From: Takakia lepidozioides
Taxonomy: Eukaryota; Plantae; Bryophyta
Length of the DNA: 64,000 bases
Direction: 5' to 3'
Assembly: GCA_030704615.1 (NCBI GenBank)
Contig: CM060732.1
Span: 22,940,001 to 23,004,000, forward strand
The notes under the pieces were generated by a model. That model did not search any database, was not told the origin of the DNA, and was given only the letters and a program-made list of their open reading frames with translations. This document shows, piece after piece, positions 1-64,000 of this stretch; within the stretch, counting starts at the first letter, position 1, and every line of letters begins with the position of its first letter. The position numbers and the translations under genes are program-made.

Positions 1-1184
1 GAGATATCGGGATTTCTTGAGGGGTGGCGTTGGTGGCAAAAGCCCTAACAAGTCTGAGTTGATGTTGCGAGCTGCAAAAAGATCGGGGGATCCAAACAAG
101 ATTGCCAGGGCTGTCAACATGTGTGCGGAGGGAACTCCTCTGGTGTCCAGAGTTCCCCATCTGGAGGGCGAGGAGAGATTCGGGTCTTGTAAACGGAAAT
201 TGAACAGCCCTCCTGGGTCGGATGCAGACTCGCACAAGGCGGACAGGGACAACTTCTCCATTCTGCGTGTTCCATTGCATGAGAGGTTCGTCTCTGGAAT
301 ATCCAGTGCGGAGCAACGTTTCTCACAAAGTACGCCAGCATCTCCCACTGTCAATGAGTCCAGCGTGCTCTCCTATGATGGAGTTCACCTGCTCCGACAA
401 AGTGTGGCACATAGAACGTACCAGAGCTGGGTCTCGAGTGAAGTGCAAGTCCTTCATATCCAGAGGTAGTGCCTACACTCCAGCACCGACCTTCACCGCT
501 TTGTTCCAGCCTTACGGGCAGCCAGAGGCGAAGAACCACAAATTCTGGTTCTGCGCTGACGACTGTGGTAGGTGCGTGCGTGGGACCGTGCGACCATCAG
601 TGGTCATGAAGCCTCCTCCACCGAGCGTTTGCCCTGTCAAGGTGGGGACACATCTCACAAGTCAAGAGATTGCAATGTTGGAGGAGACAGGGTTTTCCCT
701 TCAGCGAGAAGCCTCTGTGCGTGCAAGTGCTTCCACTTCGGGAAGTTCTAGAGTGCCACCAGCCAACCCAGATGCATGGCCAACAAAAAGAAATGGGAAG
801 GTAGTACGTCATTTCCCACCAAGTGCCGAGCACTTCGGCAAGGTGGAATCCGCTCGAATGCTTCTAGGACGTGTTGCAGGCACTACGGAAGTTGCAGATC
901 CCGGGTATGGTCGGATCTACACTATGATGACCTCTACATCTGCTATCCATGACAGATTCTACGATATCACAGTTTCAAATTTCCCCAACTACACTTGTCC
1001 TGATTTTGTTGGCATGCTTTCAACAAGTTTGGGAAAGAGAGGCAAATTTGTACCCTGCAAGCATCTTTATTTTATCTTCTTGAACAGAATGATCTGTGAT
1101 CCCAAACGTGACATCTTCATTCACCAGGCCACCATGAGTTTCAATGAGGTGAATACACTTATGCAGCGGGACAGAAGCACATAG
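1..1184 (+). mobile_element. MULE (Mutator-like) transposase relic, C-terminal part with SWIM zinc finger; begins before the window
   Basis: Overlapping ORFs 17..469 and 222..1184 are colinear with the more complete copy at 33398-35510 (ELMLRAA.RSGDP.KIARAV; WFCADDC.RCVRGT). SWIM motif is YTCPDF...CKHL, first Cys lost. Frameshifted. Confidence 0.75.
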
Positions 1185-1344
1185 GAAGAAGCTGACTTTC
1201 GTCCAATGCAATTTCCATGACTGAGAAATGTGTGTCATTTCAATAGTGTGATCAATGCAAAATAAATGGGATGGATAAGCATGCGTCGACGTGTTTCCGG
1301 TTTCCCATTTCCGGTGTTTTCGTTTCCTATTTACCCTGAATGAA

Positions 1345-3372
1345 TGTCATGGCTATAGGTCCCTCGGCTATAGGCGCTACATGTTTCTGTTGACATGGCG
1401 TCCGCCACGTTGGCCGAATCCCACGTGGACATGTGGACTGCCACGTAGGCATGTTGACTGCCACATCATGTTGTTCACATGTCAGCACGCTCATGCCACA
1501 TCACCCTCATGCTCACGCCACATCAGCTGCTAGTCCCCTACGCTTGCGCCATGTCAGCATAGCATGAGCGCACGCTCACGCTATCACGCTCACGCTATCA
1601 CGCTCACGCTATCACGCTCACGCGGTAGCGTCATTTGCCATCTCACCTAGCAATGCATTTGCTACACAATAAGCTTCACTTCTCTTTGGAGCTCACGAAT
1701 CAAGCTTTTTACCTCCTTTAGCAAGCCACCAAGCCTTATCTCCTCTCAAGCCTTGGTCATTCAAGCTCCTTTCACTTGCTAGCTCAAGAGCCACTCCTCT
1801 CAAGCTTGAAAAGGCAAAGCTTAAGCCAACACATGCTCCACACATGCACCACCTCATACACAAAGGAATGAACTTACTCACTTCACCTTGTAGCTCTCCT
1901 CAAGCTTGAAGTTAGAAGCCACACTTGGGAGAGCATGCTCTACACATGCGCCACTTGCTTGGTCAACCACTTGCTTCACCAAGAGCAATCCAAGAACGCA
2001 TAGAACTAGCAAAAGCACTCCCTTCTACCGCCTTAGCTTGTTTGTTTGTCAACCAAATGAAACCCCATTTGGCTTCTTTTCACCATGAGAGAACAATCAC
2101 TTCTTAGCTTCTCTTGAGTTACTCAATGCTCCTCAAGCTACCCTTGTTGTACTCCTTCTATGGTGTTTCCAACCCAAGCATGTGCCGCTCTTTGGCTTCT
2201 CTTTCATACCATGAACAACTAGAGCTTGCTCTTGAAACCCTAGTGTCTATATCTCCATACACATGATGCTTCTCTTGTGATGTAAGAGCTTTTTTTCAAG
2301 CTCTCAAACCCTTGGTGCACAATAATACTTCTACAAACCCTCAATGCATTCTTTTCACCATAGAAGCCACTTCCTTGGCAAATGGTTGTCACAACACTTG
2401 AGATACAAGAGATGACGCTCCTTCTTCTCAAACTTTCAAACCTTTTGCTTCCACACACACAAGAGTTTCTCCCTGCAATACTTGCAAAGTCTTGTAACTC
2501 AAGAGCTCTCTCCTTGAGCTCTCCACCTCCTTGATGCAATGCAAACACACTCTCCCTTGCAACCTTTGCAAGCCTTGTGAGATACTTGAGTTTTTTCTAG
2601 CTCTCTCACTCCTTGGTGTACACCAACACAAGTGCTAAACTAATCCTTACACTCCGCACTCACAAGCATAAGGTGATCTTCTTGTAGTGATAATGATTAA
2701 AAGTGAACACAATGGAAATACTTCACTCATGAATCCACTCAATCACATAAACTAAGTCAAGCCAAGGGCACCCTTGCTAAGGGAATCCATAAGCCCTCAC
2801 CACACTCCCTCTCAATACCTAGAGCTATGGAGGTGAGAGAGGCTCATGGAGGCTCAACTACAAGAAGATGAGCCCTCCTCAACCCTCACAAGGGGAAAAC
2901 CCATCCCCATGTCCCAAGTGAGGCTTGATACCTCACTTGGCATATGAGACCAAATGAAGTCCCTACACACAAAATATAAATATAAATATAAATATCTAAA
3001 ATGTCCTAGTTAACTATAAGTAGGTAATTCTAGTTAACCATGACTAAAACCATGACAAGTTGCTTCAAACCCAACCGACATAATAGTTAGAACTATCTAA
3101 AAAGTCAACTAGTGACTAGTGAAGATGGCTATACATACCTAGAGAATTATGTAGAAACTAGAACTGTCAAGAAACTAGAAAGTCAACTAGTGACTAGTAA
3201 AACCCCCATTTTTTATGGCTTTGCTTGACATGTCAGAAGCTAAATTATCCCTACCTTTGGGATACCCCTACATTTGTGGGACCCACCGACTAGACCCTAA
3301 ATTCATGGGGCCATTTTCTCCCTACTTTAATTCCTGGACCATACACGTGGCCTTACTATATACGCCCCCCAC
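1345..3372 (-). mobile_element. Gypsy-type 3' LTR (about 2 kb) with upstream polypurine tract
   Basis: On the - strand, PPT-like GGGGGGCG at about 3363-3370 precedes a TATAG start (probably mutated TGT) and the end is ...CCTATAGCCATGACA at 1345. Three blocks at 2645-2880 match 20290-20505 in reverse complement. Contains (CACGCTAT/CACGCT)n at about 1570-1625. Confidence 0.6.
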
Positions 3373-3409
3373 TGTGATTCCTAGACCACTCTAGAATGAA
3401 CAGGGCCCG

Positions 3410-5645
3410 AATGAAACTGCTCTACATATCCCTACTCATCGAGGGCTTTCCATGGATACCCAAATCGTGGCCTCTATCTAAGTGCAAGTACAACCTCCAG
3501 TCACCAATGTCCTTCCAACACTTGATTTTGTAATTTAGTTGAATTTTCGGAGACTAAAATTGTTTATAATTCCATAAGTCTCGCCACGTAGGTCCAAATT
3601 TTGTGAAACCAAGGCGGTGCACCCCTACTCATTGAGGACTTTCCAACGGTACTAAAATCGTGGCCAAAGGCTATGCGGGTTAGGAGATCACTACAAACAA
3701 TATCGTGAATGCCAATATTTTAAAAAATCCCAAGTTACATTTACGTCCACGTGTACAAAAGACAAATGAAGGGCCAATCATTGTTCCAAGAAAGCCCACT
3801 TTGCTATTTTTCATGAATTTTCGGCGACCAAAAGTACTTGACATTCCATATCTCCTACACCGCAAGTCCAAAAATTATGAAATCAAGCCAATGCACCCCT
3901 CCTCATCGAGGGCTTTCCAACGGTACCAAGCACCATGGCTGGGCCCAGCGGTTTGGGACATCTCAACGCTACAAAACAAAACAAGACAAACAAACTAACT
4001 AACTATCTAGCTTCATATATTGACTAGGGTAGCCTGCGCCATTTGCCTAAATGTCAAGTCATGTCATCTAAGTCCAAGTGGAATCCCCTATGTATCCAGT
4101 GACCCTGCAGTTTGGGAGATCTCCACGTCACTGTTCCAAGAAAGCCCGTTTTCCTATTTTTTACGAATTTCTAGTGACCAAAAGTACTTGAAATTCCATA
4201 TGTCCCACACCAGGTCCAAAAATCATGAGACCAAGTCGTTGCACCCCTCCTCATCGAGGGCTTTCCAACGGTACCAAAATCGTGGCCTCTATCTAAGCCC
4301 AAGTGCAACCTACAGTGTCCTTCCAACACTTGATTTTGTAATTTAGTTGAATTTTCAGGGACCAAAATTGTTTATAATTCTATAAGTCTCGGGCCAATCA
4401 TTGTTGCAGGAAAGCCCACTTTGCTATTTTTCACGAATTTCCGACGACCAAAAGTACTTGAAATTCCATATCTCCCACACCGCAAGTCCAAAAATCATGA
4501 GACCAAGTCCACCTCGCTTCATCGAGGGCTTTCCAATGATACCAACCACCAAGGGTAGGGCCCCGCGGTTTGGGAGATCTTAACACTACAAAACAAACAA
4601 AACAAAACAAACTACCTTGCTTCATATATCTTTCCAACGGTACCAAGCACCAGGGCTGGGCGGCCAGCGGTTTGGGAGATCTCAATGCTCCAAAACAAAC
4701 AAACAAACTACCTTGCTTCATATATTGATATCGGCTCCAACCATTGTCCCAGGGAAGCCCACTTTGCTATTTTTCACGAATTTCCAGGGACCAAAAGTAC
4801 TTAAAGTTCGATATCTCCCACACCGCATGTCCAAAAATCATGAGACCAAGCCGGTGCATCCCTCCTCATCGAGGGCTTTCCAATGGTACCAAGCACCAGG
4901 GCTAGGGCCTCGCGGTTTGGGAAATCTCAATACTACAAAACAAAACAAACAAACAAACAAACAACCTTGCTTCTAGGGTAGCATGTGCCGTTGACCCAAG
5001 TGTCCATTGTCATCTAAGCCCAAGTGCATATATATCCAAGTGCGTCTCCTATGCGACCTCCAGGGTAACCGGTGCCGTTGGCCCAAGTGTCGAGTGTCAT
5101 CTAAGCCCAAGTGGAAGTCTCCTATGTATCCCAGTGCATCTCCTATGTCTAGGCCCAAGTGCAACCTCTAGGGTAGCTTATGTTGTTGGCCCATGTGTGA
5201 AGAATTGAAATCTAAGACCAACTGCAATTTCATATGTATCCAATTGCGTCTGTTTAGACCAATCTAAGCCAAAGTGCAATCTTCTTTTCATGTATCCAAG
5301 TACATCTCCCATGTAGAGGCCCTAGTGTCCCGGTGTCATCTAAGCCCAAGTGCAATCTTCTATTCATGTAGTATTATATCCAATCATTATTGATATATCT
5401 TGTCACAGGAAAGCCCACTTTGCTATTTTTCGCAAATTTCCAATGACCAAAAATACTTGAAATTCCATATCTCCCACAGGGCAAGTCCAAAAATTATGAG
5501 ACCAAGCCACTGCACCCCTCCTCATCCAGTGCTTTCCAACGGTACCAAGGGCACCAAGCACCAGCGCCAGGGCCGCGGTTTGAGACATCTCATCAATGCT
5601 ACAAAACAAAACAAAACAAACAAACCGTCTTGCTTCATTTTTTAA
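3410..5645 (-). repeat. Cluster of nested/tandem copies of a non-autonomous, Helitron-like repeat family
   Basis: Repeated modules CCTCATCGAGGGCTTTCCAACGGTACC, AAAGCCCACTTTGCTATTTTT and CTAAGCCCAAGTG. Ends reading CTACCCTAG on the - strand at about 4024, 4973 and 5168. Same family at 19283-19650 and 38065-38684. Confidence 0.6.
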
Positions 5646-6088
5646 TAGCTATGTTTCATGTTTGCGTATTATTTTTTGGAGCCTGCCTGTGCAAAGCCCA
5701 CTAAAGTAGGTACTAATTTAGTAAGTAGTAATAAGCAGGGCGGCCTTCTCCTTTACAAACCCTCTCAGGGCGACAAACCCTCTCAGGGCGGCGGCCCGAC
5801 CTTTATATACGTTCTCCTTTATTAACCCTCTCAGGCCGGCCCGACCCCATCAAGCGGTGGGGGACCTTTCTAGAAGGTTGCCCCACACATGTCACCCCTA
5901 CAAACCACCACTTGACAACCCAATTTGGCGCCTGAACCTTCCTACCAATCTTTTTTTTCGACCCCCTCACACAGGGGTTATGTCTTCAAATCCTTGGTGT
6001 CACTTACAATATTTTAATTCCTGGGCCCAAGCAAACTTGGGGGGCTTATTTATTTAGAGTCCAATTGGCCTACAAGCTACTTACATGA

Positions 6089-6545
6089 GCCTCAGAATTT
6101 TGTGTGGCCTCGTCGTAATGAGGCCGCAGGGTGCAGAGGGGACAGGGACCTGACAGGGACCTGACAGCGGCCCGCTGCATTAAAAAGGATCCCTATTCCC
6201 CTGTTTCTCTTATATATAGAAAAAACGTCGAACTGTTGGTATGGCGGAGGTTGTGGTCTGGTGGTAGGTCGATGTGGTGATGTTGGTTTCAGGTTCCACT
6301 CCTTGAATGAGGTGGTATGCAACTAATCTCATGCAGGTAGTTCAGCTTGGTTTTGCAACTAACTTCATGTAGAAAATCCTAAAACTACCCAGTTGTAAAA
6401 TTCATATGCGAAAAAAATTCCAAGTCCTTGACACATGAAGGTAGTTTGCTCCTATATTACTCCTATATTACTCCTATATTAATGAGACGGCCTGACGGTC
6501 GTCTGACCAGCCTCATAACGACAAGGCCACACAAAATTCTGGGCC
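6089..6545. mobile_element. MITE with Mutator-type 9-bp TSD
   Basis: Left TIR GCCTCAGAATTTTGTGTGGCCTCGTCGTAATGAGGC; right TIR (rev. comp.) GGCCCAGAATTTTGTGTGGCCTTGTCGTTATGAGGC. Flanked by CTTACATGA at 6080-6088 and 6546-6554. Confidence 0.85.
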
Positions 6546-6975
6546 CTTACATGATATCTTACACCTGACCTATCTCCTTGCTGCCCCCCTTAATGCGCGC
6601 CATTTGTTAACCAATAAAATCACAACCATTCACGGCGAGGAAGGAAAAAGTTACTAAATGCATGTTCACATTTGTTTCTCACAATAAGATGCTTACTAAA
6701 TTTGCATCTGGCATGCTCATCCCCGCATCTCAGTATTACTGAGGCAGATCTTCTGGCTTAATAAGGCTCATAAAAAGTCATGTTGAGACAGGATGAATGG
6801 CCATCTTCCTGAAAGGCATCTTTCCATTCCGACAATTCCTACTCCCTCATCTTCCCACAAGGTACTACAATGAATAGAACCCTCGGAAAATCAAGAATCG
6901 TAATATATGTACATTGAATATGGCCTTAACTTGGTAAGCCATTGAGAGCATCCATACAATGGATCTAGCGTTGTA

Positions 6976-9617
6976 TCATGTCCTTACATCAAGAGTAGTT
7001 TCATGCTTCACAGACTCGAACTCTGAGCTTTCCTCAGCAGGCTGGCCACAACAACCGGTGGCAGGCTGGTTGATTCCAAAGAAACCCAACAAAACTGCGA
7101 CCGCTCCAAGTAAGTTAAGGCGTGACGGAATCTTTCCTCGGAGAGAATCCACCACTGCTGCAATTGGCACTTGAATGGTTAGCCCTGCAGTTGCGGCCGT
7201 GGGCGTTGTCAACAGCACTGCTTTCGCCCAGAGGTAGTCACTCAAAACATTGTCTAGCAATCCTGCATGCCCACCCCAATCGCTACCCCATTAGGACCTA
7301 CCTTCATGTCATGCATGTCGTACATTGCTTTGATTGAGAATCTGCACCACATAGAATGGTCCTACTGACTGACTTCTGAAAAAGATCAGATAATTGTCCC
7401 ATTTATCAAATAACAATCTTCTGTCCCTTAAATAGAGTGTTCTCGGTTATGCAGGTCCTTACAGCAGCCATGATGTAGCAACACATCTGCAAGCAACTGA
7501 TAATCTGTCATGCAAGACAAGTATGAGAGGAATGTAAATACAGTTCCAACCTACCTTGGAACAGACAATTGATCTGAGTTTTCCAGATCTCCTTTAGAAA
7601 TCCTTAACACAAGCAACAATCTGCTGTGTGTGGTTTGCCCAATAACTAGGCCCAAAAGGGCCTGGGCTTTTGGCTCAGCCTCGAGACCTTCAAAGTTGGT
7701 AAACAGAGGTACAGGCACAATTCCTTGAAGAGGTTGTCTCTCTGGTGAGAGTACCCAGGACAATGAATCAGAAAGTGAATATTGTCTTCAGGTTGCCCAC
7801 ACAATGGGCATTTGCATTCCCCCTTTCCTCTCTGCTTCTGTTTGCTGTTCCAAGGTAGGCTTCCTGCCCTGAGTTTAAATTTCAGTCTAGTGCCTGTAGT
7901 AGCCTTGTGGCCATAGACCCCGCACCCAGTTTGGGCGGAACAAAAGGGAATACATCTTTGTGAGGGGCCTACTCCAGTACTTCCCTTGGTAAAGACAGAC
8001 AGAGACAGACAAACAGAGAGAAGATACTCATAAGACATTGTTTGCCGTAGCATAGTGGCCAGAGAGAAAGAGAGAGAAAAAACATGTGAACCCAGCAGGT
8101 AGAGTGGGGAAGAAGCTGCATACCTTTGCCAAGGATCAGGCCCCACTGAGAAGGAGAGAGATGATGGAAAGACTCAATGCCGCTGAAGTGGAGAATCAAA
8201 GCTAGTGGTCCCAATAGCAGCCCATTGAAGAGGCCCAGGTAGCCAAAAAAGAGAGCCGTGCTTGCTTTCCCTTCCCCTGCCGTCTCATCAGGCAACTGTT
8301 TGCGTAGGAGGGTGGTGTATATGGCATACACTAGAGCTGACAGTAAGCATAATGTGTCGCCCCAACCAGCATTGTGGACTGCCCCCATACCCTGTGTCGT
8401 ATCTGCCAGGCCGACCATGACGGTACCAGCCATGCACAGCAGCACACTGGACAGTTTCAACCATGTGAACTTCTCGCCAAGAAAACCCAGAGACACCAGA
8501 AACGTGAAGAGGCTTGAAGTACTGCTCAGTATCGTATTTGACTGTTACACAAGAAACAGCAAGTATTACCCAGTCAGGGATTCAGGATGTTGCATATGAC
8601 ACACTAGCAAGGTTACCTTCTGCTGTGTCTATCTCTCAACATGTGAATCATGAAAATGGCCATATCCATCCACACAAGAACACAATAATCAGGAAGCCCT
8701 CAACACGTATTTCCAGGTAATCATGTAACAGGCTTGTCATGGAGAGAAGAGGTTTGCACCACCGCACCCATTTTTTCAAAATGCTGGACTGCATTCTTCT
8801 TATAATTCGACCCACAAAACTAACAACTACCTTTATCTCCAATCCGTCACCCGGACGACGGCCTGTTGAACCTGCACCACTACAAGATAACACTGCTACA
8901 TCCTTCATTGAAACAGACGTCTGTTTTACTACTTTAGATGACTAGAGCATTGCAAGTCCGGAAACCACCAGCACCAGACTATGGCAGTCCTTAAGAGCAG
9001 AAGAAAGACCTTCAAGCAGGGGAAGTATTTAAAGCCAAGAAGAGACGAACCCAAATGCTAGCAAGAAAGAAACTGCCGAAAGTACAGGTACTTACAGTGA
9101 CAGTGGTATACTTGAGGGACAGGTTGAATGTGAACTGTGCTACAAACCAGAACGGGCAGATAAGCAACCCCACTCGAGCAATGTCGCCCCGGCTCCACAC
9201 TCGGCTTCCTGTAAGCTCCACCACAGATGCTACCACGGACTGTTCATTTGCGATGGTGACTTCCTGTGTTCTCTCTTCTTCCGCCTCCGGCACACCTTCT
9301 GTCTGGTCGAAGTCCTTTCCAATCAATCCGTCACGGGGAGGCGAATTGCACGAATTCACAGCTTCCAGAAGCAAGGTCTCCTTCTCGGGCCCTGCTTCAT
9401 CCTGCTGCTGCTGCTGCTCCCACTTACGGCGCAACAATTGCCCACCTTCCACGATAGGAATATAGATAACAAACAAAGAGTTGCATATGTAGGTGATGAG
9501 GAAAGGGGACACGCCAGCATCAACCACGGATTGAACCACGAAGCTGGCTGCAATCCATATGACAGCAACGGCTATCACATACACCATCCCCAGCGTCCAT
9601 CTCCATGCTTGTTCCAT
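6976..9617 (-). CDS. EamA/DMT-family (SLC35F5/THI74-like) membrane transporter, 3 exons: 9617-9096, 8541-8124, 7262-6976
   Basis: Hydrophobic helices and family motifs WIAASFVVQ, PFLITYICNSLF, CPFWFVAQFTFNLSLKYTTVT|SNTILSSTSSLFTF, GLLDNVLSDYLWAKAVLLTTPT. GT-AG junctions join in frame. Confidence 0.9.
7551..8075 (-). mobile_element. Stacked LINE (non-LTR) 3' fragments in transporter intron 2
   Basis: RLKFKLRAG...CPLCGQPEDNIHFLIHC is a LINE ORF2 C-terminal Cys/His knuckle. Terminal motif GCTACGGCAAACAA(C/T)GTCTTATGAGTA plus CT-rich tail is shared with 29629-29657, 42990-43105 and 49900-50600. Confidence 0.7.
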
Positions 9618-10157
9618 GTTTCTCACTGCCAACAGAAGGTCTAAACTCTGTTCACAATCTTAGCTGATCTCATTCGAAACTTGCCCTATCACCATCTCGC
9701 TGCTATATTCCTAACTTCCTCAGCGCTTTACCCGAGGCGAGGATCCGTTCATTCTCTCCATCAAAGCACTTGAAACCCGAGTGGAAACAACTGCACCTAG
9801 AAAACATGACAGCCCCGAACACTTGCAGTCCACAAACCCGCCCAACGTCATCGACACACGATCAACCCCCACAAAACAATCTCCCACCAGATCACAACCA
9901 CCCACCATTCTTCTCTCCATGCTACATTCTCACGTATCGTACCCCAGGCTCTGGTGCCGCTGACCCAACAGACCCATACTGGTGCATGAGACGCACTGCA
10001 CACACAAGCTGGGATCCTCAGCGGACATTGTAAGCAAAAGCTTGAAAAGAATGAAGAAGTCGAGCAGCACACATTATCTTCTCTCCTTTGCCTTCCGTCC
10101 CAAAAGATTGGCTAATTCTCCTTCACCCATCAGATAACGGATCAAGGACGACGACAG

Positions 10158-10241
10158 TGCTGGCTGTGGGATTTGAACCCACGCGTGCTGAAGCACAGGC
10201 GATCTTAAGTCGCCCCCCTTAGACCACTCGGGCAAGCCAGC
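10158..10241 (-). tRNA. tRNA-Leu(UAA), 84 nt, long variable arm, no intron
   Basis: GCTGGCTTGCCCGAGTGGTCTAAGGGGGGCGAC-TTAAG-ATCGCCTGTGCTTCAGCACGCGTGGGTTCAAATCCCACAGCCAGCA. Acceptor stem GCTGGCT/AGCCAGC, anticodon stem GGCGA/TCGCC, T-loop GGTTCAAATCC. Confidence 0.95.
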
Positions 10242-10759
10242 AGCTTCTACCTCATCTCCATATTTCAGAGTATAGATATCTTTGTAAGTCAGTATAGATA
10301 TTGTCTTCTTATTCAATGCGATTACCTACCTCTTTGAGCAGGGGCACATCGTTCTCGTCTTCGTCACCTCACTCTCTATGTATGTATGTCTCCTTTGAGC
10401 TCGCGATGCGATTTGTTTGTGCCAAGCTTATGTCTCGTGCGCAGATGCAGGTACGTGATGATAGAGGTTCTTGTGACACACCATAGCTTTCTGGGTCTTG
10501 AAGGTTTCCCACCCGTCCAATTTGCTTCCTTCTTCGTGTGAAGAGGAAACCTCGTGAGTTGCGTTGAAGAAGTGGAGAATGGAGCAGCCTAGCGCATGAA
10601 GAAATAGATGACAAACGTGGGCGAAGTGAGTGGCTTGCGCCGCTGCACCGTGGCCGTCCTGGCCTCCTCTCAGACATGTTCTGGAGACCTCTCGGGGATC
10701 CCTCACAAGTCTCTCGGAGGCTACGGTGCTCGGAAACCTGGTTTTGTTCCGAGAAATTC

Positions 10760-10862
10760 GAGAAGGTGGAGGCTGAAGTTAGAGATTTGGGACACTCTAG
10801 CTGTGAGGGTAGGGGACTGGATTCATGTCACAGGGCGTCTGGTTGTTGACGCTCATGTCAAG
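10760..10862 (+). pseudogene. Exon-like fragment resembling the OB fold of organellar ssDNA-binding (OSB/SSB) proteins
   Basis: WRLKLEIWDTLAVRVGDWIHVTGRLVVD resembles the SSB W..LA...GD.v.V.GrL pattern. Followed by donor AAG|GTACGC at 10863 and a CT-rich intron ending at 11067 or 11075. Confidence 0.4.
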
Positions 10863-11076
10863 GTACGCATTGCTAAGGTCAATATTTCTTTCATTTCTCC
10901 TGTAATTTCACACCTGAATCCCAGCTGACTAGTTCACATCCAAATTGGAGAAAGCTGTGGTAGGGGGCCTCATCTCTCTTTGTCGTAAAACATTTGCCTC
11001 TCTCTCTCTCTCTCTCTCTCTCTGTCCTACACACACGCACATTATCTGAGTCACTAACATTTTCCAGTCTTGCAGG

Positions 11077-13392
11077 GTGGTAGGGTTGCGACAGGCCCAG
11101 TTGTTTGAATCAGGCGCCTCCACGATGACAACCGTTTTCAAAGGAAGACCAAGAGAGGGAGGCAACATCAACTCTGATTGCACTTGTGGGAATGTGAGGG
11201 CACTATGTAAGGCAAGACAACTGACCGAGGCGATGCACATTTTGAACCAACGAGGCAGTTCGGCAGACTCCACTACTTATGTCTGTCTCTTGCAGGAGTG
11301 CATCAAGATGAAAGGACTAGCTGATGGAAAGCAGGTCCATGCCCACATTACTGAAAGTGGATTCAAGCCAGACATATTTTTATCCAACGCCCTTGTCAAC
11401 ATGTATGCCAAGTGCGGGAGCGTGGTGGATGCACGTCAAGTGTTTGACAATATGCCTGAACGGGACATGTTTACTTGGAATATAATGCTAGCAGGATATG
11501 CCAAACAGGGGTTTCGTTGGGATGCAAGCCAATTGTTTGACGAAATGCCTACACGAGATGTGTTTACTTGGAATATAATGATAGCAGGAAATGCCAAGCA
11601 TGGGTGTGGTAAGCGCGCCCTGGAGATCTTTGAGCAAATGATAGGGGAAGGAGGGGTGCCCAACAAGGTCACATTTATTTGCGTTCTCAATGCCTGTGCC
11701 AGCCTGGCAGCCCTCGACAAGGGCATAGAGATCCATGCTGACATCATGAAATCTGCGGTTGTGCAAGATATCATTCTTGGGAATGCCCTTGTTGACATGT
11801 ATGCCAAATGCACGAGCTTAAAGTATGCCCGTCAAGTGTTTGACAACATGGCTCAACGAGATGTGGTCTCATGGAACTCCATGATTGCAGGATATGCTCA
11901 ACATGCGCATGGTAAGGAGGCTTTGGAGATTTATCAGCTAATGATAGGGGAAGGGGTGAGGCCCAACAAGGTCACGTTCATTTGCGTCCTCAATGCCTGT
12001 GCCAGTCTGGCAGCTCTGGAAAAGGGCATAGTGGTCCATACTGACATCATGAAAGCTGGAATCTCTCCGGATATTATTCTGGAGAATGCCCTTGTTCACA
12101 TGTATGCCAAATGCGGGAGCCTAAAGGAGGCGCGTCAAGTTCTGGACAATATGGCTGAACGAGATGTGGTCTCATGGAACACGATGATCACAGGATATGC
12201 TCAGCATGGGTATGGTAGGGAGGCTTTTGACATCTATGAAGAAATGAGATGGGAAGGGGTGCTGCCGAACAAAGTCACATTTACTAACGTCCTCAATGCA
12301 TGTGCTAGCCTGGCAGCCCTTGAAAAGGGCAAAGAGGTTCATGCTGACATCTTCAAATCTGGCATTGCACCAGATGTCATTCTGGAGAATAGCCTTGTCG
12401 ACATGTATGCCAAATGTGGGAGCATGAAGGATGCATATCGAGTGCTGAAAAATATGCGTAGACGAGATTTAGTCTCATGGAACGCCATAATCACAGGATA
12501 TGCCCAGCATGGGTGTGGCATTGAAGCTCTGCACCTATTTGAACAAATGCAACAGGAAGGCTTTAAGCCGGACAGTATCACCTTTATAGGTCTTCTCTCT
12601 GCTTGTAGTCATGTGGGCCTAGTGGATGAAGGTCGTCACTGTTTTGATTCTATGATTCAAGATCATAGTCTGACTCCCACAGTGGAACATTTTGGCTGTA
12701 TAGTAGACCTTCTTGGTCGTGCAGGGCGATTGGATGAGGCAGAGGACTTCATTAAGAAAATGCCAATTGAAGCAGGTGGTGCAATGTGGCGGACCTTGCT
12801 TGGTGCCTGCAGAGTTCATGTTGATGTGGAGGTCGCAGAACGTGTGGCCAAATGCCTTCTCAAGTTGGATGCAGAGGATGCTTCAAGTTACGTGCTGCTA
12901 TCAAACATCTATGCCGCAGCTGGCAGGTGGGATGATCAAGCAAAGGTGAGAATAATTATGAGGGATAGAGGCGTCAGAAAGGTGCCAGGGCGCAGCTGCA
13001 TTGAGGTTGCCCACCAGGTGCATACATTCGCTGTAGAAGACAAAGCACATCCAAAAATTGAGGAAATAAATGTTGAGCTGAAGAGATTGTTTCAGCTGAT
13101 GACGGATGCAGGGTACATGCCTAACACAGATTTTGTATTGCATGATGTGGACAAGGAGGAAAAGCAATTCTCCCTTTGCCACCATAGTGAGAAGCTGGCC
13201 ATTGCTGTTGGGCTCATTAGCACACCCCCTGGGACACCTCTCCGTGTCATCAAGAACCTTCGAGTGTGTGGTGACTGCCACACAGCTACCAAGTTCATCT
13301 CAAAGATTGTTGGACGTGCAATTGTGGTACGGGATGCCAGCCGCTTTCACCACTTCGAAGATGGGGTTTGCTCTTGTGGGGATTACTGGTGA
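11077..13392 (+). CDS. PLS-class pentatricopeptide repeat protein with E1-E2-DYW cytidine deaminase domain (organellar C-to-U RNA editing factor); first ATG at 11124
   Basis: Uninterrupted 771-aa ORF with P-L-S motifs ([23 protein letters not shown]), PG box PGRSCIE, zinc ligands HSEKLA and CGDCH, and C-terminal CSCGDYW. Confidence 0.97.
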
Positions 13393-16300
13393 AAGAAGCA
13401 GTGTGCATAGAAAGGAAGTCTACCACCTCAGCAATGGTGATAGAAAGGTCATAAGTTGTCCTTGTTTGGCCCCAATCCAAAGGGAAGGTTTTGGATGTGG
13501 GTTCTGTGTCTTCCTTGTTTGGTCCCATACTGAGCACCAGGAAGGCCAAGTGACAATACAGGGGTAGCACACCCTGGGCCACAGAGCTAATACAGAGAAG
13601 ACAGAAATGTCTATTGTGTGGCAATCAGAATGACGAGGCTTCCATTGAGAAGAACAATGCAGACATTCTGTGGAAATGGAACATGCACTCAGTTGATCAC
13701 TCCAACCTGAATCATCCAGATGACTTTCTTTCATCGGTATTGTGCACATTCTTCATCCCATATTCAGCCCTTCTTCCTTCAAGCAATGGCACTGTCCCTT
13801 GTGTGCCTGCACATTGCAAGAGATGAAGCCCTCCGTTATAAAAGTCGAATTATAAATCTGGAGAGAAGGATGTAGGGGAGAGAGAGTGTGTGAGCATGCT
13901 GTGAGGTGTATCAGGAAGGCAGGTCTGGGCATAGGAATAACCCCTTGTCTATAAAAACATAAACCCCTCCACTTGCTAGAAAGTAGCAACAGTAGTGCGT
14001 ACTGCCCGGCCCAATCCTACTTTTTTGCCTGATGGAAAATAATTTCATGTCATTTCCAATGGTTAGCCCAGATGTTTGGGCTGTTTTAACCCTTAAGGTC
14101 CATTCGCACCTGGGGTTATATGAGGGATTAAAACCGAATATAATTTACCTTGCTTATGCACTGTTCCTACACTGAATTAGATTTGTCCCAAAATCTGACT
14201 TGGCAATGGGGGTAAAGGCTGGGGCCAGATTTATCTCTGATATTCTTTAAATTTTTTTTAAAAGTCTAGATTGGGGGTGTGGGTTGGGGGTGTGGGTACG
14301 GCCTCTCATTTTAATATAATAGCGTCTTCAATGCCCACCCTCCGTGGCCGCAAGGGCCCCACTCACGGACGACCACCCACCCGCTGCTATGCGTGGTCGG
14401 CGACGCCCGCCTCAACCACGCCTGCTGCTGCCGCAGTCCGTCGCTCCACTGTCCCCAAGAGCCAGTCTGTTGTGCCACTCGCTGGTCCCCTCTTCTCGGT
14501 TTGTTGCCCCGCGTCCCCTATGCCAGTCCGCTGTCGGCGTCGGATCTGAACCGTGTAGGGCACCACTCTCCTGCTTTGTTGTTTGATGTTGCAGTAGACG
14601 TTTCTACGCATGCTGTTGTTCTTCGTATTTTCTGTGGTGTTCATGATGTTGAAGGGTGTGCCTCAACATGAGAAGAGTCGTGAGGCCCTACAGCCACCAT
14701 CGTGCATATGCTTCCACTATTGTTGCCATCTTATTGTGCTAATGTTGTCGGTTTTGGCGAAGAAATCTTACTTGTCATGCAGCATGGGCGTTTTGCATTT
14801 GCGGTTTGTGTGTCTCGTCGTTATGATCTGCCGCATGTGTTCTTACGGCTCTTTGAAATGCAAGGCCTCGTCAATCCTGGCTAATGCTAGGAAACATGGC
14901 TTTAGTGAACATGGCTTTATGGTATGGTTGAATGTCATAAATATGCAAAATGCTTTATCTCTCCTCCATATCGTCATCAGCCGGATGGCTTGTCAGCCAT
15001 CATGAGAGGCTTCACCCGTTCATATTGCAACGGAAACCATGGATAAGATAGTGAAAATCGCAGAAGCATATGTATATGATGGCATATATACATTGTATTT
15101 CATATCCACATATAGGACTGTTATGGGGACATAACATGTGCAACTTTTGACGGACCTGTGCATAAGTTAGACATATCGGATGGACCTGAAGCACAGATCT
15201 GTGGGTCTGCCCAAGACTCACGTCTTCGATCGGCTATACGTAGGTGGACCGTCCTACTGTCAATGCTTGCATCTGCGGTTTGTTGGACTGCTCGTCTGTC
15301 GAGGCAGGAGGCCATTCTCTGGGACGGACTGTTTGTGGGACCGTCAGTCCTTTGGCCGATCCTCAGTCCGTTGGACCGCCAATCCGTTTGCAGGTCCGCT
15401 AGACCGCCACTGTGACGACCTCTCAGTATGCTGGACCATCAGTCTCATGACCTCTCAGTGTGTTGGACCAGTCTGATGACCTCTCAATCTATTAGACAGT
15501 CCGTCTGTTGACCTGTTAGACTGTTGAATTTGTCAGTTTGTCAATTTGTTCGACCGGCAATGTATTGGTCTGATAGTACTCAGTCTCTTCTGTCGTCGTA
15601 TTGTCGCCTCCTAGTCTCTTCTCTCGTTAGCCTTTTGGCCCCTCTTCTCTCGTCAGTCTGTTGAGCCGTCGATCTGTTCCACCATCGGTCTCTTGGGATA
15701 TTAGTCTCTTAGACCGCGACTTTGTTAGTCTATTGACATGTCAGTCTGTTGTGCCATCAGTTTGTTGGACCGTCAATCTCAGCATGTGTAAGTTTGGTGG
15801 ACCTATTGGGGACCTATTAAGTGCGATGATGGAAAGACGGCGCTAGTGAAATCGTGCCACGTCGCCAGTCTCTTATGTCGTTGTATTTTGGCCTCTCAGT
15901 GTCTTCTCTCGTCAGTCTTTTGGCCTGCTCTCTCGTCAGTCTGTTGAACCGTCGGTTTGTTCGACAATCTGTCTCTTAGGATATCAGTCTGTCGAACCGT
16001 CACTTTGTAATTAGCCTGTTCACTTGTCAGTCTGTTCGTCTCTAAATCTGTTGGATCGTCAGTCTCAGCATCTGTAATTCTAGTGGACCTATTAAATGCG
16101 ATGACGGCGGAAAGGCGGTGCCAGCAAAATCGCACCACGTCGTGGACTCTCGTACTGCATTTCCGCCAAGTTGTCTGCTTCAACTTCTCCTTCACGGCAG
16201 TCCCGTTCCCTTCTTTTCTCTCGACCTCTCCGTTGTGAGTGTTCGCTTTCTCATCGCCTAACGAGAGAGGACCCTCCTTCCGCAGGAGTAGAGAGTCGCG

Positions 16301-16399
16301 CTTAGCCGCAAAGCGTCGCCAACACCGTCGTCTTCGTAACACGTCCACGTTCGTCGGCCTGGTGAACTCTCTTCTTTCTTCTACTTTTTTTTTTTTTCT

Positions 16400-19260
16400 A
16401 TTCTTTGTTCCCTTCTTGTCTTCTTGCTTTTAGTCTTACATGTGTTGCTCAAGCTCTTTCCAGTCATCTCGCAGAGTCCTCAATTCCTCGTCTGATTCTG
16501 CAACGATGGAGGATGCATATGCGAAAGGTGGTCGATTTGGTGCACTTAATCTGGATAAAAAAGCAGCGAAGGTACTGGTACTCACCATATGAGTACGTTG
16601 CCAAAATAGAAGCACTCCACAGGCGTGAAAACTCAACACACTTTGTCCTTAATAACTTCTTCACAGAAAAGACACCTCAGCCAATCATTCTGTGTTGATA
16701 CAGGTTGCAAGGCCAGAATTCCAATTTCAAGCCTTGGCCCATACCAGCATCAATGAATGCAGCACATGGGGCCACTACCCGATGTCGCGGTGCAAATGCA
16801 GTCCCCCGCAGTGTGGAGGAATTGCGCACATGGTATTTCATGGCTTCTAGTTTAATGGAAGATGTGCAGGTGCAAGAAATGCTTGTGGCTCCCAAAAAAC
16901 ACAAACTCAGTGATGAGGCCAAAAATAATAATAATAATAATTTAAAAAAAAAACATAAAGCTGCAAGGTCTGTACACGATGCAAGGGAAGATTCCATACA
17001 AGCGGGTCGTCCCCAACAAATGCGGATCAGGTATTTGCCACAAACCACGACCATTAGTACTTCAAATGAGCGTGATTCTGCTGAGTTCGGGCAAAACATC
17101 ATCCAGAATGATGACTTTGAAGGGTATTAAGTGCACTAGATATTCAGTTGCCTGACCAGATAAAAAGTCCATAGATACAAGCTAGGACACCACCTCCCCT
17201 GCCAAGACCACTGAGGTAATCCATCAAGATAAAGTCCACTCAAAATAGACCTCGAATGATGAAGCTCAGAAGACCCGTAAGAAGACTGACGGCCCTGTGT
17301 GTCCCGGCACATTGCACCTAATTAGATTGTTTGGGGTTTTCCCATTGGCGTGCCCACCACAGGACGATCCAGAGTTCTTCACTTTTTTCTTGAGATTTGT
17401 GCAGTCAGGATAGATGTACATAACCATCCGCGCAGTGGAACAAAACTGGTTGAAGTACATTGAAGATGAGGAGGAGGACGACCAGGACGATGAAGACCAG
17501 GAGGTAATGGCCACCTACATTATGGAAACATTCGGGGAAATTAGTTTGTTGGGTCAGTACTCTGCCTCTTTAGTCCACTGGAAGACTGCGCCGCTCAGTC
17601 CGCTCAGGCAAGGGAATGAAGCAGACTGAGGTGAAGGTATGACCAGTGTCACAAGGTGTGAAGAACAATAATTAGGTAGACGAGTGGACTGACTAGCGCA
17701 CTCAACCGGCGGATTGACGAATCCAGGTGGCGGACTGACGGGCAGGGTGAAGGACTGAGCAGTCTCATGAGGACTAAAGAAGAATACTACGGAAGACGAG
17801 CGGACACATCAGGGAAGATACTTGCATGGCTATCCTGAGGCTATTGACTTATTTCTGAAAGCTTTTGAATGTTTGTATGAGCAGTCTCCCAGCAAGATGG
17901 AAGTCTTGGTGACAGTGGCAATGATTTCAGGGCGGCTTATAGTAGATGAGGATGAACAATCTAGGGTAAGGAATAGACCTTTCGTAAAGCACATTGCTTT
18001 GATGTCTGTACATTTGAAACTATGTGGCAAAGCACTTATGTTGCTTAAGTTCCTCAGTCCGCTAGTTGAGTCTGCGAAGTACAGTCCGCTGGTTGTGTCA
18101 GCGAAATACAGTCCGCTGGTTCAATCCACATATAGTTCCTACACGGGCCTATTTGAGTCCGCTAGTTGAGTCCGCTGATGGAATCCGGTGGTCGAGTCCC
18201 CTGGTTGAGTCCGCTTGGACTCTAAAGTTACCTGACGTTATTTTGTTTTCTGCTCTATAGCAAGCTGATGTTGAATGACTGTGTATCAGGAGGGCCATTC
18301 CTACTTGGTGGACGCGGAGCACGTGAATGGGGTGCGGATGGAAATGGACCGGGTGCGGGAACAGATTTTGTACAAATATCCATGGTCATCTGTTGCCATG
18401 GCAGCATTAGATACTAAAGACGGCCCACGTATAGACAGTCCAGTGAAAACCACACAGAGCCCAGGGTCGGTGGAGATAGGGCCAACCCAAACCGCCATTG
18501 AAGCGGGTGCCATCTTCTCTTCCACCGTGCGGGCCTTTTTGGCGTGTGGAGATCGTCATTACCAAAGCTCAAGATCTGACACTTTCCCGATTAATTACGG
18601 TCGGTCATTGGTATAGTGAGCTCCACCGATTGTCGCGGACCGCCGGTGGCCCTTTTCTTTTCATTATTCCATGGAGTTTACTATTGAGGAAGCCAACCAA
18701 GTTCTTGAAGGCGCACAGTTGCTTGCAGGTGCTGCCACAAGGGAACGAAATGAGCCGCCACTACTTGTGCAGCTGATTCTCATGGATGACCCATGCCCGC
18801 ATGAGGTTAGATATATGCCTATGGCACATCCAACCTTCGGGGTGCGCAAAAAACACTTGTCAGAAATGACTCCGAAGCACTTTGAGCGCATGACAGTTTC
18901 CTTCCTTCAGCATTGATGGATGCAATTTGGCAATTTTCGTTCATACACAACATTGGTCAGGGATCTGCACAGTCTTCGCATAGAACTCCACATGCACGAG
19001 AGAGAGTGTTGTGGATGACGCGTTACTTTGGTTTGCATTGGTAATGGAGCGAGCAGTCCTTGACATTGTCTTGCAGAAACCTGATGGCTTCAGAAGACTA
19101 TGGCGTGTGACCCCGGCTGAAGACCACATATCAGCTCTTGGCCATCTTGATGGAGCATTTTTGTGCAAATAAAAGATATTGGTCTCATTGGAAATCTCCT
19201 TGAAGGTAATATCTTAGTCTACTATATCATTTTCAAGTCCACTATTCTTCTTCTGCAGGG
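16400..19260 (+). pseudogene. Degenerate spliced coding relic of unknown family, probably TE-associated
   Basis: Protein-like segments 16405-17130, 17414-17540, 17822-18050 and 18261-19170 are broken by stops and frameshifts and separated by AGTCCGCT/GGACT short repeats. Acceptor-like TCTATAG at 18260. Family not recognised. Confidence 0.35.
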
Positions 19261-19282
19261 CTACTTCTTCATGTGAGGCTAA

Positions 19283-19650
19283 TGAAGCCAGTTTATTTGT
19301 TTGTTTTGTTTTGTTTTGTTTTGTTTGGTAGCGTTGAGATTTCCCAAACCGCGAGGCCCCAGCGCTGGTGCTTGGTCCCGTTTGAAAGCCCTCGTCGAGG
19401 AGGGGTGCACGGGCTTGGTCTCACGATTTTGGACCTGCGGGGTGGGAGATGTGGAATTTCAAGTATTTGGGTCACTGGAAATTCACGAAAAATTGCAAAG
19501 TGGGCATTCCTGGGACAATGGTTGGAGCCTCGACAAGAGCGATATCAAGGGAAAGGTCTCCGGTTTAAATCTGGTTGTAGGCTATTGTGGAAAAAAATGC
19601 ATTTGGACTTAGATGACATTGGATACTTGGGCCAATGACACAGGCTACCA
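19283..19650 (+). repeat. Copy of the Helitron-like repeat family
   Basis: Reverse-complement match to 3410-5645 modules (GAAAGCCCTCGTCGAGGAGGGGTGCAC, GTGGGAGATGTGGAATTTCAAGT). Confidence 0.75.
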
Positions 19651-20156
19651 TCTCAACAGACTGAACATGATAGACTATTGCACTCAATGCAGCAGACTGT
19701 ACTGCAGCCGACTACGGCGAAACAACACAAGTCCCTGAAGACTGTCGACAGTGGGCTCCACATTGTCCCACCGAATGTTTAGGAGACTGAAATGCTGACA
19801 ACAGAAAAGAGTGTGCGGCAGATTGTTCAGCACACTGTGCAGGGGACTGTCGGGCAGACTGTTGGGCAGACTGTGCAGCAGATTGAGGAGCACACACAAC
19901 AAACTAATGGCGAGCAGCCTGCCGAGCAGACTAACAAGCAGCCTGACGAGCAGACCGAGCGTACTGATCTTGAAAATCCACCAGCAGCACTTGTCCAGCA
20001 GACTGTGATGACATCATTATGGCCCTGATGGAACCCCCAGCTGCGACCTCTACCCCAAGCCCCTCTACATTGAACCACATAAAACAATTAATATCCTCGC
20101 TATTTGGGCATGTGAGCACAAAGCAAGTAGTGAATAAATTAGACATATATTGGGGT

Positions 20157-23100
20157 TGTCAAGTTATTTTACCACTAGTGTGAAACTAGCTAGGAAATAG
20201 CTAGCTTTTACATATTGACATTTGGGATTGGCCCAAGTGTCAATCCAGGGGTCAAGGCAGATTTAGGCCCTGGAGTGGTTATCTTCACGGCAAGCGCGGG
20301 AGGCTCATCTTTCTCGAGTTGAGCCTCACTGTGCCTAGCTATGGCGCCGTAGTGTGGATTCCCCATGGCGTGGGGTGCACTTGGCTTGACTTGTATTTGA
20401 GTGATGAGGTTATATATGCATGAGTTTATGCTTCAGATTTGTGAGCTCGTGCTTGTATTCTTCTTCTTTATCACTCGAGAAAGATCAGCTCGTATCTATG
20501 AGTGCTAGATACGAGTTAGTTGTAGCACTTGTGGTTTTTGCTCGAGAATGAGAGAAACCAAGTTGTTATGCAAGGAGCACCGTGGAGCTCTTGGTTGTTG
20601 GAAGCGGAGGCAATGTGGGTTACGAGGTGGTAAACCTTGGCATTCGATCTTCAGCTTCAGAGATGAAAGCACCATACTGTAGGTAATTCCAGAGCACCTT
20701 GATGGTTTCAGATTGTGTACATGCATGAGCAAGCATGATTGGGAAGAGGACCAGTCAAGAGCAGGTTATAGTGGCTTTGGTGGCAAAGCTGAGAACTGGA
20801 CTTGGGAATGCGAGCTTTCATTGTGTGAAGGATTGCAAGACCAAGCGAAAGGGCTGATTTGGCTTGGGGCAAATCAGTGCACTTTGTGGAGTATGGTGAG
20901 ATTGGGTTTCAATCTCGAGCTTCAGCATTGAGAGGGCTCTTGTCATGGCGAGAGCAGGGCTGGAACAGGAGCTAAGAGGTGCGGCAAGGCCATGGAATGT
21001 GCACCTAGGGTTTCAGAGCGTGGAAGAAGAGCTCTTGCACCACAAGAGAAGTGTCTTGTGGCTGGAAATGTAAGCCTTAGGGTTTCAGGAGCTTGGCAAA
21101 GGCTATGGAGTGCTTAGTCTTGTCTTAGAGAGCATCAAGGAGCCAAGGAGCCAAGATAGGGGGCTGATATCTCTTGTGTGAAGAGGTTGCATGTGTGGAG
21201 CATGTATTCAGCTCATTGAAGCTTCCATCTTCAAGCTTGGAGGGCAAGCAAGGAAGAGGGAAGGGCTGACTTCCCTTATGTGAGGGCAATGTATGTGTGG
21301 AGCATGCTATCAGCCTGGTGAAGGCTTGCACTTTTAGGTGTGGGAGTGCAAGAAAGGAAGGAAGGGGCTGGTTTCCCTGTAGGGCATGTAGAGCATGCTT
21401 TCAGCCTGCTGAAGCTTGTATTAACAGGTTTGTGGGTGCAAGAAATGAAGCAAAGGAGCTGATTCTCTTATGGTGAGAGTGGGGCATGTGTGGAGCATGC
21501 CTTCAGCCCATTGAGGCTCTTGTTTTCAAGCTTAGAGAGCTAGAACGGAAGGTCTAGGGCTGGTTTCCACTTGGAGTGAAAGAACAGCACTTGTAGGGCC
21601 TATGTGAGTTGGGGTTTCAACTTCAAGCTTGAAGGGAGCGCAACTCTTGAAGCAACAGGTGTAGAGGGCTGGAATAGGCTCTAAGACAGATGCTATGGCC
21701 AATGAGAGTGCTTGAATGAGTGCTCACAAGGGCTGGGAACCAGCAGGGCTTGGTTGTTTGCCATTGAGTTTAGTGGCGTGTTTGGGGAGGCTAAGTGAGA
21801 AAGAAGGCTTGGTTTGTGGCAACCACCTCATGGCTTAGGGCTACTATGGTGGTGTGTGGGAGCCGAAAGAGCAAGGATACCTTGCTGATTTCCTCACAGC
21901 CACCATAGCTCGGTGGAAAGAAGCCTAGAGTCCAAGAGACACAAACCCTAGCTTGGCGTGGCTAAACCCCTTGGAGAAATGGCTAAACTGCCAGAGCGGC
22001 CATGTGTGGCAAGCTGTGACAGGCTGTGATGGGCTGTGACAGGCTGTGCCCTGTGCCCTGTGGGGCTGTGACGGGCTGTGCGGGGCTGTGACAGGCTGTG
22101 CCCTGAGGCCTGTGGGGCTGTGACGGGCTGTGAGGGGCTGTGACAGGCCGTGCCTGAGGCCTTTGGGGCTGTGACGGGCTGTGAGGGGCTGTGACAGGCC
22201 GTGCCTGAGGCCTTTGGGGCTGTGACGGGCTGTGAGGGGCTGTGACAGGCCGTGCCTGAGGCCTTTGGGGCTGTGACGGGCTGTGAGGGGCTGTGACAGG
22301 CCGTGCCTGAGGCCTTTGGGGCTGTGACGGGCTGTGAGGGGCTGTGACAGGCTGTGCCCTGTGCCCTGTGGGGCTGTGACGGGCTGTGTCAGGCTGTGAC
22401 AGGCCGTGCCCAGTGGCCTTTGGGGCTGTGACGGGCTGTGCGGGGCTGTGACAGGCTGTGCCCTGAGGCCTGTGGGGCTGTGATGGGCTGTGACAGGCTG
22501 TGCCCATGGCCTTTGAGGCTGTGATGGGCTGTGAGGGGCTGTGACAGGCCGTGCCCATGGCCTTTGGGGCTGTGACGGGCTGTGAGGGGCTGTGACAGGC
22601 CGTGCCTGAGGCCTTTGGGGCTGTGACAGGCTGTGCCCTGTGCCCTGTGGGGCTGTGACGGGCTGTGTCAGGCTGTGACAGGCCGTGCCCAGTGGCCTTT
22701 GGGGCTGTGACGGGCTGTGCGGGGCTGTGACAGGCTGTGCCCTGAGGCCTGTGGGGCTGTGACGGGCTGTGACAGGCTGTGCCCATGGCCTTTGAGGCTG
22801 TGACGGGCTGTGAGGGGCTGTGACAGGCCGTGCCTGAGGCCTTTGAGGCTGTGACGGGCTGTGAGGGGCTGTGACAGGCCGTGCCCATGGCCTTTGGGCT
22901 GTGATGGGCTGTGAGGGGCTGTGACAGGCCGTGCCTGAGGCCTTTGGGCTGTGACGGGCTGTGAGGGGCTGTGACAGGCCGTGCCCATGGCCTTTGGGGC
23001 TGTGACGGGCTGTGAGGGGCTGTGACAGGCCGTGCCTGAGGCCTTTGGGGCTGTGACGGGCTGTGAGGGCTGTGACAGGCTGTGCCCTGTGCCCTGTGGG

Positions 23101-24023
23101 GCTGTGACGGGCTGTGTCAGGCTGTGACAGGCTGTGCCCAGTGGCCTTTGGGGCTGTGACGGGCTGTGCGGGGCTGTGACAGGCTGTGCCCTGAGGCCTG
23201 TGGGGCTGTGACGGCTGTGACAGGCTGTGACGGGCTGTGAGGGGCTGTGACAGGCTGTGCCTGAGGCCTCTGGGGCTGTGACGGGCTGTGAGGGGCTGTG
23301 ACAGGCCGTGCCTGAGGCCTTTGAGGCTGTGAGGGGCTGTGAGGGGCTGTGACAGGCCGTGCCCATGGCCTCTGGGGCTGTGACGGGCTGTGAGGGGCTG
23401 TGACAGGCCGTGCCTGAGGCCTCTGGGGCTGTGATGGGCTGTGACGGGCTGTGACAGGCCGTGCCTGAGGCCTTTGAGGCTGTGACGGGCTTGAGGGGCT
23501 GTGACAGGCCGTGCCCATGGCCTTTGGGGCTGTGACGGGCTGTGACGGGCTGTGACAGGCCGTGCCTGAGGCCTTTGGGGCTGTGACGGGCTGTGATGGG
23601 GTGTGACAGGCCGTGCCCATGGCCTTTGGGGCTGTGACGGGCTGTGAGGGCTGTGATAGGCCGTGCCTGAGGCCTTTGGGGCTGTGAGGGGCTGTGACAG
23701 GCTGTGCCTGAGGCCTTTGAGGCTGTGACGAGCTGTGGGGGCTGTGACAGGCTGTGCCCAGTGGCCTGTGGGACTGTGACGGCTGTGACCAGTGAGCTGT
23801 GTGGGCCTGTGCTGGTCTGTGGTGGCCCGTGTTGACCTGTGGATGGCCTGTGCTGACTCGTGGAGGCACTGGTGGACTAAGGACTGGCATGTGGTCTGGA
23901 AGGCCGAATTTTGAAGCTCGTGGAGGGCGGTTTGAGGAGTATCTTCATGATATTCCCATGGTCATGCAAGTTCAGGTGTAGGCTATGTTAGGAACTTAGT
24001 ATTCCAAACCATAAGCCGCAACA
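20157..24023 (+). mobile_element. Long 5' LTR of a Ty3/Gypsy element (5' boundary uncertain)
   Basis: Lies directly upstream of gag. Ends ...CCATAAGCCGCAACA, like the end of the LTR at 1345-3360, and shares core blocks with it. Confidence 0.6.
22010..23800. repeat. Tandem array: 10-bp unit GGCTGTGAC(G/A) organised into a 51-bp higher-order repeat
   Basis: TGACAGGCCG recurs at 22141, 22192, 22243 and 22294 (51-bp period). Subunits are GCTGTGACGG, GCTGTGAGGG and GCTGTGACAG. Confidence 0.95.
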
Positions 24024-24078
24024 GGTTCTCTACCCGGTTACCTTGTGGAGAGGGGGTTAGGGACATGTTCATGACCGG

Positions 24079-25586
24079 TTGAGTGTCAACACGGAGGTGC
24101 CACTAGTTGCTGGGGACAGTGCCGGTTCGAGCACTAGCGATACTAGTGGGTACACGAGACGAGGTGTGCGGTTTAGGCCACCTTCACCTCCTGTGTCTTC
24201 CACAGAAGGTTCTGATTCGGATTGTGAATCAGGAGGGCTCATACCGGTGGTGCAAGTTGTTTCTTTGCCATTGTTGTGGGACACAATGGAGGAGATGTAT
24301 GGAGCTACCAAGGGGCCACGAAGGTACTCTGGGGCGGTGGGCACCATTGAGTTGGATGATTTTATCCAAGAGTTTGATAGTTGGTGTGATTTGCAGCAAA
24401 TGCGCAATCCACAACTATTTACGCCGTTCATGGCATGGAAAGGGCTGTTTCAGCACCTTGAGGGGCCGCCTATGGATGATTACCATGAGTTCAGGCGGGG
24501 GCATGAGGTTGAGATCGAGGAGTGGAGGATGTACTGGTCACCCGACTATGTCTCCATCACTAGGGGCACTAGAGCCACGAGGGCAGTGGCTACACCTGCC
24601 GCTGCACCGGCAGCTTCAGCAAGTAGCAGTGGGACTGGTGGTACAGTAGCTACGACATCCACCCAAGCCACTACCGCACCAGCACTAGCACCCGTGCCTG
24701 CCTTCAACCCTGTTGTGGAGTTCTTCGAAGAGTTGAGAGGGAACTACCAAGGGTGAGGACAGAGAAGTTGCGGAGCTTGCAAGAGTTCCAACGGAAGCCG
24801 ACCGAGAGCTTGAGGGAGGCTTTCACTCGCATGAGGCGCTTGATAAATGTAACCCAAGGGGTTACGGAAGCTCAGGCAGTCCAATTCTGGTATGGGATAT
24901 TGGACAAGGAGCTGAGGAGAAGGGTGCGGGATGCAACTCTCCTACAAGCGGCCCAACCCACCTTAGCAATGTGTTTTTGCTGGCAGAGCGGATAGAGCTC
25001 AACATGGTGGAGGAACGAGTGGTCATGGTGGGATTTGCTAAGGAGACACCACGGGGTAGTGGTGCTCCTAGCCAACCACTACCTCAACGTGCTCAAGGCA
25101 ACAAGGGGGCTCAGGTGAAGCTCAGGGAAGGGCAGAGAGGACCTCAGATGCAGGGGTCTCTCCCTTCATTTGCTGGCCAACAACGGGCGGATGTGGTGTG
25201 CTGGACATGTGGAGGACCCCATGCCAAGAAGGATTGCCCAGAGGGAGGCAAAGGGCCGGCACATGCACAGCCTGCACAGTTGCAGTGTGGGCATTATGGC
25301 AAGCACGGGCATGGAGAGGCCCAGTGTTATGGTTTGCATCCTGAGTTGCGCCCAGGCCAGTTCCAAGGGAACAATGGTGGCCGGGGCGAGGTGGAGCAGC
25401 CCAGAGAGGACGAGGTGGCCAGCCACGAGGTGCAGGCCAAGGGCAAGCTCAACGTGGCCAAGGACGCGGAGGTCAGGGTGTTGACCAAGGCATGGCCAAC
25501 CGGCTTCAGCAGCTAGAGCAGAGGCTCGCTGCCATGGCTACAGCTCAGGTGGTACCGGCTCTAAGGCCGGATGGTCCACCTCCTGC
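24079..25586 (+). mobile_element. Ty3/Gypsy gag (frameshifted), truncated by the assembly gap
   Basis: Capsid-like segments (YSG...LDDFIQEFDSW; LQEFQRKPTESLREAFTRMRRL) and knuckles CWTCGGPHAKKDC and CGH(Y)GKHGHGEAQC. 25002-25586 is near-identical to 61266-60682 in reverse complement. Confidence 0.85.
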
Positions 25587-26086
25587 NNNNNNNNNNNNNN
25601 NNNNNNNNNNNNNNNNNNNNNNNNNNNNNNNNNNNNNNNNNNNNNNNNNNNNNNNNNNNNNNNNNNNNNNNNNNNNNNNNNNNNNNNNNNNNNNNNNNNN
25701 NNNNNNNNNNNNNNNNNNNNNNNNNNNNNNNNNNNNNNNNNNNNNNNNNNNNNNNNNNNNNNNNNNNNNNNNNNNNNNNNNNNNNNNNNNNNNNNNNNNN
25801 NNNNNNNNNNNNNNNNNNNNNNNNNNNNNNNNNNNNNNNNNNNNNNNNNNNNNNNNNNNNNNNNNNNNNNNNNNNNNNNNNNNNNNNNNNNNNNNNNNNN
25901 NNNNNNNNNNNNNNNNNNNNNNNNNNNNNNNNNNNNNNNNNNNNNNNNNNNNNNNNNNNNNNNNNNNNNNNNNNNNNNNNNNNNNNNNNNNNNNNNNNNN
26001 NNNNNNNNNNNNNNNNNNNNNNNNNNNNNNNNNNNNNNNNNNNNNNNNNNNNNNNNNNNNNNNNNNNNNNNNNNNNNNNNNNNNNN
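25587..26086. other. Assembly gap (500 N)
   Basis: Run of exactly 500 N. Confidence 1.
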
Positions 26087-27908
26087 TGGACAGTGGCGAA
26101 ATTAATGATAGTACATGCGTGGATGCATAGATCGCCGCCAAGACCAATGTTGGTCCAAATTTGAAAAAATAATGAAGCAATGTGCAAAATTCTCATAGAG
26201 TATGAGCATGGAGGTATTGAACTTCTTGTACCTATATTTGCGTTGCGCATATTTTTAGCACATTACTTTTGTAGAGTAGTACTTTTGTAGACTAGTTGGT
26301 CTCACCAAAAACAACATTCAATACTAAATGATCAATATCAGCTGATAAATACTAGAAAATTGCTCTAATCTTCATTTGGTCATAGTCCATTTTAACGTAT
26401 CTTTGAGCTTGAAATGTCATACTGTCAAAGCTCTCGATTAATAAATGAATTTAAAGCTTGTATTTTTCAGGCCAAAATTGCAATCATATATGTGATGCAG
26501 CTTAAAGTTTGCATAGAAAAGTACATAGAAAGTACATACTACAAATAAAATTCAATTGTTCTTGATGCATCTCAAGAGTTCCAAAGCGAACTAACTACCT
26601 TCATGGTCAAAAATACCTGGAGTGGTAGTAGAAATGCCTTGGGGTCCCAATGTGTTGGGGAACTACATGGGGATCCGCTAGAAATCATGGAATGATAGCT
26701 TCAAGAATCTTAGAGGATGAAAGAATGCCCATTTAGTCCTCGCAAAATCTGTCTTCCTTCTTAAGGCTCTCCAAATCCCAACCATAATTTGTATCTGGCA
26801 TTGAATCAAGGCTGTTAGAGAAGAAAATTAGCTTTACAATGGTGTTTGTTATCACTTAGGCCAAATTGATATTGTTAGGCAAGGATCTATTTGAGAAATT
26901 GAGATGAACAACAAAGGAGCAATGTTTAAGTAGGTTTCTCTTTATAGTTATGTGTATGTACTATGTAGTACCTTTCTTTGGCAACATGGACAAAATGGTT
27001 TGCCATGGCTGAAGTCTATCCCGACCAGATCATCAAAAGTTTATACAATTGAATTGCACATATCGTGTGGACTTCAGATTGCTTTGAACTATCAATTTAA
27101 GATCTAATTGTAGAAAGTAGAATTTTCTCACACAGGCAAATTCTTTCATTCTTCTTTTTATGTCTCGTATTGTTATCCCTTTACTATGTCTTCTTAAACA
27201 CTTCAACCCCTAACAATTACCCTCCAATGGGTGTGACTCTCTGTATCTGATGTCAATCTCATGCGATATGTATAAACTTTCAAAGAACAATATCTTATGT
27301 TGTAGATACACTGAAATGCTGACACTTAGTCAAGTATGCAAGTCTTAGTGTGCTTGTAATTATCTATACCAACATATTTGAAATTCTATCGTTTCAAGCT
27401 CAACTTAAGTATAAAAAATAAAATAAGAATATGTTCATAATGAAATCCAATCAAATGCCAATATCAATTTTTATGTTATATTAATTTGAATACTTATTAA
27501 GAAAATAATCAAGAGAAGAAGTACTTTATATGTCATATTCCCAAAGGTCAACCTAACATGTTTCTTTGGGTGGGTTTTTTATTTTTTCTCCTCTTTGTTT
27601 TTGTATTTTGTTAAAAATAGAACAAAATACAAAGAATGTATAGATGAAGATAGTTAGATCTCAAAGCTTGCTAGAAATAATGTGTACTCAATTTAAATGA
27701 TGTTTAATGTATTTTGGATCTCTAAACATATACTACAAGCTGTTTCTTTGTTAATCTCTAACAAAGCTTAAAGAAAATATGGTAATATGTACCTCATTTA
27801 ATCTTGGAAAGACTTTATATTAATCTAAGACTTTGAGTACTAAGATAGGTAGTTATGCTGATATAATTAGATGACAAACAATTATATTGACAATGGTGCA
27901 CTCTTTTT

Positions 27909-30900
27909 GTGAACCAGCAGCTTGATGAGTTGTCGGTGTCCAGCTTGGAACATGATAACCCTATGCACCGGCGAAGGGCGCGAGCTGTGAAATTTATTAG
28001 TTTCTTGATAATTATTTCAGTTGTGACCTTCTTTTGGCTTACAAAACTTTTGTATTTGGGTAACTATAACCCAAGGGATGATCAACGTTCATCAATTCTA
28101 CTCAAATTATATCTTAGAAAGAAATGTAATCTTTCAATAATTGGGATCGCCCAACAATATCGTGGCAGAATCATGCAGGGGTCGCATGACCCTTCCTGGG
28201 CACTTCATGGTGGGGTTTGGAGGAGCGTCCCAGAAAATCAGAGAAGGTATATACATATATCCCCGCTAAGCTCCATTCACTTTGGCCAAAAATTCAGACT
28301 CAAATATATTCGCTATAACCACAAATTTGGTCACAATTGTTAGATATATTCATCCCCTGATTGTTTGTGTAATGTCCCACATTAATTAAGATGATGTATA
28401 ATATATTATATAGATATAGTCCTCAATATTCCAAAAAATATTTTCAAAAATATTTTTTATACACATCATATGTTTTGAATTAGGAATGTTTCTCAGTTGC
28501 ACAAGATACTATGTGAAATTAATGATTGGTCGTCCTCCTAAAATATATCATTTGGATATCGATACTGGCAGCGGCATAACTTGGGTTGGTTGTAACTGGG
28601 GTGGCCAAGCACCGAGGAAGGTAGCTTTTGTCCCATATCATACTGGAGCAATGTTCATAATGTAAAATGATGATATTTGATTAAAAAAAGATATTATAAT
28701 TATAAGATGTTTCAATACTATTATTTGATTAAATGATCCAGTGACATTTATTTAGCATTATAATAAAACTAAAAAATAAATAAATAAAGGTATACTTGAC
28801 ATTTGCTTTACAGGGACCAAATGAATTGTACATACCCATGGCATCAGAAGTATTGAATTGCGAACACAAACGACATTTGTGCCAATCGTTTCAAAGAAGA
28901 AATTTAGTACGAAAATGTTGGCATGCAGATTCTTTTCTATGTCCATTTCATATAAGGTATACTGATAATACAGTCTCGGAAGGTATTGTTGTGGAGGATT
29001 TTATCACATTCAATGTAAACCGTGGAGAGCCGATTGAGGACAAATTAGCATTTGGGTTTGTATTTTTGTATCAACTTCATGTATTGTTACAAATATATGA
29101 CGATATATATTATAGTAGTTTAGATATACTTATAGACTGTGAGCATGTCTTGAAATATAACAAGTATAATGGCTCTTCCTTTTTTGAATAGAAAGACTCT
29201 CTAAATTCGTCCATAATTAATTGAAACCCTGATAAAAGTATATACTGGCTATATACTTCTACCACATTCTAAAATTTCATTGTCTTCCATGGTCACTTTT
29301 TCATCCATTATTTTTTTTCTCACTAATAATGCAACCAAGGATGGGGAAGGTAAAACACGATCAAATTGATATTGGCATTTATTTGTAGTCTCGAGGAGCC
29401 AATAAATAAAAATGATGTTTAGTACGCACTAGAACATATTATATTTTTAGTATCTTTTCACAAGTTATTTTTTCCCTCTACAACTTTGAACAACGCATAT
29501 TTCATTTGACTTCAGCTAGTCTACAAATATAAATGTTGTGACAATTTTGAATGGTTTGGCAGATGTAGTAATAAGCAAATGAACATGGAACTCTATAACG
29601 ACTTAGGTGAAAACGACAGCAAAGATTGTACTCATAAGACGTTGTTTGCCGCAGCCTAAAGGATTATCAGCAAAAAAAAAAATGACAGTAAAGAGACAGA
29701 CGGATTATTAGGGATAGACAGGGATTCGTCAACGTTGCAGTGGCAATTGAAAACAAAGGGTTTAATAACCAAGAACATTATAGGAGTTTGTCTAAGTGCA
29801 AATTTGGAAGAGGGCTATGATGCAGCATCGGGCTATCTTTTCTTTGGAGATCATGAAGTAATTTTGAAAAATGAACTAACATGGACGAGGACGGTCAACG
29901 TAGATGGGTTCGTAAATTTATGCTTTGATACAATCTTACTGAAATTTTAAAGCACTATTCAAGTTCTCACGTTTTAGTTTAATACACATTACAGATTCTC
30001 ATCATATATTATTATTATTATTTCACTATAGTATACCAGAAAGATCACTTATTAACCCTTAAGTTCCCAAGCGACCTGAATCGGGTCACTTTGAATTTGC
30101 AGTTCGACCAAATTTTTGCAGATCTATCTGATGGGCCCCACTCCTGAAGCTTTAATGACAAGGGATTTGTCTCGAGTATGATGCAAAAAACAAAAAAAAC
30201 AAAAAAACAAAAGCTACGACCTACAAAAAATATCTTAGATCTCTCATTTACGTTTTTGGCCTGAAAAGGGCTTGTTGACCGCTGACGTGGCAGGTAAACA
30301 AGCCCAAAACAGATTGCACTCCAAAGGCCATTTTTGGCAGAAAATTAGCAATTTTGGAAAAAGCACTTCACCTTGTGGTGTGTGAGCATTACATACACAC
30401 ATACACACATCCACCATTGGCTTTTAAAAAATTTGTAGAAAAAAAAGTACTTCATTTGGAGGCACATTTTCTCTTGTCAATTTTGAGATTTCAACCCCTA
30501 TGCAATTGCATGCATAGCAACCATAGGTGAAAAATCAGTTGGATCTGCAATTTAGTGGGGTCATAGCCACTCCACTATTGATTTGGAAATGGTGGGTCTT
30601 GGGGCAAGCAAAATTGGGTAAAGCTAGGTTTTGATTTGGTCAAACCAATTTCTTTCTCACTTTTTTTTTGGGACCTGATATTTGAGGTCCGGGCCAACGC
30701 TATAATCTCACAATTTCCACGGTGGACTTGGCTCATTTTTTTGGATGTCATGCATAAATGAGCTGGGCCCACTGCTATAAGGCTGGAATCTCTCGATGAT
30801 TTTTGGTAGGTTTCTAGGGGCAATTTACTGCAGCTGGGTACCCAAAATTGGTAAAATGTCAAAAAAGGGCTTGGGAACTTCAGGGTTAAAGTCTCATGTA

Positions 30901-32869
30901 AGTTACTAGGTTGAGTGACTATCATTTATGCATTGAAAAATAGACATACAGTTGTTTCAGCAAAGATTCTATAATTTATGGGTTCAAGATATACATCTAC
31001 AGTACTAATTTTATACTCTATATACTTATGATATGATTATAATATATCTAATATCATAACTATATTGGTTTAACTATAAGGACACCATGTTACTACAATA
31101 CATTATCAAACTTGAATATACACAAATATATGAATTTGATTTGCTGCAGATACCGTGATGTTTGCCTTGGGAAATTTGTCGCCCTTAAATATGGGCACAA
31201 CCAAACAATAGAAGATTCAACACTGTTAAGCAATCAAGATGACTGGCCAATATATCATAATATCATATTTGATTCTGGCACTGAACTCACATATTTGGAA
31301 AATAAATTTTATGACCCCTTATCTCTAATCGTAAGTCCATGACCTTGTATTACCATAAAATTTCATTCATTCACATAATATTTATTTTTAAAATTTTAAA
31401 TATTCTAAATATGCATCTTTAAACTATGAACAATTTAACTCATGTATTTCACGTGTAGGGATCAGATAAAATTTATTGCTCTCTCTCATGGTTACAAGCA
31501 AGTACTCGATCCGTACTGAATGAGTATCGTTCGTATTGGAGTCACGAGAAAGATCGTAATCTACGGTAGTAACTACTTGAATCACATATTCAATCCTTTT
31601 GGCTCTCAGACTTTCATCAAAATATGCTTCAGTTGCTCATATTATATATTTTTTGATGAATGAATCTCATAAATAAATAATTCAAACATAATGTGAAAAT
31701 ATCGAAAGAAAAAAAATGGAGAAATAAGGTTAGAGGGAGATCACCAACTTGGATTTTTCATTTCCTATTGCAATACTAATATCAACTTGTGTTGATATTA
31801 AGCCTGCCAATTCGGCTTCAAAAAATAAAAACTTTTGTCTATGGTACATATAGATCACACAAAAGGATATAAAATCAGATAAAAAATAATATCAACATGA
31901 CCCATGACTTGTGATTGTGCAACCTCGGCTCATGAATAATAGAAGTGATTAAAATAAGTTAGTAATTGAATTTATGTCAAATAATTATTTTTGCTTGACA
32001 TGTGTGATAGTGAACAACCACATGACTTTGACCTCGGGAGGATGTTTCAATCTTTTGCTGTTGAATTTGAACAATATGCAAGCTCATCAGCTGAAACGAA
32101 TAGATATTCAACATATGAAATTCTTCCTGAATTACTTGAGATGGAAAGCAAGTTCCAAGATAATCCATTCTACATGTATGAAGATTTCAAATGTGTCCAT
32201 GCACACATTGATACATATAACAGATTTTCCATTATTTAATTATTAAAAATAAAACATGAATAAAAAAACAAATTAAATAAATACATGTGTCGCTGAACTA
32301 ACACCAACTTCCTCAAAAACCTCAAAGTTGATCAAATTATTATTTAGAAATATTTGACATAGATGTCCAATTTGTACAAAAGCTATATTTACTTTGGTCT
32401 CTCATTTTAGGTGTGAGACAGTTTGACGAACAGGTTGGCTCCGGATGGTATTTCTGCTTAAATGTAGTCGACAATGAGGGTGAAAATGAGATCGGAATTA
32501 TTGGTAGTACGTAATCTAAACTCTATGAAAATTTATGTAACCAACATATCTGCGTGTGTAAAAAACTTAAAAGGGAGTCCGCTACCCTAAAGACGAAGAG
32601 GCTCTTATTTATATCGACTTTAGTTGGGCATCATCCTCATCTTTCTATAGATACATGCCCCCAAAAATCACCATGATTTGATGCAAAATATGTACAATCA
32701 ATTGTTGGTGTCTTGACATGCTACTATCCACAAGTCAAAACAATTTTATCATAATGATGGGAATCTTTTGAATGTTGTAGGTATCTCAATGTCCGATTAT
32801 TTGTTTGTATATGACAATGACGACCAAAAGATTGGGTGGCGAAAAGAAAAATGCAACACCATGCTATGA
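27909..32869 (+). pseudogene. Nucellin/APCB1-like A1 aspartic protease, multi-exon, disrupted
   Basis: Exons read YYVKLMIGRPPKIYHLDIDTGSGITWVGC (28506-28620), GPNELY...IRYTDNTVSEGIVVED...LAFG (28814-29055), TDGLLG...QLKTKGLITKNIIGVCL...GYLFFGD, IIFDSGTELTYL (about 31260), CLNVV...IIG and ISMSDYLFVYDNDDQKIGW...C (ends 32869). Both catalytic DTG/DSG motifs are present. In-frame TAA at 29657, and the exon near 31460 looks broken. Confidence 0.85.
30056..30885. mobile_element. piggyBac-like MITE (830 bp) in a protease intron
   Basis: TTAA|CCCTTAAGTTCCCAAGC ... GCTTGGGAACTTCAGGG|TTAA: 17-bp TIR (16/17 match), TTAA at 30052-30055 and 30886-30889. GC is higher than the flanking intron. Confidence 0.8.
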
Positions 32870-33397
32870 TTTTATGTGGACTGCATCCAAATTTGGTAAA
32901 TAATGGATTAAAAAAACAGAGTGTGTTAAACATCCATCACATTTACAAATCCATCACATTTACAAGGCATATTGCTCTCCATAGAGTCCATCTAAGTGGA
33001 CATTACAAAGTGAGAGAATCTTGGAGTTGGGGAAATAAAAAGACTCGTGAAGATGAGCATTGAGTACCTTGCATTGATCCACAATTAATGTGTTTGAACA
33101 TTACGTTTGGGGGGTTCTAGTGTATGTACAAATGGCATCGTGCTTAGTAACAATGGATTTTAGGATTCGTACAAAATTTAGGTGTGGTTCTCCAAACTAT
33201 TGCAATTTATAGTTTATTGGCTCTGTCTCGCAAGGGATAGAGGAATTGTGGAGACATCTTGCCTAGGGGGAGAACTAGGCTTATCCATTAAGCCTAGTCT
33301 ATGGAAGGTTGATGGGCATGATTCATGAAGCCGTGGAAAAAGTATATAACAACATTACATCCAAGACAACGTTTTCCCGGGGCAAGGAGCCAGGAAA

Positions 33398-35510
33398 GTG
33401 TTCCCGTTCAAAATGTCCACAAAAGATGAGGGCAGCGGAGTCAGCCTGGTTAAACGTATGCAAAAGGGTGGCGATCTAGGCAACTGCTTCCTTATGTTCG
33501 ATCACGTCAAGAGGGTTAAAGACTGGACCACAATGGCATGTCATGTTTACGACCCTGTGTACCAGCGTGTCATGACATTGCAGTGTGTGACATGCAGTCA
33601 GAGGACACAGATTCACGGCAGCTCATGTGGGAAGCTCTCATTCGTGTTATGGCCTCCAATGGTCTCCCATCTCCCAATTTTGTTGGTTTCATGCCCGACA
33701 TTGCTCAAGCTAACTTCAACGCTGTCCGCATTGTATTCGGGACGGGAGATCCAAAAGTGCCAATGCCTGGAAGAGAACGTACGTGTCTTTTCCATTGGAC
33801 ACAATCCCTGGATAAACACACAAAGGCAGACATCAAGCCAGATATGCAGAGTATGCATCGTCAACTGTGCAAACAGTACAAAGACGCCAAAACTATGGGG
33901 GAAGCGAATACATTGTTCCAGACAATTCGTGCCTGGTGGTACTCATCTGGAGCGGCATCAGAGGACAGCATGAGGGCACTGGAAGACTGGTTCGCATTTT
34001 GGCACTTCCGTTACCGGCAGTGGGGAGCGGCCATGACAACGGTGAGCGGTTTGCATTCACCTTCCTTTGGGTGCTTCGGATATATCTTTCAGGGTCCCAT
34101 CCTTATATCGGCTTTGTGTTTTTTTGCCTTGCAGCATATGTCCATTGAGGAGATGGCGAACATGTCGTCTTGCAATCTAGCGGAGACAGTGCACAATGCC
34201 TGGTTGCAGCAATCCGGCAAAAAAGGAAGAGATTTGTATGCGGCTACGGCCGATGACCTTATCCGTGCTCTGCAGCAGCAAACCAGATACAGGTCATTCT
34301 TGAGGGGTGGCCTTGGAGGCAAAGGCCCGGACATGAGCGAGTTGATGTTGCGGGCAGCCAGAAGATCGGGGGATCCCAGCAAAATAGCGCGGGCAGTGAG
34401 CATATGTGCAGATGGCACCCCTCTCGTGGGAAAAGTTCCTCATCTGGAAGGCGAAGAGAGATTCGGGTCTTGCAAACGGAAATTGGATACCCCTCCCGGA
34501 TCGGATGCAGACTCCCATAGGGCGGACAAGGTCAACTTCTCAACGCCACGTGTTCCATTGGATCAGAGATGGAATTGCGGAACATCCACAGGTGAGGGCC
34601 ATTCTGCCCCAGACTGGACCCCTGCATCAAGCACTGTCACTGCAATGGTTGAAGACCAGAACGTGGTGCGGCATGTAATAGAGTCCATGTGCTTGGACGA
34701 GGTTTGGCATATAGAACGCACAAGTGCTGGATCGCGTGTGAATGCGCGGCGATCAGGGCCACCAATCATGAAAAATGTACATCATTAATATCCAGAGGGA
34801 AAGAACGCACTGCAGCTCCTACAGTCACTAGTTTGTTTCTCCCTTACGGCCAAGGAGAGGCAAAGAACCACAAGTTTTGGTTTTGCGCTGACGATTGCAG
34901 GAGATGTGTGCGTGGGACAGTGAGGCCCTCCGTGGTGAGGAAGCCTACTCCACCAACTGTGTGGCCTGTGAAGATGGGCACAGGTCTCACTCACCAAGAG
35001 ATTGCAATGCTGGAAGAGGCGGGTTTCTCCCTAGCCAGACATTCCATTGTACGTGAAGGTGCTTCAAGTACAAGCGGTTCACGGGTACCTCCGCCTGACG
35101 CTCACTTGTGGCCAACCAGACGGAATGGGAAGCTGGTTCGACGATTCCCTCCAACCGCAGAACACTATGGCAAAATCGAGTTCGTGAGAATGCTTCACGC
35201 TGTGGGAACAATGGAAGTGCCTGATCCAGGGTATGGTCGGGTCTTCACCATGATCTCATCTGCATCTGCGCTGCAGGACAAGACGTACGACATCACTGTT
35301 TCCAATTTTCCAAATTGTACCTGTCCTGATTTTGTTGGTATGCTTTCAAGTAGTTTGGGAAAGAGAGGGAAGTTCATACTGTGCAAACACCTTTACTTCG
35401 TCTTCTTGAGAAGAATGGTTTGTGATCCAAAGCGGGACTTCTTCATTCACCAAGCCACTATGAGTTTCAACGAAGTCAACACACTTCTACAACGGGATAC
35501 AAGCCCATAG
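33398..35510 (+). mobile_element. MULE transposase relic (DDE plus SWIM), frameshifted, 5'-truncated
   Basis: MFDHVKRV, FMPD...ANFNAV..VF...ERTCLFHW (D plus CxxH), NLAETVH (E), SWIM CTCPDF...CKHL. In-frame 93-nt GT-AG intron at 34042-34134. Confidence 0.8.
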
Positions 35511-35799
35511 AAAGCATTCACCTGACACTCCGAAATCTGTGTTTTCCTTTACTACAGCCGAGAGGGGCCATGACCTGCTTGCAGACTCTGGTAATGCACA
35601 TATAAAACATTAAATGTTTCCAAAGTTTTTAGAAAGTTGTGGGTAGAGTGTGATGGTTAAGAGCAATGGATAATATGTATGAGGTTCGGCGTTCAATCCT
35701 TGTCAGGTGGTAATGTGTGTTATTGTAATGTAATGTATGTTACTGTGTATACTTGTTCTTTCTGAAATTTTCCAAAGTTCTTGTTCTTCTACAGCGGCG

Positions 35800-36040
35800 G
35801 ATCCAGTGGACTCTGGGTCTAGCGGACTGTACAAACCTTCCAACGGACTCTGCTCACTCTACAATGTAGAGTGGACCCTCCAGCGGACTCTACAAAGTGG
35901 ACCCTTTCCAACGGACTCAGTAGAGTGGGTGGACCCTCCAGCGGACTCTACAAAGTGGACCCTTTCCAACGGACTCCGTAGAGTGGGTGGACCCTCCAGC
36001 AGAACGGATTGGACTGTCCAATGGACCCTCCGCTGGGCTT
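35800..36040. repeat. Short tandem repeat (about 58-bp unit, GTGGACCCTCCAGCGGACTCTAC...)
   Basis: Unit directly repeated at about 35871, 35929 and 35987. Confidence 0.8.
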
Positions 36041-37421
36041 ATGAGGTGATCCCATGGGCCGTATTGGCGGGCCCACAGGCGCATTAATGATGTTGGTATC
36101 TTAAAATGAGAGGCCATATCAACCACCACTTCAATTCAATCAAATCCTTGAAAGAAAGTTGAAAACATTTCACATTGTCTTTCCAGCTGACATAAATTTT
36201 TTTAGTTGGACTTTTTAAGTTGACTTCGGCATTCTGTGCAGTAAACTACTCTTACCGGAACTATTGAAGCTTGCTAAGGAACTAATGCTTAAAAACAATA
36301 AGTGATTTGGAAGGAGGGGCGGGGAATCGTGACGATTTAACAACTTAAACATTGTAGAAGGGCTATTATATCCACTCAACCAACCATTCTTATTTGCAAC
36401 CCATCTAAAATTTCTACTTGGTCATTAAGAAACGTCGTAGATCTAGAAATTACAAATCTGACAAGATAAGGTATGAAAACCAACCTTATTTGAAACCTCT
36501 GGCTAGATGTCACAGCTAATTGGAATGTTTTAAGTTTTGCGCGACTCTGAATCGTTCTTTTTTTTTACTTTCTAGCTGACTGTTTGCAACTCCTAGTAGA
36601 GCATGACAAATTGCTTATTACAATTTTTGACAACCCTCCCCTTCCTATGGGTGGTGTGTAATTAGCTTTGTGCATGGAGAGGTTAAAAGAGATTATTTTC
36701 TCCTCTCACCGTTCCATTTGGGATATTATAAGAAATAAGTTAGGTCCATTTTGTACAAAAAGCCAAAAAGGTCCCAAAACTGCATTTTGACCAAGCCCTA
36801 GGGCAACGTTGCAGAATATTCCTGGGCAAATGTCCTCCATATTCCATTGCCTCCTCACATTCCACAGGCTCTTTCAAAATTTGAGGACAATCCGACAAGT
36901 TTAGGGGGGGAGGGGGTCTTTGTATGTGAATGGGGATAGGCTTACAATTGAGAATTTCCAAAGCAGATCATGGAGGTCCCATGGTCACTAGGTAGAAATT
37001 TTGGGCCAAATCTAAATTGCAATGGTCAGTCTATGCAGTGGCATCTTTCAAAGCACCCTGCCCAAAATTACAGCAGTTGGTGCAAAATTGCATCTCGGAT
37101 GTAGTTTTCAGTGATTTTTCCGGCGAACTCCATGTCAGGATTATGGCAGCCGGAATTGCCTCTGCCTGTGCAATACCCCGCCGGCGTCGTCATACGGGCC
37201 TGCCACGTCGCTGGTCTACCCACGTGGCCCCCCCATCCCCCATGCTCCCAAAAAATCCTGATGGCAGAGAAATCATTTGTTGGGGGCGCCATAAAGTGCA
37301 ATGTGTGCAGGACATTGGGGGATACAGATCAGACTTTATCCTGCGAAGCTGCAGCTGGATGAAAAAACGAGGGGACCCGTTTTGGGTCGCCTCGTCGTTT
37401 AGGGGTTAACGTTTATTGGTT

Positions 37422-37680
37422 CTCAATAGAAGCATGATTTTGGATTTGCGGACTGGTAGTATTCTGAAGGTAATACTAGCCAGTTACCAACCTGGGTATA
37501 AATTATAAATAATATTAAATGTTAAATATTTAAAAATGAGTGGCGGCCTAACCGAGCTCTCAATAGAAGCATGATTTTGGATTTGCGAACTGGTAGTATT
37601 CTGAAGGTAATACTAGCCAGTTTCCAACCTGGGTATAAATCATAAATAATATTAAATATTAAATACTTAAAAATGAGTGA
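37422..37680. repeat. Direct duplication of about 120 bp
   Basis: CTCAATAGAAGCATGATTTTGGATTTGCG...AAAAATGAGTG at 37422-37541 and 37558-37679. Confidence 0.9.
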
Positions 37681-38064
37681 GCCAAAACATTATGCCTTCA
37701 TTTTACAAGCATAACTTATTTCCCAAAGATAAGAAAACTAGGTATGTTTCAAAAGCCCTGCATATATATACATGCCAAGTCAAGAGAAATAATTAAGATA
37801 AGATTGGGCTGGAGATGTTGGGCAGCAGTATTCACATCTGTCCCCTCCTCATCATATAGTCAATGGCCATCATATGGCCAAAAGAGACAAACAAGGAATA
37901 TGCATAGGGTTGATACTTGATACCAGTATTGGTCTAGTATTGAGTTTTTGGCATACCAGTCGGGTCCAAGCATTGGAACTTGGATCATTTCGTATACCAA
38001 CCTATACAATGCCATTAGATTATCCCAAAGTTGTGGAGCATTTTTATAACCTAGCTGAATCAAT

Positions 38065-38684
38065 GTATGAAGCAAGCCGGTGTTTGTTTTGTTTTGTTTT
38101 GTAGTGTCGTTGAGATCTCCCAATCCGCGGGAGCCCAACGCTGGTGCTTGGTGCCGTTGGAAAGCCCTTGATCAGGAGGGGTGCACCGGCTTGGTCTCAT
38201 GATTTTTGGACCAACGGTGTGGGAGATGTGGAATTTCAAGTGCTTTGGGTCGCTGCAAATTCATAAAATTAGCAAAGTGGGCTTTCCTGGAGCAATGATT
38301 GGCCCTTCACGTGGGAGATTTGGAATTTCAAGTACTTTTGGTTGCTGGAAATTCGCAAAAAAATAGCAAAATGGGCACTCCGTTGGAGCCTCGACATGAG
38401 AGATATCAAGGGGAAGGTCTCCAGTTCAAATCTGGTCGTAGGCTCTGTGGAAAAAAATGCATTTGGACTTAGATGACATTGGATATATTGCTAGTCAATA
38501 AATTCATGGAAAAAAATTAATCGGGCCTTGACATAGGAGACATACTTGGATACATAGGAGATTGCACACTAGGCTTAGATGGGCCTCAACATGGGAGACG
38601 CACATGAGAGATGCCCTTGGATACATAGGAGATTGCACTTGGGCTTAGATGACACTAGACACTTGGGCCAACGGGCTACCCTAG
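38065..38684 (+). repeat. Copy of the Helitron-like repeat family with CTAG|T 3' end
   Basis: Same modules as 19283-19650. Ends GGGCCAACGGGCTACCCTAG|T. Confidence 0.7.
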
Positions 38685-38739
38685 TATATATGAAATTGAA
38701 GAGGGGTGATACTAGGAGGGTATGATGTGGGATTTGATA

Positions 38740-39442
38740 GGGTAGAAGCACTGTTCATGGCGAAGGTGCCCCACCGTGGTACTCAAAAGTACGCCCATGG
38801 TGCAAGGAAGTATGCCCATTTTTGGAACGTATCAGGCTCGGGTGCGCCATGACAGGCCAGCAAGCTTACCAAAGAGGAATGAACTACAATACACCGTTTA
38901 ATCCTCTACTTTACACTAAAATTATCCTAGGTAGATGAACTTTGCTGAAAATTGTTCCAACTACAAAATGCTGGGGCTCATCAAAGACTTTCCAATGGTA
39001 TCTTTAAACTTAAAATGGTTCAAATGGTTGAAGTCCAAGGTACCAAAAGAGCAATATATCTTGTGCGCCATGATGGGCTCACTTGTTTTATCCTTAAATT
39101 GCTATAGATAGATGTCCTCTAATGAAAATTGCTCCAACCACAAAAAGATGGGCCACATTAAGCGCTTTCCAATGGTATTTTTGGTTTTTTTTTTTGTTAC
39201 CATCTCAGGTAGAAAGGATCTTAATGAGATATGATAGGAACAAGGTGCGCCACAAGCTCACATTGACATCCTCTACTTCACTCCACTTTTAATGTCAGAT
39301 AAAGCCAGAATACTTTCAACTAAAGAAAGTTGTCTTATCATAAGAGCTTTCACTTTAGGTATTACATGACCTCATAGGTTAAAAGCACAAAAAAGGTATT
39401 ACATTTACCCAACTTCGTGCACCATGAAGGGTGCTTCTACCC
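38740..39442. mobile_element. MITE with TA TSD (Tc1/mariner-like)
   Basis: TA|GGGTAGAAGCACTGTTCATGG ... CCATGAAGGGTGCTTCTACCC|TA. Confidence 0.75.
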
Positions 39443-40930
39443 TAGTGAGCAATAAGCAAGAAACCAAGCCGTTTCAGTTTTAACAGTTTTCTTAAACTCC
39501 TACTTTTAATTATTTTTGGAAGGACAGCCTGAAAAACAGCCACTGAAAGAAACACTATTGGGGTACCTCAGGCCAAGTTTAGATACAAGGCACGCTGAGG
39601 GGCCAAAATTGTTTGGCCGCTCATTTCAGGCACTGGTTGGGATGACGTGATAGGATGAAACAAAATATGTGTAACCCATCCACAGGCTAAAGCCCTTTAG
39701 CCAAAGATCCTCTATTGTGGACTCCCATCTCCATCGCAGGTGGAAAAGTAACTGCTTGAGAAAACAATGGGGAAACCCCTCTTGGCCACTTGACCATTCT
39801 TGGGATGAGCTAAAACACATTCCTCAATTTTGGCCGCTCAAAATTGCCACATATGCATCCAGCAATGCCACATAATATGGGAGTTTTTCATTGACAGGCC
39901 ATGTCTAAACCATCCACTGGCCAACACCTAAAATCTGTCCAATCATTGACCACCACCATCATTTTTGCTGCTCTCGGCTGTCTCAACTCCGCCTCAAGAA
40001 CCCCGTGCCCGCGAGGGGCAACATTGAAGAGGGAACCTGCCAGTGGAAGGACTACAACACTAATATACAAAAAAACCCCTCCCAGACATTGCAAAGACCC
40101 ACAGTATGCAAACATAACAGCCCCACCTGTTTTGTCCGGGATGGTTTCTCCCAACTTCTACCTGGTGAGTCAGGTTCAATACTAGGTCGCATGGTATGTG
40201 TATTGGGGGCAACCAAACTTGGTACCTGGGGGTATTGCCTGTTAGTACCAGATGGGTCTTTCATACCAGTGCTCATAACCAGGTTCAAAACTGACAACAC
40301 CCTATACACCAGACCAACGCTGCACCCAACCCAGGTATTGGCACTTCCAATACCTACCTACCTAGGCTGGTATTAACAAAGGCACTACACGAGCAATACC
40401 CGTGTTAGGGCAAAAAAAAAGAACAAAATAAAATCCATGCACAAGGTGTCAACGTCCCGTCCTGGGATTGTTAGCAGATTCAATTTAATGGATCTTCAAG
40501 ACTCTCAACCTCCCAAGGCAACCACAGGCACTAGCCAGTACCCAATACTTAGGCTCTTGCTTTGGCAGAGGATTGTGTGCCTTCAGCATCTCCCAGGGGC
40601 ACCTGTGTCCTCAGGAAGTGTGGAGTAGGTGCACAGGATCAGTTGCCCTCAGTTAGAAGACACGATTAGTGCACTTCAAACATCCAGAAAAATGTTTTCC
40701 AACCCACCATTATATTTTCATGGTTTATTTGTACTTTCTATGTCATACAATGCATTGTTTTTGTTTCTTCCAAGACCGAGAGAGCAAAGAACGGAAAATG
40801 AGGATCTTATTCCGCCGTCTGCCAAAAACAGGGGGCATTCCCACAATGGGGCAGTACAAACAAATATTAGAAGTGTGAATCTCTGCTTGAAGGGCTGAGT
40901 GAGCCTGCCCCGCACCTGTGCCTGCACTGT

Positions 40931-43900
40931 CTACATCCACTCGTCCAGCTCAAGCTGCTTCTCATCATCATATGAGGGAGCTTCATACCTGTTACATCGC
41001 CACCAAATTTCGTCCACATGTCACTCATACGCGGATGAAATGACCGCAGTTGTGTATATAGAAGATGAATGACGGTAAAGCTACAGCATTGCTTGAGACT
41101 ACGGCTCTGTGGTAGTTGTTAGGAACAAACGGCCCGGCAGAATCAGCGACGTGCTCAACGGAAAAGAGGAGAGATGTCAAACGACCGGACCCAACCTTCC
41201 TCGACTGCTGACCACCTCTATTGAATCCCTATCTTCCAGCACCTGCATCCACACAGCATTCACAAGAAGACTGAGTCACAAGCACAATGCAACAGCCGTG
41301 AGAAAGGGATTTGTCTCAGTGGAGTAGTCTTGTGGGCCATATCAAGACTAATGTGGACATACAGGATGAGACAGACTACCTTGAACCTAGTTTTCAACAT
41401 TGCAGCAGGGTTTAAACAACGCCTACATGCAGACTGCAGCTCCAACTACAAGTTTTAGCAGCCAGTTTGGTAATTATAAGAAAGAGCTGCAACCATACAG
41501 AAACTCACCTCAGGAAGTAAATCCTTGCGGGTTATCACTCCCACAACACGGGAAGGACGTGGCACAACACAAATGTGCCGCAATCCTAACTGCCGAAAAA
41601 GGTTGTACACCTGCTCATTCCAATCCACCCACATTCATTAAAAGTGGACAAGCACAAACCTTAATAACCAATAGATATGCTATCTTAACAACTGACCACT
41701 ATCGAGAGCTCAGACCATGACCCCAGAAAGGTCAGGGGCTTTGATGTTGACAGTGACCTACAGGACATGGGCAAGAAATCAATCAAACATGCTGCCTCTC
41801 CAACTGCTAGCAGCAACTATGACTATGTTCAGCCAACGACAAACCATTAACAGATATAACTACTCCTATCACTGCCAAAAGCTTTGCACCACCTGCTTGC
41901 ATTGTCAGGCCACCCTCCAAAACCTCCATCAATAGAAGGTACATGGCTAAGACTGCATGCATTCAACGTCAAGAAACCGCCCCAGAAAATAGATTAGGCC
42001 TTACTTTAGTGAGGGACATATCCTCAGGAACAATGTAGGGTGTGGGGTTGACAAATGGCTCCAGATCTATATACATCTCCATCTCCGCAGGGCTGATATT
42101 GATGTCATGTATAGAGAGCCCTTTGCTGGAAACTGGCTTGGCAAAATCTCTGACGTCGTATCTGCATGCCATCATTCCCACTACTGAGCTTCACAAACTC
42201 TACTACACTCGCCTCCTCTATAGTATCACAATCCAATTCTCCTCTATTATGTCGTAACAGGATTGTACATCACTCACGTAAAAACCAGAAACCCATCAGT
42301 CCATGTCTGCCATGCACCGACTGAAACAATAAACAGTTCTTCCATATCGGCGTGGAACTTTTACCCACTTGCGGATAACCCAGTGGTGGAGTTTTGACCA
42401 AAGGCACACTAACTTCACCACTATTTTTTTCTACATTAACTTACAGATTACAGATCTAAAATTAATTAACAGCTCAGCATACTACAAGAAAGAAGCACAA
42501 TTGCAATGGCACCAAAGCTTACTACGGTACTGTGGGAAGTAGCTACAAGGAAAGAAGAAAGGGGCCCAACCTTGTGCAGCAACAATGGAAGGATAACGAA
42601 GGTTCCTTCCATTGCCAGGCAAAGGCAGATCCGAATGTTACCTGAATGTAATGCGTCCTCGAGTATCACCGGGAATGGGACTATGCTGGAAATCTGCCTT
42701 TGCTTGTAAAAGCACCAATAGATAGCTGAACCAGCCAAGGTCACACATGTTTCGACCAGCCTTAGGAAAGACCAAGCATCTACAAACTGGGCCTACACTT
42801 TGTTGACATTGATTAGGTTCTCTACCAAACTCAAAGCTGAGCATGCAAAATGATTGCATAGTCTTCAAACTCTACCATTACAAAGGTACATGAAAGGTGT
42901 TAAACAAGTTGGTGAAGGGTGCAGGACTAGTGGGCCACTGATATGGTTCAAGGAAAAACCCCGCACTCCCATCATTTAGCCAACAAAATAGAATGTACTC
43001 ATAAGACGTTGTTTGCCGTAGCCTTGTGGCCATTGACCCCGCGCCCAGTTTGAGCGGAACACAAAGGGACAGGAGATCAGGAGACAGACAGACAGAAACC
43101 AGAAACACACATTCAAGCTTCTAGCGTCTAGAATACACAGTACTATGTGCTGAACAAACGTTTTGATCAACATCCAGGTGAGCGTATACTTCTGCTTGGT
43201 CTAAATATGTCAAGCCTATGAAGATTGATTACTGTTACTGCCTTACCTTCGTAAGATAAGGCCAATCACAACTGTCTCCCCAGTCTGCGACCGGTCTACC
43301 ACCTGCCATACCCAACCATGCAACTGTACTTAGCATCCAAGAAGTGCTGTCAAACCCAGTCAAATCACAACTCTCTTTGTCTGCCCTTCAAGGCGACCAC
43401 AACACCCTCGCTCCAGAAAGCAAAAAGTAAAGCCCATAAAACACCGATGCAGATAGAGAAGGCAATGTGATTTACCGGAAATCCATTGTGGTTGTTGCTG
43501 CACAAAACTGACACAATATGGCTGACTTTTGTTATTCTTGAGAATTGTACAACCTGTCCTTGTCCAGCAAAACAACCCACCAAGGTTACCAACATATTTC
43601 AACCAAGGGCAGCCACCTGCTGGGACTCAGGGTGGCCAGGGATGCATAAAGCATTCTGATCGGAGTTTAAAGAATGTCTCCATTATCAGTTTCTATTGGA
43701 TGCCTACAAATTTCACTTGACTGGAAGGGGAACAACCTTGGAAATAGATCATCTGCATGTACAGAAGGAATGCCTTCATTTCTGCAGTATATCTACTTGG
43801 CAGTCCCATCTACTGCTGCCAACCATCATTAACAGAAAGGAAGTGCTAACTTTGTCTGATTGACTACCTACGTTTAGTGCAGGTGCAACGCTGGCAATTC

Positions 43901-46900
43901 TAAAACGCGAAATCATCTTGGATAGCTGAACCATACAAACAACTACAGACGGCATGTATACAAGATGCCGATCATCTCAACTCCCCACTCTCAAGATTAT
44001 TGAGTAGCGGTATTTGAGTCTGTTAATGGGTGGTGTTCCAGGGATCAAGAATTCATTTCATGTGCTTCCTATTGATCTCAAGGCCCAGCTCATGGTAGCC
44101 ATAATGCTAAGTTAATCAAAAGACTGCGAACATGCAATTGAGTATGTGCTGGCAGAATGTGGTTGAAAACTTCACAACATATAGCAGTAGTGTGGATGGG
44201 TCACTGGACAGACAATTCTCCATTCATTCAGACATACGGTGGCTCAAGATTTTCAGTCACGGCATTAAGCCACATTCAACTTATACCTTTTTAGTCGCAA
44301 GTGCATCTCTCGCAGACAGGTTGCGCATGAAACGCTTTGGCCTTGACTCAAGTAGAGGAAGACGCCTTAGCTGGGCTTGTTCCTCATAGAAACCTGCATT
44401 GAATATGTCCCCAACAGCCTGCAGCACAAAGCCTCGGAATGAAACGGAGAAGGCCTAATCCTTGCCATCCACAGAAAAACTAGGAAACTGATTCAAACAA
44501 AGACTTTAAATTTCCAGGCCAAACGTTGCACAGAATTTATAGTCCTAGAAAAGATCCACACAGTTGAAGTAATGCTAAGAATCCAAGACACAGGTAGCAA
44601 TGAGAGCCATACATTACCTTTGAGATGAGAAGAACTAGCATTATCAGAGGTAGAAGCTTTAAATTATTTGTAATTTCCACCATAATCACACACAGTGACA
44701 CAGTCATCCTCATTGAGCCCCCAAGAAAGGACGCTGCACCTAGCAAGGCATATCTGCATGCATACGCATCACACACACAACAATTAGACTCTTTAAGAAC
44801 ATACTGAATAAGACTGCTCGTGACAACTGTGGTACATAAGCCTCCATGATTAGTCTAGATAAACAGGTCTGCTGACCATCTAAATAGATTCCTTCCTGAA
44901 AATAGCTCTCAAATGCATACATTGAAATGCCAAGCCCACATACAATGCTTCTACCTGAAACAACGTACTGCCCATATTGAAAATTTTGCCACAAACCCCA
45001 CGTTGCTGACCCTTGCCTGCCTCCCTTAATACACACAATCATTAAACAGGCGCAGTTGAAGGTCCATGAAACATACGTTCCTTCGTCAATGCTATCTTTC
45101 TTGGACGCATTGACTACAAGCATGCCAACAAGCCGCCCATATGTAGCTCCAACCATGATACCTGGCACAAACTGCCCTGAGGGCACAGCTGTGCCATATG
45201 TGACCACCGCCAGGAAGAAGAACATTACCTGCACTAACAAGAGTTCGTTACTAACTGGGAAAAGAGTTGTGTAATGCAATCTACTGTTAAAGTCTCTTAC
45301 TGCAGACCATGCTGCTGAGGGATCTACTGCCATAATGTGTCCATTAGTACCAAGTCCGCACACAAACTCCATCTCTCCCTATCTGTATCTTGTTCTCATT
45401 TCTTAGAGGTAACCCAGATCAAAACCTATCTACCTAGCCAAGTTTAGCCTACAAGGTACACCTCAAAATTCCTGCCTGGCCAAAAGCAAGTCTGAATAAT
45501 TCTGCAGTTGCACTTATTAGTCAAACCAGCATTTGTTCAAATCAATCCCTGCTATCTTTCTGATACAACTCAAATGTAACAAGAATATTCAAATCGACTA
45601 AAATGGTTAGCAAAAACATGAACCCCATGGTTCCAACATGATCCCTTGTTCTCTCAACTCGGAAATTCATTCACTTTTCCCACATTTCTCACGAACTCAT
45701 CAAAGCAAATGAAAGAAGAGAGTGTCTCAAGCAAAGAGTCTGTGCCTAAACAGAAAGAGCTCATACCAGGAACGTGACAAGGCTACGTGCACTGTACTCA
45801 TGCACAGTTTTGGTGCTAAACAGATTCCGGATAGCATCATCCTTGCAATCACAATATACCACATTGGCAGAATCATTAAATACTGTCACACAGTCACAAA
45901 CTTTGGCTTCCTTGAAGTCAGTTTGGACAAATGTAAGCTGCTAACAGTGACAAAGACTACACAGGCAGCCACTCATGGTACGGGAGCATAAGCCTCCTGA
46001 TAGACAAGCTGGAAAAGGTTTGAGAGCTAGGAAAGAACCCTTACCTGTGTATTAAAAAAGATTGTAGCAAGGTCATTATATTGACTTTCACTAGAGCAAT
46101 GGAACTGTACACATTCCCACAAATCCCAAATCAACCCATGAACCTCCCATACTCTCGAGTTCAAGAAAAAGTTCAGTAACAGGTAGACCTCAACTATGAA
46201 GCTTCAAAAGACCAGCTAGGTAGAAATGGCTCAAGTGACCTAAAACGAAACCCAGCATGTAGATCCAAGACCAGTATAATACAAAGTACGATGTTAAGTT
46301 CAATTGCAAGCTACAACTTGGAGTACCAACAGTAAATAAAATACAAGACGTCGTGGCCACACAAGCACCTCCAACAATCAGGTGCAACTGGAGGTCCTAC
46401 AAAGAGTTCCAATCCGCAAAACAGCTTAATTTTTGAAGACCAGATTCTATTACCGAAAAGGAGAGCAGGAATGGACGCACAGGGATACCGAAGCTTCAAC
46501 TTACATTCACGTAGTTGCCAATATGCCCAGAGGGGCGAGGACAAACTACTTCCGGATACTTCAGAGGGTCCGGGCATGGAGTACATTTGGTCATTAACGG
46601 CAAACCAAATGAGAGTACAGATGTTATTAAAGACACCGTGCATGCCTCTAGGATCTGCATTGCCCACCCCATGGGTACAGTTAGTACAAGTCTTTCTGTG
46701 CCCAGCCTCCCTCCTCCTCTCTGCTCCTCCACACATCTACTCCCTGAAAACCCTCAGCACCAGGAGTACCAGTGGCATGGCCATCCTTCAAAACACCACC
46801 AGGTACTCTCTGCACAATCTTAAACATATGTCCACCTGAGGAGCCTTTCGAACTACCTTCTATTCAACAATAATCATATAATTAGGTGCCTTTGGAGGTT

Positions 46901-49900
46901 ACACTGCCCTCAGAACAAGGCCACAAGATCCAGCTCTGCTTTATGAAACCATGAACCAGAGAAAATGCCAGCTACACACCTTCACACGATTTCCCCGTTT
47001 GTGCAGCACTCTACGACGCCAGGATGAGAGAGATAGAGTCAATTGGTTAAACAGTGCACCTGCATACCAACAAGCAATCCACTCCATTTTCACCCACATG
47101 CCAAGAAGAACAGAAGTGTGGGTTTACACTAACACCGGGCAATACAATCAAATTCACCAACACAGCCGCAGATGGAAAGAAGTGCAGTGTGTATAAAGCT
47201 CACAGAGAAGGCAAACAGCTATCTTTTCAGCAATGCAGGAGAGTTTCTCCTAATCTCCAAACGGCAGCTACAACTTGAGAGGCCTCCTGGAAGGCCACAG
47301 CATATGGCTACTGATGGTCATAGTCCTGGGTATGGCTCAAATGGTCAACTAGACAAACTCAGATTTTAGTACAGCTTGAAAATTTTACAATGCACTTAAG
47401 TAATTCTTCCAAATGCTGACATCCAAGAATGTGCTGTGCAGATTTACTAGAAATGAGACAAAGCAATAGTCGAGTCCATGAATCGGCGTCCAGAAAGGCC
47501 AGTAAGTGGGCTCACACCAAGTAATCCTCCAATAGCACCAAGCATCGCCATAGGAACAAGCTCGTAAAATGAATAGTCCTCTTGACCCCTGAATGTCAAG
47601 GCATCAACATGAGCAAAACATTACAAAATTTGAAGTATTCACTGCACCGTTTTCACAACTTATTAATCATGTCCAGGGATTCTCTATCTTCCAAGATGTG
47701 GCACAAATAATGAGTCCTAGTCCTCAGAGCTTACCCTGATATGTCCCATATAATGAATCCGCCTGAACCAAAATGTCCACAATTTCCATGCCCACACCAG
47801 CCCATTGCAGTCCGCACCACAACAGCCACCACGGCTGAGGTGAAAAACACCCGCCATAGCAGTTGACTCCTCCACCTGTACACCCCATGGCCGGCATTAC
47901 AGTTGATAACCTTCAAGACTTGAACCAGGTGTGAGAGGGAAAGGACAACCGCGTGATTCCAACAAAAAAACACTCGTACCTTTACGACTTCAGGACAGAA
48001 AAGAAAATTCATGTGTGGAAGCTTGAAGGTAGTAGAATAAACTACATTGCAAAGATTTCTTATGGGAACCAACATTTGGTCTCTGTGGACAAATATTCTT
48101 TTCAGTACATGACCCATACATCAATAACACAGGCAGTGCACCCAATGAATATCGCTTGTAAATTCTTCACCAATTGTCTCTAATATGTTCTACTTCGCTG
48201 TCACGAGTGCAAAGGCAATCAAAAGCCAAGCAAGAATCAATAACAAATCCTAATGGAAGCAGAAACAAGGAAGCAGACAGCAGTCTGAAGAAACAGAGAC
48301 AAAGACAAGAAGAAGCTGCATACCAGGAGGTGACCTCCTCAAGGGCAAAAAGCACACCACCAACAGGGGCTCTGAAAGCTGCTGATACACCAGCCGCACA
48401 GCCACATGTCACCTACAATCATGCCAGCAGCTAACCTCATATCTGGGTCAACCCCTCCCAACTTACAATAGAGAGATGCACTTCACAGGTTCTCTTTGAC
48501 AGCAAACACTTGCACACACTGCTATCAGACAGCAGAATGCAAAAGAAAAGGTGACGACCGCATGTGCCGCCAACTGTGCAAGTCACTATACTAAAAATAC
48601 CACCAAAACTCGACCCTCTGCATGCAAACAACCTCAAGGACCCGTCAAGCAGATTGAGTCTTACAAGATCACGACGATCTCGGTCATTCCTGAAAACCCG
48701 CAGCCATCTCCACTTCACGTAATACTTGGTAGAACCCCCCTGTAGTCAAGCAGGATATGATGAATAGACAAATACAGAATGCCACACTCTTTGGGAGCAC
48801 CTGATCGTAATCTACCACTGCAACTACTTGGCCAGCAGGGTAGATTTGACTACATGGGTTTCCGGATTGTGTGATGGCCTTGTGGCCATGACCCATTGTA
48901 GAAGGGGGGGTATATGAAATGATAAAGACATGTTGATGAACAATATGGTGCTGCCAGATGTGCAGGAATCAATCCGACCACTTGTTCCACTACAGTTCAT
49001 CTGTTCTCACTCCTAGATAGTCAAACAAGTAGATAGCAAGTAAAAATGCAGTGCTCCTCACTAGGGCACTTTGTCATTGAGAATGACCTGAGAACCCTCC
49101 TGTGGTATTACCTTTGGCTACCGCAATAAGATCTCTCTCATCAACTCTAACCTTCTTTTTATTTTCGGCCGCTATTAGTTCATGTGTTTGAAGCCTGAAT
49201 ATATTTCAACTGCCATTGAAACTAAATCAGAAAAGATAGCTGTCTGATAAGAGATAATGGAGTTGACCTGCCCAAGAATTGATGCAATGCAAGCACCAGT
49301 GTGCACAAGAGGTCCTTCTTTCCCTAGAGCTAACCCTCCTCCCACGGATCCGATGCTACCAAGGATCTGCGAGAAAGTTTCAGCCCAATGCAAGCCCTGA
49401 CAATAAGATAATCTTCTTCGGAAATAAACCCACATGAGCACAAGAGAAGCATGCCTCTTCGACTGAGCTTGCAGTTTAAGGTCAGGCCTTCGTTGTCCTG
49501 CTCAGTAACCCTTGGTGAAAAGCATCAAACATCTATGCTTGCAAGTCTCATATGGCAGACATCGCAACAGTGCACCTGAGAAGTAATAACCAAACTTTGA
49601 CCCTCAACATTGCCAAGTTGTGTGTCGTAGCCAAATTACAGAAGAAAGGTTCGATGAGTTAATCTCTCTCTCGCTCTCTCATGAAGTTAGGCATAAAACT
49701 TCCCTGAACTTGTTTCCAGTCTGTGACATGGGTGAGGACATTAAGGATAACTACCTTGGACCAGGACTGAACTTTCTGCCCGCACATCAGGCAACTACAA
49801 TCTCCTCTGAGCTGCATGTTTGACTATATGAAACTAAAATAAATAAGTACACATTAATTTTTATTCTCACCAGAGAGTGACCCTCTTCAGAACGATCGAG

Positions 49901-52900
49901 AACATTGTCCCGGCACCTCTGTTCACCAACTTTGAAAATCTTGAGGCTGAGCCTAAAGCCCTGGCCCTGTTGGGGTCTACATTTTGGCTGCTCACACACA
50001 GCAGATTGATGCTCATGTGAAGGGCTTTCTAGAGGTCACACTACCGGAGTGAGACCCTCACAAAGGTAGTTTGTGGTCCCTTTAGTTCCACCCGAACTGG
50101 GTGCGGGGTGTGGCAAGGCTATGGCAAACAAAATCTTATGACTACTTCCTCGGTGTCTCACTCTCTCTGTCTCTCTCTCGGCTACGGCAAACAACGTCTT
50201 AGAAGTACATTCTCTCTCTCTCTCTCTTTCACCAACGTCCCGCTCGAACTAGGCGCGGGGTCAATGGCCACAAGGCTAGGGCAAACAAAGTCTCATGAAT
50301 ACACTCTCTTTCACCAACATCCCAAATCTCGAGGCTGAGCCTAAAACCCTGGCCCTGTTGGGGTCTAACTGCTGGGCAGATCACACACAACAAATTTATG
50401 CTTGTGTGAGGGACTTTCTAGAGGACATCTGGAAAGCCTGAACAAATTGATTATATCAAGTCCCACTACAGGAGTGAGCCCCTCATGAAGGTGGCTGTCT
50501 GTTCCCTCTTGTTCTGCCCAAACTGGGTGCAGGGTCTATGCCCACAAGGCTACACCAAACATCTAATGTTTCTCTCGCTCTCTCTCTCTCTCTCCATCCC
50601 TCTGGCCTAGCTTTAGTGTCGACTAAGTCAGATGGTTGATGGGCTCTTACCTTCCCCACCAGTGTCCGGAACAGGAGGATACCAGGAGTATCTATGCCTG
50701 CAACAACATATCAAACCTGTTGGTTTTCTCAAACCAGAGTATGAAATAAGAGTCCCTAAGAAGAATAACCTTGTGGACAATGAACCAAAGTTTCACAGTA
50801 TCAGCTGCACAGTTTTGCATTCTGCCAATCACCTTTAGCAAGCATCCAGTCATTGGAAAGATCTTCCCTAGTAATTTCAAGTTTCACTGCAAAATGGCAC
50901 TGAACAAACCAAAAAAGAGTGAAGGATGTGAACAAAAGGTTTTCAAGCAGTGCTGATCTAGATGAATATAGGCATACAATGTGCCAATCATCTACCACAC
51001 TTACCATTTAGGTAGCCCTTGATCTCAGGTATGCCAGACCCAGCTGCTGCAGGAGCAAATTTGGTGACTATGGAAACTGAAGAGAGTACCAAAACTACAT
51101 TAAACAGAACATAGAGAAGAAAGCCTGCAAAATATGAATGTTTCATGATGGCAAATGTCGCAGCAAACTTCCACCCTGAAAAATTCTCAACTGCAATATT
51201 GATGAAAAATGCAGAGAGACCTGTACCTGCAACCCGCAAACCACCAACCAAGACCAAATCTGGTAGTCAGTGTGACCAATCCGATGCAGTGATACACTTC
51301 ATTTCACATATTCGTGGCCTTTGCCTGTACTAGCCACTGCAGAGAGACCAAATGCCTTCTTCACAGCTATCTGCAACATGTCAGCATATGGTTTCAGTGC
51401 TAGAAGTTTACAGTGGTGTTTATTTTTACTTTGAAATGACCACATCAACATGTGCTCCAATGTACTTCCATTTACAGCTGCAAGTGCACTCAGTCTTTCG
51501 TGCTCCAAGATCACCAACGCAAGATCACACACCAGTCCACTGGCTCAAATAGTTACCATCCCCAGAACTCTTCAGCAGTTCAGGCAATGTGGACTACAGA
51601 GCAGCTTCCATGCCACCGAATGCCACATTTGGAAGGGCCAAAGTTTGCCAGAAGTACAGTTCACAATTCCCCTTACTGTATGGACCAAGTGATTGAGGCA
51701 CAGATAGGGTCTCCAGTCTCAACTCACTTACATGAGGGAAATATTCAGGTCTGTGGAGAGAAAAGACGAAGGAAGATCTCTTATTTGCCAAAAGGCCAAT
51801 GTAACAGAATGCTAGTGCATGTCCGTATCTTACGACATAGCACCACTTAACTTGAAGTCTAAACATACATGTAGAAAGACAGCAGAAATAGTGGAAAAAT
51901 GGACCTGATGACCCAGATGGAGTGGCCACTTCATGTGAAAACAGATTTACCCCACTCCACAGTAGTGCCATTTTCTGGAGGCATTCCCCATCCCTGGGGC
52001 ACCCAAAATTTATCTTCCACACCTAGATACAAAAACTAGGTAGAAGATGCCACAAGCTGAAAGTCTAAATATGGCAGGCAAACTGAGAGCAGACTTAACT
52101 AAAATGTCGGGAATCACTCACCCACACCAATGAGGAGTGCGAACAACCACTTCAACGTTATGTAGGATGCATGGTGCCATCTTCCTCTTTGGGCCTGCAT
52201 ATTATAACATACATATACTTAACACATAAGTTTCTTTGCCCCATTTTGACATCCATGGGAGCAAATCTGCAGGAGCAAACCATAGCTCAGCTGGTAGCAG
52301 AGCTTTGCATTGCAAAAAGCGAATTCAGTGCGAGCATATATAACCCTTTTGTGGATACTTCCTCAGTCATCCCTCTCAAAGGCAGGTGAGGTGGAGCTGC
52401 TCTTTAAGGCCATCGTATCCAAACATTTTATTACAGAGCTAAGGCCCGCAACCCCTTTTTCTTGGCAGAAACAAAAAGACATAGCAACCTCATGAGGTCA
52501 TTTGCTGCATCCTTCACACCTGAGGCCTTTCATAACGACCTAGTAACGTTCTGGACTCCTTTTGATCTATCACTCCAGTTGCAACCATAAAATATACAAC
52601 AAATTGTGCGCCGGTGCTACACATTTCAACTTGACAAAAATTAATCCTAAGGCACACAGACAGCACCTCCGGGCACCGCTTAATCCTATTTAGCTGCCAA
52701 GTTCTTAAGGAAAGTAAACTAGCTTGAGTGCCTGCGCATAAAGACACTTTGACGGCCGACAAAAAATGCATAACTATATTATTATCAGCGATCGAGCTAA
52801 TTGAAAAAAAAGGGCAAGAAGAGAGCGTACTTGATCCTCCCGATACGCAAGGGTCTCGACCACTTCATAATCAAGACTCTCCATGCCTGCTGTGCCAGCT

Positions 52901-53028
52901 TCTGCGATGGCATCACTTCCATTATTGGCGTGCTCTGAGTCGGGAGAGGGTACTAGGGGAGAATCAGTGTTGAGTAGGCGAGACCACATAGGGCCGCCGT
53001 TGACGCCCGGCATGCTTTCCCCCTGCAT
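40931..53028 (-). CDS. CLC-D: CLC chloride channel / Cl-/H+ antiporter, CLC-d-like, about 22 exons, two CBS domains
   Basis: Exons give MESLDYEVVE, APAAAGSGIPEIKGYLNG, LGKEGPLVHTG, AAFRAPVGGVLFALEEVTSW, WRSQLLWRVFFT, GHFGSGGFIIWDIS, PSGQFVPGIMVG, LGGSMRMTVSLCVIMVEITNNLKLLPLIM, HNGFP and YNLFRQLGLRH. Borders checked are GT-AG. Start and last exon are approximate. Confidence 0.93.
42990..43105 (-). mobile_element. LINE 3' stub in CLC intron
   Basis: TCCCTTTGTGTTCCGCTCAAACTGGGCGCGGGGTCAATGGCCACAAGGCTACGGCAAACAACGTCTTATGAGTAC, the same family as 7551-8075. Confidence 0.75.
49900..50600 (+). mobile_element. Four stacked LINE 3' stubs with (CT)n tails in CLC intron
   Basis: Terminal motif GGCTA(C/T/G)GGCAAACAA at about 50117, 50180 and 50275, degenerate at about 50548, each followed by a CT-rich run. 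Confidence 0.75.
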
Positions 53029-54597
53029 GCCAGGGTCTTTCTCACACCTTCCTTGAATCAATCAAAGCTTGCTACCTCAATTTCCGTGTTTGCGCCCCAC
53101 CTCTTCTCTCGTCTTCTCTCAGTCCTTATTTTCTCTCAACGTGCTTTGGCTGAGGTGTACAACTGGGAAGAGTGCCAAGCAGCTTAAACCCTAGCTCAAT
53201 CTGCCACCGTTCTTTCCCCTTCAGTACCTGGCAGCATTCACGTGGCCAGTCCTCCTCTGACAACCGCACCTCCTCCCCCCTTTCTGTCCCTCTGTCATGG
53301 CCACAACTAGTAAGCTACCATTTAGCTGTACAAGCAGGAAAATGCGCGATCGAAATCTTCCTTCTAGATTCAATGTGTGTGCCGAATCGCTCGTGCAATG
53401 TTACCGTTTGAAAGCGAAGTACCTACCCCTCTCTTGCACCCCGCCCCCTTCCACCCCTCCCCTCTCGTCCTCGATCAGCGAAGCTCTTATTCAGATGAGT
53501 GATGGAATCATTGTCAAGTGGAAGAGTAGCATCCAATCCCCGTCTCCATATTCTCCCAACCCTGCCTTCCCAACTCCCTACCAGCTGTAATCCAGTGTGT
53601 GAGACCCCCGATGATTGCCCGCAAGCAGCAGAGCCTCCCACGCTCTGGCTCTTGCTGAGCGAGCAGGCGAGCTGAGCGATGGCCGGATCGATTACTTCAT
53701 CGCTCTGCCCACGCAAGCAAATTGCAAACCAAGACACGACCATTCACATGAGTCTACAGCCTGCCACACGCCGCTCCACCGTGGGTTCAAATCCACAAAC
53801 TCGAACGACGCTGGCAACTGCTCCACAATGATGATTGTCGGTTGGGAGAGAAGCAGTGTTAAAACAAATGAAGAGAAAATGAAAATGTCTGCTTACTAAG
53901 AGCCACTTATGCCATTTCGAACTCCGGGGGATTGTAGGTTCAAATCTTGCTACCTTGTCGAGTGTGGTATTATATTATCTTCTTCCCCTTCTCTTGGGCA
54001 GTGTCCCATTCCGCGTCCCATTGAGCATGAGCATGGAATGGTTAGTTTTGAGCTGGTGGAGATGCGGCTATGTATCATAACGTGCTTTGCATGCAGAATC
54101 AAAAGCAGGGGCAGATAGTTTTGTCACCTAAGAGATCGGTACTACATCAAGGAGCAAGCAAAGGAGAGGCCGACTACGATTCGGCCGTAGCCGGATGTCC
54201 CTTGCGGCCGTGGGCAAAACATCCAATACGTCAAAATACACATAGATAGGAAGAAAGAGAGAAAGAGAGAAGAATCCGAAGCTGGCTTAAGCTACCGTGG
54301 TTACTAGGCTACTGGACTCTTTTAGGGGTGGGCTCCATAAGTATAGACAAAAAAAACAAAAACACACACACACACATATATATTGGTTATTCGTTATTTT
54401 GGTACCTCATATATGGGTACCTTAAACTTGTGAGGTTACTGTAGAAGGAACTTGAAGTCAATTGGTGCCATAGGTGCAGTTTTAGGAAAAATAAATCCAA
54501 GGTTCATCTTTCCTTCGAGCCTTACAAAAGGAAGCGCATCATCTTATGATCCGGTCCCAATATGGATGTGGCTTGATTTTATTGCAAGTGTGTGAGC

Positions 54598-56292
54598 TGA
54601 TGGGTACGGCCGCGAGGTACAGCCAGGAACCCCGCTCTGGCAGCCTCGTCGGCGACATGGACGGCCCATGTCAAATCATCCCCACCCCCCTCCGACCCAT
54701 CCGCCCGTTGCCCCGCCCGCCTGCTGCTCCCCGCGCCCACCGCCCGGGACCCTGACCCCCGCCCCCCACGCTGGCCACGCGCACCCCACAGCACCGCCCG
54801 ATCTCCAGCCACGTGGCGGCCCCCGCTGTGGATCCCCTCACTGGGTTGATCCCCCTTCCAGTGCCGGAGTGATCCCCCACCCCCATCTCTAGCCACGTGG
54901 CGCTACCCCCGAACTGTCGATCCCCTCCCCATCCAACCTCAATTAAATGGATGACGGCCGGATGAAGGCCCCATGACGCGTCCATCGCCATGTGGCGCTC
55001 CCGTCGCCGTCGATCCCCTCCTCCCATCCACGGCACGCTCCCCCGAGACGTCGCCGCTCCCCCCAACGCGCCTTGATCCCCCTTCCAGACCAGGAGTGAT
55101 CCCCCAACCCTATTCGCCCGCCACATGCGGCTCCCCCGGACCGTCGATCCCCTGCGCATCCATCCAACCTCACAAACAATGGATGTTGTGTGTCATCCGC
55201 CCCTCATCCTCCCGCGCAAGGGATGGACGACGGCCGGATGAAGGCCCGATGACACTGACAGGCCACGTGCCGCTCCCCCCGCCGTCGATCCCCTCTTCCC
55301 ATCGACGGCCCGATCCCCCCACACACCCCCCCCCCCCCCCCCTCGGTTGATCCCCCGTCCAATGCGGTGACTGATCCCCCTCCACCCATTGGACGGCACG
55401 TGGCGCTTCCCCCGCCGCCGATCCCCTCTTCCCATCCACGGCGCGATCGCCCGACACGTCGCCGCTCCCCCCGACCTGGCTTGATCCCCACTCCGGACCG
55501 GGAGTGATCCCCCACCCCTAATCGCCCGCCGAACCGTTGATCCCTACGCATCCATCCAACCTCCAAACGATGGATGTTCTGGGTCATCCGCCCCTCATCC
55601 CCCGGCCATCCTCCCGCGCAGTGGATGGACGACGGCCGGATGAAGGCCCCATGGCACGCCACCGCCACGTGGTGCTCCCCCCGCAAAATCCCCTACGCAT
55701 CAATCTTACTTACAACCACTGCCGTTCACAGTGACACGCCGCCACGTCGCAATCCCCTCCGCCGTCGATCCCTCCAACGGTTAGAGGCCTGATCCCCCGA
55801 GCCCAGGCGCGGTCCTCCGGGCCTTCGACCATGGATGGCGCAATCCCCGCGCTGTCGCTCCCCCGCCTCGATTGATCCCCTCCTCCAATTCGGGGACTGA
55901 TCCCCCTCCCCACATTTTTCCGCCCCGTGCTGCTCCACGGTGCCCTCCATGACACGTGGGCCACGTCGCGGTCCCCTCGTCGTCGATCCCCCCCCCCCCC
56001 CCCCCCCCCCCCCGCCCCCCGCGCCGTCCATCCCTCTCGACCGCGTGCCAGCACCCCCAATGTCGATCCGTTCCCGATCCCCTGCTCCCCCCCAGGGACT
56101 CATCCCCCTTGGCCCTTGTCGTACGCATACATATCGCTACACAACTACATCGCTGTCCAAAACCACACAACACATGTGCACACCACACACTAGTATACCA
56201 CTAGTCCACCACTAGTCCAACCACTAGGCTACAACTAGTTAGTCACTAGGCTGCCACTATGCTGCCCACTATGGCAGTCACTAGTCCACACA
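54598..56292 (-). mobile_element. Putative 3' LTR region of the MTase-Gypsy element, GC-rich with internal repeats (distal boundary uncertain)
   Basis: PPT AGGGGGGCGAT (56303-56293, -) is immediately followed by TGTGTGG at 56292. GACGGCCGGATGAAGGCCC is repeated at about 54953, 55229 and 55631. Candidate end ...CCCATCA at 54598. Confidence 0.5.
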
Positions 56293-56552
56293 ATCGCCCC
56301 CCTAGCTGGTGCTTAGGTCCCTCTAAGTCCAGGTAGCCACAAGATGTGATAGTGACCATAGCCTCACTAAGTCTTCCACCACTATCCCTACTACACTCAA
56401 ACTCGATAGATCAAGAGGCCGGGTGCAAGAGTTGCCCCATCGTTAGTCGCCGTCTTGCAACCTGTGAACTTGAGCTTGGGATCTCATGTATTGACTCCTA
56501 TGAACTTGGCCTCCCATGTCTTGTTAGCTGCCTCCAGTCATGTCCACTGCCA

Positions 56553-57098
56553 CTATCCCAAGCAGTGTGGACACAACCAATCTCCGTCAGGAACCTTCTC
56601 AAGAGGTGGTGTCAAACATCCCATATGCCAACCCCTTGAGCATCGATCACACACCAGCATGGTGGCTGCCCCTTTGGCAGACCCACAGAGCATGCACCTC
56701 AAACCTGCAGGTACCACTGCCAAGTTTGGGTCAACTCTGCCATCGACATTGGGAAGGTGACATGGCGCATAATTACGCACATAGTCCTTCCAAGTCATGC
56801 CATCCCGACCCTCCAAGATCAGGACCCCTGAGGGCAACACCTCTCGAACCCTCAGAATAACACGCCCTGTAGTAACATCCAGAGTCGTAGGAGCAGTCTG
56901 CTGCAAATAAACATAGTCACCAGGGCTAAACCTCCGAACCCCAGGACGATATCCTCCCACCACGTATAGTGGCATACCTCAACGTATCATGGTGCTGTGC
57001 AATGGCAAGGTTCTCAAAAGGAATAGGCATGACTTTCTTGAACAATTCTGCACGCTGATCACATGCACGTACCCACACGTCCGGATCGTCAAGGTTAG
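56553..57098 (-). mobile_element. Gypsy integrase C-terminal tail plus PHD finger
   Basis: ENLAIAQHHDTLRYA...RRFSPGDYVYL (post-core integrase region, one frameshift), then C4HC3 PHD: CMLC...MLVCDRCSRGWHMGCLTPPLEKVPDGDWLCPHC. Confidence 0.88.
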
Positions 57099-57718
57099 GT
57101 GGAGCTCTCTGGTGGAGAGTATGCTTCAGCCACAGTGATGCCAGCCAAGAAGGATGTCTATGGCAATTGGACAGAGAGACGTATGTGCGGTGATTACCGG
57201 CCTGTAAATCGTCAGACCAAGTCCGATAAGTATGCCATGCCAACACCAGAGGAGATATTTGATGCCATCGGGCATGCTAAGGCTTTAGCACTTTGGATTC
57301 ACGATCCGGATATCACCAGTTGCCAATCAAGGAGGCGGACAAGCAGAAGACGGCATTCTGGGGGATCAATGAGCACGGCAAGGATTGCCTATATCAGTGG
57401 CGGTTCTTACCATTTGGGTTTAAGAATGCTCCTGCAGAGTTTCAGAGAGTCATGGACAAGATTCTAGCAGGGGTGGACTTTGCTCGGTGCTACATAGATG
57501 ACATCATCATCTTTAGTGTTACGATGGAGGAGCATGAGAGACACCTTCAGGTGATATTGGAGCGCTTGAGAGCGCACGGATTGAAGTTGCATCCGGGGAA
57601 GTGCAAGTTTTTCCACAACCAGATTGAGTGTCTGGGTCACATGATATATCCTGGAGGATTGGGGGTACAACAGACTAAGGTAGAGGCCATTGCACAAATT
57701 CCACGCCCCACGGATGTG
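57099..57718 (+). mobile_element. Gypsy reverse transcriptase core, inverted relative to the rest of the element
   Basis: YASATVMPAKKD...RMCGDYRPVN, D.RSGYHQ, LPFGFKNAPAEFQRVMD, YIDDIIIFS, LHPGKCKF...LGH. One frameshift near 57290. Confidence 0.95.
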
Positions 57719-57890
57719 ACCTGCCTCCCAGAGATCTTGAGTCCTCATCTGAATCAAAGACCTCTCCATGTCACTGTATCTATAGGGTCTTCGAAAGATT
57801 GGCGTGTCAGTGGCCAACTCAATATGGATCTCTTGACCCTTCAGTGCTCCCAAGTCCTTCAAACTGAAGGCAATGCAATTCCTGAGGCAA
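57719..57890 (-). mobile_element. RT N-terminal region (element orientation)
   Basis: AFSLKDLG..GQEIHIELATDTPIFRRPYRYSDMERSLIQMRTQDLWEAG, which naturally continues into VELS..YAS at 57099 (+). Confidence 0.85.
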
Positions 57891-58025
57891 TGCCCTCAGG
57901 AACCGTCGTATACGTCGTCTCTCTCCTCCGGTGACAATGGGTCCAATGTCAGGCTCCCAATTGTCCTCCGTAACTGCAACCTTAAGTCCAGTGGGCTTAG
58001 TAGTAGAGGACGCGTCCAGTGGTTG

Positions 58026-59280
58026 CTATGTTGCAACCTCTTGAGCAGTACTCCCTGCCTGCTCAGTCAATGACAAGGCATCATCCTGCCCCATCATCTC
58101 ATCCTTGAGGACCTCCTCAACCCGAGAAGAATCCCCAACCTCATCCATCACAGTCGCCTTGGCTGCCAACTCCCTCTGAACCTCGAGCACCTCCCACTTG
58201 TGCCATAGATGCATACACCCCGTGGTCCTCACATGCTTGCCCCCACTCACTGCCTGTACCGTCTCGGTAGGCAGAGAGACCATCGAGGGAAGTGTACTCC
58301 GCACTCTGCATTGCTCAGCCAGAGCCAAGCTGATAATCCAGGTCAAGCAATCGAGATCCATTGCTTGCCCCAACACTTGACGATGTGATGCCTCAGAAAG
58401 AGACAACACCGCCGTGGTACCAGTGGTAAAACCCATTGCCCGCTCATGCTCGTCAGCATTAGGCTCCACTAACTGCTGCAACTGAGCATCCCACAGGAGG
58501 CCAGGTCCACTATCCCGGAAAGCATGCGATCCTGGGAAGCTGAGCAGTGTAGGTAATGTTGCTCGTGGTTGACCCACCTTGTTGACCACTGCCAAAGGCG
58601 AACGGTCATCATGTCTCACACGCTGAGACTGCCTCCCTGTCTCCAGAATGCTATCCACTGTGAGATGTGCTGGCCGCTGTACCCCATCAAATGCACGCTT
58701 GAGCAGTGCGGGTGGCATCAAGTTAGTCCACCATAGCCGTGGACGATGAGCCCGTGACCCCACTGTAGCTGCATCTAGCAACACTGCTGACCCAAGCCAC
58801 GACCGGACTTGATGCACACTAGCCATCACCCTGGCTCGAGAATCGCCCATCAGTGGCACATTCTCCAAGATGTATGCTGGAGATACAGCTTGATGAAGCT
58901 GTAAGTGGCGCAAAACCCGCACCATCTCCCAAAACAGACCCGACCTCGAGTCTCGCAATCCATTGCCATGCCCGGCTGATGAATGCCCTTGGCAGGGCCA
59001 ACCTACTAGATCAATGGAGCCAACCCGCTCCAAATCCTGCGCCCCCAGCAACGAAATGTCTGCTGGCAAGGCCTGCTGATATCCACGAATTGCAGACACC
59101 GACAATAACTCAGGGTACTGCTACACCAACTGAGCAATATGGCGAAGTGAAATGTGTCGTGTAGTCTCATCCTTCTCCACATACAAGTAACGCCGAACTC
59201 GTACACCTGCCTGTAACACAGCAGCCAATCCGGTGCTGATCCCGCCAAACAAGTCCAGAAGACAAATGCCTTCATCCGGA
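58026..59280 (-). pseudogene. DNA (cytosine-5) methyltransferase domain within the Gypsy polyprotein
   Basis: Motif I LLDLFGGISTG (about 59262-59230), II YLYVEKD, IV DLVGWPCQG (about 59000), VI YILENV, VIII HRPRLWW, IX ERAMGF..GTT and X LGQAMD, all in canonical order. One internal TAG at 59123-59121. Confidence 0.92.
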
Positions 59281-59492
59281 TACTGCTACACAATAGGTGT
59301 GGTTTCCAATGGAGACAACTGAGGTGGTCCTGGTGCAATCCCCGCACTCTCCTCCTCTCCTAACGGTACAAAAGCCTCCACCCAGGCTTGTTGCACCCGT
59401 CGATCAGCATCCCGCTGCAAATCCTTACTCGTGCCCCACAATGGAGTCTAAGCAACCATGGTAGGCAACTCTGCCATACCATACATGTCATC

Positions 59493-60044
59493 CTACTCTC
59501 CCGGAGGTGGCACATCCTCTGAATGAGCGTTGCCCTCAAGCAACTCTTTAGGCCAACTCACTGCCGCTGTGAATGCTGCTAGTGTCGGCATCTTGCCTCG
59601 CTGGGCAACCGCAACTCCTCCTATGAACGTCACAGGGAGCTGCACACGCCGACCCTCCCCTGACTGCCATGCAGGCCTATAGGAAGCTGACTCCTCCCAA
59701 AAATCCAGGGTGAAGCCCATGGGGTACAACACTGCCCCACCAACCAGGACATCGTATGAGACCGCGTCTGTCACAATGGCCTTGGCTCGCATCACTGAGC
59801 CATCTGTAGGGTGATCCGGCTGTAGTCTGATAGCCAACTCACGTCGTGTCATGCCCCGAGCCTGCTCCGATCCTCCCAGAGACGTCTGTATCTGGAAAGG
59901 ACAAGGCTCCATATTCGCCTCCGTGAGGCCCAAGCCTGCAATAGCAGCTTTGCCCAGCATCAGTGGCTGAGCTCCCGAGTCCAACAAGACCCGCAGTGGC
60001 CGGTACCTCTTGCCTGCCGGTCCACTCAAACAGAAAAATGCCAT
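59493..60044 (-). mobile_element. Retroviral-type aspartic protease of the Gypsy element
   Basis: VLLDSGAQPLMLG ... YDVLVGGAVLYPMGFTLDF. Same reading frame as the MTase. Confidence 0.9.
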
Positions 60045-61266
60045 CCTGGTTGTCTAACATGACAACTCCAGGTGTCAACATGGCGCGCTCAATGGCTAGC
60101 CTAGCTGGCAGCTCCATCAACTTGGCAGCTGTAGCTTGCCATGGCGCCGCCGTGGCAGTCTTGACCCTCAAATCCGAGGATCCCTCCGGCACTACACCTC
60201 TCACTATCTCCGCAGAAGATGAAGTAACCTCCTCACTCTCACAGAGTGTAGCTGCCAGCCTGAACACCTCAGCTGGTCTTACCCCCGGCATCGCAATCAT
60301 GGTAGCCGAGAACAATGGAGCTTGGCACACAGACGTGGCCGCTCCTAGCAGCACACTAGCTGTCGTAGCCTTGGCAACACTAGGTAGTGGTGCTACCCGT
60401 GTAGCTCTCCCCAATGGCATAGTAACCTCCGCCTCGGTAACAGTCGGGCGAGAACTAGGTGCCATGGATGGCGTCGACACTGTCTCCGCCAATGTGAATG
60501 ACTGAGGAAGCCTAGCCTGACGGCTTGCCTCCCCACGCTGTGGATCCAACTCCACCTCTGCACCTCGTGGCTCAGGAACTCGTGCTGCTCCTCGAGTCAC
60601 GGCTGCAGCAGACTCCACCTGCACTAGTGGTAGTGTTGCTCCACACATGAATCCCATGCCTCCCATATCTCCTCCCTCAGGAGCAGGAGGTGGACCATCC
60701 GGCCTTAGAGCCGGTACCACCTGCGCTGTAGCCATGGCAGCGAGCCTCTGCTCTAGCTGCTGAAGCCGGTTGGCCATGCCTTGGTCAACACCCTGACCTC
60801 CGTGTCCTTGGTCATGTTGAGCTTGCCCTTGGCCTGCACCTCGTGGCTGGCCACCTCGTCCTCTCTGGGCTGCTCCACCTTGCCCCCGGCCACCATTGTT
60901 CCCTTGGAACTGGCCTGGGCGCAACTCAGGATGCAAACCATAACACTGGGCCTTTCCATGCCCGTGCTTGCCACAATGCCCACACTGCAACTGTGCAGGC
61001 TGTGCATGTGCCGGCCCTTTGCCTCCCTCTGGGCAACTTCTTGACATGGGGTCCTCCACATGTCCAGCACACCACATCCGCCCGTTGTTGGCCAGCAAAT
61101 GAAGGGAGAGACCCCTGCATCTGAGGTCCTCTCTGCCCTTCCCTGAGCTTCACCTGAGCCCCCTTGTTGCTTTGAGCACGTTGAGGTAGTGGTTGGCTAG
61201 GAGCACCACTACCCCGTGGTGTCTCCTTAGCAAATCCCACCATGACCACTCGTTCCTCCACCATGT
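60030..61266 (-). mobile_element. Gypsy gag C-terminal part with two zinc knuckles and linker; 5'-truncated at about 61266
   Basis: CWTCGGPH.K..C (frameshifted) and CGHCGKHGHGKAQC. Near-identical to 25002-25586. Confidence 0.88.
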
Positions 61267-62904
61267 GGTTTTGAAACCAGCATTGCCTAACTGGATACCC
61301 AATTCAGCTCCGCATCTTGGTCCATTAATCTGCTGCACATTGTGAAGTTTTCTGCCCGTTCACCGCAAGTTGAAGAAGGAGTATTCTTAAAACACGGGTA
61401 CTCATAATCTGAAAATGGCTCCAGCTTATGTTGCTTAGTGCGAATATGAGTGTGGTTGGCTTGGCAGCTTTACATCTGGTCCATCCACTACAAGAGATGA
61501 GCGTTTTTAGGACTACGGGTTTGGCGGAGTCATAAAAACTGTACTAGGTACATGACTACGGAGCGCTGAAATGCATTACAGTTTTAGTTTTATGACTTTG
61601 TAGTAATGGATATCACTACATGACTCCAGAAAGTTAGGGAGCATTGGTCAAACATTGTTGACCATGATGACAGGGATGGTTTATATGACTAGTGTGATAT
61701 GTTTGACTACACGTGGACGACGTTTCATGGAATCTTATGACTCCATGACTGAAGATGGTTTCAGAGCTCTATTTATACGACTACATCGCTACACGTGTCA
61801 TTTTGAAGGCACATATAATACAAATAAGGTTGCCCATTAGGTTTAAAAAAGTTAAAATTTTTGCTAATAAGGTTGTCTATTAGTGTAATTGTGAACAGAA
61901 AGGAGGGCTGGGACTTGGCGTCTTTTTGTCTCCTGTGCCACACCACATAGCTGAGGGATGGAACGCGATGATAGCAGGATATGCAGGGGCGTGAGATGGA
62001 GGCGTTGAGCAAATGATGCACGAAGGAGGAGACAAGGAGGAGACGAGACGAGACGAGGACAAGCGAGCTCGCCGTTCTTGGGACAGTCAGCTTGGTCTTA
62101 GCAAGCGTGTTTCAATCTCTGACTACTCATCTACGCCGTAGTGGTTCGATCTGACAGACCAATCCGACATTACATGACTATAGACACAAGCAGCACACAC
62201 AAGAGGTCATCGGTCAAATCCTCCATGGGTCAGGACAGGTCAAGGACAATGTGGTAGGGCACCTTCTTCTTCAACCTATTTCAGCCTGTGTTGCCCTCTC
62301 ATCAGACTCGGCCGCAAGATGCATATTGAATTCTGTAAGTTAGGTCGTTGGGTACATCTGTGGTGGTTTGGAGTGACTTTGGCAAGTTACTGCCAGTGTG
62401 GCAGCAGGGAAGTATCCAAAAACATATAATAGAGGTGAGGAGAAGCGGTGGGGTGAACACTTTCCGACCCCAATGGTAGGACAATGGAGACAAAAAGGCG
62501 AATGTCTGTTGGACTACAGAGAGAAGCAGATACATTTCAGATTGTGATAAGTAGGGTTGGGGTGTTTTGGGGAAGAACTCCACACCAGTATGGTTGGGGT
62601 GTTTGCTGGTAGAATTGTAGGCTGTCAGAGGCATGGATAGCTGAAGGAGCAGGGATAGAGTGTGGGTCCACATTCATCCAAGAGGGCTGGATTTCAAGCT
62701 CCACATTACCTATGATTCCCTGTGGAAGGATAGGTACAAGAAACCTACATGGGTAGATGGTCAACTGGAAGCGACATGCTGTACTATATGTCATTACTGT
62801 ACTATATGTCATTCCAGAGACTGTCATTGTTGGTCCATGTGTTTCACAACAATGCTATCAATATAAGACTCCTGGTTCGCATTGGAAGCTCAATCCCTAC
62901 AAGT

Positions 62905-63020
62905 TCATTGTGTGTGAAGTTCAAACTTGCGATTTGAAGGATCTTGTAACCAAGTTCATTCAACCGGAAAGGAGAAATTCTGAAAGCTCCCAAATTTGAT
63001 GTGGGCAAGCTTATGGAGGT
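62905..63020 (+). pseudogene. RPS3A: Fragment of 40S ribosomal protein S3a (eS1)
   Basis: VCEVQTCDLKDLVTKFI joined by a deletion to ILKAPKFDVGKLME|GTAAG. Confidence 0.8.
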
Positions 63021-63626
63021 AAGACTTAGCTTCCCTCCTCTAATGTAAGTGTTGGATAAGTTTCATTTACTGTCGACCTTCACTGCATATATTGGCTCTT
63101 TTCTTGGCTGGTTTCATATTTTCTTGGCTGGTATGCTGTTGGTTGGCTTCTTTCATTTCACGTGTGTAGTGGAAGGGGAGAAGTACTTTCCTAAGTTCTG
63201 CTGCAACAATGTCTTTTTCCAGCCTAGATGTTTTCGATGGATACAAATTGAAGTGTTTTGAATGTTGCTGCAATACTATAATAAAGTGGAGGGTGCTGAA
63301 TGCAGTTGGCCTTGCTTCGTGCAGGCATAATCCAGGGAAATGTGGACATAGCTGAAACCCCATGATAGCATTTCCAGAGGACGGTGTGGATGGCCTCACA
63401 ATCCAGCATGCAAAATCCATGACAATGTGGAGCTGGCTGAATGGGCAAACAGGTTAAGTGGCGAACAAGCCACGTCACTGGTACATAGTTGCATGCTTAC
63501 ATAGTACATGAAAGCGTACTATATGTCATTCCCGAAATTGACCATGTTGGTCCATGTATTTTACAACAATGCTATCAATAAAAGACCAATGGTTCGCATT
63601 GGAAACTCTATCTCCGTAAGTGGCTT

Positions 63627-63735
63627 GTGCGTGATGCTCAAACTTGTGATTTGAAGGATCTTATACCCCAGTTCATTGCAGAGGTCATTGGAAAAGACAT
63701 TGAGAAGGCAACAGCCGTTATCTATAATCTACAGA
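63627..63735 (+). pseudogene. RPS3A: Second fragment of 40S ribosomal protein S3a (eS1)
   Basis: VRDAQTCDLKDLIPQFIAEVIGKDIEKATAVIYNLQ matches eS1 CDLKELV.KFIPE.IGK.IEKAT..IYPLQ. Confidence 0.8.
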
Positions 63736-64000
63736 TCCCCTTCAATTTGATGTGGGAAAAGCCGGCTGGCTGGAGGTCTAGTCTCATTTTCACTCATCTA
63801 ATGTCAGTGTTGTATCCATTGCAATGTGGAGATGTTTGTAACAACATTGGAGCATTTCCAGAGGATGGTCTGGATGGCCTTTCGTGGCGTGTGCCGAATC
63901 CATGGCAAGAAAACATTGCAGGCAGAACCCATGGCAATGGTACCAGCACGGGTTGGTCCAAAGCCAATTGCAACAACAAATGAATAAAGGGTGCTGAAAG

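Follow-up and report, generated by a model that had tools for sequence, protein, structure and literature searches.

Chromoviruses carry a chromodomain at the C-terminus of their integrase, and in DNMT3 enzymes the PHD-like ADD domain abuts the catalytic domain and controls it allosterically. REM1 of Chlamydomonas is reportedly a Gypsy element with a PHD finger. More broadly, published text describes PHD fingers as widespread retrotransposon add-ons (PMC6673714; 10.1101/2021.11.30.470311). Three combinations close to the one described here are already in print: a DNMT3 in a Gypsy element (PMC5890265), a PHD finger in a Gypsy element (PMC9940879), and a chromatin reader with a cytosine methyltransferase in one LTR retrotransposon (EpiLTRs; 10.64898/2026.05.21.726589). 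The first of these, KnitGypsy-Dnmt3, joins DIRS-like repeats to Gypsy domains; its methyltransferase was inactive in yeast, a result that the authors call inconclusive (De Mendoza et al. 2018; PMC5890265). The second, Gypsy-7a_cRei of Chlamydomonas, has a PHD finger, proposed to lessen harmful insertions, and a 2.6-fold intergenic bias; by its figure legend it differs from the present element in that no methyltransferase is listed and the order suggests a PHD before INT (PMC9940879). EpiLTRs resemble the present element in uniting reader and writer, and differ in having a chromodomain reader, a DNMT4-related DNMT and an adenine methyltransferase (10.64898/2026.05.21.726589). The papers on these elements leave open what the DNMTs of retrotransposons do, a question that the family described below makes testable in model plants.

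We analysed a window of 64,000 nucleotides of Takakia lepidozioides (contig CM060732.1, positions 22,940,001 to 23,004,000). Judged by its domains, the element on its minus strand is a Gypsy-DNMT3 retrotransposon of the kind described from Klebsormidium. Like KnitGypsy-Dnmt3, the window family combines the domains of a Gypsy element with a DNMT3-like domain that is not rearranged, and the window's relatives share its DIRS-like split repeats (A-coding-B-A-B). In addition, a protein of the same host, K. nitens (GAQ92421.1, here P0054), has the same integrase tail and PHD finger and adjoins the window's clade; the likeness rests on the published description and on P0054, which comprises the integrase part and the PHD. 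The two differ in that the window's branch has a conserved stop between methyltransferase and reverse transcriptase (RT), whereas KnitGypsy-Dnmt3 was, by the text, published from K. nitens only and with the DNMT in the Pol ORF (PMC5890265). Our data widen the range of Gypsy-DNMT3 elements to bryophytes and, with the methyltransferase beside the integrase, to chlorophytes. The text and searchable supplements of PMC5890265 contain no mention of a PHD, and Fig. 4c may show one. Searches of article text found no description of PHD and DNMT3 paired in one Gypsy element, nor of the chlorophyte and bryophyte range, the conserved stop or the loss of acidic residues from the finger; bioRxiv supplements, such as the fusion table of 10.1101/2021.11.30.470311, may list the family. 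The observations themselves are anatomical: a finger, its place past the integrase barrel, its retention across the family and a conserved stop.

The window copy and its surroundings

Translation of the minus strand from 56556 to 56978 runs through the end of a Gypsy integrase into CMLC...CDRC...H..C...CPHC and then a stop. The preliminary description had taken this for an intact C4HC3 PHD finger, and we confirm it: the ligand set is complete, a Trp stands ahead of the final Cys pair, and PF00628 is matched over its whole length (E 1.6e-11; score 44.5 bits, cut-off 24). An AlphaFold model built on a 51-row alignment gives the finger a pLDDT of 92-95, and in matches with the finger alone it superposes at 0.6-1.4 A on the solved PHDs of DPF2/3, ATXR5, BAZ2A/B, UHRF1 and BHC80. 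The linker PAGL[RK] ahead of the first Cys is conserved, and the identity of the integrase tail, finger included, to P0005 extends over residues 594-725 (Table 1). The finger forms the C-terminus of the integrase, so the proposal that it sits where chromoviruses carry their chromodomain also stands. The further statement that a polyprotein ends in the finger applies to the family, in which RT-RNaseH-INT-PHD occupies a single frame (P0017, P0028, P0015 and others), but not to the window copy, because here the RT is inverted, RNase H and the integrase core are gone and a frameshift intervenes. The ATG at 56975 that had been suggested as the start is out of the homologous frame; the frame of the finger begins at the frameshift.

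Comparison of the assembled sequence with relatives places the deletion of RNase H and integrase core at the junction of the inverted RT. The missing stretch (1,660 bp in L005, 1,671 bp in L044) contains the RT end, RNase H, the integrase zinc finger and the integrase catalytic core. The methyltransferase domain (PF00145, 6.2e-10) keeps motifs I, IV, VI and VIII in unrearranged order; DNMT3A provides its only PDB matches, which are weak (E 0.0015), and four stops interrupt the alignment of the protease-methyltransferase region to P0063. A 5' repeat or a matching target duplication was looked for and not found for this copy. The window copy is a dead, rearranged Gypsy-DNMT3 retrotransposon without an intact polyprotein, and being dead it adds little beyond one more member. 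Internal deletions also occur in the related loci L012, L013 and L070, where the methyltransferase region is joined to the integrase with loss of RT and RNase H and with no inversion.

Table 1. Parts of the Gypsy-DNMT3 element, in window positions
Feature	Position	Strand	Basis
3' gag part with zinc knuckles	60054..61266	-	gag N-terminus and 5' repeat missing
Aspartic protease region	59600..60053	-	LDSGA motif; PF13650 0.0063, under cut-off; homology to P0063
DNMT3-like C5 cytosine methyltransferase domain, stop-broken	58311..59285	-	PF00145; weak DNMT3A PDB matches; motifs
Candidate leaky stop: in-frame TAG with CAA CCA after it, separating methyltransferase from RT	58026..58028	-	stop in 32/32 matched loci
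ORF2 start: linker and RT N-terminus	57720..58025	-	comparison with relatives
Inverted RT core, one frameshift inside	57099..57719	+	PF00078 1e-28; breakpoints against L005, L032, L037, L044
Final helical segment of integrase, in another frame; catalytic core absent	56958..57096	-	frameshift near 56957
Integrase C-terminal beta-barrel domain and linker, in the PHD frame	56697..56957	-	76% identity to P0005; five model strands
PHD finger, intact C4HC3 (Cys95-Cys139 of P0001)	56562..56696	-	translation, Pfam, AlphaFold model, structure matches
TAG stop closing the integrase-PHD frame	56553..56555	-	translation; window-branch relatives end <=25 residues past the finger
Purine-rich tract ahead of terminal repeat, likely PPT	56294..56306	-	56289-56338 kept 86-90% in L005, L037, L044
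Single B-type terminal repeat, end CGACA; element 3' end	56117..56293	-	80% over last 40 nt against L044 B repeat, E 4e-4

The element lies just upstream of a CLC chloride-channel gene (exons at about 44700-53060, minus strand), since the N-terminal exon of that gene follows the 3' end of the element at a distance of about 3 kb. Imperfect repeats of 130-300 bp make up a GC-rich block (54600-56110) directly past this end; 80 related loci gave no match to it. A second copy of the same family (24286-25586, plus strand) runs from the gag N-terminus, shares 98% identity with 60683-61266 over 586 bp and is cut by a gap of 500 N at 25587-26086; its long 5' region contains a GC-rich 51-bp tandem array (about 21980-23770). 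Elsewhere in the window are a gene that marks the DNA as that of a land plant, coding for an RNA-editing factor of the PLS class of PPR proteins with domains E, E+ and DYW (11050-13392, plus strand), a tRNA-Leu(TAA) gene (10157-10241, minus strand) and two related open regions on the plus strand (2-1184 and 33350-35510; 72-78%), one with a SWIM finger, which are probably remnants of MuDR-type transposases.

Range, repeats and retention of the finger in the family

When the integrase tail and finger served as query, 58 proteins were returned, 53 of them with PF00628, and the named hosts were Marchantia, Calypogeia, Sphagnum, Coleochaete and Klebsormidium. A profile search of a 50%-identity library listed 150 representatives, in 145 of which a local profile found the finger, a proportion biased towards PHD presence because the search profile itself contained the finger. 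Relatives have the Gypsy order PR-RT-RH-INT with a DDE integrase, and the methyltransferase occurs at two places within it. In the window, in the bryophytes and in P0028, P0208 and P0222 it lies ahead of the RT. In the other order, with Haematococcus and Monoraphidium as named hosts, it lies between RNase H and integrase, and the tail past the finger is longer (40/150 with RT or RNase H visible). These orders correspond to two groups, A and B, in an unrooted RT-RNase H tree. The trees (FastTree, midpoint-rooted with no outgroup, branch B subsampled to about half of 118) bear on this A/B split and not on monophyly within Gypsy or on the direction in which the methyltransferase moved.

In metagenome loci the repeats are arranged A (339 bp)-coding-B (113 bp)-A-B with ends TGTCA...(C/T)GACA; among 60 loci with a repeat match, 4 show ABAB and 14 BAB. 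Single-B ends like that of the window, which keeps one B, are common among the loci, and a target duplication is still present there. Two established lineages were considered and rejected. Chromoviruses (MAGGY etc.) likewise have a reader domain on the integrase C-terminus, but theirs is a chromodomain reading H3K9me where the window family has a PHD, and Pfam scans of the window and its relatives returned no chromodomain. Phygy (REXdb) has a 4-bp NCGN target duplication and a tRNA-Trp primer site; 4-bp duplications were found in 7/8 loci having both ends, none of them NCGN, and no TGG primer site follows repeat A. Nor was any tRNA-type primer site found after the 5' A repeat. In loci with a 5' A repeat, 10-16 bases following A could pair with a segment within A that lies some 25-40 nt past a TATA-like box, on its downstream side; the complementarity reaches 17/18 in L044 (2018-2035) and L079 and 14-15 in L005, L033 and L066, and is weak in others of the 14. 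This arrangement possibly reflects Tf1-like self-priming. A scan of viral contigs for relatives gave five pattern matches and no confirmed one.

Finger and methyltransferase occur together in nearly all members. A search scored on the chlorophyte-type methyltransferase alone found the finger in 111 of the 120 proteins listed out of 256 matches, and the nine without it stop at or ahead of the integrase C-terminal domain (CTD). In the window branch the finger is present in all 25 testable methyltransferase-bearing loci. Conversely, the methyltransferase is found in 31 of the 36 loci having 4.2 kb of upstream sequence, and three of the five loci without it are internal deletions that carry the 5' repeat just upstream of the RT. 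The finger follows the CTD in 66/67 testable loci among the best 80 of 519, a ranking made with a query that included the PHD. The preliminary description would have been contradicted by absence of the finger from most methyltransferase-bearing copies, and the opposite is seen. Two proteins, P0231 and P0232, have the finger and long N-termini with no detectable methyltransferase.

Uncorrected pN/pS between the window and the loci is 0.35 for the PHD, 0.26 for the CTD, 0.26 for the methyltransferase and 0.22 for the RT, and by this measure the finger is under purifying selection between lineages like the other domains. Among near-identical loci the ratio is 0.82 for the PHD against 0.38 for the integrase core, and the finger is damaged in 20/60 loci. 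Across 114 proteins the distances of both domains co-vary with those of the RT (Mantel rho 0.38 for the methyltransferase and 0.20 for the PHD, 0/300 permutations).

Residues of the finger at the histone-binding surface

The solved sequences nearest to the window finger are readers of unmodified H3, namely CHD4, KDM5A/B PHD1, ATXR5, BHC80, BAZ2A and UHRF1. In K4me3 readers the cage Trp sits two residues before the His. This residue is Gly in the window, and it is aromatic in 0/17 members of the window branch and 3/247 other relatives; these and the following residue counts exclude 27 irregular fingers that failed the C4HC3 regex. A gap-free alignment to KDM5A PHD1 places window L108, P130, G132 and W134 on L309, P331, G333 and W335 of the Ala1 pocket, and D111 on D312, which is described as an essential Arg2 contact in the text of the KDM5A study (bioRxiv 10.1101/715474). 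Each of the pocket residues and the Asp is kept in 16/17 window-branch members. In fold, Ala1 pocket, Arg2-binding Asp and lack of a K4me3 cage the finger resembles KDM5A/B PHD1, BAZ2A, ATXR5 and BHC80; the window's branch differs from these in lacking the N-terminal Asp and the acidic wall. KDM5A D292, E305, D306 and D315 are replaced by Ala, Ala, Ala and Ser in the window finger, and the E305/D306 positions are acidic in 0/17 of the window branch against 171/247 of the other relatives. The net charge is +1 in the window finger and on average +1.7 in its branch versus -4.3 in the other relatives. Fingers without these acids form a clade of Coleochaete, Marchantia, Calypogeia, Sphagnum and the window (FastTree support 0.94).

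Published binding data, as given in the text of the two studies, bear on these changes in two ways. In KDM5A either of the substitutions D292A and E305A lowers affinity about 6-fold (bioRxiv 10.1101/715474), and double neutralisation of the acidic wall of BAZ2A weakens it 17-fold (PMC5415848). BAZ2A binds ARTA as well as ARTK (PMC5415848), and in KDM5A PHD1 main-chain carbonyls can hold K4 (bioRxiv 10.1101/715474). We therefore describe the window finger as one that likely reads the free N-terminus of H3 and is unable to prefer K4me3. Because the acids are gone and the net charge is positive, members of the window branch may bind H3 weakly or no longer bind it. The resemblance to H3K4me0 readers that had been suggested for the window finger is borne out in the Ala1 pocket, the Arg2-binding Asp and the missing K4me3 cage, but not in the acidic K4 pocket; the label would fit the algal fingers well and the window finger in part.

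The conserved stop and the relation of finger to methyltransferase

In the window an in-frame TAG-CAA-CCA (58028-58020) stands between methyltransferase and RT. A stop is present at this site in all 32 matched loci (28 TAG, 4 TAA), always with CAA as the next codon, and for this reason we do not take the window TAG for decay. Six gene models of Marchantia and Calypogeia (P0060, 62, 63, 66, 70 and 71) end 77-82 residues past the methyltransferase, about at the stop site, and in the branch-A members P0028, P0208 and P0222 the frame is continuous from methyltransferase to RT with no stop. Since the conserved stop intervenes, ORF1 comprises Gag-protease-methyltransferase and ORF2 comprises RT-RNaseH-integrase-PHD. 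Plant-virus leaky stops have a wider form, CARYYA. The narrower form is UAG CAA UYA, by the text of PMC2754532, and both the window (CAA CCA) and its relatives (CAA CCC) depart from the CAA UYA consensus. The context still resembles a plant-virus leaky stop, which suggests that ORF2 is made by readthrough; re-initiation at an ATG that relatives have two codons past the stop, splicing or an internal promoter could make it instead.

We propose, with about an even chance of being right, that the integrase-PHD is a chromatin tether on the free H3 N-terminus and acts separately from the element's methyltransferase. Gypsy Pol is processed by its protease. In the proposed mechanism ORF2 would be made at a lower level through readthrough of the stop, and the protease would free the integrase-PHD. 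The finger would then hold Ala1 and Arg2 of H3 with no caging of K4me3, which would bias insertion away from active promoters, and a window-type finger would have lower affinity than the acidic fingers of its algal relatives and would discriminate less well at K4. Gypsy-7a_cRei, with its PHD and its intergenic bias, is a precedent (PMC9940879). The methyltransferase, made at the level of Gag, would be packaged and would methylate the element cDNA or the new copy; the excess of methyltransferase over integrase that the conserved stop predicts fits cDNA methylation in the particle. The two modules would thus serve one strategy, landing in quiet chromatin and looking like it, without an ADD-type allosteric link. 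Copies of the family are present in Marchantia, and domain order and finger type, each in two forms, offer a natural comparison.

The main competitor, somewhat unlikely in our estimate, is that the finger of the streptophyte branch has changed its ligand: in place of H3 it would contact a host protein or a nucleic acid (DNA or RNA), or would pack against the barrel of the integrase. The loss of the acidic K4-pocket residues in a supported clade, the neutral to basic charge and the conserved linker are what this reading would predict, but the finger retains its Ala1 pocket and the Asp that binds Arg2, and, by the cited text, main-chain carbonyls can hold K4 and BAZ2A accepts ARTA as well as ARTK. 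A different alternative denies the finger any role, making it a functionless passenger or a host-gene fragment fused by the rearrangement of the window copy. That the copy is dead and rearranged near the finger, and that a third of the loci have a damaged one, would accord with this; yet the homology of CTD and finger to intact relatives is unbroken and the finger is found from chlorophytes to mosses. Co-occurrence, retention in the loci and pN/pS largely refute this alternative, and we regard it as very improbable.

The preliminary description went further than a tether and suggested that the element reproduces the logic of ADD plus methyltransferase within Pol. On this reading finger and methyltransferase work as a unit, and binding of H3K4me0 would direct or trigger methylation where the element inserts. 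As in DNMT3A/3L, a PHD-like H3 reader and a DNMT3-type catalytic domain are indeed part of one genetic unit. Near-obligate co-occurrence across deep divergence and the covariation of both domains with the RT would be expected of such coupling, and the chlorophyte branch has RT-RNaseH-MTase-INT-PHD in one frame with an acidic, KDM5/BAZ2-like finger. Vertical inheritance alone, however, predicts co-occurrence. The finger of the window family is moreover a canonical C4HC3 finger on the integrase and past a stop codon, without the adjacency of the ADD; even in one-frame members of the window's branch, methyltransferase and finger are 1,142-1,307 residues apart, a readthrough product would likewise space them by more than 1,100 residues and be open to cleavage by the protease, and the acids are lost. 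The methyltransferase is found at two different Pol sites while the finger is always on the integrase, and P0231 and P0232 have the one with no sign of the other. For the window element we consider ADD-like coupling improbable. Such coupling would be more plausible in the chlorophyte order, because there the methyltransferase lies a median of 187 residues from the integrase core (519 from the finger).

A wider scenario, which we think unlikely, is that of an old Gypsy family of the whole green lineage which has combined an H3 reader with a DNMT3 writer since before the split of chlorophytes and streptophytes, in two wirings. In chlorophytes a fusion of methyltransferase, integrase and PHD with an acidic K4me0 reader would act in an ADD-like manner and methylate the new insertion. 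In the land-plant line the methyltransferase would have moved into the ORF of Gag, upstream of a leaky stop, and would be loaded into particles at high copy number, and the freed finger would have lost the acids of its K4 pocket.

Further domains were seen in some chlorophyte-type proteins. P0040, P0103, P0125 and others have a tail of about 300-400 residues past the PHD, which in P0040 looks like a small barrel with an adenine-methyltransferase-like domain (DPFSGSG...TSPPF) behind it. The adenine-methyltransferase-like motif is present in 41/144 long tails, a count made with a crude motif that is too loose to rely on. In the scanned tails P0219 matched PF21743 and there was no other Pfam match. 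Finally, P0093 (1053 aa) combines PHD, PCIF1_WW-type and C5 methyltransferase domains without an RT or integrase match, and may represent another assembly of a reader with two writers.
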